A stretch of DNA of 64,000 nt from Myxococcales bacterium (lineage in GTDB: Bacteria; Myxococcota_A; Polyangia; Polyangiales; DASUME01), in contig JASGJH010000001.1 in the NCBI GenBank assembly GCA_047601445.1, positions 1,536,001 through 1,600,000 on the forward strand, in the 5' to 3' direction. Numbering within the stretch: position 1 is the first letter of the stretch; the number at the start of each line of letters is the position of its first letter. Under the pieces are notes generated by a model that saw nothing but the letters and a program-made list of their open reading frames with translations, was not told the DNA's origin and made no database searches. Below are positions 1 through 64,000 of this stretch, one piece after another. The translations under genes were made by a program, and so were the position numbers.

Positions 1-119
1 CGACGCTCTTCCGGTGAGAGGTGCCCGAACATCTCACGCAGCTTGGCGCCGCTGCGAGCGGCGTCGGCGAACAGGGTTTGGATCAAGGGGGCGACAGGCG
101 GATTGAGCAGAGTGTTCAC
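1..119 (-). CDS. 5' part of a gene running off the window; probable O-methyltransferase divergent from TetR
   Basis: GTG at 119 preceded by AGGAG; reads MNTLLNPPVAPLIQTLFADAARSGAKLREMFGHLSPEER, resembling the N-terminus of O-methyltransferases I recall being paired with this TetR type. Not in the ORF track. Confidence 0.55.
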   Translation of the reverse strand, partial: MNTLLNPPVAPLIQTLFADAARSGAKLREMFGHLSPEER

Positions 120-160
120 GGGAATCTCCTTGGCTTTTGCGTTCGGCGCCGATAGGGACA

Positions 161-197
161 GAATACGAATGATCCTTCGCGTTCACCATTCGCGTTC
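161..197. promoter_or_regulatory. Candidate TetR operator
   Basis: Imperfect inverted repeat GAATACGAA-N6-TTCGCGTTC (161-184), with extra half-sites TTCGCGTTC (189-197) and TTTGCGTTC (136-144), in the divergent intergenic region. Confidence 0.5.
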
Positions 198-209
198 GGA
201 GAAGCCCCC

Positions 210-878
210 ATGGTTCAACGCAAAAAACCCAGCGTCGCCGCGCGAAAAGCCCCACGACAGGCGCGCTCGAATCGGCTCGTGGAGGCCATTCTCGAGGCTG
301 CCGTTCGCGTTCTCTCGCACGAGGGCGCGGCCGCATTCACCACCAGCCGGGTGGCCGAGCGAGCCGGCGTCAGCGTGGGCTCGCTGTACCAGTACTTTCC
401 CAACAAGCAGGCGATTCTGTTTCGCTTGCAGACCGACGAGTGGGAAGCGACCGGCAGCATGCTCGACGCCATCCTGCTCGACACCCGCCAGAAGCCACGG
501 GCGCGCCTGCACGCCGCGGTCCTGGCGTTCTTTCGTTCCGAGGTGGACGAGGCGCCGTTGCGCCGCGCGCTGGGCGATGCTGCCCCCCTCTATCGCGACT
601 CGCCCCAGGCGCGCGAGAAGCGCCGTCGCGGCATGCCGGTGCTGGTGCGCTTCGTCGAGGAGCTCGCCCCACGGCTCCCGCCGCGCAAGCGGGCCTTTGC
701 GAGTGAGCTTTTGGTGGCCTTGATGACGTCGCTTGGCAAGCAGGTGTCCGAGAGCGACCGCAGCCCCCAACAGGTGGAAGCCTGGGCCGAGGCAGCGGCC
801 GACATGTTCCTCGCCTACCTCATACAATCCCAGCGCGGAGAGCAGAAGGCACGGCGAGCTCCGGCCCGGAAAGCGTGA
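210..878 (+). CDS. TetR/AcrR family transcriptional regulator
   Basis: RKAPRQARS...ILEAAVRVL...FTTSRVAERAGVSVGSLYQYFPNKQAIL, a classic TetR HTH. Confidence 0.95.
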   Translation: MVQRKKPSVAARKAPRQARSNRLVEAILEAAVRVLSHEGAAAFTTSRVAERAGVSVGSLYQYFPNKQAILFRLQTDEWEATGSMLDAILLDTRQKPRARLHAAVLAFFRSEVDEAPLRRALGDAAPLYRDSPQAREKRRRGMPVLVRFVEELAPRLPPRKRAFASELLVALMTSLGKQVSESDRSPQQVEAWAEAAADMFLAYLIQSQRGEQKARRAPARKA

Positions 879-1068
879 GCTCGTCTTCCACATGGCGGAC
901 GCTGTAGGTCCCTATCGGAAGCGCTGTGTAACCGGCCTCGCCGGAGCGCCGGTGGGCGGCTCGCTCCGTGGCGACGTCATGGTCAGCGTTACACCGATGC
1001 ACGCGAACGCGCGCGCAACCGTGATAGCCTCGAGGGCGTTTTTCTTCGGGGGGCGGGCCCATCCATCT

Positions 1069-3648
1069 ATGCAGAGCAGTCTGTGGTTTCGTCAGGTTTG
1101 TCTGGTCCAGTGTTGCGCAATCCTTTGGCTGGTCGGGTGCTCCAAGTCCGATGACAAGACCGCTGAGCTAACGGGTGAGGAAGCTGCCCCGGATTGCGAC
1201 GCGGGGACCTGCGCCGCCAACCAGCCCGCGACCGACTGGAGCGCGCAGCAGCCGGTCTATTCCGCGCAGCTCAAGCTCGTCGACGAGGGTGGCAAGGCCA
1301 TCGCCAACGCCCACGTCGAGGTGGAGAACCTGGCCACCACGACGAACGCCGACGGCCGCGCTGTGATAGGCCCCATCGACGCTGGATCCTCCGCCAAGAT
1401 CAAGGCCTCCTCCGACGGCAAAGTGCCCCACGTCGGCAAGACCGACGTGTCCAAATCTGGACAAAAGAACCAGCAGATCACCTTGCTCCCGCTGAGCACG
1501 AGCAAGGAGGTCGACGCCCAGCAGGCCATCGTGGTCACCGACGACAAGGCTCGCGTCGACGTGAAGGCCAATGCGCTGACCCGCAAGGACGGCACGCGTC
1601 CCGACAAGGCCAAGCTCGAAATCGCCTCGCAGCACCCCGCAGACCTTCCCGAGTCCGCCCGCGTCGGCTCGCCTGAAGCGTTCACGCGCCTGGGCACTCC
1701 CAGCTTCCTCAAGCAGATCTTCACCCTCGCCTACGTGCGCTTCACGGACCTGGCGGGCCAAGAGCTGAACCTGGTGGCGGGCCAGCCCGCGCAGCTCGCG
1801 CTGCGGCTGCCGAGTCAGGCCAGCGCCAAGGTCGGCGACACGATGCCGCTCTGGTACCTGGATGAGGAGAAGGTGCAATGGCAGGAGCAGGGCTCGTGCA
1901 AGGTCTCCCAGCGCATGCTGAACGGCCAAGCCGTGCGCTTCTGCGAGGGCTTGGTTGCTCACTTCTCCTACTGGGCCATCGCGGACGCGGTCGACATCGA
2001 GCAACCCAACCAGATGGGCTGCTTCAAGATGACCTCGAGCCTGACGGACACGGGCTGTGATCACTACGAGATCGAGGGGTGGATCTTGGGCGGCTGCGAT
2101 GCTCAGGGCCAGGCATGCGTCTCGGTGGACTACGCGTTCCCGTTCGTACGCGGCGCGGGCCAGCCGGAGTTCTGCGCAGTGACTCCCATTTACCCGACCT
2201 ATCGCCTGACCGTTCTTTACGATCACCAGATCAAGTCCGACGGCACCTGCAGCACGAAGAAGGTGACGACGAAGAACACCGGCCACAAGATCAAGGTCAG
2301 CGACCCGTTCAGCCTGGCGTCCTTCCAGAGCACGCTCGCCTCGAAGTTCATGCTGGGCTTCGTCTACAATCAGCAGCGCGATTGCGACGAGCTGTGTACG
2401 CAGGTGTCGATCACGCTCTCGGGCGACGACGGCAGCTGGACCGACCAGGACGACGACGGATCCTTCAAGATCTACGACAATGCGGGCTCGGTCTACGGGC
2501 TGCTCACGGACTGCAACGACGCCGACCCCGCCGTGCACCCAGGACAGGTGGAGGTCTTCTGCACCACCGGGGACGCGAACTGTGACGGCGTCATGGGCGC
2601 GGGTGCCAAGAGCCAAGCGGGCGTGGACGCCAGCAGCTGGAACTCCTGGTGCGCCTGGTGTCAGGCCAACGCTGGCCCCATTCAGACGAGCCCCGAGGTG
2701 GCCGGCAACGACTTTGACGAAGACTGCATGGGCGGCCTCAGCGACCGCGACGGTGACGGCGTGGAGGCTCCCGCGGACTGCGACGACCTCGACCCTGGCG
2801 CGAATCCGAACCTGCCCGAAGTGGCCGGCAACTACGCCGACGAGAATTGCGACGCCTTCGTGGCCGATGCCGACGACGACGGTTGGTACGCGGCGAGCGA
2901 CAAGCCCCGGGCGGAGGAACTGCAGCTCGACTCCACGCAGTTCCGCGACTGCAACGACTACGACTCGGCCACCAACCCCGGTGCGAACCCGATGGACGAG
3001 GCCGGCTCGCTCGGGACCTATTACTATCGGACCACCAACGGCGAGACCCGACGTAGCGCGAACTTCTGCTTCCTGTTCGACGGAGACGGGCAGCCCACTG
3101 GACAGTTCTACGACGTGGTGGGTGATCTCAACTGCGACGGCTTCCGCACGGACATGGACGGCGACGGACTCACCGCGACCGGCGACGTGACCCTGGACAC
3201 GCCGGACAAGGTCGTCAGCATCGATTGCGACGACCGCGACCCCCGCGTGGGGGCGGCCGAGAACGGCACCTGCCCTGCGCCTCAACCCGCCACGGCCAAC
3301 GACCGTGACTGCGCGGTGCGGACCCCCAAGTGCGCACCCATGAGCGTGTCGAGCACCGTGGTGACGCCCATCTGCAGCGACACCACCGACAACAACATGC
3401 AGCTCACCGGCATGGGCGTGTGCGCGTACCCCAGCTGGCCCGAGGGCAACCCGCTCGCCATCGAACCCGGCAAGGTCTGGGGTCCCTGCGACGGCGCCGA
3501 CCCCGCGCTCCCCGAGTGCCCGAGCAACTCGCTGTGCCTGGGCCCGCTGAGCTACACGCCCGAGTTCACGGCGTACATGGAGGCAAACTACACGAACGGC
3601 GCCAAGCTCTTCTTCCAGGGCATGTGCTTCCCCAACTGCCAGCTCTGA
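1069..3648 (+). CDS. Large surface lipoprotein with a carboxypeptidase-regulatory-like domain and MopE-type (putative metal-binding) Cys/Asp repeats
   Basis: Lipobox LVGC; repeats DCNDADPAVHPG..E..C...D.NCDG, DCDDLDPGANP..PEV.GN..DENCD and D.D.DG motifs; ATG 1069 preferred over 733. Confidence 0.8.
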   Translation: MQSSLWFRQVCLVQCCAILWLVGCSKSDDKTAELTGEEAAPDCDAGTCAANQPATDWSAQQPVYSAQLKLVDEGGKAIANAHVEVENLATTTNADGRAVIGPIDAGSSAKIKASSDGKVPHVGKTDVSKSGQKNQQITLLPLSTSKEVDAQQAIVVTDDKARVDVKANALTRKDGTRPDKAKLEIASQHPADLPESARVGSPEAFTRLGTPSFLKQIFTLAYVRFTDLAGQELNLVAGQPAQLALRLPSQASAKVGDTMPLWYLDEEKVQWQEQGSCKVSQRMLNGQAVRFCEGLVAHFSYWAIADAVDIEQPNQMGCFKMTSSLTDTGCDHYEIEGWILGGCDAQGQACVSVDYAFPFVRGAGQPEFCAVTPIYPTYRLTVLYDHQIKSDGTCSTKKVTTKNTGHKIKVSDPFSLASFQSTLASKFMLGFVYNQQRDCDELCTQVSITLSGDDGSWTDQDDDGSFKIYDNAGSVYGLLTDCNDADPAVHPGQVEVFCTTGDANCDGVMGAGAKSQAGVDASSWNSWCAWCQANAGPIQTSPEVAGNDFDEDCMGGLSDRDGDGVEAPADCDDLDPGANPNLPEVAGNYADENCDAFVADADDDGWYAASDKPRAEELQLDSTQFRDCNDYDSATNPGANPMDEAGSLGTYYYRTTNGETRRSANFCFLFDGDGQPTGQFYDVVGDLNCDGFRTDMDGDGLTATGDVTLDTPDKVVSIDCDDRDPRVGAAENGTCPAPQPATANDRDCAVRTPKCAPMSVSSTVVTPICSDTTDNNMQLTGMGVCAYPSWPEGNPLAIEPGKVWGPCDGADPALPECPSNSLCLGPLSYTPEFTAYMEANYTNGAKLFFQGMCFPNCQL

Positions 3649-3733
3649 GAGCCCCACGCCCTGGTGCGCGCGGAGTTTCATCCTCCGCCCTGCGCACCGA
3701 GGGCGCGCGAGGTGCCGCGACGTGCGCGTGGAC

Positions 3734-4408
3734 TCAGCGCGGACCGGCGTCGGCGTCGCAGTCGACGCGCTCGAGGCGCCAGCGCGGGTTGCGGTTGTCG
3801 ACGCCGACCATGTTGTCGACGTAGGCCGTGTCCGCCAACCAAACACCGAGTTTGCCGCCCTGGTGCTTGAAGGCCGTGGGCTTGAGCGCCAGGTTGGCCT
3901 GCACGCAGGCTTCGAAGTCCTCGAACGCACCGTCGGTGACGAGATGTCCGACCGTGCCCGGAGCCCGCACCAGCCGCGAGCCGGTGGTGGCGCCCACGAA
4001 CCAGGCGTAGTCGTCGTTGGGCGAGGCGTAGGCGTTGACGGTCCAGCCCTGATTGCCACTGTATTTCATGCAGCCATCTTCGTAGACCACACGATAGGTC
4101 CCGGCGTTCAGGTCGGCGCCGTCTGCAAAGTAGGTGATGTGCCCGAACACATCGAGCGTGCCCGTGGTGGCGCTGTTCTGCGCGCTGCCGAGTCGACAGC
4201 GCTCGTCCACGAACACGGTGTCCGAGCCGTCAGGGACGTCGAGCGGATCGAACGCCGCGTCCGCCCCCGCATCGTGGGGACCGTCGCCATCCCCGCCGCC
4301 GTCCATTCCCGGCTTCACGTTCATCAGCTCGGACGAGCCGCCATCGCTGCCGCATCCCCACGCACTGGCCGACATCAAACCCACGACCGCTAACCATGTC
4401 GCCCTCAT
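3734..4408 (-). CDS. Hypothetical lipoprotein
   Basis: MRATWLAVVGLMSASAWGC signal/lipobox, GDGDG linker, globular C-terminal domain. Confidence 0.7.
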   Translation of the reverse strand: MRATWLAVVGLMSASAWGCGSDGGSSELMNVKPGMDGGGDGDGPHDAGADAAFDPLDVPDGSDTVFVDERCRLGSAQNSATTGTLDVFGHITYFADGADLNAGTYRVVYEDGCMKYSGNQGWTVNAYASPNDDYAWFVGATTGSRLVRAPGTVGHLVTDGAFEDFEACVQANLALKPTAFKHQGGKLGVWLADTAYVDNMVGVDNRNPRWRLERVDCDADAGPR

Positions 4409-4951
4409 CGCTCGTCTCTTCCTATCCGCTGCGTTTGCCGCGCCGTGCGGAAGCTCATGGAAGCGCACGGTGGGTTCAGACTACTCCTCGAGCGCCGTCG
4501 AAATAAACCCACGCTTCCCGCGACTCCCGCCACCTGTGGGGAAGCTTGCTCACGCTCCCGAGCGCGCAGCGAAGACCCGCAGCGAACTCCTCCTTGGGGA
4601 TGCGGTTTTGATCGTGAGCACTCCGAGCAAGCGTCGGAGCAGGCAACGTGGCGCCCGCCCGGCGCGCGGCTTTCTAGCGGCAATTGGTGACGTGCGTGGC
4701 CGGGCATGCCGAGCCGGGGAATGCAGCGGCTCCCATTTTGCGGTGACCTCACGCAGCACACAGGAATCTGGCGTCGCTGATCCGAGCCGGTGCACATGCA
4801 TGCGTGCTCGTGGATGCCCCAAACGAGGAGCAAGTTCGCCCCCAAATCGCAGCGCGCGGTTCGGTAGGTGAGAGTCTTCCGGGAACCACAATGCGCCACG
4901 CGCAAAATCTGCGCGTCCGTTGGGCGCACCACAGAAGGACTCGAAATGTCG

Positions 4952-5641
4952 TCAGCGTGGGCCGCGCGTCCGAGCGCCCAGATCGTCCGCGATCATGGCG
5001 TCGATCAGCTCGACCACGCCCTGACCTGCGCCCCCTTGCGTGACCCGATCGGCGCACGTCTTGAGCTGCGGCAGCGCATCGGCGACCGCGACCCCAAAGC
5101 CGGCCGCCGCGAGGAGCACGTGATCGTTTTCGGCATCCCCCACGGCCACCGTTTGGCCCGACGTGAGCCCGAGTTCGGTGAGCGCAGCGGTCAGACCGCT
5201 CGCCTTATCGACACCGCTCGGGAGGATCATCGCGGACCCTTTGTTCAAGATCACGCGCAGCGTGAGCCCGAGTTCCTGGATCACCGCCAGCGCGACGTTC
5301 GACTCGGCTTCGTCGCACGCCACGATACAGCGGCCGCGCTCGAAGCGGACGCCACGCTCGCGCAGCACGCGAAGAAAGGGGTCGGGAGGCTCGGGGGCGA
5401 GCAAGCGCTCTTCACGGGTCTGCGGGTCGAACAGCAGCGCACCGTTCTCGGCAACGATGCGTGCGCACAGGCTGTACTCGGGAAAGATCTGGCGCAGGTC
5501 AGGCAGCCGACGTCCAGTGACCAACAAGAAACGTCGACCGCTAGCCCGCAAGCGCTCGATGGCTGCGACCGTTTCGGGGGCCGTGCGCGCATCCTCCGCA
5601 AGCGTTCCATCGTAGTCCGACGCGAGGGCCCGAAAACGCAT
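4952..5641 (-). CDS. HAD-superfamily (Cof/IIB-type) hydrolase
   Basis: Motif I DYDGTL, motif II VTGR, K in GVDKASG, motif IV GDAEND. Confidence 0.9.
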   Translation of the reverse strand: MRFRALASDYDGTLAEDARTAPETVAAIERLRASGRRFLLVTGRRLPDLRQIFPEYSLCARIVAENGALLFDPQTREERLLAPEPPDPFLRVLRERGVRFERGRCIVACDEAESNVALAVIQELGLTLRVILNKGSAMILPSGVDKASGLTAALTELGLTSGQTVAVGDAENDHVLLAAAGFGVAVADALPQLKTCADRVTQGGAGQGVVELIDAMIADDLGARTRGPR

Positions 5642-5693
5642 GTCACGACTACTCAACCACGGCCCGAGCGCCGCGCAAGCAACATCCGAGTCC

Positions 5694-8033
5694 TCAGCGC
5701 GACGCGGCCCCCGCCGCACGCACGCTCCATGTGCTCGGGGGCACGAGCACATGGGCCTCCGCCACCTCCAACGTGGACGCACCGCTTCGCAAGCTGCCGG
5801 CGAAGGTCGCTACGGCGCGATAGGTGATGTTGAAGACCTGGCCAGGCTGCAGCGCACCCGCCACCAAATCCACGGCACCGTCCATCACGCTGAACCGCTC
5901 GATGCTGCCCGCGGCCACGAGCTCCTCCAAGCTCAGCGGGTCCGCCTGCACGCCGACGGGCAGGGCGTGGCGCACGTGGACGGGAAAGCCCGCGGGCACC
6001 GCCGCGCGAAGGGTGATGGGCGTCACCGCGCCCACGCTGGTGCGCACGACGTCGGGCACCGAGAGCTCGAGGCCAGACGCAGAGGCGGCGCTCTGCCAGG
6101 GCACGTAGCTCCCGAGCGTGAGCCCGTAGCCGAGGCCTGGCACGGCTGGTTCGGCCACCAAGGTCCACTCGTGCGCGGCGGCTAGCCCGGGCGCGGGGGC
6201 TTCGAGCGTGAGCACCTCCTGCAGCTTGTCGCGATTGAGCAGGCCTTCGAGCACGGGCTTTCCGTCCATCGAGAGCGTGATGCGCACGTCGCTCGCCATG
6301 GGCTCCTTGAACAGCATCAACACGGCCTGCAACGCGAGCATGTTGGCGCGGCCATCGCCCCAGCCGCGCTCGAGTCCATAGCTGCCGAGCAAGGTCGCCC
6401 CGAGGTCGGCGAGTAGCGGCTTGTCTTGCTCGGTGAGCGCCAACACGGCCAGCGCGGTGGCCTCGACGCGCGACGGTCGGACACCGTCGGCGCGCGTCAC
6501 GCCTTCGGCAACATCGAGGTATTGAGAGCCGTCGTCGGCACGCTTGATCGACGCCACGAGCCGCGTGCGCAAGGTCTCCGCCAGCTCCCCGCTCACTTGG
6601 CCGCTCGCTCGGCCTGCCGCGAGCATGGCGGCCGCCGTGTAGCCGTCCTCCACGTGATCCAGATGGCGTCCAAAGGCGGACAGAGCACGCGCCGACATGG
6701 CCCTCGTGCGTCGCTCGTCTTCTGGTGTGCCTGACGCCGCTGCGACCGCGCGAACGGCGTCGGCGGCCTCGACCAGCACCTGCTGGAGGGTGCGTCCGTT
6801 GGGGCCGGCGAAGGTCCCATCCGGAAGCTGCTTCTGAGCCAGGAATTCGGCGGCTCGCTGGCCCAGCCGCTGGAGCACCGCCTGCTCGGATGGACCCAGC
6901 GCCGCCTCGCACAGGGAAACCGCCTTGGCCACGTCGAGCTGGCGTCCCGCGCGCACCGCGCGCTGCGTGGCGACCAGCGAAAGCTCCCGCAGCGCATCCG
7001 GATCCACCTTGGCGCCGAGCGCGCCGAAAAGCCGTTGCGCGCGCGCAGCGAGCAGCAAGGCATAGGCGTCGTCCACCTCACCGGCCCGCGAAAGCGCGCT
7101 CTTCATCTCCGAGCGCAACAACGCCAGCGCGCCCGGAAACACGGAGAGGCGAACGTGGTCGGTCGCCGGATCCGCGCCAGCCGTCGCGGGCAGTTGCAGC
7201 GTGCGCGGTGCGGCCAACGTGCCACTGCGGGTGGTGAAGACCGGCCGCCCAGAGGGCACCACCTTGAGGGACCGCGAGACTGCGTCGTTCTGCCCGAGCA
7301 GCACGCGCAGGCGCACCTCCCCTGGCCGCTCCACGCGCAGACGCGCGTACTCGACCTGGGAACCACCCGCGGGCAGCGTCCGCGTGCCACTGCGAGCGTC
7401 GATGGATGCACCGCTAATTTCCACGGCGAACGAGGTGGTCACCGCTTGATTGGTGGTGTTCACGAGCTGGATTGGAATGGTGATCTCGTCGCCCACCACG
7501 AGGGTCTCCGGGACCACGGGGTCCACGTACACGGGCAGCGTACCGAGGAAGCTCGTGACTGCGCCGCCCTGGGCGCCATTGCGTGCGTGGGCCAGGGCGA
7601 GCACGCGCCAGCTGGTCAGCCGATCAGGCACGCGCACCGACAGCGAGGCCAGTCCCTGGTCATTCGTCACCAGCAAGGGCTCGAACAAGAAGCTCTCTGG
7701 GAACCAGCTACGCGTCTGCGCGGCCTGTTCGACCTCGCTCGTCGGCGAGGCTTTGTTCGCCCCTGGAGACCTGGCGACGCTCACGCCCAACGCATCGGCG
7801 AGCGCTCCTCCTCCTGCGGCAGGGTCGTAGCCGCGGTCGGCCTCCGGGAACTTGCCGCCGCCAACCTGGGGCTCCATGGGCGCCGGCACCTCTTCGGGCT
7901 CCTCGGCGAGCCCCAGGTCACGCGCGGGCGCGCTCGCTCGCTGGGCCTCGAGATTGACGCTGGGACTCTCCTTCGCGCACGCGGCAGATAGCGCGACCGC
8001 TAGCGTGATCAACCTGCGACGGCGCGCACTCAT
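5694..8033 (-). CDS. Alpha-2-macroglobulin family protein (C-terminal half), lipoprotein
   Basis: RSWFPESFLFEP...VPDRLTSWRVLALA A2M signature; lipobox LSAAC; ATGA overlap with upstream stop at 8030-8033. Confidence 0.85.
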   Translation of the reverse strand: MSARRRRLITLAVALSAACAKESPSVNLEAQRASAPARDLGLAEEPEEVPAPMEPQVGGGKFPEADRGYDPAAGGGALADALGVSVARSPGANKASPTSEVEQAAQTRSWFPESFLFEPLLVTNDQGLASLSVRVPDRLTSWRVLALAHARNGAQGGAVTSFLGTLPVYVDPVVPETLVVGDEITIPIQLVNTTNQAVTTSFAVEISGASIDARSGTRTLPAGGSQVEYARLRVERPGEVRLRVLLGQNDAVSRSLKVVPSGRPVFTTRSGTLAAPRTLQLPATAGADPATDHVRLSVFPGALALLRSEMKSALSRAGEVDDAYALLLAARAQRLFGALGAKVDPDALRELSLVATQRAVRAGRQLDVAKAVSLCEAALGPSEQAVLQRLGQRAAEFLAQKQLPDGTFAGPNGRTLQQVLVEAADAVRAVAAASGTPEDERRTRAMSARALSAFGRHLDHVEDGYTAAAMLAAGRASGQVSGELAETLRTRLVASIKRADDGSQYLDVAEGVTRADGVRPSRVEATALAVLALTEQDKPLLADLGATLLGSYGLERGWGDGRANMLALQAVLMLFKEPMASDVRITLSMDGKPVLEGLLNRDKLQEVLTLEAPAPGLAAAHEWTLVAEPAVPGLGYGLTLGSYVPWQSAASASGLELSVPDVVRTSVGAVTPITLRAAVPAGFPVHVRHALPVGVQADPLSLEELVAAGSIERFSVMDGAVDLVAGALQPGQVFNITYRAVATFAGSLRSGASTLEVAEAHVLVPPSTWSVRAAGAASR

Positions 8034-11021
8034 GGCTTCTCCTTCTGGACCCAGGCAGCCCAATTCTCGACGTCCTCGGGCAAGTACGCGCCCCCTACCA
8101 CCACGTGCGGAGCCGTCAGCGCCAGCAGATCGGCGGGCAGCTGACGAAGCCTCAGGCGTCGACCATAGGCGTCGTCCACCCGCTGTTTGCGCGCCTCGAG
8201 CGCGGACAGGGCACGGTTCCAGAGCGACGCCATGGTGGCAGGTCGCATCTTGTCCCCGGGCTTCGCGGCACGCTCCCAGGCCCGTGCCTGCGCGTACAAC
8301 TCCGGCAGGATGGCGTAGAAGCGATCCGTCAGCTCCTCCACTGGGTCGAAGTGCGTGGCAGTCTGTCCGCCCACCGACGCTTCGAGCTCCGGCGTCGAGG
8401 GAATCCCGTTCACCCGCAGCACGGTGGCGGCGGCGGCGTTGGCCCCCACGATGCGTCCCAACGCGAGCGCTTGGCCGTCCAGGCTTCCGAAGGCAGGCTC
8501 ACTGGTCTCGACTCGCGGTGCGAGGCCCGACATGTCATCCGGCGCTGGCAACCTCGCGAGCTGGCCCAGACTCTGGTCGACACCGAAGAGCCCTACCGCC
8601 GCGCGCCCACCATGCCCACTCACCAACGTTTGCACCTCGAGCTTGGCCCACTGCCCAGGCGCATAGCGCGGATGCTCGGCCGCCAACTTCACCTTCAGCT
8701 CGGCCGCGGGCTTCACGTAGATCAAAGCCCGCGTGCCTGCCCCGGAGACCTGACACCAGCCGTCCACGCCGCGAGGCAGCACGAGCGCCGCGCGATGTTC
8801 CTGGTCGAGCTTGACCGTGCTCTGGTGCTTCAAGCACTCGAGTGCGAGCTCCTCGGGCAATTCACCGCGGAATTCCGGGCCGCGCAGGAGCTGCGCGCTC
8901 ACTTTCTCACCGGCCGTCGGCCAACACGGGGCTCACGCGAAGGCGCAAGTCGGGAATGGTGCCTGGTTCGACGATGACCTTGGTGGTGGGCTTGCCCTCG
9001 ACGTCCGCGCGGATGGTGAACTGATAGGCGAGTCGCGTGGTGGCTTGCGGCCGCGCCGCTTGAACGTGGGCAGGCAATGCGACGCGGAAGCGCACCACGC
9101 CGAGGACGTCGTCGGAGGCTTTTTCCGCGAGCTGGATCGGCGCACCGATGCGCGACGTGACGCATTGCTCTGCCCCACCCGCCTGGCCGGCCAGCGGGTC
9201 GTCGCTCCAGGCGAGCTGCACGGCGCGCTGGCCTGCCGTGCTCCGCCAGGTGAGCATGCGCGGCAGGGCGCCTTCCACGTCGCGAGGCAAGCAGTCGCGT
9301 GCGCCCGCGGCCAGCTCGTCGAGTGCCTCCTGGAGCCCCGGTGGAGCCGACGCCACGCTCTCGATGGACGCGGCCAGGCTGGACAGCTCGCTGCCCTCCA
9401 GCTCGAACGTCAGCGCGTACATGCGCTCTTCCCCGGCGGGCAGACGCCGCGACCGCAAGATGCCCGAGACGCAACGCTCGAGGGGACCTGCGCCCGCCGT
9501 GACCGCAGTGAAACTACCGCTCGCGGCCACCCGCAGCCCTACCCGAGCCGTCGAAGAAATACCCGCCCACTTGGCACAGGCAGCGAGCGGCTCGAGCCAA
9601 CGATCGATCTCCACCTGGTCGACCAGGGGCGCGCCCGCGCCGCGGAACAGCTCCTGGGGAACGCCGCGCCGGACCTGAGGCTGCCGCGCCGGAGCTCGCC
9701 ACGGCATCGGTGGGATGACGATGTTCGAGGGCGGCCCCGGATCGATCTGCAGACTGGCCACGCCGTCTTCGTCGAGCTGTGCTTCGATGCCCGGATCCGA
9801 GGGCTGCCAGCTGCGCATCACGCGGATCGCCGCGTTCGGCAGCACACGCCCGTCCGCCGTGCTCACGCGCACGTAGAGCCGATTGTTAAAGCCCTGTGCC
9901 AGTCGGTCGCCGAGCTCGGTCACCACCGAGGCCTGGATGGCGTCTTCACTCATGAGCACCGTCGTGGACGTCTGCACGCGATCTTTGGTGGCATCGGTGG
10001 CCACGATGCGGGCCGTGGCGCGCACTTGCCCGCGCAGGTCGTCGGGGATCTTGGGTAGCGTCAACTCGAAGCGCCCGTCGAGCCCCGTGCTGCCGTGCTC
10101 GGGCAAGGCATCCTCGAGCCACTCGGTGGGCGGTTGCCATTCGCCCTCGAGGGCCCAGCTCACCGCGAGTTCGGCGCGCGCCACCGGCGCACCCGAGCTG
10201 TAGTGCACGGCCCCGGTGATCACGGGCCGCTCACCGGCCCGATAGAATGGTCGGGCCGTCTCGGCGTCGACCCGGAAGCGCGGCAGCGTGAAAGGCTCCA
10301 CGCGCACGTCCGCCTCCGCGCTGGCCTGCCCCGACTCCCACTTCACCTTCCAGGTCCCCACGTCGGCACGCGAGTCGAGCGGGAACGAGCCCGCCACGAC
10401 CCCGAACTCGCCCGCCGGTGCGGCTTCCTCCAGCAAGACCTCGCCTGCCGGGTTCGTCACGATCCACCGCCCGGGCCGCCCGTCGATGGGCGTCAGATCC
10501 CGCGCGCGCACCACCACGGCACGGAACTTCACCAGGTTGCCCGGCTCGTAGAGCGGGCGGTCGGTGATCACGTGGATGCGCGCCGGCGCGTAGAGCGCGA
10601 GCGGCAGGTCGAGCTCGCCCTTCCCCAGCGTGGTCTCGTACACGAGGTGCAGCTTGTAATCGCCGTCGGGCACCTCGGGCAGCTGCACCCTCGCGCGACG
10701 TGGACCGTCGTCGTCACTCCAACGGCTGTCCTTGGCCAGGCCCACCGGAGTGGCCTTGCCGTCGGCGGCCACCAGGCTGAGCTGGCTCGACTTCCAGTCC
10801 GAGAAGGCATGTTGCATCAGCTCGTCGGAACCGCTCGGCGTGTACATGGCGACCGACAGGAGCTCCACGTGACCGACGCCGCCTCGCCGCAGCTCCCACG
10901 CGGACATGCTCACCACCTGCCGCAACGCCCCTTCGTGATCCGGCCAACCCGACCGGCTGAACCACAACACGCCCAAGACCAGGCTCGCGACCCCCAGCCC
11001 CAACCAGCTTCGATGCTTCAT
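8030..11021 (-). pseudogene. MG2-domain (A2M N-terminal-like) protein split by a +1 frameshift near 8920 (real lesion or sequencing error)
   Basis: TDRPLYEPGNLVKFRAVV MG2 motif; removing one C joins ORFs 8907-11021 and 8030-8902 as ...SPVLATAGEKVSAQLLRG... (996 aa). Confidence 0.75.
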
Positions 11022-11121
11022 GAATCGCTGACTCCGAACGCCTGGTGATCCATCACGGAACCATGGAAACCACCGTATAGACGCCTCAAACGGGCATTCG
11101 GTCTAGGGGTTTTGGGGTGAG

Positions 11122-11763
11122 CTAGACCCAGGCGAGCGAGAACACGGCCACGCTTTGGGTATCCGCGGGCGACAGGTCCCGGGCGTACACCTTGCGCACC
11201 AGGAGCTCCAGGGTGCCCTCCAGCATGCCCGCCCAACCCTCTCGCACGTACTTGAAGCGGGCGATGTCGATGCCATGCAACTCGACCCGAGCGTCCTTGG
11301 GTCCCAACTTCACCACGCTGCACTCGCCACCCTGGACCAGGCGCCCGAGGAACGCCGGCAGGCGCGGCAAGACCGACCACGGCGTCACCGTTTGACCGAG
11401 CGCCCGCACCAGGACCGCAAAGTGACTGTTCTGCACGCGCTGGGCGACGTGCCGACCATTTTCACGTGCCTCGCTGTCCGAGAAGCCCAGTTGCGACACG
11501 GTCGCATAGTGGACCATGCCCACGTCCATCGGCAGCCAGGTAGCAGCCACCAGGCTCCCCAAGGTTTCGGCGTATTCGCGCGGCAAAGCCTGCTGATAGA
11601 GCCGCAGCTTGCCGGCGCGCTCGACGGCGGACTGCGAGGAAATCAGGGTCGTGCTGCGGATGGCGGTCGCCAGAGGCACCCGCTCGGGAGGCGCGGAGAG
11701 ATGCACCAGCACTTCGGCCGCTCCGTTGGTCCCTGGTCGCGCGCCCGTTCGAACTTCCACCAA
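11122..11763 (-). CDS. Conserved myxobacterial-type hypothetical protein (possible V4R/H-NOX-like ligand-binding fold)
   Basis: Good coding bias; WLP...HY and GWAG.LEG.LEL patterns; fold call is tentative. Confidence 0.6.
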   Translation of the reverse strand: MVEVRTGARPGTNGAAEVLVHLSAPPERVPLATAIRSTTLISSQSAVERAGKLRLYQQALPREYAETLGSLVAATWLPMDVGMVHYATVSQLGFSDSEARENGRHVAQRVQNSHFAVLVRALGQTVTPWSVLPRLPAFLGRLVQGGECSVVKLGPKDARVELHGIDIARFKYVREGWAGMLEGTLELLVRKVYARDLSPADTQSVAVFSLAWV

Positions 11764-12056
11764 TCGTTCTCCGTCGCCGCTTGAGACGGCCCCCCAGCAG
11801 CCGTCGCGACCGCCTCAGCAGCGATTCTTACTGCAGACCTTACGCCGCCATGCAACTGCGTCGCGCTGCAATCGCTGGCGCAGCGCCGCAACATGCTCAC
11901 TCGGATGTACGCGTCGGGACCCATGGCGCGCTGCACCAGGCGCGAAAAGGCAGAAAACCGACGATGGGTGCGCGTGCATTGCGCACGCTTTCGCGCGACA
12001 GAAACGTGTTGCCCCCGAGGTCAAACGGGCCAGTGTATAGGCGGGCGGCCTTCGAA

Positions 12057-13490
<1,434 letters not shown>

Positions 13491-13632
13491 GCCTAGCCAA
13501 CCGCGCACATGTCCGCACTGGATGGCGCAGACGTCCCGCGACGGGGACGAGGGTCTCTTGCTCCGTCCGGCGCGCTCGTGGAAAAATCGGCGGTGTTCGC
13601 GCGCAAACTTCGCGCGGGCGCAGTGATCTCCA

Positions 13633-14049
13633 ATGCCAGTCACCTACGAACACCAGGGCCAAGTCTTGATCGCGGTCATGCCCGCCGAGGAACTCAATCG
13701 CCAGGAGTTCGAGCAGCACTTGAACTACGTGCAGGGCGTCTTCGACCGCGGCAAACCCTTCGGCATGTTGGTCGACGCGCGCCTTTCTCCGGGCATGTCC
13801 GCGGACAACCGGCGTCTGGTGGCGGAGCAGAAGGACGCCCAGTTCAAGCAGGACCCCACGCGGCTCGTGGGCACCGCCGTGGTGCTGTCGTCCGTGCTCC
13901 ACCGCAGCGTGTTCTCGGTGATCTCCTGGCTCAAGAGCTCATCCTCCCCGCTGCGCGCCTTCGCCGATGTCCCCACGGCGGCGGCCTGGTTGAACTCGCT
14001 GCTCGGCGGCAGCAGCGTCAATGCGCCCACCAAGCGCGCACAGCGCTGA
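13633..14049 (+). CDS. STAS/SEC14 (SpoIIAA-like) domain protein
   Basis: Pattern MLVDAR...AVVLSS..HRSV...W......P.RAF....AAAWL. Confidence 0.6.
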   Translation: MPVTYEHQGQVLIAVMPAEELNRQEFEQHLNYVQGVFDRGKPFGMLVDARLSPGMSADNRRLVAEQKDAQFKQDPTRLVGTAVVLSSVLHRSVFSVISWLKSSSSPLRAFADVPTAAAWLNSLLGGSSVNAPTKRAQR

Positions 14050-14066
14050 CGCACCCGGCTGACGAA

Positions 14067-14951
14067 TCAGCCGACCAACGAGATCACCAACTTGGTCTCC
14101 GTGCTCTCACCGGGCGCGAGCAGGCGCGCCGAGCCGTCTGCCAGGGCGCCGAACTTCGCGCTCCAGGGCTCCACGCACACGAAGTCGCGCCCAGGCAACG
14201 ACCACACGACCAGCACGCCCTGATCGTCGTCGAACGCGACCTGGATCGCGGGCAGCCCCGGGCGTGTCAGCACGACCTCTCGCGCGCGCTGATCGAGCAG
14301 GTGCAGATCGACCTCCCGCCCTTCGAACTCGATGGGTGCGCTCAGGGGAATCTCTCGCCCGGTCACGTTGTCGTGGGCCCGCGTGGCGTCGCTGCTCAGG
14401 CGGGTCTGCGCCTTGTCCGCGTCGCGCACATAGAAGTAGGGGTGTAGCCCGGGTTGGATCGGCATCGGCGTCGCGCCGCGATTCTCGAAGCGCTGCTCCA
14501 AGCTCAGGCGGCCGCCGCTCAGGCGATAGCGGAAGCGCAGCGCGAACTCGAAGGGATACTGCGCGCGGGTTGCGTCGGACGCCTCCAGGCCCAGCGTTAC
14601 CTGCGCTGCCTGCGCGTCAGCCGAGGTCTCGAGGATCTGCCAGGGCAGATTGCGAGCGAACCCGTGCTGCTTCATGGCGTAGGTCTGCCCCTGCCAGGAG
14701 TAGCTCCCGTTCGGCAGCTTCCCCGCGATGGGAAAGAGGACGGGAATGCCGCCGCGCACGCTCTGGGCCGGGTCACGGAGCGTGGCGTCGTCCATGTAGA
14801 GCACCGGAACCCCGGCCACGCTGAAGCGCGTCAACAGCCCGCCTCGTGCAGGCGCCAGGGTTGCTCGAGCGTCGCTTGCTTCGTCGAGCAAGCACAGGGT
14901 CTCGAGCACATCGTGCGTGGACTCGATTCTGGGCACGCCCCAGTAGAGCAC
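14067..14951 (-). CDS. Aldose 1-epimerase / galactose mutarotase family
   Basis: RGGIPVLFP, QHGFARN, GLHPYF and FVCVEPW motifs. Confidence 0.9.
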   Translation of the reverse strand: MLYWGVPRIESTHDVLETLCLLDEASDARATLAPARGGLLTRFSVAGVPVLYMDDATLRDPAQSVRGGIPVLFPIAGKLPNGSYSWQGQTYAMKQHGFARNLPWQILETSADAQAAQVTLGLEASDATRAQYPFEFALRFRYRLSGGRLSLEQRFENRGATPMPIQPGLHPYFYVRDADKAQTRLSSDATRAHDNVTGREIPLSAPIEFEGREVDLHLLDQRAREVVLTRPGLPAIQVAFDDDQGVLVVWSLPGRDFVCVEPWSAKFGALADGSARLLAPGESTETKLVISLVG

Positions 14952-15015
14952 GCTCGTCCATGCTGGGCGACCGCCAGGCGCGTGCGAACAGGCCCGGGTG
15001 CCAGGCCCGCGCCCC

Positions 15016-15344
15016 CTACTCGAGGTAGCCGGGAAACTTGGGCAGCTTGCCGAAATCTTCGAGCGAGTGCTGAACGATGAAGCGTGCGCGGTTGTTCTTC
15101 ACGATGCGCCCGACGTTCCCTTGGGGTGCCGCACCAGATAGGCGCCCGCCACGAACTTACCCAGCTTCCCGTCGAGCTCGCCGGTGTCGCAGAACATGGC
15201 GGCGTCTTTGAAATCGATAACGCCTCCATTCAGCGCGTACAGACGAGGCTGGGACGGCTCGTCGCTCGCAGCGCCGAGCGGAGAGAATGCGAACGGCAGC
15301 GTCGCCAGGGCGATCAGCCCGAAAATCCACGAAATTGTGCGCAC
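15016..15344 (-). pseudogene. N-acyl homoserine lactonase-family (metallo-beta-lactamase fold) remnant with an internal deletion
   Basis: AGGAG plus GTG, signal peptide, RLYAL.GG.IDFKD..MF.DTGE.DGK...YLVRHPKGT joined out of frame to the family-like C-terminus RIVKNNRARFIVQH..EDF.KLPKFPGYLE*; no HxHxDH. Confidence 0.75.
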
Positions 15345-15497
15345 GATGAAACTCCTGGTTGAGCTCGCTCGAAGGCGGGCGGCCTTGTGGCCTCCGTCCG
15401 TCGCTCGCCGCGGCCGCGCGCGTTACAGCCTCTCGCGAGTGCAGAACGTGTCGACTGAGCCCAGAGTTAATCAGCAACCGAGCTCTGGAGGTGAGTC

Positions 15498-15686
15498 ATG
15501 ATCGAGCCAAGCCCTCTGGAAACCGATACGGCCATCTATCGCATTCAAGCCCTACGGCGGGCCCGACAAATCGCGCTGCTCACCGTGAAGGTCAACGAGC
15601 AGGAGATTGAGCGCGAGCTGGATGAGGTCGATGCGGCCACGCTGGGCACTTCGCCCGACGAGCTCCGCGCCTTGCGACCTTCCTGA
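15498..15686 (+). CDS. Small hypothetical protein (62 aa)
   Basis: Strong RBS GGAGGTG upstream; fills the intergenic gap. Confidence 0.5.
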   Translation: MIEPSPLETDTAIYRIQALRRARQIALLTVKVNEQEIERELDEVDAATLGTSPDELRALRPS

Positions 15687-15715
15687 ACGCCGCCCTCACG
15701 GGCAGTGCCGGTGGC

Positions 15716-16579
15716 TCAGAGCTGGGTCTTCACGGACGCAGCCTGTGCGCCGCCCAGCAGCTTATCCGTGAACAGCGCGAGCACGCGATCCAGGGCCGCC
15801 CGGGTGGGTTGACCAGGCTCGTCGATGAGGCTCAAGGTAAGCACCGAATGATGGCGTGGGAGCGGGTTGCGGGGATGCCCGTCGGCCTGCTCGAGCTCCA
15901 CGGCCACGAATGCATCGCCCAGCTTCTCGCGCAGGTACGCAAAGCGCTCCTTGGGCACCATCGGATCGCCGCGAAAGCGCAACCCCAACACCGAGAGGTC
16001 CTCGCGTGCGCAGCGCTTGGCGAGCGCATCCAGGGCCTCGGGCTCGCAGTCGATGCTACCCCGCCGCCCGCTTGTCATCGCGAAGGGCAGCGAAGGTTGC
16101 GACAAAACGGGAGCGAGTACGCAGGGCTCGGCCGCCACCGCCAGGGCGAAGCCACCGGTGAAGCACATGCCGATCACGCCGACACCGGGGCCACCACAGC
16201 GCTGGTGCTCCTGCACGGCGAGGCGGCGCAGGAGGTCCACCACGGGGGAACGCTCACCCGCAGCCAGGATATTGAACTCGCGACGAATGCACACCGAGAC
16301 CATCGAGCGCGCGTAATAGAGCCCATTGGCGGCGACACCGCCCACGACGGGATTCCTGCCTGCAATGCCGAACAAATCGGGCAACACAGCGGTGAGGCCG
16401 AGCGCCACCAAGCGATCGGCGAAGCCGAGCACCTGCGGAGAGATGCCGGGCATTTCCGTCAGGACGAGCACGGCAGGTCCCTGGCCCTTACGGAACACGT
16501 CGTAGCCCAGGCCGTGGTGCTCGAAGTGCTCGCGAGCAAACGTGGCGAGCTCTCCTCGCGGCGCGGCGCGTCTCTTCAT
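15716..16579 (-). CDS. Dienelactone hydrolase family protein
   Basis: EMPGI, nucleophile GVIGMCFTGG, HSVLT. Confidence 0.9.
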   Translation of the reverse strand: MKRRAAPRGELATFAREHFEHHGLGYDVFRKGQGPAVLVLTEMPGISPQVLGFADRLVALGLTAVLPDLFGIAGRNPVVGGVAANGLYYARSMVSVCIRREFNILAAGERSPVVDLLRRLAVQEHQRCGGPGVGVIGMCFTGGFALAVAAEPCVLAPVLSQPSLPFAMTSGRRGSIDCEPEALDALAKRCAREDLSVLGLRFRGDPMVPKERFAYLREKLGDAFVAVELEQADGHPRNPLPRHHSVLTLSLIDEPGQPTRAALDRVLALFTDKLLGGAQAASVKTQL

Positions 16580-16653
16580 GGGCTCACTTGAGCACGAAAG
16601 CGGGTTCGCTGTCGAAGCCTTCACTGCACCTCGCGAGCATCCCCGAGCCCTGC

Positions 16654-17295
16654 CTAGATTTGTGCGGCTGCTGCGCGCCCAGCGGGCCCACACGGCAAGA
16701 CCAGATACTCGCGCGGAAAGGCGAAGCCCACACGTTCGGCCTCGAACTCGAGCTCGCTGGTACCGAAGAAACGCACGAGCTCGCCTGGGTCCGAGGGGGC
16801 CCGGCGCGACAGGCCCACCTGCTTCAACCGGATGCCCGTGTGCGTCAGCGCGCGAGCGATCTGCACCAGCGTCGCCATGAAGAACTCCTGCAAGTGCCGG
16901 CCCTCGTGTCGGCTGTGCTGGCCGGGCAGGTCGCGACCGAAGTAAGCCGACTCGCCCTCGACCACCAGGCTCAACTCGAGCTCCGGATGGAGCAATCGCG
17001 CCGAACGCACCATCCGCTCGCAGGCCGCGCCCAAGGTCGGCACCGTGGAGCAGTACAGCTCGAGGGCCCCGAGCAGCCCGGGCTTGTAGGCCGCGCCCAG
17101 ATGCAGACCGAAGTAGGGATCTCCCGAGAGCGCCGCTGCGCCATTGACGAACGAGAGCATGGCCTCGAACATGAGTTCCCCGGACGCGCGCTCGCCGAGC
17201 CGGTGCACACCGACAAGCCCTGCGGGGTCCAAGCCCAGCTCCCGCAACCGCGCGAGCACCAACGGCACGACCGACGAAGCCACGGAGGAGTGCAT
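16654..17295 (-). CDS. AraC-type ligand-binding domain protein lacking the HTH
   Basis: GDPYFGLHLG...LGAL....PTLG.A N-terminal AraC domain; stops 75 bp before the next gene with no HTH. Confidence 0.7.
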   Translation of the reverse strand: MHSSVASSVVPLVLARLRELGLDPAGLVGVHRLGERASGELMFEAMLSFVNGAAALSGDPYFGLHLGAAYKPGLLGALELYCSTVPTLGAACERMVRSARLLHPELELSLVVEGESAYFGRDLPGQHSRHEGRHLQEFFMATLVQIARALTHTGIRLKQVGLSRRAPSDPGELVRFFGTSELEFEAERVGFAFPREYLVLPCGPAGRAAAAQI

Positions 17296-17505
17296 GCGGA
17301 GGCCCTTTCCGGCGCTGGAGTTGGAGGAGAAACTACGGCAGCGGCGCCGCCTGGGCTAGGTCGAAGCGCGCTTTCGCGCTGGCCTCACCCCGGCTCCGGT
17401 CCCGCCCCAATCAAACGCATTCGCTAGCTACCTTACGTTCGGCCTACGCGCCCGCGCCTACTTGATGGGAAGCGGCCGCCTCGCGGCTCACGGAGGGTGG
17501 AAGCC

Positions 17506-18144
17506 ATGTCCAAGTACAATCTCGAGCGCGTGGCCATCGTCGGCATCGACTTTTCCGAGTGTGGCGACGAGGCACTGATCCGGGGACTCGAGTGGCTCGC
17601 AGCAGAGGCCACGAGGACCTTGCATCTCGTCCACGTGGTCGACCCTCGACTGGTGATCGAGGACCCTGACAAGCCGGCGCTGGAAACCGAGGCCGACGCT
17701 CTGGCCCAGGCGCCCATCACCATGCGCGAGCGGGCCAAGGTCCTGTGTCAGATGGCGGGCCTCGATCTCCAGCTGGCGCGCGACGGTCTTCGCCTGCGAA
17801 CGCACGCGCGGATCGGTCAGCCGGTCGAAGCCCTGCTGCAAGCGAGCGTGGACTACGAAGCCGACCTGCTGCTGGTAGGCACGCACGGACGACGAGGGAT
17901 GGAGCGGCTGCTGCTGGGCTCCGTGGCCGAGCTGTTGGTGCGGCGTGCCCGCTGCCCGGTCCTGGTGATGAGGCGGAAGAACTACGCGGGCTGCCCCAAG
18001 ACCCCTCGACCCGACGCGCCCTACCGTCCCGGCGAGCACCGGCCGGACGCTCACTTCGCCAGCCGGCACGAGCAAATCACCAGCACCGAGAGTGACGGTT
18101 GGCATCCGTCCGACGCGGGCCCCACGGGAATTCGCATCGTTTAG
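17506..18144 (+). CDS. Universal stress protein
   Basis: IVGIDFSECG; DLLLVGTHGRRGMERLLLGSVAELLVRRARCPVLV. Confidence 0.93.
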   Translation: MSKYNLERVAIVGIDFSECGDEALIRGLEWLAAEATRTLHLVHVVDPRLVIEDPDKPALETEADALAQAPITMRERAKVLCQMAGLDLQLARDGLRLRTHARIGQPVEALLQASVDYEADLLLVGTHGRRGMERLLLGSVAELLVRRARCPVLVMRRKNYAGCPKTPRPDAPYRPGEHRPDAHFASRHEQITSTESDGWHPSDAGPTGIRIV

Positions 18145-18489
18145 ACCCGCTCCCCCCCCCGCCCGCATGGGGACACGACCGCCCATCTCGAGGCTCGAAC
18201 TACGTACGCATGGTCACACCGAACCGGCACGCGGCTCCGCTCACCCCAACCTCGACACCTCCTCCTTCCTCGCCCAGCATCCGGATGCGAGCGGCACTCC
18301 ATCGTCTCGAGCGCCCCAAATGGCATGCGGGCAAGGACGAAGTGCCCACGAAGGTGACGCATTCGAGGCAGGGATCGAGCGCGTCTGTGACGTCACGCAA
18401 GCTCCCCTCGAAATTCGCCGTTTTAGGCCGAGATTTGGCGCGCACAGGGCGTCGACAAAGCACCGTCGGGCTTGGCAAAATCGAGCGTG

Positions 18490-20367
18490 ATGTACGAGCG
18501 CAGTGATCGGAACTCCATCCCCATCGAGTCGGTGGCCCTTCCCGTGGCCCTGCTGGAGGAGGCGGATGGCCGGCTCTGGGTCCGCGCGGCCTCGAAGGCA
18601 CTCCTGGTGCAGGCCGGTGTCGCACGCCTCGAAAACGACGCGCCGCTCGGATTCGAGCCGACCTACGAGCCTCTTGCCCACATGCTCGCGCGCTTCGACG
18701 AAGGGGCCGACGAGGTTCTCGTGCCGGTGGCAGCGGTGGGCGCGACACGTGCCATGCGCGGACAACTGGCGCTGCGACGGGTGGCGCCGGCCCGCTTCGT
18801 GGGGGTCTGGAGTGCCCGTGAAAACGACTGGCGCTTCGAGCAGATCGTCCAGAAGTCCCCCGACGTCATCGCGATCATCGATCGTCAGTTTCGCCACGCC
18901 TTCGTGAACGAGGCCATCCGGCCGGCCTCGGGCATGACGCCCGCGGACTTCGAGGGCAAGGATCACCGCCAGCTCGGCTTGCCCGAGGACATGGTGCGTC
19001 ATTTCCAGGACGTCTACCGTCGCGTGTTCGAGACCGGTCAGGAGGGTCGCAAGGACTTCGAGTTCATGTCGGCCAACGGAGAGCTGCTCTCCTACTCCTC
19101 GCGCGTCGTCCCACTGATCGGACCCGATGGCAGCTTCGATTCACTGCTCAGCTGCGCCCGCGACGTGACGGAACGCAAGCGCGAAGAAGCCGAGCGGCTC
19201 GCCATCGAGCGCAAGCTGCAGGAGACGCAGCGCCTGGAGAGCCTGGGCCTGCTCGCGGGTGGAGCCGCCCACGACTTCAACAACTTGCTCACGGCCATCA
19301 TGGGGATGACCTCGGTGGTGCAGCACCGGCTGGGTACCGAACACGCCATGCACCCGCTGCTGTCCAAGATTCTGCTCTCCTGCGAGCGAGCCTCCAGCCT
19401 GTGCACGCAGATGCTCGCTTACGCGCAGCTGCAGCAGGTGAGCAAGGAGCGCGTGGGCATTCGCGAGCTCCTCGAGCTTACCTCGGAGCTGCTGCGGGTT
19501 AGTATGCCCAAGAACATCACGCTCACCTTCGATCTGGTGGAGCCCGCGCACATCCAGGCCGATCGCAGCCAAATCCAGCAGGTGCTCCTCAACCTCTTGC
19601 TGAACGCGGTGGAGGCCATCGAGGGACAGAACGGGCAGATCCTGGTGCAAGTGTCCCGCCCGAGCGCCCACGAGCTCGAGTTCCGCGACGCCGTGGTGGT
19701 CCCCACCGATCCTCAAGGTCCGCTGTGGGCCATCCGCATTTCCGACACGGGCGTCGGGATGGATGCGACGACGGTGGAGCGCATTTTCGAGCCTTTCTTC
19801 ACCACCAAGTTCACCGGGCGAGGGCTCGGCCTCTCGGCCACCTTGGGCATCGTGCAAGCCCACGGCGGTGGCCTCACGGTGCGCACCGAGGTGGGCCGGG
19901 GCTCCGTGTTCACGCTCTATCTCAGCCAGGCCGGCGCCGACACGAGCGGCCTGCCAGCCGGGGACGTGGCCCGCTCGGGCGACGGCCGCATTCTTCTGGT
20001 GGACGACGAGCCAGGCGTCCGCGAAGCCACCGCCGAAATGCTGCGCGACGCGGGCTACGAAGTGACCCTGGCGAGCAATGGCAGCGAGGCCCTCAGCCTC
20101 TATGACAGCGACCCCGAGCAGAGCGACATGGTGCTCCTGGATCTGACCATGCCAGGCCTCGACGGCTTCCAGACGCTGACGGAACTGCGTGCGCGGGACG
20201 CACGACTGCCCGTGGTGTTGATGAGCGGCTACGCGGAAGACGACGTGCGCTCCCGCGCTGCCGCCGATCCCGCCATCGACTTCCTGCAAAAGCCCTTTCG
20301 ACAACAGCAGCTCTGGGAAATCTGCGCCCTCGCCGTGACCAAGCGCTTCAAGGCTGCCTCCGAATAA
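18490..20367 (+). CDS. Hybrid PAS histidine kinase-receiver
   Basis: PAS, AHDFNNLL, FEPFFTTK, GRGLGL; receiver ILLVDDE..DLTMP..KPF. Confidence 0.93.
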   Translation: MYERSDRNSIPIESVALPVALLEEADGRLWVRAASKALLVQAGVARLENDAPLGFEPTYEPLAHMLARFDEGADEVLVPVAAVGATRAMRGQLALRRVAPARFVGVWSARENDWRFEQIVQKSPDVIAIIDRQFRHAFVNEAIRPASGMTPADFEGKDHRQLGLPEDMVRHFQDVYRRVFETGQEGRKDFEFMSANGELLSYSSRVVPLIGPDGSFDSLLSCARDVTERKREEAERLAIERKLQETQRLESLGLLAGGAAHDFNNLLTAIMGMTSVVQHRLGTEHAMHPLLSKILLSCERASSLCTQMLAYAQLQQVSKERVGIRELLELTSELLRVSMPKNITLTFDLVEPAHIQADRSQIQQVLLNLLLNAVEAIEGQNGQILVQVSRPSAHELEFRDAVVVPTDPQGPLWAIRISDTGVGMDATTVERIFEPFFTTKFTGRGLGLSATLGIVQAHGGGLTVRTEVGRGSVFTLYLSQAGADTSGLPAGDVARSGDGRILLVDDEPGVREATAEMLRDAGYEVTLASNGSEALSLYDSDPEQSDMVLLDLTMPGLDGFQTLTELRARDARLPVVLMSGYAEDDVRSRAAADPAIDFLQKPFRQQQLWEICALAVTKRFKAASE

Positions 20368-20549
20368 ACGCGTCCAGGTTTCGAGTTTGCTCTGCTGGCC
20401 CCAGCGCGCGCGCCTCCGCCCGCTTGGGCACGGCGCCGCCGCCGCCGCGTGTGTTCTGGCAACGAGCGACACCTGCGGCGGCGCCTCGCGAACGGGGGTA
20501 AGTTTTTGGCAGGCGCAGCCCCGCGCCGGAACCTTGCGGAGGCAAGCTC

Positions 20550-20750
20550 ATGCAACACGCGATTTTGCCGGAAGGCGAGCACGTACGAAGAGCGGTTCGC
20601 TGGATCTCGGATCAACGGCGCGAGCAGGTCCCCATCCCTGCACTGAAGCTCGTCGACGAGGCGGCGCGACTCTTCGATCTATCTCCGCTCGAAGAGGAAT
20701 GGCTGATGTCTACCTTCGCCAACGTGCGCACGGAGCACACCGTCGAATGA
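20550..20750 (+). CDS. Small conserved hypothetical protein (66 aa)
   Basis: GGAGG RBS; PEGE.VRRAVRWIS...LVDEAA..FDLSP..EE.L pattern recalled from deltaproteobacterial small proteins. Confidence 0.7.
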   Translation: MQHAILPEGEHVRRAVRWISDQRREQVPIPALKLVDEAARLFDLSPLEEEWLMSTFANVRTEHTVE

Positions 20751-20770
20751 CACAGCCAAGAGGCGAAGGG

Positions 20771-22048
20771 CTACGGCGCCCCCGGGCGCGCTAGGTCCTT
20801 GGGGGGAGAGTCCAGGGCCCGCAGTGCAGTTACTTGCTTCGCGCGCAGTAGCTCCTTGCGCTCTCCCCGCTCGCTCAACACGAAGACCACGCGCCCGCTG
20901 CTGCACAAGATTCCCTGCTCCATGAGATCGAAGGCGAGCACGCCGCGCGCAACGACTTCGGGCTTTCCACCCTGCTTGCAAGCGATGAGCTCGTGGCTGA
21001 GAACCCACTCCGCGTGTTCCTTGGGCTCCTCGCTCTCGGCCTGCTCGGCGTCCTCTGGCGCAACGGGGCGCACGCGGGCGCGCGCCGCGCCGTTCGCAAT
21101 GTCGGCCCCCTCCTCGTGCTGACCCGGCCGCAACATGCGGCGGCCCGTGTAGCTGGTGATGAAGAGCCCGAGCCAGACGATGGTGGCGTACAGGAGCCAA
21201 AACGGCGCCGTCACGGCACGCATCAGCATGGCGGGCAGATTGCGCTGGTTCGGCGGGCGATGCTTCTTGCGCAGACAGTACAGCGTTCCGTGTGCGTCGA
21301 CGCGTGGCGCGTAGAGGTCGTAGCCCGGCTGCTCCAGGGCCAGCCTGAGCTCGCCGCCTGCGATGTCGAGCAGCTGGATCACGCTCGGCGCAAAGCCGGC
21401 GAGGCGCCCCTCGGCGTCGCGCTGGATGCCGGTCGTCTGATAGACCAGCACCCGATCGCGCCCAGGCACCCAGCTCGGCGCGCAATCCAGGGAGTCGCCC
21501 GCCGTGAGCTCGGTGACCTCCGAGCCGTCCTCGTGCAGCACCGCGATGTGGCTCGCGAAGTTGTCCCCGCGCAGGCTGCACACCACGTAACCATGTTCCT
21601 CCACGCCGCCGAGGTCTTGCACTGCAAGGTCGGTCGTGTGGAAGAGGCGGCGCTCGTTGTGTCCGGGCTTGTCGTCACTGGCCTCGATGCGAAAGACCCC
21701 CGAGACGCTGCCCGACTGCTGCGCGTAGATCACGCGTGCGCCGTCCACGCACATCCCCGAGATCGCGACCGCCTGATAGGACCCCGCGCCCTGCTCCCCG
21801 AGGCCCCAGACCATGGAGCGGTAAGGCCCCGTACGGCCCTTGCCCTTCCAGGCATGCTTGCGCTCGATGGCTGCGGCCCGCTCGCCGACTTGCCGCGCGA
21901 AGGCGCTCTCGACACGCACTGGCGCAAGGCCCGGCCGCGCCAAAAACAGCGCCCCATCCGACACGTAGGCGAAGGCGCTGCCATGGCTCGAGGGTCGCTC
22001 CGCTGTCTCCGACGAGGCTAGCGGCGACGAAGCAGTGTGAGCAGACAC
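20771..22048 (-). CDS. Hypothetical beta-propeller/TolB-like protein with an internal hydrophobic segment
   Basis: ELTAGDSLDCAPSW (PD40-like) and YDLYAPR motifs; start uncertain. Confidence 0.6.
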   Translation of the reverse strand: MSAHTASSPLASSETAERPSSHGSAFAYVSDGALFLARPGLAPVRVESAFARQVGERAAAIERKHAWKGKGRTGPYRSMVWGLGEQGAGSYQAVAISGMCVDGARVIYAQQSGSVSGVFRIEASDDKPGHNERRLFHTTDLAVQDLGGVEEHGYVVCSLRGDNFASHIAVLHEDGSEVTELTAGDSLDCAPSWVPGRDRVLVYQTTGIQRDAEGRLAGFAPSVIQLLDIAGGELRLALEQPGYDLYAPRVDAHGTLYCLRKKHRPPNQRNLPAMLMRAVTAPFWLLYATIVWLGLFITSYTGRRMLRPGQHEEGADIANGAARARVRPVAPEDAEQAESEEPKEHAEWVLSHELIACKQGGKPEVVARGVLAFDLMEQGILCSSGRVVFVLSERGERKELLRAKQVTALRALDSPPKDLARPGAP

Positions 22049-22319
22049 GTTGGAGACCCCCCGAGCGGAACCAGCGCCACAGGCCCACGAGTATAGTCGC
22101 TCATGCTGTAGCTTGGTGCGCCTCCCAACGCGCGCTGCGCCGATTCGCTGTCTGCCCATGTGCGCAAAGCCGAGCGTCCCAGCTTCCGTTGAAAGATCGC
22201 CGGAAATTCAGCGCTCGTTTTCCGTCGGCCCCTTCACCCTGTTCACGCTTTCCGGTCACTGCACCGCTTTTTTTTCGCGGGCTTTGAAGCAACGGTCGAC
22301 GCCCACGTCAGCTTCGGCC

Positions 22320-22655
22320 ATGGCGAGCCTGCGGAAGCTTGTGCGCTGGACGGCCCTCGGCGGTTTGCTGAGCCTGCTCGCCCTCGGCGCCCTCTACGGC
22401 ACCATCTTCGCTCCCTACTACCTGGCCTCGTGGCAGTACGGCCGGCTCCTGACCCAAGCGCCCAGGTCACGCGCCGAGGTCGAGAACATCCTCGCCCTTT
22501 GCTCGCACACACGGCTGGGCAACGCGGAGTCCTATTGGTACCTGCGCCTCCCCCACACCGTCGAGTTCGAGCGCTACTCCATGTGGGGCCACCCGATCGA
22601 CGTCGGCTACGATCAGCGCGACCGCGTGGTGAGGATCGTTCCTGCGTTTCAGTGA
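22320..22655 (+). CDS. Small membrane-anchored hypothetical protein
   Basis: N-terminal TM helix, good coding bias. Confidence 0.5.
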   Translation: MASLRKLVRWTALGGLLSLLALGALYGTIFAPYYLASWQYGRLLTQAPRSRAEVENILALCSHTRLGNAESYWYLRLPHTVEFERYSMWGHPIDVGYDQRDRVVRIVPAFQ

Positions 22656-22820
22656 TCGCGTAGCGTTTTGTTCTGCCTCGGCGCGCGCCACGAGACATCG
22701 ACGAGTATCTTGCACCACAAGACCTTCCGCAGAGGGTCGGAACGCAACTGAGTAATCAACGCGTTAGGCACTCTTACCCATGTCGCCGCGTGACCTACCG
22801 CGCTAACTTGCCCGCTCCCC

Positions 22821-23912
22821 ATGAGTCCACGCAAGCCCGTCAAGATCCCTCCGGGGCTCTTGCTCGCGATCCACGAGGCCGCGGCGGATCCGCGCGCGTG
22901 GCCCGAGGCCTTGGCCCGCATCACGAGCTGGGTCGGCGGCGACGTGGGATCCTTGCTGGCGACGCGACCAGCAGACAAGGGAGCGGACACCAACCTCGTG
23001 GTGAGCGGGATCGCGCCCGAGGATCATCCGGCCCACCCGCGACATCAACAGCGGCGCCCGTCCTACGCTGCGCGCCTCGCGCGCCTGCCCGTTGGACGCG
23101 CCGTGCTGCTTCGGGACGCGCTGCAAAGTTCTCTTCGATCGCCGCGCGGAGAGCTCGCGCGCAAGCACCAGCTGACGGATCTGCAGGGCATCGTGCTGCA
23201 CCGGGACGCAAACTGGCGCGTCAGCCTGGGCACCTTCGGACGCCGCGGCCGGCGCTTCGACGAGCGCACACGTCACCGCCTCGAGGTGGTGGGGCATCAT
23301 CTGCACCAGGCACTTCGACTTGGCCGGCGCTTCGAGACGGTGGGCTCGGATTCTGACTCGGGACTTCAAATCGCCACGCGGATGGGACTCGTGCACGCGC
23401 TGGAAGTCGACCGTGAACTACGCCTGCTCTCCGGTCACGAACGCTGGCAACGTGACCAGGCACGCGACCGCGCCGAAGGCACCCGTACACTCGTGCCGCT
23501 CCACATCGAGCAGCAGCGCCTACGCGCGCGGGACGCCCACGACCAGCCGCGTCTGCTCCATGCCGTCCAGCAAGCCACCCTCGGCAAGCAGTCGGTGCTC
23601 AGCTTCGAGGTCGGCGAACAGCGCGCCCTCGTGGGCTTCGCTCCCGGCCCGTGGATCTCTCCGCTGGGGCACGAGCGCGCCGCCTTGGTGATCATGCCTC
23701 CGCTGTGGTCCGGCCGCGCGACGCCCGAGGACGACCCATTCGGGAAGTTGCCGAAGGCGCTGCGTGAGGTCGCAGAGCAGCTGGCCCTAGGTCGCACCGA
23801 CAAGGAGATCGCGATCAGCATGGGCCTCTCCCTGGCCTCCGCGCGCACCTACGTCGCACGCACCATGAAGCGCCTGGGCATCAACAACCGGCGTGAGCTG
23901 ATGCGGCGCTGA
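22821..23912 (+). CDS. LuxR-type HTH transcriptional regulator
   Basis: C-terminal LALGRTDKEIAISMGLSLASARTYV..TMKRLGINNRREL; N-terminal IHEAA.DP.AW GAF-like region. Confidence 0.85.
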   Translation: MSPRKPVKIPPGLLLAIHEAAADPRAWPEALARITSWVGGDVGSLLATRPADKGADTNLVVSGIAPEDHPAHPRHQQRRPSYAARLARLPVGRAVLLRDALQSSLRSPRGELARKHQLTDLQGIVLHRDANWRVSLGTFGRRGRRFDERTRHRLEVVGHHLHQALRLGRRFETVGSDSDSGLQIATRMGLVHALEVDRELRLLSGHERWQRDQARDRAEGTRTLVPLHIEQQRLRARDAHDQPRLLHAVQQATLGKQSVLSFEVGEQRALVGFAPGPWISPLGHERAALVIMPPLWSGRATPEDDPFGKLPKALREVAEQLALGRTDKEIAISMGLSLASARTYVARTMKRLGINNRRELMRR

Positions 23913-23970
23913 GCAGGGCTGCAAGCAGCGCTAGCTCCCTGCGCACGGGGGGTCGCGAAGCCCGTGCGGC

Positions 23971-24906
23971 CTAGGTCCGTTCGATCGACAAATACCCGAT
24001 ATACCCAAGGGAGTCCTGGAACGACCGCAGGTCGGCGACGCAATCCGTCGGCACGTCCGCCGCCAGCGCACACAGCGCCTCGGCGTCTCGCGTGGCTAAG
24101 TACCAGTGCATGAAAGCCTCCACGAACGCCACGGTGCCGAAGTCCGGTCGGTGGTTCGCGATCAAGAGCCGCCCCCGGCTGGCGAGTGCATTCGTGAGGA
24201 CCCCCGTGAGCTGTCTCGCCCGCGCTGAGTCCAGGTAGTCGTACAGCGTAGCCACGTAGATGAAGTCGAAGCCCGCGAGCGCGACCGTGCCCGCGAGCAA
24301 CGCGTCGACCCCCGCATGGATGGTCTTGATCTTGAGGCTCGGTGAGCTGCGCTGGATCTCCTCCAGACAAGCCGGATCGGGATCCACCGCCACGAGCTCC
24401 TGGAACTGCTCACCGATCACCGCCACCGAGCGGCTGGTCTCGCGCAAGAATCCCGATCCGACCGAGAGGATTCGGCAGCTCGGGCGCTGTACGCACGCCT
24501 CGTCCATCTGCGCCCCGATGAAATTGCGTCGCTCTCGCAGCGCCATCGCGGTCCCGCTGTGAACCGCCGTGCACTGGAAAAGCCTGACGCCCTCCGCGCT
24601 GACCGAGCCGAGCCGGCGGTCCCAGCCGCCGTGATAGAACGCGTCCAGAATGGCGGCCCGGTTCGTGTATCCATCGGCATGGCCGCGTGCCATGCGGGTC
24701 ATTGGATCGGCTCCGAGACGCGCGTAAAGCGGATGCACTCGGCAGATCGCCACGGCCTTCTCACGGAACGCCTGCGCCCCGAGGTTGCCGCGGATCCGCA
24801 TCAATCCGCTCACCAGCTCCTGAAGGCTCGTCTCAATCTCACCGCGCTCGAACGCAGCGAGGGTCCCATCGAGCAAGCCCGAAAGTTCGCTCCACTCATC
24901 GCTCAT
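23971..24906 (-). CDS. Class I SAM-dependent methyltransferase (PhcB-like family)
   Basis: ILSVGSGFLRE, FDFIYVATLYDYL, L...GRLLIAN, EAFMHWYL.TR. Confidence 0.8.
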   Translation of the reverse strand: MSDEWSELSGLLDGTLAAFERGEIETSLQELVSGLMRIRGNLGAQAFREKAVAICRVHPLYARLGADPMTRMARGHADGYTNRAAILDAFYHGGWDRRLGSVSAEGVRLFQCTAVHSGTAMALRERRNFIGAQMDEACVQRPSCRILSVGSGFLRETSRSVAVIGEQFQELVAVDPDPACLEEIQRSSPSLKIKTIHAGVDALLAGTVALAGFDFIYVATLYDYLDSARARQLTGVLTNALASRGRLLIANHRPDFGTVAFVEAFMHWYLATRDAEALCALAADVPTDCVADLRSFQDSLGYIGYLSIERT

Positions 24907-25022
24907 GAAAGACAACCACCCGCACGCGGCTCTGTGTTCGCCCGCGCTCCTCCTAACAGACTGGAGGGCAACTTTACGAACCTGTCCGCAGTCAGCCAGG
25001 TCTACAAATGTGGACACCGACC

Positions 25023-25508
25023 TCAGGTGCGGCGGAGAACGCGACAACGGACGCGATAGGACGTGGCTAGATCACCCCACTGAAGCCCGAGCATGCTCGA
25101 CAGCGCTTCGCCGGAGAGTCCCTTGCGCGCGGGATGATGCTTGCCGAGTCGCTCCCAGCCGCGGTGCTCGAGGATCACGCGTGTACCCTGATGCTGCGGC
25201 TCGAAACGGACCTCGAGTTCGGTGAACTCCTCGGGTGCAAAATTACGCAGGCGATAGGTCAGCACGAGCCGCTTGCCCGGCTCCCAAGTCAGCACCCTTC
25301 CCAGCTCGAACGAATCGCCCCCCGAGGTCTCCACCAAACGGCGCCCGCGCTGATCCTGCTCGAAGTGGATCTGACTGTCTGCCCCACCCCCACGGAATCT
25401 CGGCTCGCGCCGCCACCAGAGGTCTACTTCCTCGGTGAACACCTGGAAGGCGTCCGCCGGTGAGACGTCGACGTAGGTCGTGACCCGCGCACTCTCTGGC
25501 CGTGTCAT
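25023..25508 (-). CDS. SRPBCC/AHSA1 domain protein
   Basis: AF.VFTEE.DLWW, WEPGKRLVL, TELEVRFEP..GTRV.LEHRGW. Confidence 0.88.
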   Translation of the reverse strand: MTRPESARVTTYVDVSPADAFQVFTEEVDLWWRREPRFRGGGADSQIHFEQDQRGRRLVETSGGDSFELGRVLTWEPGKRLVLTYRLRNFAPEEFTELEVRFEPQHQGTRVILEHRGWERLGKHHPARKGLSGEALSSMLGLQWGDLATSYRVRCRVLRRT

Positions 25509-25864
25509 GGCTCCCTCTCTCGCTTGCTAGCCCGCCCGCGCGTGCGCTCGGCGTGCCGCTTGAAGCTGTCGAGCTGCAGGCTCCAGCCAGCTTCGATCTC
25601 GTCGAGCCAACTGCGTAGCTCCTCGAAGGGCGCCTTGCGCAGCCGATAGACCCGCACGCGCGCGTCCTCGGCCAGTGATTCCTCCTGTACCAAACCTGCT
25701 TCACGCAACAGCCTCAGGTGGCGCGTCATGGCCGGCTTGTTCATCTCGAGCGCCTCGGTGAGCTCACCCACCCGACGCGGCCCACTCCGCAGCAGTTCGA
25801 CCACGCCCCTGCGCGTGGGATCCGAGAGCGCTGCAAAGGTCTCCTGAACCGCGGCGGCTCTCAT
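25505..25864 (-). CDS. ArsR/SmtB family regulator
   Basis: FAALSDPTRR..VELL...VGEL...MTRHLRLLREAGLV; ATGA overlaps on both sides. Confidence 0.9.
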   Translation of the reverse strand: MRAAAVQETFAALSDPTRRGVVELLRSGPRRVGELTEALEMNKPAMTRHLRLLREAGLVQEESLAEDARVRVYRLRKAPFEELRSWLDEIEAGWSLQLDSFKRHAERTRGRASKREREP

Positions 25865-26268
25865 GCCGGTGCCCCGGACGACAGCGTCGCGAACACCCAG
25901 CGATGGCCCTCCGGATCGCTCGCACGGTAGCGCCGCATGCCATGTTCCTCGAGCGGCTCCGAGGTAATCGTCGCGCCCCCCTGGAGCGCCCGCGCGTAGT
26001 GCGCGTCGACATCGTCCACGTAGAAATACAGCGTGCAGGTAGTGTTGCCGAGGTGCAGCGGCGTGTCTCCGAAGCCCTCGAACACCGACGCCAGCATCAG
26101 CGTGTTGCCCTGGCACTCGAGCTCGGCATGCCCTACCCGGCCATCGGGCATTGGGTAACGCATGGTCTCGCGAAAGCCGAACGCGTCGCACAAGAACGCG
26201 ATGGCCGAGGGCGCGTCCGCGTACATCAGGTAGGGCACGATACGCTGCTTTTCCGGAGCTCGATCCAT
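25861..26268 (-). CDS. VOC (glyoxalase/bleomycin resistance) family protein
   Basis: IVPYLMY.DA..AI.FL..AFGF, YVDDVDAHYARA, DPEGHRW. Confidence 0.9.
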   Translation of the reverse strand: MDRAPEKQRIVPYLMYADAPSAIAFLCDAFGFRETMRYPMPDGRVGHAELECQGNTLMLASVFEGFGDTPLHLGNTTCTLYFYVDDVDAHYARALQGGATITSEPLEEHGMRRYRASDPEGHRWVFATLSSGAPA

Positions 26269-26314
26269 GGCGGCCTCCATCTCGATGGGTGCCAGTGCTT
26301 TGTACCTCCCGCAA

Positions 26315-26338
26315 TTAGTTCACGCAAATGGAAACTAT
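26315..26338. promoter_or_regulatory. Candidate ArsR operator
   Basis: AT-rich imperfect palindrome TAGTTCACGCAAATGGAAACTA upstream of the VOC-ArsR-SRPBCC operon. Confidence 0.35.
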
Positions 26339-26379
26339 TTAATCGACACCGAGTGGCCGCCGCATCGGCCACAGCCCGG

Positions 26380-27312
26380 TCAGTGGTGTTTGGCCCAGGG
26401 CGAGAGCAGCGCGTAGCTGATGCGCGCGCCGTAGAAGCGATAGGCGGCCGCGCCGCCCGAGGTGGTCAGGTCCTGGTTGTACTGCAGCAGCAGCAGGAGC
26501 TCGGGCAAGACGCTAATGGCCCAGGTGAAGCGCATGGCGTTCACGTGCTGCCGCGGGTCAATCGTCTGCTGCATGCTCGTACCGTCTGTCTTCACGTTCA
26601 CGAAGCGCCGCCCGTAGCTGGTGACATAGTAAGACACGGCCACGAACATCCGCTCCGAGAGATCCACGGCCAGGTGGAAGTCGGCACCATACGAGGGCTT
26701 CTGTTCCAGCCTCTGCTTGCCTAGCATCGGCACCACGTAGTCCGGGTTGTCCGTGTAGCAGGCCACGCCGGTCACGCCCTCCAAAGACACGATCTTGTAG
26801 CGATGTCCGACCATTCCCTGCGGCCTGAAGACCCAGCGGTTCTCACCGATGTTGACGAGCTTGGAGGCCTTGTAGCTACCGGTGGGCGCATTCATGTAGA
26901 GCGAGAACGCCGTGTACGTGTAGCTCTCTTTGGAATGGCGGAAGGTGTAGCCGACCGCCGGAATATAGAGCAGGTCGCCAATTCCCGATGAGTGACTCGC
27001 GTAGTTGAGGTTCGGCATGCCACTGGGCACGTAGGCCGTCACGTCGACCACCGGCAAAAAGAAGTTGAAGGGAGCGATGCCCAGGTTGCCGACCTTCAGC
27101 ACGTAGGTCGCGCCGAACACCGCGTAGGAGATGGTCGCGCTCTCTCGATACGAACTCGACTCGTGACGCAGGTAGTTCGAGAAGAAGGTGCTTCGCGTCG
27201 GATAGCGGCTCCCATCGTAGTCGCGCGGGTCCGAGCGGAGCTGCGCATGACCACTCGCGGTCCACAGTGAAAGCCACGTAGCGAGGCAAACGACGCCAGC
27301 GAGCCCTCTCAT
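26380..27312 (-). CDS. Outer-membrane transporter, MetA-pathway/phenol-degradation (COG4313) family
   Basis: Signal peptide; SGIGDL, APTGSY...KLVNIGENRW, TDNPDY motifs. Confidence 0.8.
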   Translation of the reverse strand: MRGLAGVVCLATWLSLWTASGHAQLRSDPRDYDGSRYPTRSTFFSNYLRHESSSYRESATISYAVFGATYVLKVGNLGIAPFNFFLPVVDVTAYVPSGMPNLNYASHSSGIGDLLYIPAVGYTFRHSKESYTYTAFSLYMNAPTGSYKASKLVNIGENRWVFRPQGMVGHRYKIVSLEGVTGVACYTDNPDYVVPMLGKQRLEQKPSYGADFHLAVDLSERMFVAVSYYVTSYGRRFVNVKTDGTSMQQTIDPRQHVNAMRFTWAISVLPELLLLLQYNQDLTTSGGAAAYRFYGARISYALLSPWAKHH

Positions 27313-27467
27313 GGGGTCCTTCTCTCCGGCTCCTGACACGCGTCGAATGACGAACAGGTCCGGGCGATGGAGGCCAAGCATAAGGCATCTCGCAGCGCCC
27401 GCTCCTAGCTTTCCTCACGCCGCTCCCATCCTGGGATGAGCCTCGCACGGGCTGATTTTACGGACTT

Positions 27468-30107
27468 TCAGCTCGCCAGCGCGCGCCGTACGGATTGGGC
27501 CAACGCTTTCAACGAGAACGGCTTGTGCAGCAGCGGCGCGTTGCGCACGTCGACGCCGCGCCCGAACACCATCTCGTCCGCGTACCCAGACATGTAGAGC
27601 ACCGGCAAACTGGGCCGCACCGCGCGCAGCCGTTCTACCAGCGCGCCCCCACTCTCGCCCTGCAGCACGATGTCCGTGATCAATAGGTCCACGCGCGAGA
27701 GGTCCTGGCGCAGGGCCCGAAAGGCTTCCTCGGCGCTCGCGTACGTCCGAACCTGGTAGCCGAGTTGGTGCAGCTGCTCCTCGGCCAACTCCCGCACCGC
27801 CGGCTGGTCTTCGACCAGCGCCACGCGCTCGGTCCCAACCGGGATGTCCGTCTCCCGCCGGCGCAAGCTGCCCAGGGGTTCGGAGCTGGCCGGCAGATAG
27901 ATCTCGAACTGTGTGCCCGCGCCCGGCGCGCTGTGTACCGTGATGAAGCCGCCGCTCTCCCGCACCACGTTGTCCACGGTCGCCAGACCGATACCGGTTC
28001 CCTTGCCGGAGCCCTTGGTGGTGAAGAAGGGCTCGAACATGTGCTGCATCACAGTCGGACTCATCCCCACGCCGGTATCGCGGATCGACAGCTTGACGTG
28101 GCCGTAGGGAGTCTGGCGCGCGCCCGGAACCTCCGGCAGAGGCTCGCCCGAGGCCACCTGGCCTGTGCTGATGGTGAGAACACCGCCCGCCTCCATGGCG
28201 TCCCGCGCGTTGACCGCCAGGTTGATCAGCACTTGCTCCAGCTGGGTGACGTCCGCGAACACGTGCAAGGGCGTTGGAATCAGCTCCAGGCGCAGCTGAA
28301 TGTCCTCGCGAATCAGGCGGCGCAGCATGCTGTGGGTCTGCCGTACCACTTCGTTGAGGTCCAGCACGCGCGGGTCAGTCGGCTGTCTGCGCGCGAACAT
28401 CAGGAGTTGGCGCGTGAGTCCCGCCGCGCTCTCGCCGGCGACAGTGGCGTGTTCCAGGTGTTGCGGATTGCTCTTGCCGCGCGCCATGTCCATGCGAGCG
28501 AGCTCGATGTGTCCGAGGATGACCGTGAGCAGGTTGTTGAAGTCGTGCGCGATGCCGCCGGCCAGGCGTCCGATGGAGTCCACGCGCTGGCTGTGATGCA
28601 GCTGCTCTCGCAGCATGGCGCGTTCGCGCTCGGCGCGCTCGTGCTCCGTCATATCGCGGGCCTCGGCCAGCAGCAGCACGTCTTGGTCTTCGAACCACAA
28701 CGGCTTGAGCGAGAAGTCGAATGGATGCGGTTGACCGGCCCGGTCCAACTGCGTCACCTCCATCTGCACGTGCTCACCGCGCGCCGCGCGCCGAATGGCC
28801 TCCTGCAGGCGCCCCTGCAGCTCGCTGGAGTGGCTCCACCAGGGCGTCTCCCACAGTGGCTTCCCCAGCACCGACACCTCGGTCGTGCCGGCGAACTCCA
28901 GCGCCGAGCGATTGACACCGGTGAGGGTACCGTCGGCCGACAGCGTGGCCATCAACTGGGTCGCACCGTCCACCAACAGCTTGAAGCGCCGCTCGCTCGC
29001 CAAGGTGGCGCGCTCCGCCTCCTCCTTCTCGGCGATCCGCGCGTGCAGCTCGCTGGTACGCTCACGCACCCGCTGTTCCAGTACTTCTTGAGCTTCCAGC
29101 AGCTCACGCTCGGCTCGCCTCCGCTCGGTCACGTCGCGCAGCAGCGCCACGCGCCCGCCCGAGGCGAGCCGGCGCACGCTGACATCGAACGCGCGGCCGC
29201 GCACGTCGACGGAGTACTCGGTGTTCGAGCTCCCCACTGCGATGGACTTGGCGGACCAGGTCGGCAGCACGCTCGAGGCCTGTGTGCCGAGCTGGACATG
29301 GCTGCCGAACAGCGCCTTGGCCGCGGGGTTCAGGTCGACCACACGTTCATGCGCATCGATCACCAGCACGGGGTCGGGTACCTGCTCGAACACCACGTGC
29401 CGCGCGATGGGCACCAGGTTCAAAAACCGTCCACGCTGCAGTGCCCAGGTGATCGGCACGGCACCGATCCCGAAGCAGATGGGCGAGACATCGCGCTGCC
29501 CAAACAGCTCCGGGTCGAGAAGCCCGATCAAGTTTCCGGCCATGGGCAAGGCCAAGCCGAACATCACGAGCAGCGCCTGCGCGCGCAGGCCACGAGGATG
29601 CTCGACGGCAGCGCGTCCCACGATCACCACCACGTAGAGCGCAATCAGGTACATCTGGACGCTGAAGAGCAGATCCAGGAACCCGAAGTCGTAGATGAGC
29701 ATGTCGAAGGGGGGCGACGGAACGACATGGGCGCTGGCCCGCGCATGCCCGTGCAGCGGGTCCGTCAGCACCCAGATCACCGTGGCCACCGGGATCACCA
29801 TCACGTAGCCGAGCAGGCGGGACAGACGCGGCGGCACGCACTGCGCGTACTCCCACGCGAACCAGAGCATGGTGGGGCTGAAGCCCAGCCAGGCCACGTA
29901 TTGGATGTTGTCCCAGAGTAACTTCGCCTGAACCCCGTCGGAGAGCAGCTCGGCCACGTAGCCCATGCCGCAGACGCTCTGCGTGAGCATGTACAGGGAG
30001 AATGCCCGCGCGGCCGGGTGCGGCCTAAGCCGCCACGCGAAAGCTGCGCAGGCCAGGGTCAGCGTGGCGGAGGATGAAGCCAACAGCAGCAACAACCAGC
30101 CGTGCAT
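27468..30107 (-). CDS. HisKA_7TM-PAS-PAS hybrid histidine kinase-receiver
   Basis: 7TM N-terminus, two PAS domains, AHDFNNLL, FEPFFTTK, receiver domain. Confidence 0.92.
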   Translation of the reverse strand: MHGWLLLLLASSSATLTLACAAFAWRLRPHPAARAFSLYMLTQSVCGMGYVAELLSDGVQAKLLWDNIQYVAWLGFSPTMLWFAWEYAQCVPPRLSRLLGYVMVIPVATVIWVLTDPLHGHARASAHVVPSPPFDMLIYDFGFLDLLFSVQMYLIALYVVVIVGRAAVEHPRGLRAQALLVMFGLALPMAGNLIGLLDPELFGQRDVSPICFGIGAVPITWALQRGRFLNLVPIARHVVFEQVPDPVLVIDAHERVVDLNPAAKALFGSHVQLGTQASSVLPTWSAKSIAVGSSNTEYSVDVRGRAFDVSVRRLASGGRVALLRDVTERRRAERELLEAQEVLEQRVRERTSELHARIAEKEEAERATLASERRFKLLVDGATQLMATLSADGTLTGVNRSALEFAGTTEVSVLGKPLWETPWWSHSSELQGRLQEAIRRAARGEHVQMEVTQLDRAGQPHPFDFSLKPLWFEDQDVLLLAEARDMTEHERAERERAMLREQLHHSQRVDSIGRLAGGIAHDFNNLLTVILGHIELARMDMARGKSNPQHLEHATVAGESAAGLTRQLLMFARRQPTDPRVLDLNEVVRQTHSMLRRLIREDIQLRLELIPTPLHVFADVTQLEQVLINLAVNARDAMEAGGVLTISTGQVASGEPLPEVPGARQTPYGHVKLSIRDTGVGMSPTVMQHMFEPFFTTKGSGKGTGIGLATVDNVVRESGGFITVHSAPGAGTQFEIYLPASSEPLGSLRRRETDIPVGTERVALVEDQPAVRELAEEQLHQLGYQVRTYASAEEAFRALRQDLSRVDLLITDIVLQGESGGALVERLRAVRPSLPVLYMSGYADEMVFGRGVDVRNAPLLHKPFSLKALAQSVRRALAS

Positions 30108-30419
30108 CCCGCCCCCTTGGTCAGTTTAACCAAGGTTTGTCCTGGTTGCGGCCAAGGCGGTGCCGCGCGCAACCCGTGTGGAAGCGTGCACGGTTTGGCG
30201 AGCTCGAGAGCTGCACGCGAAGGACCGTGCGGAACCCCTCGAAGTGTGCGCCACAGGCTGTCTCAAATTGCCCCGCCTCCTGTACTTCCCTTCACAAACG
30301 TTGGCCCTTCGTGCGCGTATTTGCGCGGTTCATGGCGCTGGAACAAATCGTGCTCTGGACCGCGAAAGGACACGAAGGAGCCCCCCGATTGGGGTCGCTC
30401 GACTGGAGGGAGAGCGCCC

Positions 30420-30776
30420 GTGAGCCTCGTCTACCTTGCCGCCTGCGGCTGCCTGATTGGACTCATCCTGCGCCTCCCGTCCTCCCATGAACCGCGTATG
30501 CCACTGCTGGCGATGATCGGCATCGGCGCGGGCGGGGCGCTGATGGGAAGCTTCCTGGTGGGCGCAGCAGGTGAGCTGAGCGTGATGGAGATCGACCTGC
30601 TCGTGGTGCTCGGCGCCGTGACGGGCGCGCTGCTCGTGCTCGCGGCCTCCCATGGCTACTACCGCCTGTGCGTGAACCGGGTGGAGCGCGCGCATGCGAT
30701 CTCGCTGATCGAGCTCTCGAGGCCGACTCTGGAGGCAGTGCCCATCCGCACCACGCAGCCGCCACCCGCCCTGTGA
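30420..30776 (+). CDS. GlsB/YeaQ/YmgE-like small membrane protein
   Basis: GGAGG RBS plus GTG; IGIGAGGALMGSFL..AVTGALLVL. Confidence 0.55.
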   Translation: MSLVYLAACGCLIGLILRLPSSHEPRMPLLAMIGIGAGGALMGSFLVGAAGELSVMEIDLLVVLGAVTGALLVLAASHGYYRLCVNRVERAHAISLIELSRPTLEAVPIRTTQPPPAL

Positions 30777-30920
30777 GTGCAGCGAGAATCCGCACCGAAC
30801 TCGTGTGGCTTGCCCCGCGGTCGTGGATGGATGGGCGCATAGCACCGAGCAGGAAAGGCTCCCCAGCTGCCGTTTGCAATCGATCGTCCGCCCGTGTCAA
30901 AGCGACTGAAGGGGGAAGCG

Positions 30921-31652
30921 ATGGGCAAGCGATGTTGGCTCGGTGCCGTGGTGTGCCTTGCGCTCGCGGGAAGCTCTGCCGAAGCGCAAGACACGGCGGG
31001 CGGCGTCACGACGCCGGAGGGTGCGTACTATCCGGAGGAGCCCGGCGGCTATGGTGCGAGCGCCTACCGAGCCCAGACGGCACCCAAGGAGAATCCCTAC
31101 CACCTGAGCATGCAGCAGAAGTATCCATTCAAGGCCGACGTGAACTTCGAGGTTCCCGTGCCCTTGACGGACGAGCACAACTCGGCCGACGTGGGCTTCG
31201 GGCTGAGCGGCATGTTCGGCTGGGATCTAGGCTTCCTGCTGCCGACCGCCAATGTCGGCTGGGCGTGGAACGGGCTCAACCTGCCGAGCACGTACGGGGA
31301 CAATCGCTCGCTTACCCGCTTTCACATGGGCATCGGCTTGATGGCCGAGTTCGAGAACCGCAGCGTGGTGACCCCCGTGCTCGGCGCGATGCTCGATCTC
31401 AACTGGTGGCACGTGTCGGGCGACGTCAGCGTGGGCTGCGGCGGCTACTACTACTGGGCTTGCTACCAGGTCAACAACTACGACTACACCACCGGCTTCA
31501 CCTTCAGGGCCGGCGCTGACTTCGGCTTCAAACGCAACGACCGCTTCACGCTGGGCGCGGGTGTCATGCCCTCGCTCACGCTCAAGGGCGGTCCCTTCCG
31601 CGAAACAGAGTGGTGGCTCTCGCCCTATTTCGCCTTCAGCGTACGCCGTTGA
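30921..31652 (+). CDS. Outer-membrane beta-barrel protein
   Basis: Signal peptide, alternating beta strands, aromatic-rich C-terminal strand. Confidence 0.7.
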   Translation: MGKRCWLGAVVCLALAGSSAEAQDTAGGVTTPEGAYYPEEPGGYGASAYRAQTAPKENPYHLSMQQKYPFKADVNFEVPVPLTDEHNSADVGFGLSGMFGWDLGFLLPTANVGWAWNGLNLPSTYGDNRSLTRFHMGIGLMAEFENRSVVTPVLGAMLDLNWWHVSGDVSVGCGGYYYWACYQVNNYDYTTGFTFRAGADFGFKRNDRFTLGAGVMPSLTLKGGPFRETEWWLSPYFAFSVRR

Positions 31653-31753
31653 GTGCGCCGCGCGCAGCTACCCGTGGCAAGGGCTCGGGACGTCCCGGCG
31701 GGCTTCCCCCGAGGCGACCTCGCATCGCCCTCGTGGTAAGACGTGCACTCGCC

Positions 31754-32101
31754 ATGACCACGCTTCGACCAGAACTTCAAGACGTCGTCGCCCGCTTGAT
31801 CGCCAGCGCCGAGCGCGCCGAGCTGAGCGTCGACGAGGTGGGCGAGGCGCTGGGCACGCTGTCGGTGTCCACGCTCGAGATCGAGGCCGTATTTGCAGCG
31901 CTGGAGGCGGCGGGTGGTTCGGTCCGCGCGCCGGGCGGCGGTGGCACGGAGCTTCACCTCAAGCGCGTGGTCGAAGCGGCCCGCGCTATCCGCGCCGAGC
32001 GCGAGCTGCGGCCCACGCTCAAGGAAATCGCCGCGCGGGCGGAGTTGACTCGCGAACAAGTACTCAACGCGCTGTTTCTGCTGCGCATCATGCAGCGCTG
32101 A
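31754..32101 (+). CDS. Small protein resembling sigma70 region 1.1 plus region 3
   Basis: LSVDEVGEAL....VSTLEIEAVFAALEAAG (r1.1-like) followed by LKRVVEAARAIRAERELRPTLKEIAARAELTREQV (r3-like). Confidence 0.7.
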   Translation: MTTLRPELQDVVARLIASAERAELSVDEVGEALGTLSVSTLEIEAVFAALEAAGGSVRAPGGGGTELHLKRVVEAARAIRAERELRPTLKEIAARAELTREQVLNALFLLRIMQR

Positions 32102-32181
32102 TCGCCGTTCCCCGGACGATGGGATGGCCGTTACGCGGCGAACGATTCCCCCCACACCGGCCAACGAGAGCTGCGGGGACA

Positions 32182-32808
32182 CTACGGCGAGGACGCCCGC
32201 GGCGGGCGCTTGAACAGGCGAACGAAGGCCTTGCCGAGCGCGCGGTCGCCCTGGAGCGTGAGGCTCGAGTCCGCGAGCTTGCGGTCGCCGAACACCACGG
32301 CGCGCAGCTCGTTCACCTCGCCCTCGATCAGTGCGTCCGCGCGTGACGGCGCGCCCAGCGCCACGTGAACGCGCTCCCGCTCCACTTCCACGCTGCAGCG
32401 CACCCCCGAGAGCTTGAGCTCGTAGCGCGCGCTCAGCCCCTGAGCGGCGCTGGCATCGAAGGTGGACTCGAGAGCCACCAAGAAGGCATTCAAGCTCAGC
32501 TTCCCCGCCGGCTTGACCGGCGAACGCGCCCCCCAGCTCCCCAGCGACAGCAGCACCGGATGTAGCTCCTTGCCCCACGCGGTGAGCTCGTAGCTGCCCT
32601 CCACGCGCTGCACCACGCCGCCCGCTTCGAGCTCGTCGAGCCGCTGCGAGAGCACGTTCGGGCTCGCTCCTGCGAGCCCCGTCCGGAGGTCCTTGAAGCG
32701 ACGCGGACCGTGGACGAGCTCCCGCACCACCAGCAGGGCCCAGCGCTCCCCCACCAGGTCGAGGGCACGCGCGATCCCGCAAGGATCTCCGTAGCTTCGT
32801 TCACTCAT
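32182..32808 (-). CDS. HxlR-family winged-helix regulator with a C-terminal SCP2-like domain
   Basis: RSYGDPCGIARALDLVGERWALLVVREL..GPRRF.DL; C-terminal LQGDRAL...F..LF. Confidence 0.9.
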   Translation of the reverse strand: MSERSYGDPCGIARALDLVGERWALLVVRELVHGPRRFKDLRTGLAGASPNVLSQRLDELEAGGVVQRVEGSYELTAWGKELHPVLLSLGSWGARSPVKPAGKLSLNAFLVALESTFDASAAQGLSARYELKLSGVRCSVEVERERVHVALGAPSRADALIEGEVNELRAVVFGDRKLADSSLTLQGDRALGKAFVRLFKRPPRASSP

Positions 32809-32829
32809 GCAAAAAAGACTCTACCACGA

Positions 32830-32865
32830 ATCCTAATTTAGGACTAATTGGTCCTACACAAGGAC
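32830..32865. promoter_or_regulatory. Tandem palindromic operators (HxlR candidate)
   Basis: ATCCT-AATTT-AGGAC (32830-32844) and GTCCT-ACACA-AGGAC (32851-32865), 21-bp period. Confidence 0.65.
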
Positions 32866-32887
32866 TTACAACCAGGAGGCCCCGACC

Positions 32888-33451
32888 ATGCGCAAGCTCA
32901 AGGTGTTCAACAACGTCTCGCTCGACGGCTACTTTTGCGACCGCCATGGCGACATGAACTGGGCCCACGAACGCCAGGACGCCGAGTTTGGCGACTGGGT
33001 GTCCAGCAATGCCAGCGGCGCGAGTCAGCTGCTGTTCGGGCGCGTCACCTACGAAATGATGGCGAGCTTCTGGCCCACGCCCATGGCGATGGAGACGCTC
33101 CCCACCGTGGCCAAGGGCATGAATAGCGCGTCCAAGGTGGTGTTCTCGCGCAGCCTGAGCAAGGCCAGCTGGCAGAACACGCGCCTGATCAAGGGCGACC
33201 TGCTCGAAGCCGTGCAGGCCCTCAAGGCTGAACCGGGTCCAGATCTCGTCTTGATGGGGAGCGGGAGCATCGTGGCCCAGCTGGCCCAGGCGCGTTTGAT
33301 CGACACCTACCAGCTCGTGGTCCATCCCACGGTGCTGGGCGCGGGCCGTACCCTGTTCCAAGGCATCGAGGAGCGGCTGTGCCTGACACTCTCGAGCTCT
33401 CGCGCCTTCAAGAACGGCAACCTGGTGTTGTGGTACGAGCAAACGCGTTGA
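32888..33451 (+). CDS. Dihydrofolate reductase / RibD C-terminal domain protein
   Basis: VSLDGY, LLFGRVTYE, KVVFSRSL, GSGSIV.QL, HPTVLGAG. Confidence 0.92.
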   Translation: MRKLKVFNNVSLDGYFCDRHGDMNWAHERQDAEFGDWVSSNASGASQLLFGRVTYEMMASFWPTPMAMETLPTVAKGMNSASKVVFSRSLSKASWQNTRLIKGDLLEAVQALKAEPGPDLVLMGSGSIVAQLAQARLIDTYQLVVHPTVLGAGRTLFQGIEERLCLTLSSSRAFKNGNLVLWYEQTR

Positions 33452-33524
33452 GGCCTCGGCGAGCGAGGTCGGCTGGCTTCTCGCGCTGGGGCCCCCTCCC
33501 GACGTAGACTCTGCAGCGCGGAGC

Positions 33525-34286
33525 ATGGCGGCCAAGCAGCGTTCGAAGCAACTCCCCGACTGGATCCGAGAGCGCCCCTGCGCCCACCGCGGATGGCACG
33601 ACCTCGCCCGGGGCATTCCCGAAAATTCGCTGGCTGCGTTCGAGGCGGCCGTGCGTGCGGGCTACCCCATCGAACTCGACGTGCAGAGCTTGGGCGACGG
33701 GACGCTGGTCGTGTTCCATGACGACGGCCTCGAGCGAGCCACGGGGATTGCGCGCACTCTCCGCCGCTCGACCGTGGACGATATGGCGCCCCTACGCCTG
33801 TTCGGCACCGACCAACACGTACCGTTCCTGAGCGAGGTCCTCGCGCTCGTGGCTGGACGCGTCCCCATCTTGCTCGAGCTCAAGCACCACGGCTCGAACA
33901 CCGCCATCGCCGAGGCCCTGCGCGGCGCGCTCGCAGGCTACGACGGCCCGCTCGCGATCCAGTCCTTCAATCCCTACGTGCTGCGCTGGCTGCGTAAACA
34001 CGCCCCGCAATACTGCCTGGGTCAGCTAGGCGGCCCACTGCACGACGATCCCGTGGCCCCCTTCGAACGCTTCGCGTCCCGTAGCTTGCTCACGCTGGCA
34101 CTCTCGCGGCCCGACTTCGTCAACTTCGACCTACGCGGGTTGCCCGATCCCTGGGTGCAGCTGGTGGCGCGCAGCGCGGGGCTGCCGCTCTTGGCGTGGA
34201 CGGTACGCACCCAAGCCGACCTGGCCAAGGCCAACGCGCTCGGGGTCAACTATGTGTTCGAGGGCGTAGTGCCGGCAGCGCGCTGA
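33525..34286 (+). CDS. Glycerophosphodiester phosphodiesterase
   Basis: AHRG, PENSLAAF, IELDVQ..DG.LVVFHD, ELK. Confidence 0.92.
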   Translation: MAAKQRSKQLPDWIRERPCAHRGWHDLARGIPENSLAAFEAAVRAGYPIELDVQSLGDGTLVVFHDDGLERATGIARTLRRSTVDDMAPLRLFGTDQHVPFLSEVLALVAGRVPILLELKHHGSNTAIAEALRGALAGYDGPLAIQSFNPYVLRWLRKHAPQYCLGQLGGPLHDDPVAPFERFASRSLLTLALSRPDFVNFDLRGLPDPWVQLVARSAGLPLLAWTVRTQADLAKANALGVNYVFEGVVPAAR

Positions 34287-34316
34287 CAAAATTGGCGCCG
34301 TCAAAAGGCGACAGAG

Positions 34317-34336
34317 CGGGCTCGGGCTCGGGCTCG
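34317..34336. repeat. CGGGCT hexamer tandem repeat between convergent genes
   Basis: cgggctcgggctcgggctcg. Confidence 0.55.
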
Positions 34337-34391
34337 CCTTGCTGCGCAAGGCTGGCATAGGGTAGCAATGCGCTGGGTTGTCAGCGCACTG

Positions 34392-35279
34392 CTACAGGGG
34401 CTTGCGATGCATGCGCAAGTCGAGCCCCGGCACCAGCTTGGTCCACAGCGCGAACGCGCCCGTGGAGAGCCATTCTGCGCCTCGTTCTTCGAAGTGGGCG
34501 TCGATGGCCACCTGACGCTTGGGTTCGGTGTGGATGTCGAGGGCGAACTGCACCGGAGCCCCTTCGCTCTCGCCCCGTCCTCGAAAGCGCAACAAGCGCT
34601 TGCCCGCCGTCTGCACGTGGCCTTTGACGTCGCGAAATTGCAGCCGTCCCGTGGGCAAGCCCTGCGCGAAGTCTCCACGGTAGTCGTCGAAGCGCAGCTC
34701 CGTATCTCCGCTCGGCAGCACGTGCACACGCATGGTGCCGTGCAGGTCCCTCAGACGCAGCGCAGGCAGGCTGCCTCCCCCGATCACCAAGGTCATGTCC
34801 GAGGTCATCATGGTGCGCAGGTCGAGCAAGTCCGTCACACGCTGGGGCTCGCTCGACTCCTCGAGCTGCTGCGGGTCCGGACTCGGAGCGGCGAAGGTCT
34901 GCTCCATGTTCACACGACCTTGGCCATCCTCCGTCACGTACACGATACCGCCGCGAATCTCGGCGCGCTCCCAGGCGAAGGTCCCGGCCCAGATGGCCGC
35001 CAGATCCAGCCAGGTCTCCAGCGCTTCGACCCGGATGCACGGTTTGCGGTCGGCTGTGGTGATCGTCACGCCGCGCGCCCGCAGGTGCGGCAGGTCGATC
35101 TCGTCGAGATGCTCGATCTCGAGCTCACCAGCCATCGCCTCGCTGACGTAGCGATTGGCTGCGCGTCGAACGCGCTCGCGTCCCCAGGCCGTGTGGACCA
35201 ACGCAGCATGGCTGGCGAGCACGAGCAGGAGGGTCACGCCGAGCAGCGAGGCTGCCCATGTCGCTACGCTGCGGAGCAT
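34392..35279 (-). CDS. AsmA/TamB N-terminal-like hypothetical protein
   Basis: N-terminal TM, T.WGRE.V motif, beta-rich body. Confidence 0.55.
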   Translation of the reverse strand: MLRSVATWAASLLGVTLLLVLASHAALVHTAWGRERVRRAANRYVSEAMAGELEIEHLDEIDLPHLRARGVTITTADRKPCIRVEALETWLDLAAIWAGTFAWERAEIRGGIVYVTEDGQGRVNMEQTFAAPSPDPQQLEESSEPQRVTDLLDLRTMMTSDMTLVIGGGSLPALRLRDLHGTMRVHVLPSGDTELRFDDYRGDFAQGLPTGRLQFRDVKGHVQTAGKRLLRFRGRGESEGAPVQFALDIHTEPKRQVAIDAHFEERGAEWLSTGAFALWTKLVPGLDLRMHRKPL

Positions 35280-35373
35280 GTGAAGCTCGAAGTAGGCACC
35301 CCGAGCCCGCCCGCAAGCACCGATTCGCGTGGTCCTACGGCCGAATTTTCTCGCGTAACGGAGCCGACCGCTA

Positions 35374-35973
35374 TCAGGCTGCGCCGGCGCCGTCGGTCAG
35401 CGTGTCGAGGTGGCGCGTGCAGTTGAGCAGACGCACCAGGTGCGGCTCTTCAGGGTCGAGCAACGTGACACTGGTATTGTCGACGCGTAAGGGCGCAAGC
35501 ATCCCGTCGGCGAGTCGAGCATGGCGCGCCAGGATGGCACCACAGACCAGGCCATGGGTCACCACCACCAGGTTGCCCGACTGAGCACCGCGCCGCTGGA
35601 TCATCAACGCGAAGGCCTGCGCCACGCGCTGGTAGAAGAGCTCCCAGCTCTCACCGCCGGGAGGGTCATAGCCGGGCATGAAGGGATCGAAGCCGAGCTC
35701 GGCATAGGGTGTGCCGCGGATATCGCCGAAATTGCGCTCCTGGAGCAGCTCCGTGTACTCGACAGGCAAGCTGGTGAGGCCCACGAAGGGCTCCGCCGTC
35801 ATGCGGGCCCGCGGCAAATCACTGCACAACACGGCGGTCGGGGCGTACTCGCGCAGCCGTTCGGCGAGGCGTCGCGCCTGCGCCAGTCCCGTCGCGTTCA
35901 ACGGTGTCTCCGCGACCTGCAGGACGCGCTGCTGATTGCCGGCCGTCTCACCGTGTCGAACCAGAATAATCAC
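35374..35973 (-). CDS. Histidine phosphatase (phosphoglycerate mutase) family
   Basis: LVRHGET..N, SDLPRARMTA, ERNFG, GGES, VVTHG. Confidence 0.92.
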   Translation of the reverse strand: MIILVRHGETAGNQQRVLQVAETPLNATGLAQARRLAERLREYAPTAVLCSDLPRARMTAEPFVGLTSLPVEYTELLQERNFGDIRGTPYAELGFDPFMPGYDPPGGESWELFYQRVAQAFALMIQRRGAQSGNLVVVTHGLVCGAILARHARLADGMLAPLRVDNTSVTLLDPEEPHLVRLLNCTRHLDTLTDGAGAA

Positions 35974-36023
35974 GACCCAGACATGGAACGGATCGGCGGA
36001 TCGAGCAAGTGCGGTCGAGGCAC

Positions 36024-36572
36024 TCAGCTCTGGGGTCTCGGTTGGTTCACGTTCCAACCGTAGCCGATCTGCGCGTTGATCAGCTTGTGGGTCGCCGGGC
36101 CCACCATGCCGTCCACGTCATAGCCGAAAGCCTCCTGCAGCTTCCTCACGCTCAGATCCGTCTGACTTCCGTACTGTCCGTCGACCGCGACCTTGAAGCC
36201 CAGGGCGTTCAGGCGACGTTGCAGGTAACTGACCTGCGCTCCGTGCGCGCCTTGCTTGAGCGTATGCGTGAGCTCCGCGCCCGCCAGCGCTCCCTTGTCG
36301 GTCTTCTTGCCCTGCGCCTCCAGCGCCTTCTTGATGCTGTCGGACTTGTCGATGTGGAAGCCGTAGCCGATCTGCGAGTCGATGAGCTTCGAGGTCGCGT
36401 CGCCTACCATGCCGTCGGTGTCGTAGCCGAACATGGCCTGCAGCTCTTCCACGCTGGACTTGGTGGTCGGCCCGAAGATGCCGTCGGCCTTGAGGGGAAA
36501 GCCCAGTTGAACGAGCTTGGTCTGGAGTGTCGTTACCTGCGTGCCCTTCTCACCTGCCTTGATCACCTGCAT
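36024..36572 (-). CDS. Protein made of two tandem peptidoglycan-binding (PG_binding_1) domains
   Basis: AGGAGG RBS; twofold repeat LQ.KL..LGF....DG.FG..T...V..LQ..FGYD.DGMVG.AT. Confidence 0.88.
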   Translation of the reverse strand: MQVIKAGEKGTQVTTLQTKLVQLGFPLKADGIFGPTTKSSVEELQAMFGYDTDGMVGDATSKLIDSQIGYGFHIDKSDSIKKALEAQGKKTDKGALAGAELTHTLKQGAHGAQVSYLQRRLNALGFKVAVDGQYGSQTDLSVRKLQEAFGYDVDGMVGPATHKLINAQIGYGWNVNQPRPQS

Positions 36573-36643
36573 TGCTCCACCTCCTGCGCGCGCACATCGC
36601 TCGCCCGGCAGGGGCTTCGCGGAGCGCTTACCGGGCCGAGCTT

Positions 36644-36659
36644 TGCAATTCTTCGGCCG
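36644..36659 (-). promoter_or_regulatory. Possible sigma54 (-24/-12) promoter
   Basis: CGGCCG-AAGAA-TTGCA, GG-N10-GC spacing, about 70 nt upstream of the PG-binding gene. Confidence 0.35.
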
Positions 36660-36819
36660 GCGCCTCGGCCCCTGGATCCGCCAGGCATCTCGCGCTTGGG
36701 ACGCGGTGTTTCGTGCGCTCCCGCGCGGGAAGCTCCTGCCCAGTGAGGCGTTCCCGTGACATCCTAGACAGCAAAAGCGCAACAAGGCCCCGCCCCGCGG
36801 GCCTCACCAGGCGGATCAC

Positions 36820-37860
36820 ATGAAGCTCGGAATCGTCGTCGGATATTCGGGGCGCAAGCTCGCGCTCCCCATGGACTTGGTTCGCGAAGCAGAGCGACTC
36901 GGCTACGACTCGTGTTGGACCTCCGAGGCGTACGGGTCCGATGCCGTCAGCGTCTCCGCCTGGATCCTGGCGAACACTTCGCGCATCAAGGTGGGCACCG
37001 CCATTCTGCAGCTCCCGGCGCGCACCCCCACCATGACCGCCATGACGGCGATGTCGCTGGATCAGCTCTCGAATGGGCGCTTCATCGTGGGGCTCGGACC
37101 CTCTGGGCCGCAGGTGGTGGAAGGCTGGTACGGCGCCACCTACGCCAAGCCGCTGAGCCGCCTGCGCGAGTACATCGAGGTCATGCAGCTGGTGTTCGCG
37201 CGGCAGGAACCCGTGGCTTACCAGGGTTATCACTATCAGCTTCCCTACAAGGGCGAGGATGCGACCGGACTCGGCAAGCCCCTCAAGAGCATCCTGCACT
37301 GCGAACGGAAGATCCCCATCTACACCGCCAGCCTGCAACACAAGGCCGTGGCGCTCAGCGCCGAGCTGACCGACGGCTTCTTCCCCATCTGGCTGAATCC
37401 CGAGCGCACCGACCTCTTCGAGGCGCCCGTGGCCGAAGGGCTGGCCAAGGCTGGCGCGGGCAAGAAGCGAGAGGACTTCGACATCGCGCCCTTTGTCACC
37501 GTCGTCATGGGCAACGACGTCGACGCTTGTCGAGCACAGGTCAAGCCCGCGATGGCCCTCTACATCGGCGGCATGGGCGCGCGCGGCAAGAACTTCTATA
37601 CGGACTACGCCAGTCGCCTCGGCTATCCCGACGCGGCCCGCAAGATCCAGGACCTGTATCTCGACGGCAAGAAGGACGAAGCCGCGGCGTGCGTGCCGGA
37701 TCAGCTGGTGGACGACGTGGCGCTATGTGGATCGGCCGATCGCATCAGGGATCGCTTGCAGGCCTGGATCGCAGCCGGCAAGACCCATCACGTGGGCACC
37801 ATGATCCTCGGCTCGAGCCAGCCCGAAGCCCTGCGACTGGTGGCCGAGACCGTGCTCTGA
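36820..37860 (+). CDS. LLM class F420-dependent oxidoreductase
   Basis: AERLGYDSCWTSEAYGSDA, GLGPSGPQVVEGWYG, ALYIGGMGARGKNFY. Confidence 0.9.
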   Translation: MKLGIVVGYSGRKLALPMDLVREAERLGYDSCWTSEAYGSDAVSVSAWILANTSRIKVGTAILQLPARTPTMTAMTAMSLDQLSNGRFIVGLGPSGPQVVEGWYGATYAKPLSRLREYIEVMQLVFARQEPVAYQGYHYQLPYKGEDATGLGKPLKSILHCERKIPIYTASLQHKAVALSAELTDGFFPIWLNPERTDLFEAPVAEGLAKAGAGKKREDFDIAPFVTVVMGNDVDACRAQVKPAMALYIGGMGARGKNFYTDYASRLGYPDAARKIQDLYLDGKKDEAAACVPDQLVDDVALCGSADRIRDRLQAWIAAGKTHHVGTMILGSSQPEALRLVAETVL

Positions 37861-37885
37861 CAGCCGCCTCCATCCCATCAACCTT

Positions 37886-37941
37886 GTGGTCGTGGTCGTG
37901 GTCGATCTGCAGAGGCGACCACGACCCACGACCCACGACCA
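37886..37941. repeat. Hexamer-based inverted repeat between convergent genes (possible bidirectional terminator or REP-like element)
   Basis: (GTGGTC)3G - 11 nt - CGACCACGACCCACGACCCACGACCA. Confidence 0.6.
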
Positions 37942-37972
37942 GGAGCTACTCCTGCTCGAGCACGCCCCACAC

Positions 37973-39370
37973 TCAGCGCAGGCGGTTGTAGCCGTTGAGG
38001 GCCGCCACCCGATACGCCTCGGCCATGGTCGGGTAGTTGAAGGTGGTGTTGACGAAGTACATCAGGTTATTCGCCGTGCCCTCCTGGGACATGATCGCCT
38101 GTCCGATGTGGATGATCTCGGCGGCCTGGTCCCCAAAGCAATGCACGCCCAGGATTTCCAGGGTGTCGCGGTGGAACAGGATCTTGAGCATGCCCACGCG
38201 CTGCCCCGTGATCTGCGCGCGCGCCAGCGAGCGGAACATGGCGTGGCCCACCTCGTAGGGAACCAAGTCCTTGGTGAGCTCGCGCTCGGTGCGACCCACG
38301 CTGCTGATCTCGGGTGAGGTGTAGATGCCCGAAGGGATGTCCTGCACCAGGCGGGCCTCGGTCTGTCCCGTGACCGCGTGCTGCGCCGCGAAGCGTCCCT
38401 GATCGTAGCTGGCGCTGGCCAGGCTCGGCGGGCCCACGACGTCGCCCACGGCGTAGATGTGCGGGAGCTCGGTGCGATAGAACTCGTCCACCTTCAACAG
38501 CCCGCGCGGGTCGGCCTTGATCCCGATGCGATCGAGCGCCAGGTCCTGCGTGTTGCCCGTGCGCCCCTGAGCCCAGAGCAAGAAGTCGCTCTTGATCTTC
38601 TTGCCGCTCTTGAGGTGCATGGTCACGCCGTCGCCCGCGGTCTCCACCCGCTCGTACTCCTCGTTGTGACGGATCAACACGCCTTGATCGCGCAGATGGT
38701 ACGCCAGGGCATCGACGATCTCGTCGTCCAGGAAGCTGAGCAGTCGATCGCGGCTGTTGATCAGGTTCACCTTCACGCCGAGCTGGCGGAAGATCGACGC
38801 GTACTCGCAGCCGATGATGCCCGCGCCGTAGATGGTGATGGTGTGCGGAGTGCGATCGATGTCGAGGATGGTGTCGCTGTCGCGCACACGCGGGTGGTTG
38901 AAGTCGACGTCCTCGGGGCGATAGGGACGCGAGCCGGTGGCCACGATGACCTTCTTGGCGCGCAGCGTGCGCTTGATGCCGCCGGCCTCCACGCCGATGG
39001 TGTGGGCGTCCACGAACGACGCGACCCCGTGCACCACGGGTACCTCGTTGCGCTGGTAGAAGTCGCGCCGCAGCATCACCTGACTGCTGATCACGCTGCT
39101 CACGCCCTTGAGGAGCTCGGGCAGGGAGCTGGGCACGTGGTTGATCATCTTGGCGAACTGCGCGTTGCTGCGCAGCTTGAGCACCTCGCTCACCGAGTGA
39201 CGCAGCGCCTTGCTGGGGATGGTGCCCCAGTGCGTGCAGCCGCCGCCCACCAGGTGATAGCGCTCGACGACCAACGCGCGCGCCCCCTCCTTGGCGGCCA
39301 GCATCGACGCGCCCTCACCCCCGGGCCCGCTCCCCAACACCACGACGTCGTATTCTTGATCCCACGGCAC
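37973..39370 (-). CDS. sthA: Soluble (Si-specific) NAD(P)+ transhydrogenase
   Basis: [24 protein letters not shown] (CxxxxT), [29 protein letters not shown]. Confidence 0.95.
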
Positions 39371-39541
39371 GCTGATATCCCCGGCTTGGGCCTAGTCTCC
39401 CCCACGCTCGGCGCGCGAGCGAGGACTAGACGAAGGCTAGCGGGACCGGCGCAAAGAATCAGCTATCTGCGTGGCCGGAAAATGCGAAACACGGACGAAA
39501 AGCGGCTCGGCGGGCAGGGAGGGCAGGCGCCGCTCTCCGCT

Positions 39542-39802
39542 TCACGGCAACGGCCGCTTGAAACAGAACACGTTGGCGCCGACGCTCGCGACCATCTCCC
39601 AGCCCTCTTGACCCGCCTGGTTGGCCGCGGTCTGGATGTCCGAGGCGAGCCCACGCGGTGTGGCAGACATGTCGCTCTTGCACATGTACTCCCAACGTTG
39701 CGCATGGTTCGGGGCAGCCGCCTGGGCGGGAGCCGCGAGTCGAATGGCGGCCGCGCACAGCACGGCGGCACCGATAGCGAGCAAGAAGCGCTGGACTGAC
39801 AT
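39542..39802 (-). CDS. Small secreted protein, DUF4177-like
   Basis: Signal peptide; WEY....AGQEGWEMV...FKRP. Confidence 0.6.
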   Translation of the reverse strand: MSVQRFLLAIGAAVLCAAAIRLAAPAQAAAPNHAQRWEYMCKSDMSATPRGLASDIQTAANQAGQEGWEMVASVGANVFCFKRPLP

Positions 39803-39932
39803 CCGACACTCTGGGTGCACGAGGATGCCGCGTGCAAGCACTCGCTCGGCGCGCCCCCAACCCGTGAGGGACCAGGCTCCGTCCCCAGAAATCCTGGGGC
39901 GGCCCCAGTTCCGGCACACGCCAGGACCCCCT

Positions 39933-41270
39933 CTACGGCTTGATGCTCTCGCGGCGAATGCCGGACATACGCACCTGCTGCTCCAGCTTGCGGAAGCGCT
40001 GAGCCAGCGCGCGCACCAGGGCGCCGCTCCAGCCGTCCACGCCGAGCCCTTCGGTCATGGTCTGCTTGTCGAGCACCAGCACAGCCACCGGTCCGACGGC
40101 CTCCACGCTCGCCGCCCGCGGCTCGTCGAGGAGCAACGCCATCTCGCCGAACACCTCGCCGGGCTCCATGAAGTTCAGGGTCTCGTCGCGTCCCTCGGCG
40201 AGCGTGAAGGCGCGGCAGCGCCCGTTGATGATCATATAGGCCGTGTCGCCCACGTCGCCTTCGCGGATGATGAGCTCACCGGGCCGAAACACCTTGCGCG
40301 GCAAATGCAGACCACCGCGCAGGAAGCTGCGCACCGCCTGCTGCAGCTCCACCACGCTGGCGAAGCGATCTTCGGGCCGAGGCCGGATGGCGCGGTCGAT
40401 GATGTTGCGCAGGGTCTTCGAGACACCGAGCCCGCCCAGGGCTTGCTCGACCGGGATCACCGCCCCGGCCCGCGAACGCGCCATCAGCTCCTCGGTGGTA
40501 GCCGCGTCTCCGAACGGCAGCTGACCGCTGACGATCTCGTAGAGCACGGCGCCCAGGCCGAAGATGTCGCAGCCCTCCCCCATCTCCGCCGGGTTTCCTC
40601 GCGCTTGCTCGGGCGCCATGAAGCCAGGCGTGCCCACCGGTCCCACCGCCTCCATCTGGGCGCGCGAGCCGGAGGCCGGTCGCGTCTTGGTCAGGCGCGC
40701 GAGGCCCCAGTCCATCAAGTACACCTGACCGAACTCGCCCACCATGATGTTCTCGGGCTTGAGGTCCCGGTGCACAACACCGCGATGATGCGCGTAGGCG
40801 ACGGCGTCGCAGACCGTGACGAAGATGGACAATCCCTCTTCGAGGCGCTCGGCGGTGCCCACGGCGTGCTCGGGCTGCGCTAGCCAAGCCGCGAACGACA
40901 TGCCCTGTACCAGCTTCATGGTGAAGTAGGGGACGCCTGCCTCGGTCACCGCGAGCTCGTGCACCGGTACGATGTTGGGATGCTCGAGTTGCCCGGTGAT
41001 CTGGGCCTCCGCGATGAAGCCATCGCGATAGAACGACTGGCGAGCCAGGTCCTTGTCGAGGCGCTTGAGCGCCACGTGACGCAGCAGGTTGCGGTCGGTG
41101 GCGGGGTGGATGCGGCCCATGCCCCCGCGGCCGAGCTCGGGATAGAGCCGCAGGTGCGCCGGAGTGGGGATCGCCTCGGCCGCGATCTCGGCGGGGCCAA
41201 TCTTGTGGTCGCCACCGCCCGGAATGGACTCAATCACGTAAACCGGGTCGGGCCCAGGTCGCTTCTCCAT
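39933..41270 (-). CDS. Ser/Thr protein kinase with a C-terminal cyclic-nucleotide-binding domain
   Basis: GRGGMG, VALK, HRDLKPEN, DWG, GTPGFMAPE; FGEMALL...PRAASV. Confidence 0.93.
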   Translation of the reverse strand: MEKRPGPDPVYVIESIPGGGDHKIGPAEIAAEAIPTPAHLRLYPELGRGGMGRIHPATDRNLLRHVALKRLDKDLARQSFYRDGFIAEAQITGQLEHPNIVPVHELAVTEAGVPYFTMKLVQGMSFAAWLAQPEHAVGTAERLEEGLSIFVTVCDAVAYAHHRGVVHRDLKPENIMVGEFGQVYLMDWGLARLTKTRPASGSRAQMEAVGPVGTPGFMAPEQARGNPAEMGEGCDIFGLGAVLYEIVSGQLPFGDAATTEELMARSRAGAVIPVEQALGGLGVSKTLRNIIDRAIRPRPEDRFASVVELQQAVRSFLRGGLHLPRKVFRPGELIIREGDVGDTAYMIINGRCRAFTLAEGRDETLNFMEPGEVFGEMALLLDEPRAASVEAVGPVAVLVLDKQTMTEGLGVDGWSGALVRALAQRFRKLEQQVRMSGIRRESIKP

Positions 41271-41543
41271 GCTGCCTCCGCGCGGGCTTTCCCGAAGGCT
41301 CTCGGAGCCCGCTACGGGTTCTCCTCTTACAGGGTTCTCACCCCGCCGCAAAGCTTCCTGCGGCCCACGCGCTGCGTTTGGTCACCATTTCGTTGGTCGG
41401 CTTTTCCGGTGCACCCGGAGCTGTAACGCCCCCAACCACGAACGAGGCGCCGCGGCGCTCGCTCCGAGGGTGAGCCGTGCAACGGTCGAGTTCGAGCGGC
41501 CCACATGGGCGCCGTACCTGCGCCAATTCGCGGGGTGAAGCCT

Positions 41544-41559
41544 TGGACTGGCGGTTGCT
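41544..41559 (+). promoter_or_regulatory. Possible sigma54 promoter
   Basis: TGGACT-GGCGG-TTGCT, GG-N10-GC, about 33 nt upstream of ATG 41592. Confidence 0.35.
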
Positions 41560-41591
41560 GGCGCAAAAAGCGCCCCGCATGATCGCGCGCA

Positions 41592-42215
41592 ATGCCCAAA
41601 GCCTCGTTGCGCTACGTGACCCTGAGCGCGCTTGCCCTCGTGTGCGCCTGCGGTGACGATCCCGATCCGGCCGCGACCCCCGATGACGACATGGGGGCCG
41701 AGAAGGTTCCGGCCGTCCTCACCTTCGACCCTCGCATGGTCACGCAGCCCCACCAGGGCACGCCGACCCCAGGCGACGGCGACCAAGCTCCGAATCCGGG
41801 CGACGGCGATGGGGACGGCGATGGCGATGGCGATGGCGACGCGGGCCTGCCCGTCGCGACCTACAGCTGCCAGGGCATCTCCACGCCTTGTAGCCTGCTG
41901 AGCAAATACCAGTGCGGCACAGCCAGCGGCTGTACTTACAACGAAGACTGCACGGGCGTCGGCAAGTCCTGCTTCAACCAGATCTCCACGTACACCTGCG
42001 GCGACATCGACGGTTGCTATTGGTCCGGCTCGACCTCCTCCGGCTATTGCGCGGGCTCCTCGCGCAGTTGCTCTCTCTATTCGGACTCCTACGGCTGCAC
42101 CGACCACGGTTGCACCTGGGACGAGGGCTGCTCCGGCGTCTCGACGCTCTGCTCCGGCCTGCCAACCCAGCTCACCTGTCTCAATCAGCCCGGCTGCAGC
42201 TGGGAGCGAGATTGA
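41592..42215 (+). CDS. Cys-rich lipoprotein with a (GD)n linker and four C.G...C...C...GC.W/Y repeats
   Basis: Lipobox VCAC; repeats visible in the translation. Confidence 0.8.
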   Translation: MPKASLRYVTLSALALVCACGDDPDPAATPDDDMGAEKVPAVLTFDPRMVTQPHQGTPTPGDGDQAPNPGDGDGDGDGDGDGDAGLPVATYSCQGISTPCSLLSKYQCGTASGCTYNEDCTGVGKSCFNQISTYTCGDIDGCYWSGSTSSGYCAGSSRSCSLYSDSYGCTDHGCTWDEGCSGVSTLCSGLPTQLTCLNQPGCSWERD

Positions 42216-42217
42216 TC

Positions 42218-44956
42218 ATGCCGACGAACCGATGGCCCTCCCTCGCGTGGCTCGGCCTCGCGCTCGCTGCCTGCCTCTCGGCGTGCAGCAATCCGCCCTC
42301 CAAGGCCTCCGTGGCAGGCGACGGCGACGCTCCCGGATCCAACGAGAATTACGCCTCGTGCAAGCGCTCCGACCAGTGTGAGTCCGGATACTGCCTCGAG
42401 GTGGGCGACGACCGACGCGTGTGCACCAAGGGCTGCGACGAACGGCGCGACTGTCCTTCCGGCGAAAACTGGGTGTGCGGCACCACCCGCGAGCTCGACG
42501 ACTCGCTCTGCCTCTGCCTGGCCGATGGGCCCGAACGGTGCGGCGACGGCATCGACAACGACTGCAACGGCAAGACCGACGATTGCTTGCTGTGCGATGG
42601 TCGCCAGTTCCCGCCCAACAACCGCGAGCACTGTGGTGAGTGCGGCAACACGTGCAAGGTTGGCACGAGCTGCAAGGCCGGCCAGTGCTTGTGCGAAGAC
42701 GGCTCGCCCCCCAACAGCTGCACCAGCGCGGACACGCCGGAGTGTGAAAACGACGGTCACTGCTACGACCGCAACGACTGCACGCGCGACCGCTGTGTGG
42801 CCGGAAGCTGCCAACACACGCTCGCCTTCAACCCCTGTGAGGCCGGCGAGAGCTGCGACCTGGTCACGGGACGCTGCGAACTGGGCTCGGCTTGCTTCAA
42901 GGACGCCGACTGCGGGGACCGCAACGCCTGCACGGCCAACGAGCGCTGCGACCCTGCCCTGCGCGTATGCGTATGGACCACCCTCGACGGCGACCACGAC
43001 GGCGAAGCGCCGCTGATCTGCGGCGGCACCGACTGCGACGACAGCAACGGGATCGCCGGACGCACGCGCCTCGAGATGTGCGACGGCATCGACAACGACT
43101 GTGACAACACGATCGATGGCTTCCTCGCCAGTGTCGACTGCGGAGAAGGCCACCAGTGCTCCGACGGCACGTGCGAGTGTTTGCCTGGTCTTGTGGAGTG
43201 CACGGCGGGCGCCTGCAGCGACCTCGACACTGATCCCCAACACTGCGGCACCTGCGGCCACGGCTGTCCCGCGGGCGCCTCCTGTGACGCGGGGAACTGC
43301 GTATGTCCCGCTGGCGGCGAGCTCTGCGACGGCGCTTGCCAGCTTCCGGATTGGTTCGCGAGCAACGCGTTGCACTGCGGCGACTGCGCCCATGCATGCT
43401 CCGGCGGGCAGACCTGTCAGGCCGGTGCGTGTGCCTGTCCCGGCGGCCTAACGATGTGCAACGGGGTCTGCACCAACACCTCGACCGACATCCATCACTG
43501 TGGTGGCTGCGGCGAGCCCTGCGATGCGAGCGCCGTGGGCTGCGCGGGTGGAGTCTGCCAGTGTCCGCATCAGAGTGACCTGTTATGCGGCGACAAGTGC
43601 GTGAGCTCGGATCACCCGCTGAGCTGCGGCGCGTGCGACACGGCCTGCGCTATCTGCGGAGTCGACCAGTGCATCGGAGCATCCAAGCTCTTCGTGGGCT
43701 TCGGGGGAAGCTGCGCTCTGATGAGCAATGGAGAGCTCTATTGCTGGGGTGGTTTCTCCACCGTGCACCCGCGGCCCACACGCATCGACCTTCCCAATGG
43801 CAGCGCGCTCTCGAACGTGGTGGATGTGGTCTTTGGCTGGGCCCACGCGTGCGCACGCACGAGCGGGAATGAGGCCTATTGCTGGGGCTTCAACGACTAC
43901 GGTGAGCTCGGAAATGGATCGACCACGAGTGCGGAGAGCGCCCAACATGTAGAAATCAGCGCTGGCAAGGCGCTATCCAATGTAGCGGAGCTCGCGGCGG
44001 GCGACGACGTCACCTGCGCGCGGCTCAGCTCGGGCGAGGCCTACTGCTGGGGTTACTACTGGCCGGGCAACGGCAGCAACACTCCCCAGAGCCGGCCCGT
44101 GCGAGTGGAGACGGATGCGAACGTCGCACTCGCCGGCATCAACAGGGTCTTCATGGGCCCCAGAAATGGCTGCGCGGTACTCCAGAGCGGGCAGCTGTAT
44201 TGCTGGGGCGAAAACTCCTACGGCACCGTCGGCGACGGCAGCACCACCACCCGCATGCGTCCCGTGCGCGTCGAGACCGATGTGGGCGTGCCGCTCGCTG
44301 GCGTGGCGGAAGTGGCCGTCGGCAGCCTTCATGCATGTGCACGGCTGAATACCAACGAGGTCTACTGCTGGGGCAACAACGTCAATGGCGAGCTCGGCAA
44401 CGGCAGCACTTCCCAGGCCAACCGCCCTGTGCGCGTGGAGACCATCGCGGGCACCGCGCTCGCCAACGTGGCTGCCATCGCCGTGGGTGATTCTACGAGC
44501 TGTGCCCGTCTCGCCAATGGCGAGATCTATTGCTGGGGCGACAACACGTACGGCATCGCGGGCGCCAACCCGGGACCGACCGTGTCGCGGCCTCAGCGCC
44601 TGGGAGCCAACCTCAATCGGCCCTTCCTCGCGGCGTCGAAGCCCGGGTTCGCCTCCAGCGGCACGGGCCTCGAGAGTGCCTGCGCTCTGCCGTCCGGCGC
44701 GAATCCAACCCTGGCGTGTTGGGGTTACGGAGCAAGCGGACTACTCGGGATCGGTCAGGTCACGTTTTCGCCGCAGCCGACGTACATCAACGGTCCGCTC
44801 GTAAGCGTGTCGTCCTTTGGACTCGGCTACGGCTACGCGTGCGCCCTTTTGAGCAACGGTCTCGTCTACTGCTGGGGAGGCAACCTGAGTGGTGAGCTCG
44901 GCACGGGCAGCAGTGCAACCAACGCCTCGACCCCCCAGCTCGTGCTCTGGCCCTGA
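42218..44956 (+). CDS. Lipoprotein with MopE-type and Stigma1-like Cys-rich repeats and a C-terminal RCC1 beta-propeller
   Basis: Lipobox LSAC; E.CDGIDNDCD; D..HCG.CG..C repeats; repeated H.CA...G..YCWG.N..GELG.G. Confidence 0.88.
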   Translation: MPTNRWPSLAWLGLALAACLSACSNPPSKASVAGDGDAPGSNENYASCKRSDQCESGYCLEVGDDRRVCTKGCDERRDCPSGENWVCGTTRELDDSLCLCLADGPERCGDGIDNDCNGKTDDCLLCDGRQFPPNNREHCGECGNTCKVGTSCKAGQCLCEDGSPPNSCTSADTPECENDGHCYDRNDCTRDRCVAGSCQHTLAFNPCEAGESCDLVTGRCELGSACFKDADCGDRNACTANERCDPALRVCVWTTLDGDHDGEAPLICGGTDCDDSNGIAGRTRLEMCDGIDNDCDNTIDGFLASVDCGEGHQCSDGTCECLPGLVECTAGACSDLDTDPQHCGTCGHGCPAGASCDAGNCVCPAGGELCDGACQLPDWFASNALHCGDCAHACSGGQTCQAGACACPGGLTMCNGVCTNTSTDIHHCGGCGEPCDASAVGCAGGVCQCPHQSDLLCGDKCVSSDHPLSCGACDTACAICGVDQCIGASKLFVGFGGSCALMSNGELYCWGGFSTVHPRPTRIDLPNGSALSNVVDVVFGWAHACARTSGNEAYCWGFNDYGELGNGSTTSAESAQHVEISAGKALSNVAELAAGDDVTCARLSSGEAYCWGYYWPGNGSNTPQSRPVRVETDANVALAGINRVFMGPRNGCAVLQSGQLYCWGENSYGTVGDGSTTTRMRPVRVETDVGVPLAGVAEVAVGSLHACARLNTNEVYCWGNNVNGELGNGSTSQANRPVRVETIAGTALANVAAIAVGDSTSCARLANGEIYCWGDNTYGIAGANPGPTVSRPQRLGANLNRPFLAASKPGFASSGTGLESACALPSGANPTLACWGYGASGLLGIGQVTFSPQPTYINGPLVSVSSFGLGYGYACALLSNGLVYCWGGNLSGELGTGSSATNASTPQLVLWP

Positions 44957-44963
44957 GCGCCCT

Positions 44964-45377
44964 CTAGGAGCGCACTTCGATCTTCATCTCGCCGGCCTGG
45001 AGCGCGCGCACCACCTTGAGCGCTTCCTCGCGACTGTCGTACAGGCGCGTCGGCGAGTGCAGCTTCATGTTGTAGAGGCGCGCGGCGGTGCGCTGGAACG
45101 AGTCGCCACCGTAGCGCACCACCGTGATGGCGCAGGTGTCCACTACGCGACGCATCTGCTCGGCGTAGAACTCGTTCTCTCGCAGGTTCACCGAGAAGCC
45201 ATCGTAGTTCACCACGTAGTAGACCTTCCGTCCGCCGCAGTGTTCGCGCCAGAAGGCGAGCACGCGATCGAAGTGCTCTCGAATCTGCGTCTGGCTATCG
45301 AGGTGGACTTTGGGAAAGGTGACGTGGATGACGTTTTCTTGGGCGTCGTACTTCTGAAAGAACGTCGGCGCGGACAT
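44964..45377 (-). CDS. Hypothetical protein (STAS/SEC14-like)
   Basis: Good coding bias; ends ..LYDSREEAL. Confidence 0.6.
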   Translation of the reverse strand: MSAPTFFQKYDAQENVIHVTFPKVHLDSQTQIREHFDRVLAFWREHCGGRKVYYVVNYDGFSVNLRENEFYAEQMRRVVDTCAITVVRYGGDSFQRTAARLYNMKLHSPTRLYDSREEALKVVRALQAGEMKIEVRS

Positions 45378-45535
45378 GATGACTGCGACTCTACCGAGCG
45401 ACGCAAAAGCGGGTCAAAGGACAGGCGCGCCCGCCTCCGCACAACGACTTCGCGAAGGCATGCTCTTGACCCAAAGGAGGTGCCCGCGCCCTTGCTGCGC
45501 TGGATGTGGGAGCACGGAGCCTTCGTCTCCCACGC

Positions 45536-46159
45536 TCAAAAGCGCGAGATGCGCGGCACGAACGCCTCACCGCAGGCCGGACACTGAAACGCGCCGTCCT
45601 CGGGCAACTGCAAAAACTGGAGTGGCTGCACATGGCAGAGCGGACACGGGAAAGCGGCCGCCACGTACTTGCGCTCGTTGCGCGGGCACGCCTCCGGGAC
45701 CTGCCAGACGCCAACGGCCGGCATCGGCACGCCAGCCTGAGCGCCATGCAAGCGCGTCACCTCTCGCACGATCACGTCTACGCGATCGCTCGCCGGGACG
45801 ATCCACAGTGCCCGCCAGCTGAGCTCGGGAAACGGCATGCCCAGGCCCGCGCGCTCGATCACAGCGACGCAGGGCTCGGTGACACGGCTCAACCCCGCGA
45901 GCCGCATCAGCTGCTGAAGCACTTGTCCGGCCGAGCTGAAGTCATGGCGTTCGTGGTGCGAGCGCGCTGCGTGCCACAGCTCGAAGCTCCCAGCTCGAAT
46001 CTCCACGTCGCACGGCGTCGCCGCAATCTGCGCGGCCAGCTTGACCGCTGCCACCTCGACCGGTGGACGCAGGCTACCTGCGAGGACAGAGCTGATCCGT
46101 GCCCAGGTCTCCTCGGGCGCGCTCAACTCCGTTGTTGCCGTCGCAACTCGGTCCGTCAT
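45536..46159 (-). CDS. Hypothetical protein with a C-terminal zinc ribbon
   Basis: GGAGG RBS; CPLC-x15-CPAC. Confidence 0.55.
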   Translation of the reverse strand: MTDRVATATTELSAPEETWARISSVLAGSLRPPVEVAAVKLAAQIAATPCDVEIRAGSFELWHAARSHHERHDFSSAGQVLQQLMRLAGLSRVTEPCVAVIERAGLGMPFPELSWRALWIVPASDRVDVIVREVTRLHGAQAGVPMPAVGVWQVPEACPRNERKYVAAAFPCPLCHVQPLQFLQLPEDGAFQCPACGEAFVPRISRF

Positions 46160-46394
46160 GCATGCCTCCGCAGCAACGCTCAGATATCTCTTCTGTGCGC
46201 GCAGACGGAAGCTTCGTCAACCGGCCACGGCAGCGAACCCCGCCTTTTTTTTCGCGCGGCGACCGCAGTGTTTCGGCCCTGTTTTTGGGCGCTTTCGACC
46301 CTGCAGTCGGAGTGCGTCGCGTCGCCTGGGAGACGGCGCCGCGCGGCCGCAACACTCGCCTCGTGGGGGCACGGCGCGCGCGACCTCTCGATCC

Positions 46395-46511
46395 TCAGCG
46401 GCCCTTTTGCTTGCTCGCCATCAATGCCTCGTGGGCGGCGTGCTTCTTGTCTTTCTGGGTGCGGGTGTGCTTCTTGAGCTTGTCCTTCGACTTCGGCGAC
46501 TTGTCTCCCAT
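46395..46511 (-). CDS. 38-aa lysine-rich small protein (MGDKSPK type)
   Basis: GGAGGT RBS 5 nt before ATG; MGDKSPKSKDKLKKHTRTQKDKKHAAHEALMASKQKGR*; too short for the ORF track. Confidence 0.7.
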   Translation of the reverse strand: MGDKSPKSKDKLKKHTRTQKDKKHAAHEALMASKQKGR

Positions 46512-46804
46512 CGGGCACCTCCATGCTCAGTGCACTGGAAAGTCTTCCACCATTCTTCGAAAGCACCAGCTCGGTCTGCTCGTTTTGTGCAGGCAGCTCG
46601 CACCCCCGTGACGGCTCGTGTCAGAACGCATGTTTTTCGCGGGCAAAGCGCCGGCGTCTGCCGAGGCTTGCGCGGGTGCGATAGCGATGTTCCTCGCTCT
46701 CCGCGAGCGCTTATCCGCCAGTGCGAGTCCGTTCAAGGGCACACGGTCTGCGCTGCACGAGCAAGGGCTAGCTCGTTCGCACGCGTCGTGGTTATCTGCA
46801 GGCC

Positions 46805-47485
46805 ATGTCGCGCTCGCGCTTCACTCGCTACACCCTGCGCACGTCCAGCCCGGACGCTGCGCGCCGCTTCTATGCCGCATTGCTCGGCCACGACCAGAGC
46901 GAGATTTTCCCCCTCCACGAGCAGGCGGTGGCCCGCGGAGCGCGTCCCCACTGGCTCGGTCAGATCGAGGTTGAAGACATCGAGCGCGCTGCCGACGCCT
47001 TCGTCGAGCGCGGTGCCACCCGCATGGGGCCCGTGGCCAGCTTCCCCGATGGACACCGCTTCACGGTGCTGCGCGATCCCGGTGGCGCCATCGTGGGCCT
47101 GGTGTCTGCGAGCAACTATCGCGAGCCCAACCAGGTCGTCTGGCACCAGCTCAACACGCACGCCTTCGCGAAGGTGAGCACGAGCTACGCGGAGTTGTTC
47201 GGGTGGCGCATGACCGTGCTCAAGGAGCACCCCCAGCACGGTGCGTTCCAGCACTTCCGCTGGCCTCACTCCGATCATGACTGCGGGGCCATCACCGACG
47301 TCACCGGCAAGGCTGGGCGGCATCCGCACTGGCTGTTCCAGTTCCGCGTGCCCGATCTCGCGCGCGCCATGGACCTGGTGCGCGCCGAAGGCGGCCTCGT
47401 GCTCGGCCCCTATGTGTGGCACGACGGCGAGCGTGTCGCGGTGTGTGACGATCCGCAGGGGGCCGCTTTCGCGCTGCGTGGTTGA
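46805..47485 (+). CDS. Two-domain VOC family protein
   Basis: AARRFYAAL, LRDPGGA.VGL, WHQLNT, DDPQGAAFAL. Confidence 0.88.
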   Translation: MSRSRFTRYTLRTSSPDAARRFYAALLGHDQSEIFPLHEQAVARGARPHWLGQIEVEDIERAADAFVERGATRMGPVASFPDGHRFTVLRDPGGAIVGLVSASNYREPNQVVWHQLNTHAFAKVSTSYAELFGWRMTVLKEHPQHGAFQHFRWPHSDHDCGAITDVTGKAGRHPHWLFQFRVPDLARAMDLVRAEGGLVLGPYVWHDGERVAVCDDPQGAAFALRG

Positions 47486-47501
47486 TGCGTCCGTAGTTCG
47501 A

Positions 47502-48746
47502 CTAGGGTGCGCTGACCTTGGCCGATGCATGGGCTGGCCCTTGAGCGCTCACGATCCAGCCCGCTAACTCGAGGGCGCCAGCATCGTCCAGCACGTTGGC
47601 GTACGTGGGCATGGGGGTGCCGGGCAAGAAGGCCTCGGGATTTCGGATCCAGCGGGCGACCTCGGCCACATCCTTGCCAGCGGCTTGGGCGAGCTTCTCG
47701 TGGTAGCGGGCGCCCGCGCCGTGGCAGCCGCTACAGCCGAGCTCCTGGAACTTCGCGGCCGGCCCTCGCGCGGTGCCCTTCGCCCGAGACGCCGCCTTGG
47801 CGACGCGGCCCGGCACCTCGTTGACCTTCGCAGGCAATGAACGGAGATAGAGGAACAGCGCATCGAGCTCCTCCTCCCGCGCACCCCGGAAGCGCGGCAT
47901 CGGATAGCCCACCGCGGTGCCGTCGGGACGGATGCCCTCGCGCAGCGCGCGAACGAACTCGTCGCGCGTCCAGCGACCGATGCCCGTGCTCGGATCCTTG
48001 GTGAGGTTGGGCGAGTACACCGCGTGGCCCTCGGCATCCACCATGTCGGCGCCGCCCGCATAGGCATCGGGGCCGCTCAGCTTGTCAGGGTCCATGCCTG
48101 CGGTGTGACAGTCGCCGCACTGGTAGACCGAGTCCGCGAGGTAGCGACCGTAGGCCACGCTGGCGGCGGGCGCCGGTGCCTGGATGCCCGAGCTCGGTCG
48201 CTCCGCCGGGCTCAGCATGCCCGCAGCGAATAGCGCGGCCTTGCCGGCCAAGCTGAGTTCGGAGCGTGGAGCAGGCCGCGGGTCCGGGGCGAACAGCGCG
48301 TCGTCCGTGCGCAAGAACCCGATCACGGCGGCAAGGTCGGCGTCGCTCATGCCATAGGTCGGCATGGGCCCGAGATGCCCGTCACGATTGACGCCGAAGC
48401 GCACCATGCGCGCGATGGCCCCATCGTCGAGCTTACCAATCCCCGCCTGTGGATCCGAGGTCAGGTTGGCGGCGTAGAACCTGCCGAGCCACGCCGGTAC
48501 CTCCGCCATCAGCGCCCCGGAGGCCCGGGTGGCGAACGCAGGCCGATGACACACCTCGCAGCTCGCGTGGAAGATGGCCGCTCCCCGAGCGATGCCCTCC
48601 GGCGACGCGTCGGCCCGGATATCGGGGAATGGCAGGTCGTGGGTGCGCCCAGCCTGGTAAGCGGCCGCCACGAACACCCCCGCCAATGCCAGGCAGACGA
48701 GGCCGAGCACGCTGGCTACAATCCGAAATACTTTGCGCAGCTTCAT
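47502..48746 (-). CDS. Membrane-anchored tri-heme c-type cytochrome
   Basis: CEVCH, CGDCH, CSGCH; ANLTSDP and SPNLTKDP.TGIG.W motifs. Confidence 0.9.
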   Translation of the reverse strand: MKLRKVFRIVASVLGLVCLALAGVFVAAAYQAGRTHDLPFPDIRADASPEGIARGAAIFHASCEVCHRPAFATRASGALMAEVPAWLGRFYAANLTSDPQAGIGKLDDGAIARMVRFGVNRDGHLGPMPTYGMSDADLAAVIGFLRTDDALFAPDPRPAPRSELSLAGKAALFAAGMLSPAERPSSGIQAPAPAASVAYGRYLADSVYQCGDCHTAGMDPDKLSGPDAYAGGADMVDAEGHAVYSPNLTKDPSTGIGRWTRDEFVRALREGIRPDGTAVGYPMPRFRGAREEELDALFLYLRSLPAKVNEVPGRVAKAASRAKGTARGPAAKFQELGCSGCHGAGARYHEKLAQAAGKDVAEVARWIRNPEAFLPGTPMPTYANVLDDAGALELAGWIVSAQGPAHASAKVSAP

Positions 48747-48795
48747 GAAATTCCTCGCGCTTCTCTACGCCCTGGCCGGGGCGTCCCTTGTGACC

Positions 48796-48828
48796 TCGGA
48801 CGCCAAGAGATCGGTTTCGGGCGCCAAG
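48796..48828. promoter_or_regulatory. Direct-repeat AraC-type binding site
   Basis: TCGGACGCCAAG (48796-48807) and TCGGGCGCCAAG (48817-48828), 21-bp period, between divergent starts. Confidence 0.55.
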
Positions 48829-48843
48829 CGCGCGGACCTCGTG

Positions 48844-49854
48844 ATGAACAGCATCGTGCGAGGCCTGTTGGACTTCGCAGAGAGCCGCGGCGTCGTGCGC
48901 GCGGACTTCCTGTCGCGGATTGGCCTCGAGCCCTCCGACCTGGAGGATCAAGACGGCTTCGTCCCGCTCGAGGCCTACGCGCGCGCCTGGGAGTTCCTCG
49001 ATGCCCAGGCCGGTCACGAAGAGCTCGGGCTGGCGCTCGTTGGCGCAGCCTCCCTGCATGCGCTCGGTGCGCTGGGCTACGCCATGGTGCACGCCGAGAG
49101 CGCCCTGGCCGCACTCCTGTTGTTTCGTCGTCATCGCCGCTTGATGAGCGACTCCCTGGCCCCTGAAATCGACGTCGACGACTCCCAGGTAGTCTTCCAC
49201 CTGGTCTGGCCTGCGCGCTTCGCTCGCATCACGGCGCTGGCCGACCAGGCCCTCGCCGGTCCCATCCACGTGATGCGAGCTCTCACCAAGCTGCCCGAGA
49301 GCGTGCCTCTGGCACTCGAGGCTTGGTATCAGGGTCCGCGCCCAGCCGGCATGGACCGTGCGCAAGCCCTCGGCTGCAAGGTGCGCTACGGCGCCCCCGA
49401 GATGCGGCTCGTGCTACGCAGGGAGCCCCTCGAAGCCGCGCTGCCACGTCACGACCCGGAGCTGTTCCGCTACCTCTCACGCCACACCGAGGCCATCGCC
49501 GCCCGCGTACCCCAGACCGCGCCGACGCGTGATTTGGTGCGACGCGCGCTGGTCGAATCGTTGCGCCAGGGCGAGCCCATTCAAGCGGACGTCGGCCGCA
49601 AGCTCGGCCTAAGCGAGCGCACTCTGCAGCGCCGGCTGCGTGACGAGGACACTACCTTCGCCGCGATCCTCGACGACCTGCGCCGCGAGCTCGCGCAGCT
49701 CTACCTGGCCAGCCCGGACGTCAGCTTGCACGAGGTGGCCTTCTTGCTCGGCTACTCGGAGCCGAGCGCCTTCCACCGCGCCTTTCGGCGCTGGACCGGG
49801 CTTACTCCACAGGCCTTCCGACGTTCCGGAGCCCTTCGAGAACCCGCAGGTTGA
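48844..49854 (+). CDS. AraC family transcriptional regulator
   Basis: LGLSERTLQRRL...F...EVAFLLGYSEPSAFHRAFRRWTG. Confidence 0.93.
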   Translation: MNSIVRGLLDFAESRGVVRADFLSRIGLEPSDLEDQDGFVPLEAYARAWEFLDAQAGHEELGLALVGAASLHALGALGYAMVHAESALAALLLFRRHRRLMSDSLAPEIDVDDSQVVFHLVWPARFARITALADQALAGPIHVMRALTKLPESVPLALEAWYQGPRPAGMDRAQALGCKVRYGAPEMRLVLRREPLEAALPRHDPELFRYLSRHTEAIAARVPQTAPTRDLVRRALVESLRQGEPIQADVGRKLGLSERTLQRRLRDEDTTFAAILDDLRRELAQLYLASPDVSLHEVAFLLGYSEPSAFHRAFRRWTGLTPQAFRRSGALREPAG

Positions 49855-49912
49855 CCTCGACTTGGCGGTGACGCGGGCTTGGACGGCGGGCGGCGGCCGC
49901 GAGTGTCCCCTA

Positions 49913-50071
49913 GTGGTTTCCACTTTCATTCTAGTTCGGGCGCAAGCCTTCGAACGTGACCGGCCTCGCCGGACGCGACCTGCGCAACCAGCCGTTTAAA
50001 GACACTTTTCCCGCATTCACAGTTGCCCTCGGCAGCGCCGCGTGCAAATTGAACGTGGTTTTCATTTTCAT
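49913..50071. promoter_or_regulatory. Two Fur-like boxes upstream of exbB
   Basis: GTGGTTTCCACTTTCAT (49913-49929) and GTGGTTTTCATTTTCAT (50055-50071); reverse of 50051-50069 is GAAAATGAAAACCACGTTC (13/19 to GATAATGATAATCATTATC). Confidence 0.6.
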
Positions 50072-50161
50072 AACTGGTGCCCGTTGTCAAGGCGCTGGGG
50101 CTGCACTGTGGCTCGCGGGTTGCGGCAGCGAAGGCGACTTCAAACTCACGGGAGACGTCTG

Positions 50162-50911
50162 GTGATCGAACATCTTACTCACGTCATGGTCAGCTCGGGG
50201 GCGGCCTGGGTCCTCTGGCTCTTGTTCAGCTTGAGCTTCGTCTCCGTCGCGGTGGCCGTGGAGCGGGCGCTCGCGTTTCGCCGCACCGGCGGCAACCTCA
50301 CCGTGCTGGTGCCCGAGCTACGCAAGCTGCTTCGCATCGACGCCCATGACCGCGCGAAACAGCTGCTCGATCAGGACGACAGCGTCGAGGCACGCGTGGT
50401 GGCCGCCGGCCTGTCCGAGAGCGACCTCGGCTCCGCTGCCGCCGAAGAAGCCATGGCTGCCGCGATGGGCCTCGAGCGCAAGCGCCTGGAGAAGCGCTTG
50501 TTGTTCCTCGGGACGGTGGGCAACAACGCGCCCTTCATCGGCCTCCTGGGAACCGTGATCGGCGTGGTGGGAGCCTTCGAAGAGCTCGGTAAACCCCAGG
50601 CCATGACCAGCGCGATGGGCACGGCGGCGGCCCTGGCCCCAGAGCGCGTGATGGGCACCATCGCCGAAGCGTTGGTTGCGACCGCGGTGGGCCTGGTGGT
50701 GGCGATCCCTGCGGTGGCAGTCTTCAACTATTTCCAGGGGCGCGTGACGGCTGCCATCGCCGACGCGGAGACGCTGGGCCACGTGCTGTTGGCGCACCTG
50801 CGAGCGGAGCACGATCCTGCGTTACGGCACGCTCAGAGCAAGCAGCTCGCCCAGCAGCAACACCAACCAAGCGCGAGCGAAGGCCGCGTCATCGAGAGTC
50901 CCGCGGAGTGA
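50162..50911 (+). CDS. exbB: MotA/TolQ/ExbB proton channel protein
   Basis: LGTVGNNAPFIGLLGTVIG, IAEALVATAVGLVVAIPA. Confidence 0.9.
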   Translation: MIEHLTHVMVSSGAAWVLWLLFSLSFVSVAVAVERALAFRRTGGNLTVLVPELRKLLRIDAHDRAKQLLDQDDSVEARVVAAGLSESDLGSAAAEEAMAAAMGLERKRLEKRLLFLGTVGNNAPFIGLLGTVIGVVGAFEELGKPQAMTSAMGTAAALAPERVMGTIAEALVATAVGLVVAIPAVAVFNYFQGRVTAAIADAETLGHVLLAHLRAEHDPALRHAQSKQLAQQQHQPSASEGRVIESPAE

Positions 50912-50914
50912 GCC

Positions 50915-51358
50915 ATGGCTGGTTTTTCTTCCAACAAACCGAGCGCACCGATCACCGGCATCAACGTCACGCCGCTCGTGGACATCACCCTGGTGCTGCT
51001 GATCATCTTCATGGTCACCGCCAAGCTCGTGGTCTCGCGCGCGGTGCCGCTGGACCTGCCCAAGGCAGCCACCGGCGGTGAGGTGCAGCAGATTTTCAGC
51101 GTCTCGCTGCGCACCGACGGCGTGAGCTTCGTCGACGGCATGCAGGTCGACTCGGACCGCGAGCTCTTGAACCGAGCTCGCAGCGCCCTCGCGCAACACC
51201 CCGAGCTGCGCGCGGTGGTGCAGGCCGACGGCTCGGTCGAGCACCGCCGCGTGATGCATGCGCTCGACGTGTTGCGCCAGGCGGGACTGTCGCGGGTCGC
51301 CTTCGGGGTGTCCCTGGGCGCGCCGGTCGAGGCCCTGGAGATGGAGCCTTCCCAGTGA
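50915..51358 (+). CDS. exbD: ExbD/TolR biopolymer transport protein
   Basis: INVTPLVDITLVLLIIFMVT, LDLPKA, QADG.V. Confidence 0.92.
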   Translation: MAGFSSNKPSAPITGINVTPLVDITLVLLIIFMVTAKLVVSRAVPLDLPKAATGGEVQQIFSVSLRTDGVSFVDGMQVDSDRELLNRARSALAQHPELRAVVQADGSVEHRRVMHALDVLRQAGLSRVAFGVSLGAPVEALEMEPSQ

Positions 51359-52233
51359 GTTCGCCCTGGGAGCTCGCCGAACTCGACGCGGGCGGCGACC
51401 TCTCGCAGCTCACGCGGCTCGCAAAGGACAGGCCGCGTTGTCGCGCGCTCGATGAGTTTCCGGTCAGCTCATGGAACGCGCCTCTGATGGCTGCGGCAGG
51501 CACGCTGTGCGCCCACGGTGCGCTCGTACTGCTAGCGACGTGGCTTGGGCTGCGTCAGCCCCGTCCGCGCGTCGAATCGGTACCGGTGACCCAGATGATG
51601 GAGGTCGACCTGACGCCTCCACCCCCCAAGCCCGTTGTGCCCGAAGAGCACTCGCCCGATCGCCTAACCGAGCCAAGCGCCAAGGCGCCCGTACCGCGCA
51701 TGCGCGAGCCCAAGCTCGAAGCGCCAAAGCCTCCCACGCAGGCTGCCCCGCCGCCCGCCGCGGCTGAAGCTGCTCAGGTACTCACGCAGGAGTCTCCCGT
51801 GGCGGACGTCGGCGAGGCCATCGTGGTCGGTAACGCGGCCGTGCACGCGGGGGGAACCAGCGAGGCCGGAGGCACTGCCACGCACGCCGTGCACGACCTC
51901 GCTGCGCGCGCGGGCGGCGTCGAAGCTGGCACGGGGCGAGACCTCGCGGCAGATCGCTCGCGTCAGCCGGCGCTGGCCGGCGGCTTCGAGTGGGATTGCC
52001 CCTTCCCCGAGGAAGCAGAAGACGAAGGCATCGACGACGGCCACGTGACACTGCGGGTCGAGGTTGGTGCCGACGGCAGCGTGCTCGAGGTGCAGGTGCA
52101 ATCCGATCCGGGCTACGGCTTCGGCCGCGAAGCCAAGCGCTGCGCGCTGCGCAAGCGCTGGGTCGCAGGGCTCGACCGCGCAGGCCTGCCCACGCGCTCG
52201 GCGGCCCTCGTGCGGGTGAAGTTCGAGCGCTGA
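51355..52233 (+). CDS. tonB: Energy transducer TonB
   Basis: TM helix with His, Pro-rich linker, FPEEA...GID.G.V.LRVEV..DG TonB_C; GTGA overlap with exbD. Confidence 0.8.
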   Translation: MSSPWELAELDAGGDLSQLTRLAKDRPRCRALDEFPVSSWNAPLMAAAGTLCAHGALVLLATWLGLRQPRPRVESVPVTQMMEVDLTPPPPKPVVPEEHSPDRLTEPSAKAPVPRMREPKLEAPKPPTQAAPPPAAAEAAQVLTQESPVADVGEAIVVGNAAVHAGGTSEAGGTATHAVHDLAARAGGVEAGTGRDLAADRSRQPALAGGFEWDCPFPEEAEDEGIDDGHVTLRVEVGADGSVLEVQVQSDPGYGFGREAKRCALRKRWVAGLDRAGLPTRSAALVRVKFER

Positions 52234-52261
52234 CGCCTCCGTCGCGCCGGCTCGAAAGGCC

Positions 52262-53590
52262 TTACTCCTCGTCGAGGTCCACGCGCCCGAAGCGCGGGTT
52301 CACGATGGTGTTGTGGACGCTGCCGAAGGTGTAGGTCAGCGCGAACTCGCCGACGAGCATGAAATCCGTCGGTTGTTGCACGGTCCACAGCAGCAGCTCG
52401 TGATCGGTGACCGGTCTACCCCGCAGGTTGATCAGGTCCTTCACGTAGGCGGACTCTCCCTCGAGGGTCATGGCCAGGCCCTCGAACAGCCGCAAACTCA
52501 GCACTACGCCCATGCTCACCCGGTACAGACGCGGATCATCGAGGAACATGTTGACCTGTCCGATCCACTGCACGCTGCCCCAGGGCTGGTTCACGTCGGC
52601 GATCAACGAGAGCGCGTGGTAGGGGCGAACCTCCTGCAGGATTTGCTCGGTGTTGCGCTCGAAGTAGCGGTTGGCCCAAACGCCCACCTGATAGGCCGTG
52701 CGCAGCTGCCGCGTCGCGTTCTCCGTGTAGGGGAACGCGTTGATCTCCACGATGGGTCCACCGTTCAGGTGCCAGCGTACGTTCTCGAACTCGCTCGCTT
52801 CGGCGGTGGCGATGGCGCCGAGGGCCATGTGATGGCGCACCGAGTGCGCGTAGACCCCGCGGCCGTTCCAGCCGAACACGTCACCGCTGATGCGGCGGCC
52901 GTCTTCGAGGCGATAGCCGGTGAAGTGCCGCTCGTACCCGCCGCGCAGCCGAAACTTGGAGCTGTCCGTGATGCGCCGCACGGTGAGCGCGGAGGTGGCC
53001 TCGACGAAGTAGTAGCCGCTACCGGCCTCGCCACTCCCGCCGAGTTCGGGAGTGAAGACCCAGTAGTGCCAGGGGTCGGTGAGCTTGCTGAGCGTGGTGT
53101 TCTCGCGCTTGGGGATACCGAGTTCGAAGGCGGCTCGATGTGGTGTGTCCTCGAGGGCCAGGTAGAGCACACGCAGGCTGAGCTGGAGCACGCGCTCACG
53201 CACGGAGTGGGCGGGCGCGTAGGGTGGCAGCGCAGTGGACTCCGAGCCCTCACGCTGGAACGCGCCGTCACGCAGGCGTCGGCTCAAGGTCACCGTCCAG
53301 CGCTCACCACCGTTGCCAGCGGGCTGCCGCACCAGGAGCAGCGTGAAATCTGCCAGGTGGGGATCACGCACGAGGTCGAAGTAGCTGAGCTCCTGGCGCA
53401 GGTACGAGTCGAAGCACTCGCCCTGACAAGACAAGAACACGCGCGGCACGGCAGCCGGCCCCTGGGCGCGCGCAGTCGGAGTCAGCGCCGAGGGCAGGCT
53501 CCAAAGGAGGAGGAGAAGGAGCGCCAGCGCCGCCCGAGCGCAGAGCCGACGATCACGGAGCAGCAGGCAGGCAAGGCACGGAGGAGACAC
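52262..53590 (-). CDS. Uncharacterised outer-membrane protein (about 440 aa)
   Basis: Signal peptide; VFLSC..C..SYLRQEL.Y...VRD...AD N-terminal domain; DPWHYWVF then amphipathic beta strands; ends TYTFGS..N.IVNPRF; start uncertain. Confidence 0.75.
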   Translation of the reverse strand: MSPPCLACLLLRDRRLCARAALALLLLLLWSLPSALTPTARAQGPAAVPRVFLSCQGECFDSYLRQELSYFDLVRDPHLADFTLLLVRQPAGNGGERWTVTLSRRLRDGAFQREGSESTALPPYAPAHSVRERVLQLSLRVLYLALEDTPHRAAFELGIPKRENTTLSKLTDPWHYWVFTPELGGSGEAGSGYYFVEATSALTVRRITDSSKFRLRGGYERHFTGYRLEDGRRISGDVFGWNGRGVYAHSVRHHMALGAIATAEASEFENVRWHLNGGPIVEINAFPYTENATRQLRTAYQVGVWANRYFERNTEQILQEVRPYHALSLIADVNQPWGSVQWIGQVNMFLDDPRLYRVSMGVVLSLRLFEGLAMTLEGESAYVKDLINLRGRPVTDHELLLWTVQQPTDFMLVGEFALTYTFGSVHNTIVNPRFGRVDLDEE

Positions 53591-53633
53591 GGTTTCGACA
53601 GCTGCGCCCGAGCCGTTCTGATCGGGCGTTATT

Positions 53634-53822
53634 GATAATGAAAATCCTATTCTAAATAGCGAGCCTGGCCGACCTGTCAAGCCGCGCCCCCCTACGCGCA
53701 GGACACCATTCTGGAATTTTCGCGCAGCAATCGAGTGAAGCGAAAGCCGACCGAGCCGCGTCAAGCCACGGATCGGGTCGAATAGCGCGGGTCAAACTCA
53801 CGCGAAGATGAAAACGGAAGTC
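53634..53822. promoter_or_regulatory. Fur box plus a second Fur-like site upstream of the OM protein
   Basis: GATAATGAAAATCCTATTC (53634-53652; 15/19 to the Fur consensus) and GAAGATGAAAACGGAAGTC (53804-53822). Confidence 0.65.
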
Positions 53823-53863
53823 AATTGTGGACGGCATGCCATCCGCTACCGAACGCCCGCGGA

Positions 53864-55241
53864 TCAGGTCCCGCGGCGCCTTACGAGTAGCTCCACCATC
53901 ACCGGCTTCGACGGCCGCACGGTGCCGATGGCCACGGGCCTCACGTCATGACAGGGCCGCAGGTTGAACTCGTAGCGGAGCAGCATCTGAGCCACCAGGA
54001 TGGTGGTCTCGATGAGCGAGAATGTGTTGCCGATGCAGATGCGGGGGCCGATGGAGAACGGCAGATAGCTCCCCGGGTGCCGCCCCTTGTTGCGAGCCGG
54101 CTCGAAGCGCTCTGGATCGAAGCGCTCGGGTCGTTCCCAGGTGATCGCGGTGCCGATGCGCCGCCCAGATGAAGGGCAAGACGACCTCCCCTGCTTCCAC
54201 GCGATAGCCCCCGAGCTCGTCGGCGGCCACGGCGTTGCGCCCCACGATGGCCGCGGGAGGGCGCAGGCGCAGCGTTTCATCGATGACCTGCCGGACGTAC
54301 TGGAGTTTCGGCACGTCGGCGAACCCAGGATCGCGACCACCGAGTACGCCATCCACTTCTTCGACCATGCGGCGCAGCACCTCGCGTTCTTCGGAGAGCA
54401 GCGCGAACAACCAGGTCAACGTGAGCGCGGTGGTCTCGTGTCCGGCGAGGAAGAGCGTCAGCACCTCGGAGCGCACGGCCTGGTCGGAGAGGGGCTGGCC
54501 CTGTTCGTCGCGGGCATCGAGCAACATGGAGAGCAGCGTGCCCGAGTCGGCGCCCCGCTCGCGCCCCACTCGGATGATGTCGTAGACGTTTTGGTTGAGC
54601 TCACGCAACGTGCGTCTGAATTTGAAGTTGTGGGGCGTGGGCAGCCAGCTCGGCAGCGGCACACCGTTGACGCCGTTGCTGAGCACCTCCAGGGCCTCGC
54701 TCATGGTGTGGTAGGAGATTGCACCGCTCGCCAACGTACCGGGTCCGAACAGCGCGTTGACCACCACGTCCATGGTGACCGCGACCATCTCGCGATGGAT
54801 ATCCAGGGTTTTCGAGGTAGTGCCGATGCGCGCGGAGAGGTCGTCGAAGTAGCGGGCGCCACGATCGATCATGATCTGCGCGAGCCGCTCCAAAGATTGC
54901 CGATGGAATGCCGGTTGCGCGAGCGTACGCCGAGCGCGCCAGGCTTCCCCTTCCAAGGTCACGAGCCCATCGCCCACCAAGGTCCGCAAGTGGTCGTAGA
55001 CGGGCCCCTTCACGTAGTTCTGACGCTGTCCCAGCAGCACACGTTGAAGGTCGTCGGGGTGGGCCGCCACGGTGGCGCGCATGCTGGCGGTGCGGATACG
55101 AAACACGTCGCCGTGCACCGCCCACTGCTGCTCGAAGAACGGCAAGAGTCCGCGGAACACCCCGAGGTTGCCGACCACCGGCCAAGCCCGCGGGCCAGGG
55201 GCCACGCGTTTTACGCTCTCGATCGTCTGCGTCTCTTGCAT
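53864..55241 (-). pseudogene. Cytochrome P450 with a +1 frameshift near 54140 (real lesion or sequencing error)
   Basis: AGHETT and ETLR in one frame; PERF and [10 protein letters not shown] heme motif in another; removing one C gives ...HRHRDHWERPERF..., 458 aa. Confidence 0.9.
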
Positions 55242-55323
55242 GGGCTTCCCTCGTCCTTCGGTTTCAGGCCCGGATGGGCGGGCGATGGCTCGATTGGCAG
55301 GTCACGTCGTCTCGCTGGTGGTC

Positions 55324-55899
55324 TCAGTAATCGGCGGGCGCGCACAGGCTGACGCCACGCGCAGCGGCTCCCGCAATGCCTTCATTGCAACGTTCGCCCG
55401 CGGCGCAGTCGGAGTCACAAAAGCAGTACGTGCGGCACGCGCCCGCCACGCAGGTCTGCTGCGGCGGACAGGTGGTCGAGAGCGCCGACTCTCCGCACGG
55501 AGTCGCCGGCAGCCCACTGAAGACACAGCGTCCGGTGAGCGGGCTGGCCTGCGGATCCAGCGTGCACTGGGTGACCCCTGCGGTGCAGCCGGTATTGCGG
55601 ACTGGATCGCAGCCAGTCACCGCGGCTGGCACGCATTGCTCCGGCTGACCTGCGTCGTCCCGCGAGCTCGCATCGGCCACGGCCCCATCGGAGCGCGGCT
55701 CGGGCTTGGAGGCATCGTGGACCGGATCCTCAGGGTCGGGGTCGTCATCGCCGTCGGCTTCTGGCTCGCTCGGCTCGAGCACAGCCCCATCGCGGCCCGC
55801 GTCCTGCTGAGGCTCCACCAGCGCCAGAGCGTCGCCGCCGGACCCGCCGAAGCGACAACCCGCGAGGACCAGCCACAGCATCCTGCGCAGCGCCCTCAT
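55324..55899 (-). CDS. Cys-rich lipoprotein
   Basis: Lipobox LAGC, acidic linker, CDPV.NTGC...C...CRTYCFCDSDC; ATGA overlap with the FadL-like gene. Confidence 0.8.
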   Translation of the reverse strand: MRALRRMLWLVLAGCRFGGSGGDALALVEPQQDAGRDGAVLEPSEPEADGDDDPDPEDPVHDASKPEPRSDGAVADASSRDDAGQPEQCVPAAVTGCDPVRNTGCTAGVTQCTLDPQASPLTGRCVFSGLPATPCGESALSTTCPPQQTCVAGACRTYCFCDSDCAAGERCNEGIAGAAARGVSLCAPADY

Positions 55900-57416
55900 A
55901 GATTCACCGCCAAGTACAAGCCTGCCGTGGTCAGCCAGCCTCCGCTGGAGAAGCCGGGCCAGCCAGGATTGTTGGTCTGCAGGCCCGCGGCACCGGCAAT
56001 GGGCACGCCGCTCAACTGGGCGTCATCTGGTACTTCGTCTTTGACGAGCGAAGGAGTGCGGTCGCGACCGTCGGCAAAACTCGGCGGCGTGAGCTTGCGA
56101 ACCGACCGATGCAGCAGCCAGAAGCTCTGCAATGACACGCCCAGCCTCAACGTCGTATCGAGGACACGAAATGCGTAGTCGAGGTTGAGGTTGGTGCCCA
56201 CCCGGTCGTTGTCCACGTAGTTCGAGCGTCCGAACTGGAGTGGCACCGGGGTCGGCTTGTACTGGAGATCGAGGCCGACTCGCAAGTCGTGGAACGTGCC
56301 TCGCAGCCCCACCGCGGGCGTGATGGTATCCTGCCAGGCGAGCCCAGGTAGAGGTCGCTCGCCATGACGATCGACGTAGCGAGACCAGCGACCGAACAAC
56401 GCCGAGGCGGACAGTGTCAGGGTGCGCGAAGCCTGCTGCAGCACGTCGACGCTGGTGCCTAGCGAGGCCTGCCAGGGCATCCAGTCGAACACGAAGTGCA
56501 TGCTGGAGGTCTGTTCCAGGCCGCTCGCGAGCAAGAACCGGACGTGGGCGTCCACCTGCTGCCGCTGCGGAGCGTGCAACGTGCCCGTGATGCGCCAGCG
56601 CGGCAACGGGTTCCAGGCGAAGCCACCATGCGGCGCGAAGCCCACGTTGCCCTGGGCGTCCACGTTGAGCACCAGGTCCTGCAGTCGAGCTGCGTCGGCC
56701 ACGAACACTGGCGTAGTGGCCGCGGCGCGCACGACGAAGCTGCTGCCGAGCCCGAGCGAGAAGGCTTTGTTGAAGCGATAGCCAATCCCCGTCGACATGG
56801 CCAGGGGCGAGGTACGATCCCCGTACAGCTCCGGGTGCAAGCTGTTCGAGAGGTATTGTTCACGCTCGTCCACGTAGAAGCTGCGCATGCGCAGGAACGG
56901 CTGGTTGGGAATGAGTCCGTAGAGGCCGATCGAGAGCCGCCGCTCGAAGAACTGCGCCACGATGCCAATGGCCTCGTAGCTCTGGGTGCCCTTCCCGGTC
57001 CCCGCAGCTTGCCTCGGACGCGCACTGGTGGCGCTGTGAATGCTGGACTCCTCCCGACCGTGCTCGAGGATGTCCGTGCCGAGGGGATAGCCATCGAAGC
57101 GCGTACCGTCGGCATGGGCGGCGTTCTCGAAGTCGTTGGGCACGTCGGCGCGCGGGTCGCCACGGGCCGCGACCTGTACATCGATCGCGCTGTGTAGGAT
57201 CAGAACACCCAGGCTGACTCCAGTGCTTCCGTCGCCCAAGAGTGCGGGATTGAAGTAGGCAGCCGAGGCACCGTTGGCCAGGGTGCGTCCCTGCTGTCCG
57301 CCCTGATCGCCGATCGAGCCGCCGAGCTCGAGCAGCGGAGAAGCATGGACGGGCCCTGCGAGCCACATGCTCCAGGCCAAGAGGCACACCGCCAACCAGC
57401 ACCGCTCAATACGCAT
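55896..57416 (-). CDS. OmpP1/FadL family outer-membrane channel
   Basis: Signal peptide; ASAAYFNPALL FadL signature; PTPVP.Q.GRSNYVDNDR; beta strands. Confidence 0.8.
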   Translation of the reverse strand: MRIERCWLAVCLLAWSMWLAGPVHASPLLELGGSIGDQGGQQGRTLANGASAAYFNPALLGDGSTGVSLGVLILHSAIDVQVAARGDPRADVPNDFENAAHADGTRFDGYPLGTDILEHGREESSIHSATSARPRQAAGTGKGTQSYEAIGIVAQFFERRLSIGLYGLIPNQPFLRMRSFYVDEREQYLSNSLHPELYGDRTSPLAMSTGIGYRFNKAFSLGLGSSFVVRAAATTPVFVADAARLQDLVLNVDAQGNVGFAPHGGFAWNPLPRWRITGTLHAPQRQQVDAHVRFLLASGLEQTSSMHFVFDWMPWQASLGTSVDVLQQASRTLTLSASALFGRWSRYVDRHGERPLPGLAWQDTITPAVGLRGTFHDLRVGLDLQYKPTPVPLQFGRSNYVDNDRVGTNLNLDYAFRVLDTTLRLGVSLQSFWLLHRSVRKLTPPSFADGRDRTPSLVKDEVPDDAQLSGVPIAGAAGLQTNNPGWPGFSSGGWLTTAGLYLAVNL

Positions 57417-58416
57417 CGGCCGTCAACTCGGGCGCGAGGCTGCGCACGCTGGCACAGACCTCGCTGTCGGTGCCCACGGCCTGGGCCGCAGAGAGCTTGG
57501 CGAACACGGCGTAGTGCAGCGAGGCGTCGCCGTCCTTGGCGCCGGCTGCCTTGAGGGCATCGGTGGTGACCCCGAGCACCGACTCTTCCTGGCCCCAGTC
57601 GAGCGGCAGGCGAAACGTCGTGGCGCGCTTGTCGACTTGCCCGCTGTAGCTGGTCCAGGAGCGCGATGCGCTGTAGCGCGTGCCGTTCAACACACCGCTG
57701 ATGTGGATGGAGATGCCCGGCTGGCCGTCGCGGTCCCAATCTTCCCAACCTACCGTATCGCCCTGGGCCGGCTGTTCGAGCGACGGCAACGGTCGACTCG
57801 TATCGCCGTAGTACGGCATGGTGGCGCCTAACACGCGGTAGTCGCGGCCCCACTGGACGCTGCAACGGCTTCCCATCAGCTTGGCTTTGCCGGTCCGGCG
57901 ATGCGGATCGTTCTTGGCTTGCATGGCTGGCCACGCTTCGTGCATGTCGATACTGACGCCCAACGATCCGACCCGATTGGCCCCGGTCCCACAGACCAGG
58001 CCCTTTTTCACGCGCAGGTTCTCCCCACTCTGCTCGACCTCCAGATACACCCACCACAGCGTGGCCTGCTTGATGCCGAGACCACTCGCCACGAGGCGCT
58101 CGGTGATCAACCAGCGCCCGCTGAAGTCGCAGTCCGGGTTGGCAGGGATGGCGCCCGCGTCGCCGCCCATGCCCGCGTCGAAGTCACCGGCATCGGGTTC
58201 CGGCGCGGGTCCCTCGTCGCTCTCCGCATCCCCTGCTGCATCGGGCGCGGATGCCGCGCCATCGCGGGGCTCATCGTAGGAAGACGCGTCTGCATAGCGA
58301 TCGGGCGGCACCTCGGTCACGAAGCACCCTCCGTGACAAAGCGCTGCTACGAGTACTGCGTTGCGTGCCAGCGGCGGCGTCGCGCAAGCGCGGTCTACGA
58401 ACGCCATCCTCACCAT
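57406..58416 (-). CDS. Hypothetical lipoprotein (beta-rich, possibly lipid-binding)
   Basis: Lipobox-like HGGC, DAG-rich linker, CDFSGRW, WEDWDRDGQPGI; overlaps the FadL start by 11 nt. Confidence 0.7.
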   Translation of the reverse strand: MVRMAFVDRACATPPLARNAVLVAALCHGGCFVTEVPPDRYADASSYDEPRDGAASAPDAAGDAESDEGPAPEPDAGDFDAGMGGDAGAIPANPDCDFSGRWLITERLVASGLGIKQATLWWVYLEVEQSGENLRVKKGLVCGTGANRVGSLGVSIDMHEAWPAMQAKNDPHRRTGKAKLMGSRCSVQWGRDYRVLGATMPYYGDTSRPLPSLEQPAQGDTVGWEDWDRDGQPGISIHISGVLNGTRYSASRSWTSYSGQVDKRATTFRLPLDWGQEESVLGVTTDALKAAGAKDGDASLHYAVFAKLSAAQAVGTDSEVCASVRSLAPELTADAY

Positions 58417-58598
58417 GCCTCCAGGCGCGAATCCCGCGCCAACCCATCCGCCACGGACGAAGGGCACGCGCCGCCCGTGCGCGGCGATGCCCGTGTATTC
58501 ATGTCCGGGAAGGCACGAAGTTATGACCACCAGGTGAACTTTTTTGAAGCCTCCCCGGCATCCCGCCCCACCGGCGCCCTGCGCCGCCGCGCCCAACG

Positions 58599-60362
58599 TC
58601 AGCTCGCGAAGTCGGCGGCGATCACATGCTCGATATTGCGCTCCGCCAGCGCCGTGATCGAGAGGCTCGGGTTCGCCCCCAGGCCGATGGGAATCAGGGA
58701 GCCATCGGTCACGTACAGCCCGGGGTACTCGCGAATCCGCCCGTATTCGTCGGTCGCCTCACCAAGCGGCACGCCGCCGAGGGGATGATAGGTGCACTGG
58801 TCCCCGAATTGCCCGTTGTCCTGAAAGGTGAGCTGGGTCGAGTACGCGGTGCCGTTCGCCGCGTTGACCTGATCGAAGATGTACTTGGCGGCCGCCACCG
58901 AAGGCTCGTTTTGTGAGCGAGTCCACTGGAGGTTTACGCTGTCGCTGCCCGCGTCGTACTTGAAGTAGCCGGCTTCGGGGTTATCCGCGATCAGGATAAT
59001 GAAGGATTGCCACGAGGGGACGCCCACCGGAAAGGGGGCAAACTCCGCCACGGTGCGCCGGCCCTTGCCATCGCGCGTGATGAGGCAGTGGGAAGGAATG
59101 GTGCACTGATCCGCGCCCGTCGGCAGGGAGAGCGGGGTATCGAGAGCCACGAACAGATCGCCGTTCGGGCCCCACTTGGTGCCGACCTTCTCGTTGAGGT
59201 TCGGCAGATCGCCGCGTTCACGGGCCGCCACCAAAAGCTCGCTCGTGGCCATGCTGCCCGCACCGACGAACAGGTGAGTGCAGCTGAACTCCTTGCGCCC
59301 GAGCACGCTGCCCTTGAGATCGATGTTCTCGACCTCCACCACGTAGCCGCCTGCCCCATTGGGTTTGATGCGCTTCACGATGTGCAGAGCGTGGAGGGTC
59401 AACAAGCCCGTCCCGAGGGCCTCAGCCAGGTAGGTCTTATCGAGACTGCGCTTGCCGTAGTTGTTGCCGAAGCCCGCCTCGCCGCCCAGTGCCGAGCGCG
59501 GCACCTGGTTGTCGAGCTCGCGCTCCATGTAGTCGAAGTCGTAGCCAGACTGGAGCTGGGCCCACTTGAAGCCCGCGTTGCGCGCGAGTTCGATGCCCAC
59601 GCGAGAGTAGCGATAGAACTCCGAGTCGATCATGCGCTGTGAGGCGGAACCTGCGTGGAGCATCATCTTCGCGCGCGGCAGATAGGTCCCGTAGAACGCG
59701 TCGGCGTCCACCGCCGGCAGGGTGCGCTCGAACATCGAGCGATCCGGCGCGAGGTAAAGCGCCATGTTGACCAGCGAACCGCCACCGACCCCTCGTCCCT
59801 GATAAACACGCATCTCGCGCGGCCCGCGCGCCTCGAGCACACCTGCCTCCACCGGAGTCTCCATCTCGGTGGACACGCCGAGGAAGGTCTTCACCTGGGC
59901 CTCGGTCTTGCTCTGGAACCACATCGCCCGACCGTCGGGCGTGAAGGGCTTGCAGAAGATCTTGCCGTCGTCGCCAGGGGTGTTCCAAAGCCGCCCCGCC
60001 TCCAGCATCGTCACCGGAATGCCTGCCTCCGTCAGGCGCAGGGCCGTCACCGCGGATCCGTAGCCGCTGCCGATGATCAACACCGAAACTCCGTTGCGAT
60101 CCACGCGCACACCCGAGTCGTTCAGCGTTGCCGCGTCGTGCCCGGCGTCCGTGGTCCCCGGCTGGCCTCCGCCCGTGGCGGCATCTCCCGCGCCGGCGTC
60201 GTCCTCCGAAAGATCATGATCGTCCCGCGCATGCCCCGCTGCAGGGCTACCGCCGCAGGCACCGAGCAACCCGAAACTCGCCACGCGCCCGAGGGAAAAG
60301 CTCGTCATGCCCAGGCTGGCGGCAACCCGAAAGGCCTGCCGACCAAAGTCGCGTCGATTCAT
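58599..60362 (-). CDS. choA: Cholesterol oxidase (GMC, Streptomyces ChoA type) with a Tat-lipoprotein signal
   Basis: RRDF Tat motif plus LGAC; IIGSGYG.AVTALRL, DGKIFC, GRGVGGGSLVN, NNYGK.SLDKTYL; catalytic-equivalent AEFAP, YHPLGG and GANP motifs. Confidence 0.88.
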   Translation of the reverse strand: MNRRDFGRQAFRVAASLGMTSFSLGRVASFGLLGACGGSPAAGHARDDHDLSEDDAGAGDAATGGGQPGTTDAGHDAATLNDSGVRVDRNGVSVLIIGSGYGSAVTALRLTEAGIPVTMLEAGRLWNTPGDDGKIFCKPFTPDGRAMWFQSKTEAQVKTFLGVSTEMETPVEAGVLEARGPREMRVYQGRGVGGGSLVNMALYLAPDRSMFERTLPAVDADAFYGTYLPRAKMMLHAGSASQRMIDSEFYRYSRVGIELARNAGFKWAQLQSGYDFDYMERELDNQVPRSALGGEAGFGNNYGKRSLDKTYLAEALGTGLLTLHALHIVKRIKPNGAGGYVVEVENIDLKGSVLGRKEFSCTHLFVGAGSMATSELLVAARERGDLPNLNEKVGTKWGPNGDLFVALDTPLSLPTGADQCTIPSHCLITRDGKGRRTVAEFAPFPVGVPSWQSFIILIADNPEAGYFKYDAGSDSVNLQWTRSQNEPSVAAAKYIFDQVNAANGTAYSTQLTFQDNGQFGDQCTYHPLGGVPLGEATDEYGRIREYPGLYVTDGSLIPIGLGANPSLSITALAERNIEHVIAADFAS

Positions 60363-60420
60363 GGGCCTGAAACCTAGTCATGGCGACACCGAGCACTCCA
60401 TGGCCGCGCGCGGCCAATCA

Positions 60421-60571
60421 CTTGCTGTCGGCAGCAAGCGTGGATGGGAGGGCACGCCCCCTCGCCGCCCGTCCCATCGCAGAGATTCGCGGTGCTCACG
60501 GTTTGGGTGCACGCGCACGGAGTTCGCCCGGCGCGGATAGCCAATCAATGGCCGCGGCCAGCAATTGCTGG
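60421..60571. promoter_or_regulatory. Palindromes in the divergent oxidase/esterase promoter region
   Basis: CTTGCTG-TCGG-CAGCAAG (60421-60438) and CCAGCAATTGCTGG (60558-60571). Confidence 0.4.
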
Positions 60572-60604
60572 ATAGCCCACCGACTGACTAGCTTCGGCTC
60601 ACTT

Positions 60605-62077
60605 ATGACAGCGCCTCGCCATGTTGCTCACCACTCCTTGATCGTCCGCTTCTGCTTGCTCGCTGCGAGCCTCACCGCCTGTTCGGATGGCGGCCGAGCC
60701 CAGGGGGCCCCGCCCAACTCCTCGGCCGGCGATGGCGACGGGGATGGCGATGGGGATGGGGACGGCGATGGAGATGATACCGACGAGGGGGACGGCGACC
60801 GCCCCGGAGTTGGCGATGGAGACGGAGACGGAGACGGTCATGGAGATGCCGGCACCGACGCCGGATTCCGAGGCTCGTATCAGGAGGTCTTCGATCAGGG
60901 CCTCACGCGCTACGTCGGGACCCCACAAGTGAAAGAGACGGAGGTCACCACCTCCGGAAGCGGCGACACCCAGCTGCAAATCCACCACTTCTCCAGCGAC
61001 AACCGCGGTCCCGCGTGCATGTACGGCGACGAGTACTTCGTGGAAACCCGCCAGGGTTCCTCGGACACACTGATGATCTTCCTGCAGGGTGGCGGCGTGT
61101 GCTTGACCGAGATCTGCGCGGCCACGCCCTCGCCCATCCTCTCGCTCCAGCTATTCGACGTCGCTAGCTCCATCGGCATCGGCGGCCTTCTCGACCCGCG
61201 TAACGCCAACAACCCCACCAAGGACTTCGACGTCGTCAATGCGCCCTACTGCGACGGATCTCTGTTCGCAGGAGACGTGGACCGCATCCTCTCCGACGGC
61301 AACGACAGCAACGGGAAAGACGATCAAGCCTACCAACGCGGGCTGCAGAACCTCACCGCCACGCTGGAGACCGCCCACCGCCTGTTCCCGTCCCCGCCGC
61401 GCATCGTGCTGATCGGCTCGAGCGGAGGAGCTTACGGCGTCGTCGCGGGGACGGTGCTCACGCGCTACTTCTATCCGGACACGCCGCTGCTCGTGATCTC
61501 CGATTCGGGCGCCCCCATCGTGAACGGCATCGACAAGGGCTTCATCACGCGCGCGCTCACCGAGTTCAACGCCATCAGCCTGATCCCGAAGTCATGTCCG
61601 GACTGCCTCGCCAACGGGCACGCCACGGGCATGCTCGAGTGGGCCCTCGATCTCGACCCCCAGCTCACGGTCGCCTACATGACCCACGCGCGCGATCACG
61701 TGATCGGTGAGTTTTTCATGAAGACCACGGCGGATCAGTTTCAGGCCGCCGTGGTGGGCGAGACCGATCGCATGCTCGCCAAGTTCCCCGACCGCGCCTA
61801 TCGCTTCGTCATTCCCACCAACCGCCACACGCTCACGATGGGCCTCGACGACCTTCCCGACGGACTCCAGGGCTCGGTGCTCGGTTTCGCAGGCGGCCTG
61901 GGCTTCGGCTTCATCGGCCCGGACGTCAACAGCGAAGCGCTTTCGACCTGGGCCATGGGCGGCATGAAGGAGACCGGGAAGGACGACGACGGGAAGGCCT
62001 GGACGGGCTACGACTGGGTCCGCAGCTTGCTCAACGATCCATCGAACACGCCGAGCGTGTTGCAGCTCCAACCGTGA
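60605..62077 (+). CDS. Pectinacetylesterase/Notum family hydrolase, lipoprotein with a (GD)n linker
   Basis: Lipobox LTAC; IFLQGGGVC, PYCDG, nucleophile GSSGG, DSG. Confidence 0.85.
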   Translation: MTAPRHVAHHSLIVRFCLLAASLTACSDGGRAQGAPPNSSAGDGDGDGDGDGDGDGDDTDEGDGDRPGVGDGDGDGDGHGDAGTDAGFRGSYQEVFDQGLTRYVGTPQVKETEVTTSGSGDTQLQIHHFSSDNRGPACMYGDEYFVETRQGSSDTLMIFLQGGGVCLTEICAATPSPILSLQLFDVASSIGIGGLLDPRNANNPTKDFDVVNAPYCDGSLFAGDVDRILSDGNDSNGKDDQAYQRGLQNLTATLETAHRLFPSPPRIVLIGSSGGAYGVVAGTVLTRYFYPDTPLLVISDSGAPIVNGIDKGFITRALTEFNAISLIPKSCPDCLANGHATGMLEWALDLDPQLTVAYMTHARDHVIGEFFMKTTADQFQAAVVGETDRMLAKFPDRAYRFVIPTNRHTLTMGLDDLPDGLQGSVLGFAGGLGFGFIGPDVNSEALSTWAMGGMKETGKDDDGKAWTGYDWVRSLLNDPSNTPSVLQLQP

Positions 62078-62204
62078 GCCAACGCGCGCATCCTGGTAGG
62101 CCACGCCACACGTTTCAGAGGTGACACCAGGGCCCGACGGTTTCATAATCGGCCAGCGCCGGCGCGACTAAGGCAGGTTGCACCGGTGGAGGTAGTGGCC
62201 TGCG

Positions 62205-63359
62205 ATGAGCACCCTTCGGTCCTATGCACCCGGCATGGATGACTCGCCTAGGTCCGCCTCGGAGCGGCCTGTCGACGGGCAGAGCGTCGCGTCCAAACCT
62301 CCGCAAAGCATGAACCCCGGCCCTGATTCACCGAGCAACCTGGCGGTTTCTACCATCTCCATGGCGGTGGTGCGTGGGCTGGTCGAGGCCGTGGAGCAGG
62401 CGGGCGTAGAGCGCGCCATCTTCCTGAGTCGCGCCGGCATCGAACTGGAGAGCCTGCAGGCCGCCGACCTGCGCATCCCGCGCGCCGAGGGGTTCCGGGT
62501 GTGTGAGTTGGCGCTCGATCTCACCGATGATCCCGCGTTCGGACTCCACTGGGTCGAGCGCCTCAGTGAGCGCATGTTCGCGCCCGTCTCACATCTGATT
62601 GCCCACTGCCCGAGCCTGCGCGACGGGCTCGCGCTGCTGGCGCGGTTTTTCCGCCTGCTCGGTGACGACGCGCCCTATCGGGTGCTCGAGGACGGCGACC
62701 GCGTGACCATCCAGTGCTTCAGCACGGATCATCCGAGCGTGCGCACGCGCCGCTTCGAGGCCGAGATGCTGATGGGGGGATTCTGGAAGCTGGTTCGCAG
62801 CTTCAACATGAATGCGCGCCCGGAGCAGGTCAGCTTCAGCTACCCCGCGCCTCCCTATCACGCCGAATACACGCGCCTCTTCGAGGGCCTGCAGCGCTTC
62901 GACGAACCCTTCACCGGCCTCGTCTTCGACAGCGCGCTACTGAACGCCCCGTCGCCCCAGAAAGACGACGACGTACGCGAGGCCCTGCAAGCGCTCGCCG
63001 AACGGCGCCTCCTGCGCGTGACCCACAGCACGCCGTACTCCACGCGCGTCCGCGAGTTCCTGGTGCGCGAGGGACTGCCGCACCGGACGGACATGCAGAG
63101 CGTGGCCCGCGCGCTCGATATCAGCGTGCGCTCGTTACGCAGGCGGCTCGAGGAAGAATCCAAGCCCTACAACGAGATCCTCGGCGAGGCACAGGCAGCC
63201 GTGGCCAGGCAGCTGCTGCAAGATCACCGGCGCACGATCCAGGAGATCGCCTACGAGATGGGGTTCTCCGACCCGAGCACCTTCCATCGCGCGTTCAAGC
63301 GCTGGACCGGCATGACGCCGAGCGCCTACCGCGAAGAGCTGCTGCGCAACTCGGGCTGA
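62205..63359 (+). CDS. AraC family transcriptional regulator
   Basis: DDPAFGLH N-terminal domain; SVRSLRRRL...IAYEMGFSDPSTFHRAFKRWTG; start uncertain. Confidence 0.93.
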   Translation: MSTLRSYAPGMDDSPRSASERPVDGQSVASKPPQSMNPGPDSPSNLAVSTISMAVVRGLVEAVEQAGVERAIFLSRAGIELESLQAADLRIPRAEGFRVCELALDLTDDPAFGLHWVERLSERMFAPVSHLIAHCPSLRDGLALLARFFRLLGDDAPYRVLEDGDRVTIQCFSTDHPSVRTRRFEAEMLMGGFWKLVRSFNMNARPEQVSFSYPAPPYHAEYTRLFEGLQRFDEPFTGLVFDSALLNAPSPQKDDDVREALQALAERRLLRVTHSTPYSTRVREFLVREGLPHRTDMQSVARALDISVRSLRRRLEEESKPYNEILGEAQAAVARQLLQDHRRTIQEIAYEMGFSDPSTFHRAFKRWTGMTPSAYREELLRNSG

Positions 63360-63493
63360 GGCGAGCTAGCCCCGGCTGGTGTCGTTGAACACCATGACAG
63401 CGCGTTGGCCGGCTCCGCCTTACCATCTCTCTGACGAGCGCTCGCGGCCACTTCCAGCCGTTGCGTGCTCCCATCCAGGAACCTGCGGGGGAC

Positions 63494-64000
63494 ATGGTAA
63501 ACGCGGAACCGTCCTACGATCGCGCGCTGTACTTCGACGCCACGGTGCTCGCCTTCTCGCTTCGCTACTTGAGCCTCTATTTCTCGGGCGAACAGCTATT
63601 GGCGCGGGTGGCCCTGATGCTCGGTCGCACTGCTGCCTCGATGGGAGAGGCCCACCAGCTGGCGGCCGCAGGCCCCCTCGAGGACCTGTGCTGGCTGTTG
63701 CGGAACACGCCCGCGGCAGAGCAGATTCTGCTCACTCATTTGCTCCTCGCGACCGCGGCGCCGACCTACGACGCAACCCATCGACAGGGCCTGATGCGTG
63801 ACGCCGAGGCGCTCGGCGTGAACAAATCGGAGTTCGAGCGCATCGAGAACGACGTGGCCGCCCGCATGGGCCTGCTCGGCTATCCACGCCTCGGGCCGCC
63901 CCCACTTCGCTTCCCCCCGCGCGAGCTCGAGTTCGTGCAAGTCCATGGCGGCGAACGTCTGCACGTGGTGCTCGGCGTGCCGGGCTTCCTCGGCATCGCC
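63494..64000 (+). CDS. 5' part of a gene running off the window; possible DUF726/TMCO4-like hydrolase
   Basis: Open from ATG 63494 to the window end: ...TYDATHRQGL...LGV...FERIE...ELEFVQVHGGERLHVVLGVPGFL; not in the ORF track. Confidence 0.55.
   Translation, partial: MVNAEPSYDRALYFDATVLAFSLRYLSLYFSGEQLLARVALMLGRTAASMGEAHQLAAAGPLEDLCWLLRNTPAAEQILLTHLLLATAAPTYDATHRQGLMRDAEALGVNKSEFERIENDVAARMGLLGYPRLGPPPLRFPPRELEFVQVHGGERLHVVLGVPGFLGIA

Follow-up and report, generated by a model that had tools for sequence, protein, structure and literature searches.

Several described bacterial systems resemble parts of the locus reported here, which lies in a 64,000-nucleotide stretch of Myxococcales DNA (the window). 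In Vibrio cholerae the lipoprotein hydrolase VolA and a FadL channel free and import acyl chains (PMC3656444). As that system is presented, it has in common with our locus a lipoprotein hydrolase and a FadL channel, both putative here, but in our case the gene coupled to the channel encodes a putatively non-enzymatic beta-barrel lipoprotein, the esterase is of the Notum/pectinacetylesterase type and divergently oriented, and a putative sterol oxidase and a P450 are added. The AupA-AupB system of Marinobacter (PMC5989066) is likewise a conserved two-gene unit of a FadL-like channel and a dedicated partner, often in several copies; however, the system acts on alkane, and AupB is described as residing in the inner membrane, unlike the lipoprotein discussed here. 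We regard our locus as a putative variant of VolA-FadL/AupAB-type lipid scavenging.

Other relatives handle sterols. The Streptomyces cholesterol oxidases ChoA/ChoD (1b4v; PMC5722936, PMC13170338), in the features these sources describe, agree with our oxidase in the GMC fold, about 50% identity, the residues E361, H447 and N485, and twin-arginine export, and ChoD is induced with a P450 and lipases during predation on yeast (PMC13170338). Our protein differs from them by a lipoprotein anchor, a remodelled pocket, a Gram-negative host with sterol-synthesis genes and an AraC-type operator in common with the esterase gene. Sterolibacterium denitrificans, according to the parts of its pathway given in PMC6208644 and PMC6678751, also has FadL-type passage, with oxidation of the 3-hydroxyl and isomerisation before or after it, but relies on the NAD-type AcmA followed by a full degradation pathway, whereas here the oxidase is of the O2-dependent kind and none of the ring-degradation enzymes searched for lies above its family cut-off. 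Finally, the BstABC proteins of Methylococcus, as described in PMC10942540, are another case of envelope sterol handling in a sterol-making bacterium, and genes of the TatT type flank some loci related to ours, although our locus has no Bst-type gene; FadL is not mentioned in the main text of that paper.

The window contains seven genes, which are real and located where an earlier note on this DNA had placed them, and whose families are as it had called them according to open reading frames and Pfam, PDB and fold matches. The oxidase, beta-barrel lipoprotein, outer-membrane barrel, Cys-rich lipoprotein and P450 genes are on the minus strand, the esterase and AraC genes on the plus strand. The proposed coupling of the middle three is borne out by overlaps of 11 nt (lipoprotein and barrel) and 4 nt (barrel and Cys-rich gene), while spacers of 182 nt and 82 nt separate them from the oxidase and P450 genes, respectively. 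The complete set was found in this genome only, among the genomes compared, and our searches of the open-access literature brought up no description of it. As judged from gene order and conservation, the locus is two modules, oxidase/esterase/AraC and barrel/lipoprotein, and not one conserved operon.

The oxidase (58599..60362, minus strand) aligns with the Streptomyces cholesterol oxidase 1b4v (E 1.5e-151) and with 1coy (E 3.5e-140), is about 50% identical to the Streptomyces enzyme over the whole catalytic domain and matches Pfam PF22500. This whole-domain homology to the Streptomyces and Brevibacterium enzymes places it in the class I (GMC) fold. Its N-terminus carries a twin-arginine signal and a lipobox. 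Numbered by our reading of the 1b4v alignment (offset +5), N119, E361, Y446, H447 and N485 are kept; catalytic roles of E361, H447 and N485 are described in PMC5722936. The steroid pocket is changed relative to the Streptomyces enzyme at six positions (G120M, M122L, F359V, M365F, F444C and F487S, with P364 and Y446 kept), and these changes are largely fixed across a 27-member clade of oxidases. In a comparison that took in this protein only, it reaches 92.7 bits on the cholesterol oxidase equivalog NF058674 of NCBIfam, whose cut-off is 850. In our trees the window clade, with E361, is nested inside a Met group whose monophyly is not rejected (p-AU 0.29), and we considered that this clade may have regained E361 from a Met ancestor. 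We infer a class I cholesterol-oxidase homologue whose sterol activity is suggested by the identity of about 50% and the kept catalytic residues.

The esterase (60605..62077, plus strand) is a lipoprotein that scores 31 bits on PF03283 (cut-off 26.6), and its profile matches Notum (E ~0.002) and Candida-type lipase A (E 5e-4); a single-sequence search of the PDB gave no match. The Ser, Asp and His expected for the triad are invariant in 18 aligned homologues, in agreement with the Notum/pectinacetylesterase family. Elsewhere in the genome, another esterase of this family is encoded directly upstream of a FadL gene. The AraC-family regulator (PF12625 and PF12833; start at 62205 or 62361, end at 63359, plus strand) has an orthologue that neighbours the corresponding esterase gene in 4 of the 5 loci where the esterase is at least 70% identical.

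A 29-bp operator with matching -35 and -10 boxes is common to the oxidase and esterase promoters. On the oxidase side (60371..60426, minus strand) the operator at 60398-60426 overlaps with its last bases a -35-like box, and the start codon lies 8 nt past the -10 box TAGGTT (60371-60376). On the esterase side (60539..60594, plus strand) the operator at 60539-60567 is followed by the -10 box TAGCTT (60589-60594), with the start codon 10 nt further on. A generic promoter scan missed both promoters. The window holds two operator sites where 0.05 are expected, and they are the only exact ones in the 9.5-Mb genome. The motif was first spotted by eye and anchored after the sequences had been seen; in leave-one-out scoring 7 of 8 sites reach 13-31 bits, the 99th percentile over 7488 upstream regions being 9. 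A TAnnnT box outside the matrix (0.14% per position) keeps its register in 6 of the 7 training sites and is shifted by 1 nt in the remaining one; of the 6 sites held out, one has it in exact register and two are off by 1 nt. A sigma-54 reading of the motif was rejected on spacing, GG and GC being 15 nt apart and not 10 nt as in the sigma-54 consensus.

Held-out matches are found before the genes of a further oxidase (19.6 bits) and a further esterase (15.9), before an alpha/beta-hydrolase lipoprotein gene and a GDSL-like lipoprotein gene (23.4) that is coupled to a DAPG-hydrolase-like gene, and the second oxidase of the genome has a match of 12.0 bits (rank 17 of 7488). Two of six exact pattern matches in other genomes do not precede a hydrolase or oxidase. 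Specificity is indicated by the neighbours of other AraC genes, of which just 2 in 81 have an operator of at least 10 bits. In a rearranged metagenome locus (L134) the order is oxidase-AraC-esterase (73, 58 and 77% identity), and the motif again precedes the oxidase and esterase orthologues. Since the operator is common to both genes and kept before these orthologues, co-regulation of oxidase and esterase is well supported. We propose that AraC acts as an activator at both operators. Three further AraC-esterase loci (L157, L159 and L160) have no oxidase nearby, and distant esterase and oxidase homologues, as read by eye, are unlinked in all 15 genomes with both.

The barrel (55896..57416, minus strand) scores 20.9 bits (E 1.4e-4) on Pfam Toluene_X PF03349, under the cut-off of 29.7, but its predicted structure (AF2, pLDDT 83.6) has the 14 long strands and N-terminal plug of FadL and TodX. 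Foldseek matches it to 3dwo (E 2.4e-16) and VIA gives Z 28.7 for TbuX and 27.6 for PaFadL, so that the FadL assignment made earlier is upheld by the predicted fold; the family profile also matches FadL structures (E 7e-6), and a Y-F-N-P motif is nearly invariant in the alignment. The partner lipoprotein (57406..58416, minus strand) consists of a low-complexity tether and an up-and-down beta-barrel domain of about 245 residues, predicted with a pLDDT of 95.7 (AF2) to be an 8-stranded barrel. Four Cys of this domain are conserved, and one of its loops is DxDxDG-like. The protein has no Pfam, NCBIfam or PDB sequence match, no Foldseek match at E<=0.001 and no credible hit in a PDB profile search; when its fold was compared with ligand-binding barrels of the lipocalin, avidin and YceI types, the best VIA hits were assorted 8-stranded barrels (Z 8.8, rmsd 2.8 over 103 residues), a value not clear of unrelated barrels. 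The family comprises 704 clusters at 50% identity. Barrel and lipoprotein genes are adjacent in 31 of 40 loci of relatives; among the best barrel matches in a sample of 400 genomes from the phylum, adjacency holds for 9 of 11 and 26 of 34. Across Myxococcota the pair is retained, its order being flipped. It is predicted to move hydrophobic molecules across the outer membrane.

The Cys-rich lipoprotein (55324..55899, minus strand) has a lipobox and no Pfam match, and in 8 of 40 loci its gene follows immediately after that of the barrel. Atlas searches matched only unnamed Myxococcota clusters, in the case of the Cys-rich protein below 0.9. The P450 (53864..55241, minus strand) is split into two frames by one extra base (+1 frameshift) near 54142; both pieces match Pfam p450, and the motifs AGxET, ExxR and heme FxxGxRxCxG are present across the two frames. 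In DNA alignments a paralogue and the orthologues of two relatives are intact. Among ten paralogue sets of this genome (~90 loci), 4 further loci show frame changes, so that the frameshift is possibly an assembly error. In Streptomyces, choA is in an operon with the P450 gene choP. The P450 of our locus, for which a sterol role had been suggested, is not readily recognisable as a sterol P450: the intact paralogue (63%) best matches, among solved structures, a carotenoid hydroxylase (1e-60) and the unnamed bacterial 7wzl (1.5e-57), followed by CYP4B1 (3e-44) and cholesterol 24-hydroxylase (5e-41), and the true CYP51 of the genome lies outside the locus. By their distribution, the Cys-rich lipoprotein and the P450 are optional members of the barrel module.

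An unlikely but serious rival view of how the two modules are related is that a real AraC-esterase-oxidase regulon has landed by chance upstream of an independent barrel-lipoprotein-P450 operon with its own promoter, which would carry fatty acids or other lipids. The earlier note expected a co-conserved set, and regarded frequent occurrence of the trio without sterol enzymes as evidence against it; for the oxidase this is largely what we see, none of 49 loci having one within 6 kb of the pair. The oxidase adjoins the pair in 1 of 10 genomes holding both, neither paralogous pair in this genome has one (a P450 is divergent in one of these modules), and the closest barrel orthologue (78%) lies beside a toxin-antitoxin pair, again with no oxidase. 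The operator scores -4.6 before the lipoprotein gene of the window, so that the barrel operon has no copy, and reaches at least 10 bits before 1 of 57 lipoprotein and 0 of 61 barrel genes. The spacer of 182 nt behind the oxidase gene also speaks for independence. On the other hand, linkage of oxidase and lipoprotein genes recurs in two other subclades: in L136 two genes lie between them and a motif of 12.9 bits precedes the lipoprotein gene, and in L152 they overlap by 1 nt. For any one gene we put the chance of direct adjacency at well under 1% (estimated from 4 lipoprotein genes in 7488). Moreover, the oxidase gene and barrel operon are co-oriented, and because neither a terminator-like site nor an operator copy was found in the 182-nt gap (58417..58598, minus strand), read-through from oxidase into lipoprotein is possible. 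Within 6 kb of the 49 loci, which are related to one another, there are genes for TatT (5), P450 (6), KshA-like (2), KstD-like (2) and F420-LLM (3) proteins, each above own-genome density, but the control family GST is enriched as well (4 loci vs 0.45), and in the distant barrel-first clade lipid genes are not enriched (0 of 15).

Further readings concern the substrate. Sterol synthesis is represented in the genome by a squalene epoxidase-squalene synthase fusion, CYP51, an ERG4/ERG24-family reductase, an SdmA-like oxygenase and the oxidosqualene cyclase-like enzyme that the earlier note had advised looking for. The bacterium is unlikely to grow on the steroid ring: KstD appears only as N-terminal fragments (best 33.9 bits), the HsaC-type dioxygenase TIGR03213 reaches 44 bits (cut-off 366) and FadD3 372 (cut-off 657), two KshA_C-like genes are unclustered, and no 9,10-seco pathway enzyme searched for (KstD, HsaC, FadD3 and KshA) exceeds its family cut-off in a genome that is 98.7% complete. 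The enzymes and channel might instead modify, move or release self-made sterols for membrane tuning or signalling. Besides the sterol-synthesis genes, this is favoured by reports, as given in the respective sources, of cholesterol made by Polyangiaceae and Sandaracinaceae (10.1101/2024.11.01.621555) and of conjugated oxysterols in Enhygromyxa (PMC10202945), and by the TatT genes at 5 of 49 loci, TatT being described as the family of the sterol carrier BstC (PMC10942540). We nevertheless regard it as improbable, as sterol-synthesis genes are absent from the locus and from the top operator-motif matches, characterised FadL channels import, and an activator-type promoter common to several exported hydrolases would suit an outside substrate. 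A substrate other than a sterol, such as a different cyclic or long-chain secondary alcohol together with its ester (e.g. a plant or microbial terpenoid or phenolic), would fit the six changed pocket positions and the DAPG-hydrolase-like gene coupled to a gene under the motif, and yet seems quite improbable given the kept E361, H447 and N485, the identity of about 50% and the sterol genes of the host. Least probable, and very much so, is that the barrel serves not as a lipid channel but as a scaffold or shuttle for protein, displaying the lipoprotein on the surface: FadL-fold chains of type 9 secretion and Bacteroidetes BAM match it at Z 22.5-24, the lipoprotein resembles Neisseria surface lipoprotein domains (Z about 5) and the distant barrel-first clade lacks lipid-gene context, but FadL, TbuX and TodX score higher (Z 26-29) and are the only sequence-profile matches.

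We thus return, with a confidence a little short of even, to a co-regulated oxidase and esterase joined to a conserved hydrophobic import pair that would take up their products. A lipid signal would bind AraC, which would activate both divergent promoters via operators overlapping the -35 box, as their sequence suggests. The exported esterase, going by its family, would free fatty acid and sterol from steryl esters, and the Tat-exported oxidase, given its identity and catalytic residues, would convert 3-beta-hydroxy-5-ene sterols to 4-en-3-ones and H2O2. The tethered lipoprotein might deliver the hydrophobic product to the FadL channel or receive it from there, the barrel operon being putatively read through from the oxidase promoter. 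The P450, if intact, would hydroxylate the imported lipid, a fatty acid being at least as likely as a steroid. Such a locus is best read as an envelope unit that is inducible and that likely cleaves steryl esters, oxidises the sterol set free and brings the products into the cell; its use would be to harvest eukaryotic membranes or to weaken them, and not to mineralise steroids. In a host that has sterol-synthesis genes, and in which no ring-degradation enzyme searched for passed its cut-off, the benefit would lie in acyl chains, in a modified pool of sterols and in weaker eukaryotic membranes, not in growth on the ring. A bolder version, which we consider doubtful, sees predatory, sterol-making Polyangiales with an AraC-switched envelope kit against eukaryotic membranes, and the tethered lipoproteins as a new family of dedicated sterol or lipid receptors for a Myxococcota-wide FadL subfamily. 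If so, a steryl-ester esterase and a lipid-anchored oxidase would attack and harvest the sterols of prey, and foreign sterol would be fed into a cell that is unable to degrade the ring.

These findings touch on the role of sterols in myxobacteria and on sterol uptake by Gram-negative cells. They provide a defined operator and a candidate activator through which a putative sterol oxidase would be tied to an esterase. They also point to a lipoprotein family so far undescribed, whose members pair with a FadL subfamily throughout a phylum, and to a clade of lipid-anchored oxidases whose host carries genes for making sterols and, by the searches above, not for breaking them down. Steryl-ester activity, if true, would be new chemistry for bacterial Notum-like enzymes, and the oxidase and esterase together with the channel pair would allow the harvest of sterol esters from eukaryotic material.

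All seven genes claimed in the earlier note were found as described in ORF and family searches of the window, i.e. the oxidase, lipoprotein, barrel, Cys-rich lipoprotein and P450 on the minus strand, and the esterase and AraC regulator on the plus strand. The minus-strand trio overlaps by 11 nt (lipoprotein/barrel) and 4 nt (barrel/Cys-rich gene); the oxidase lies 182 nt upstream of the lipoprotein and the P450 82 nt downstream of the Cys-rich gene. Elsewhere in the window, an exbB-exbD-tonB operon is convergent with an unnamed probable outer-membrane protein of about 400-500 residues without Pfam match (50162-53764), a multi-heme cytochrome c gene is divergent from a second AraC gene (47502-49854), and a DUF726 gene continues past the window end (63461-64000).

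The 29-bp operator motif was first spotted by eye in intergenic DNA and tested afterwards. It has two copies in the window, facing the oxidase and the esterase (0.05 expected), and the exact motif has no third site anywhere in the host genome (9.5 Mb, one contig). A TAnnnT box follows the operator at a fixed distance, with the start codons 8 and 10 nt past the box in the window; AraC-activated promoters are expected to have such an arrangement, in which a -10-type box follows the operator at a fixed distance. Leave-one-out scores were 13-31 bits at seven sites; an eighth, at a locus without AraC, failed at -22.8 and was left out of the second matrix. The high held-out scores lie 5' of a further oxidase gene, a further esterase gene and two lipoprotein genes, one GDSL-like and one of alpha/beta-hydrolase type, and two exact matches in other genomes are followed by neither an oxidase nor a hydrolase gene. 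Taken together, the occurrence, scores and held-out targets of the operator support co-regulation of oxidase and esterase well, and on this sequence evidence we regard it as probable. An operator score of at least 10 bits was found 5' of 1 of 57 lipoprotein genes (locus L136), and the window's lipoprotein scores below 10, so that inclusion of the barrel operon in the regulon depends on read-through across the 182-nt gap, where the window scan found no terminator-like site; such inclusion may or may not occur, with the chances roughly balanced. In a relative (G007) the exbB orthologue has an exact match on its upstream side, oriented away from the gene. The third-best match precedes a GDSL-like lipoprotein and a DAPG-hydrolase-like gene (host contig C1:2956946-2958835, L174), without a -10 box at the shared register.

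The oxidase matches the Streptomyces cholesterol oxidase with an E-value of 1.5e-151 and retains E361, H447 and N485, while six pocket positions differ; it carries a twin-arginine signal and a lipobox. Among its close homologues (P0001-P0120) the isomerase-base position is Glu in 21 and Gln in 6 of the 27 proteins of its clade (65-100% identity), and Met in 70 of the 88 other full-length hits, including the host's second copy (C1:4058963-4060561; L024:8964-10562). Met-type enzymes may oxidise without isomerisation, or prefer sterols without a 5,6 double bond. In the esterase the Ser-Asp-His set is invariant, with weak profile matches to Notum and lipase A. The barrel falls under the Pfam cut-off, yet its predicted fold resembles FadL in structure comparison. 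Family searches found no known family for the lipoprotein upstream of it (704 clusters at 50% identity), whose AlphaFold2 model is a confidently predicted small beta-barrel (pLDDT 95.7) with generic structural matches only (best Z 8.8). The P450 has one extra base near 54142 by DNA alignment, and the reading frame is unbroken in a 63% paralogue and in two orthologues; since four other frame changes occur among about 90 paralogue loci in the host, an assembly error is plausible. The closest solved structures to the intact paralogue are carotenoid hydroxylases and 7wzl, which we take to be CYP184A1. CYP184A1 binds oleic acid (PMC11214959).

The barrel was found in 36 of 151 genomes. Among 40 loci taken from other genomes, 31 have the lipoprotein immediately 5' of the barrel, and 4 of the 9 without it lie at contig ends; the Cys-rich gene follows the barrel directly in 8, and 5 have a P450 no more than three genes away. 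In a phylum sample (400 genomes, own genome left out, 150 barrel matches listed of 291), a lipoprotein match adjoins the barrel in 9/11 cases at E<1e-130, in 26/34 at 1e-130 to 1e-80, with the gene order reversed, and in 8/102 weaker matches. That the pairing is kept despite the inverted order indicates a functional unit. Neighbours within 6 kb of 49 such loci include TatT (5), P450 (6), F420-LLM (3), KshA-like (2), KstD-like (2), MMPL (2) and START (2) genes. This tilt to lipid genes is suggestive only, since a GST control family is also enriched (4 vs 0.45) and 0/15 loci of a distant barrel clade have lipid-type genes nearby.

The main rival reading is that two real modules, one of oxidase, esterase and AraC, the other of lipoprotein and barrel, came together as a mosaic by chance. 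No oxidase lies within 6 kb of the 49 barrel loci. Of 401 genomes of the order, 53 carry an oxidase homologue, and among 51 oxidase-holding genomes searched further the lipoprotein is present in 10 and adjacent to the oxidase in one (L152, 1-nt overlap). Of the five loci whose esterase orthologue is at least 70% identical, four have the AraC orthologue next to it. Three loci were compared for the close oxidase clade: L134 has the order oxidase-AraC-esterase; at L136 two genes separate the oxidase from a lipoprotein-barrel pair, with acyl-CoA ligases around; L135 begins within the oxidase and shows nothing downstream. The lipoproteins of the window, L136 and L152 fall in different subclades, so the oxidase-lipoprotein link arose or was retained more than once, but is rare. 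We consider a chance mosaic somewhat less likely than the reading proposed below. At L144, L145, L154 and L156 distant oxidase homologues adjoin an unnamed short lipoprotein-like gene with no match to the barrel-partner profile. FadL genes of other subfamilies lie near a Met-type oxidase (L138:9988-11259) and near a 73% esterase orthologue and P450 (L158:7244-8953), which may be chance given about 14 FadL genes per genome.

The host has about 13 further FadL-type genes, mostly adjoining a lipoprotein gene. Four lipoproteins of about 1200 residues are each immediately 5' of one (C1:1416688, 4294709, 7282494 and 8619628), and another FadL gene is directly 3' of an esterase-family (PAE) lipoprotein gene with an 18 nt gap (C1:3461140). 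The sterol-synthesis set comprises a squalene epoxidase-synthase fusion, an oxidosqualene cyclase-like enzyme (710.8 bits, below the TIGR03463 cut-off of 851 and above that of TIGR01787), CYP51, an ERG4/ERG24 reductase and an SdmA-like oxygenase, and the ring-degradation models KstD, HsaC-type and FadD3 all score far under cut-off in the host genome. A single 1138-residue ORF joins a squalene epoxidase-like domain to squalene synthase, with the cyclase gene next (C1:4796802-4802260, L133). A further cluster (C1:9105517-9113122, L180) holds 3-beta-HSD-like, SdmA-like Rieske, aldehyde dehydrogenase-GMC fusion and CYP51 genes and a 223-residue regulator-like ORF.

Genes, conserved residues, operator and co-occurrence counts are directly established, and the folds are predictions. 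The open-access literature, to which our search extended, yielded no description of the seven-gene set or of the lipoprotein family. We propose that the locus works like VolA-FadL (PMC3656444) and AupAB (PMC5989066) without being a member of either; Streptomyces ChoD in predation (PMC13170338) is a precedent for the oxidase, and the locus is not a member of that system. Our tentative reading, to which we give slightly less than an even chance, is an inducible envelope unit for steryl-ester hydrolysis, oxidation of the freed sterol and product import. AraC would bind the operators and switch on the unit, with the barrel operon transcribed by read-through from the oxidase; the exported esterase would cleave steryl esters, the oxidase would act on the sterol set free, and the products would enter the cell. 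Whether oxidation takes place outside or after channel passage depends on the topology of the lipoprotein. For the organism, such a unit may have a role in predation.
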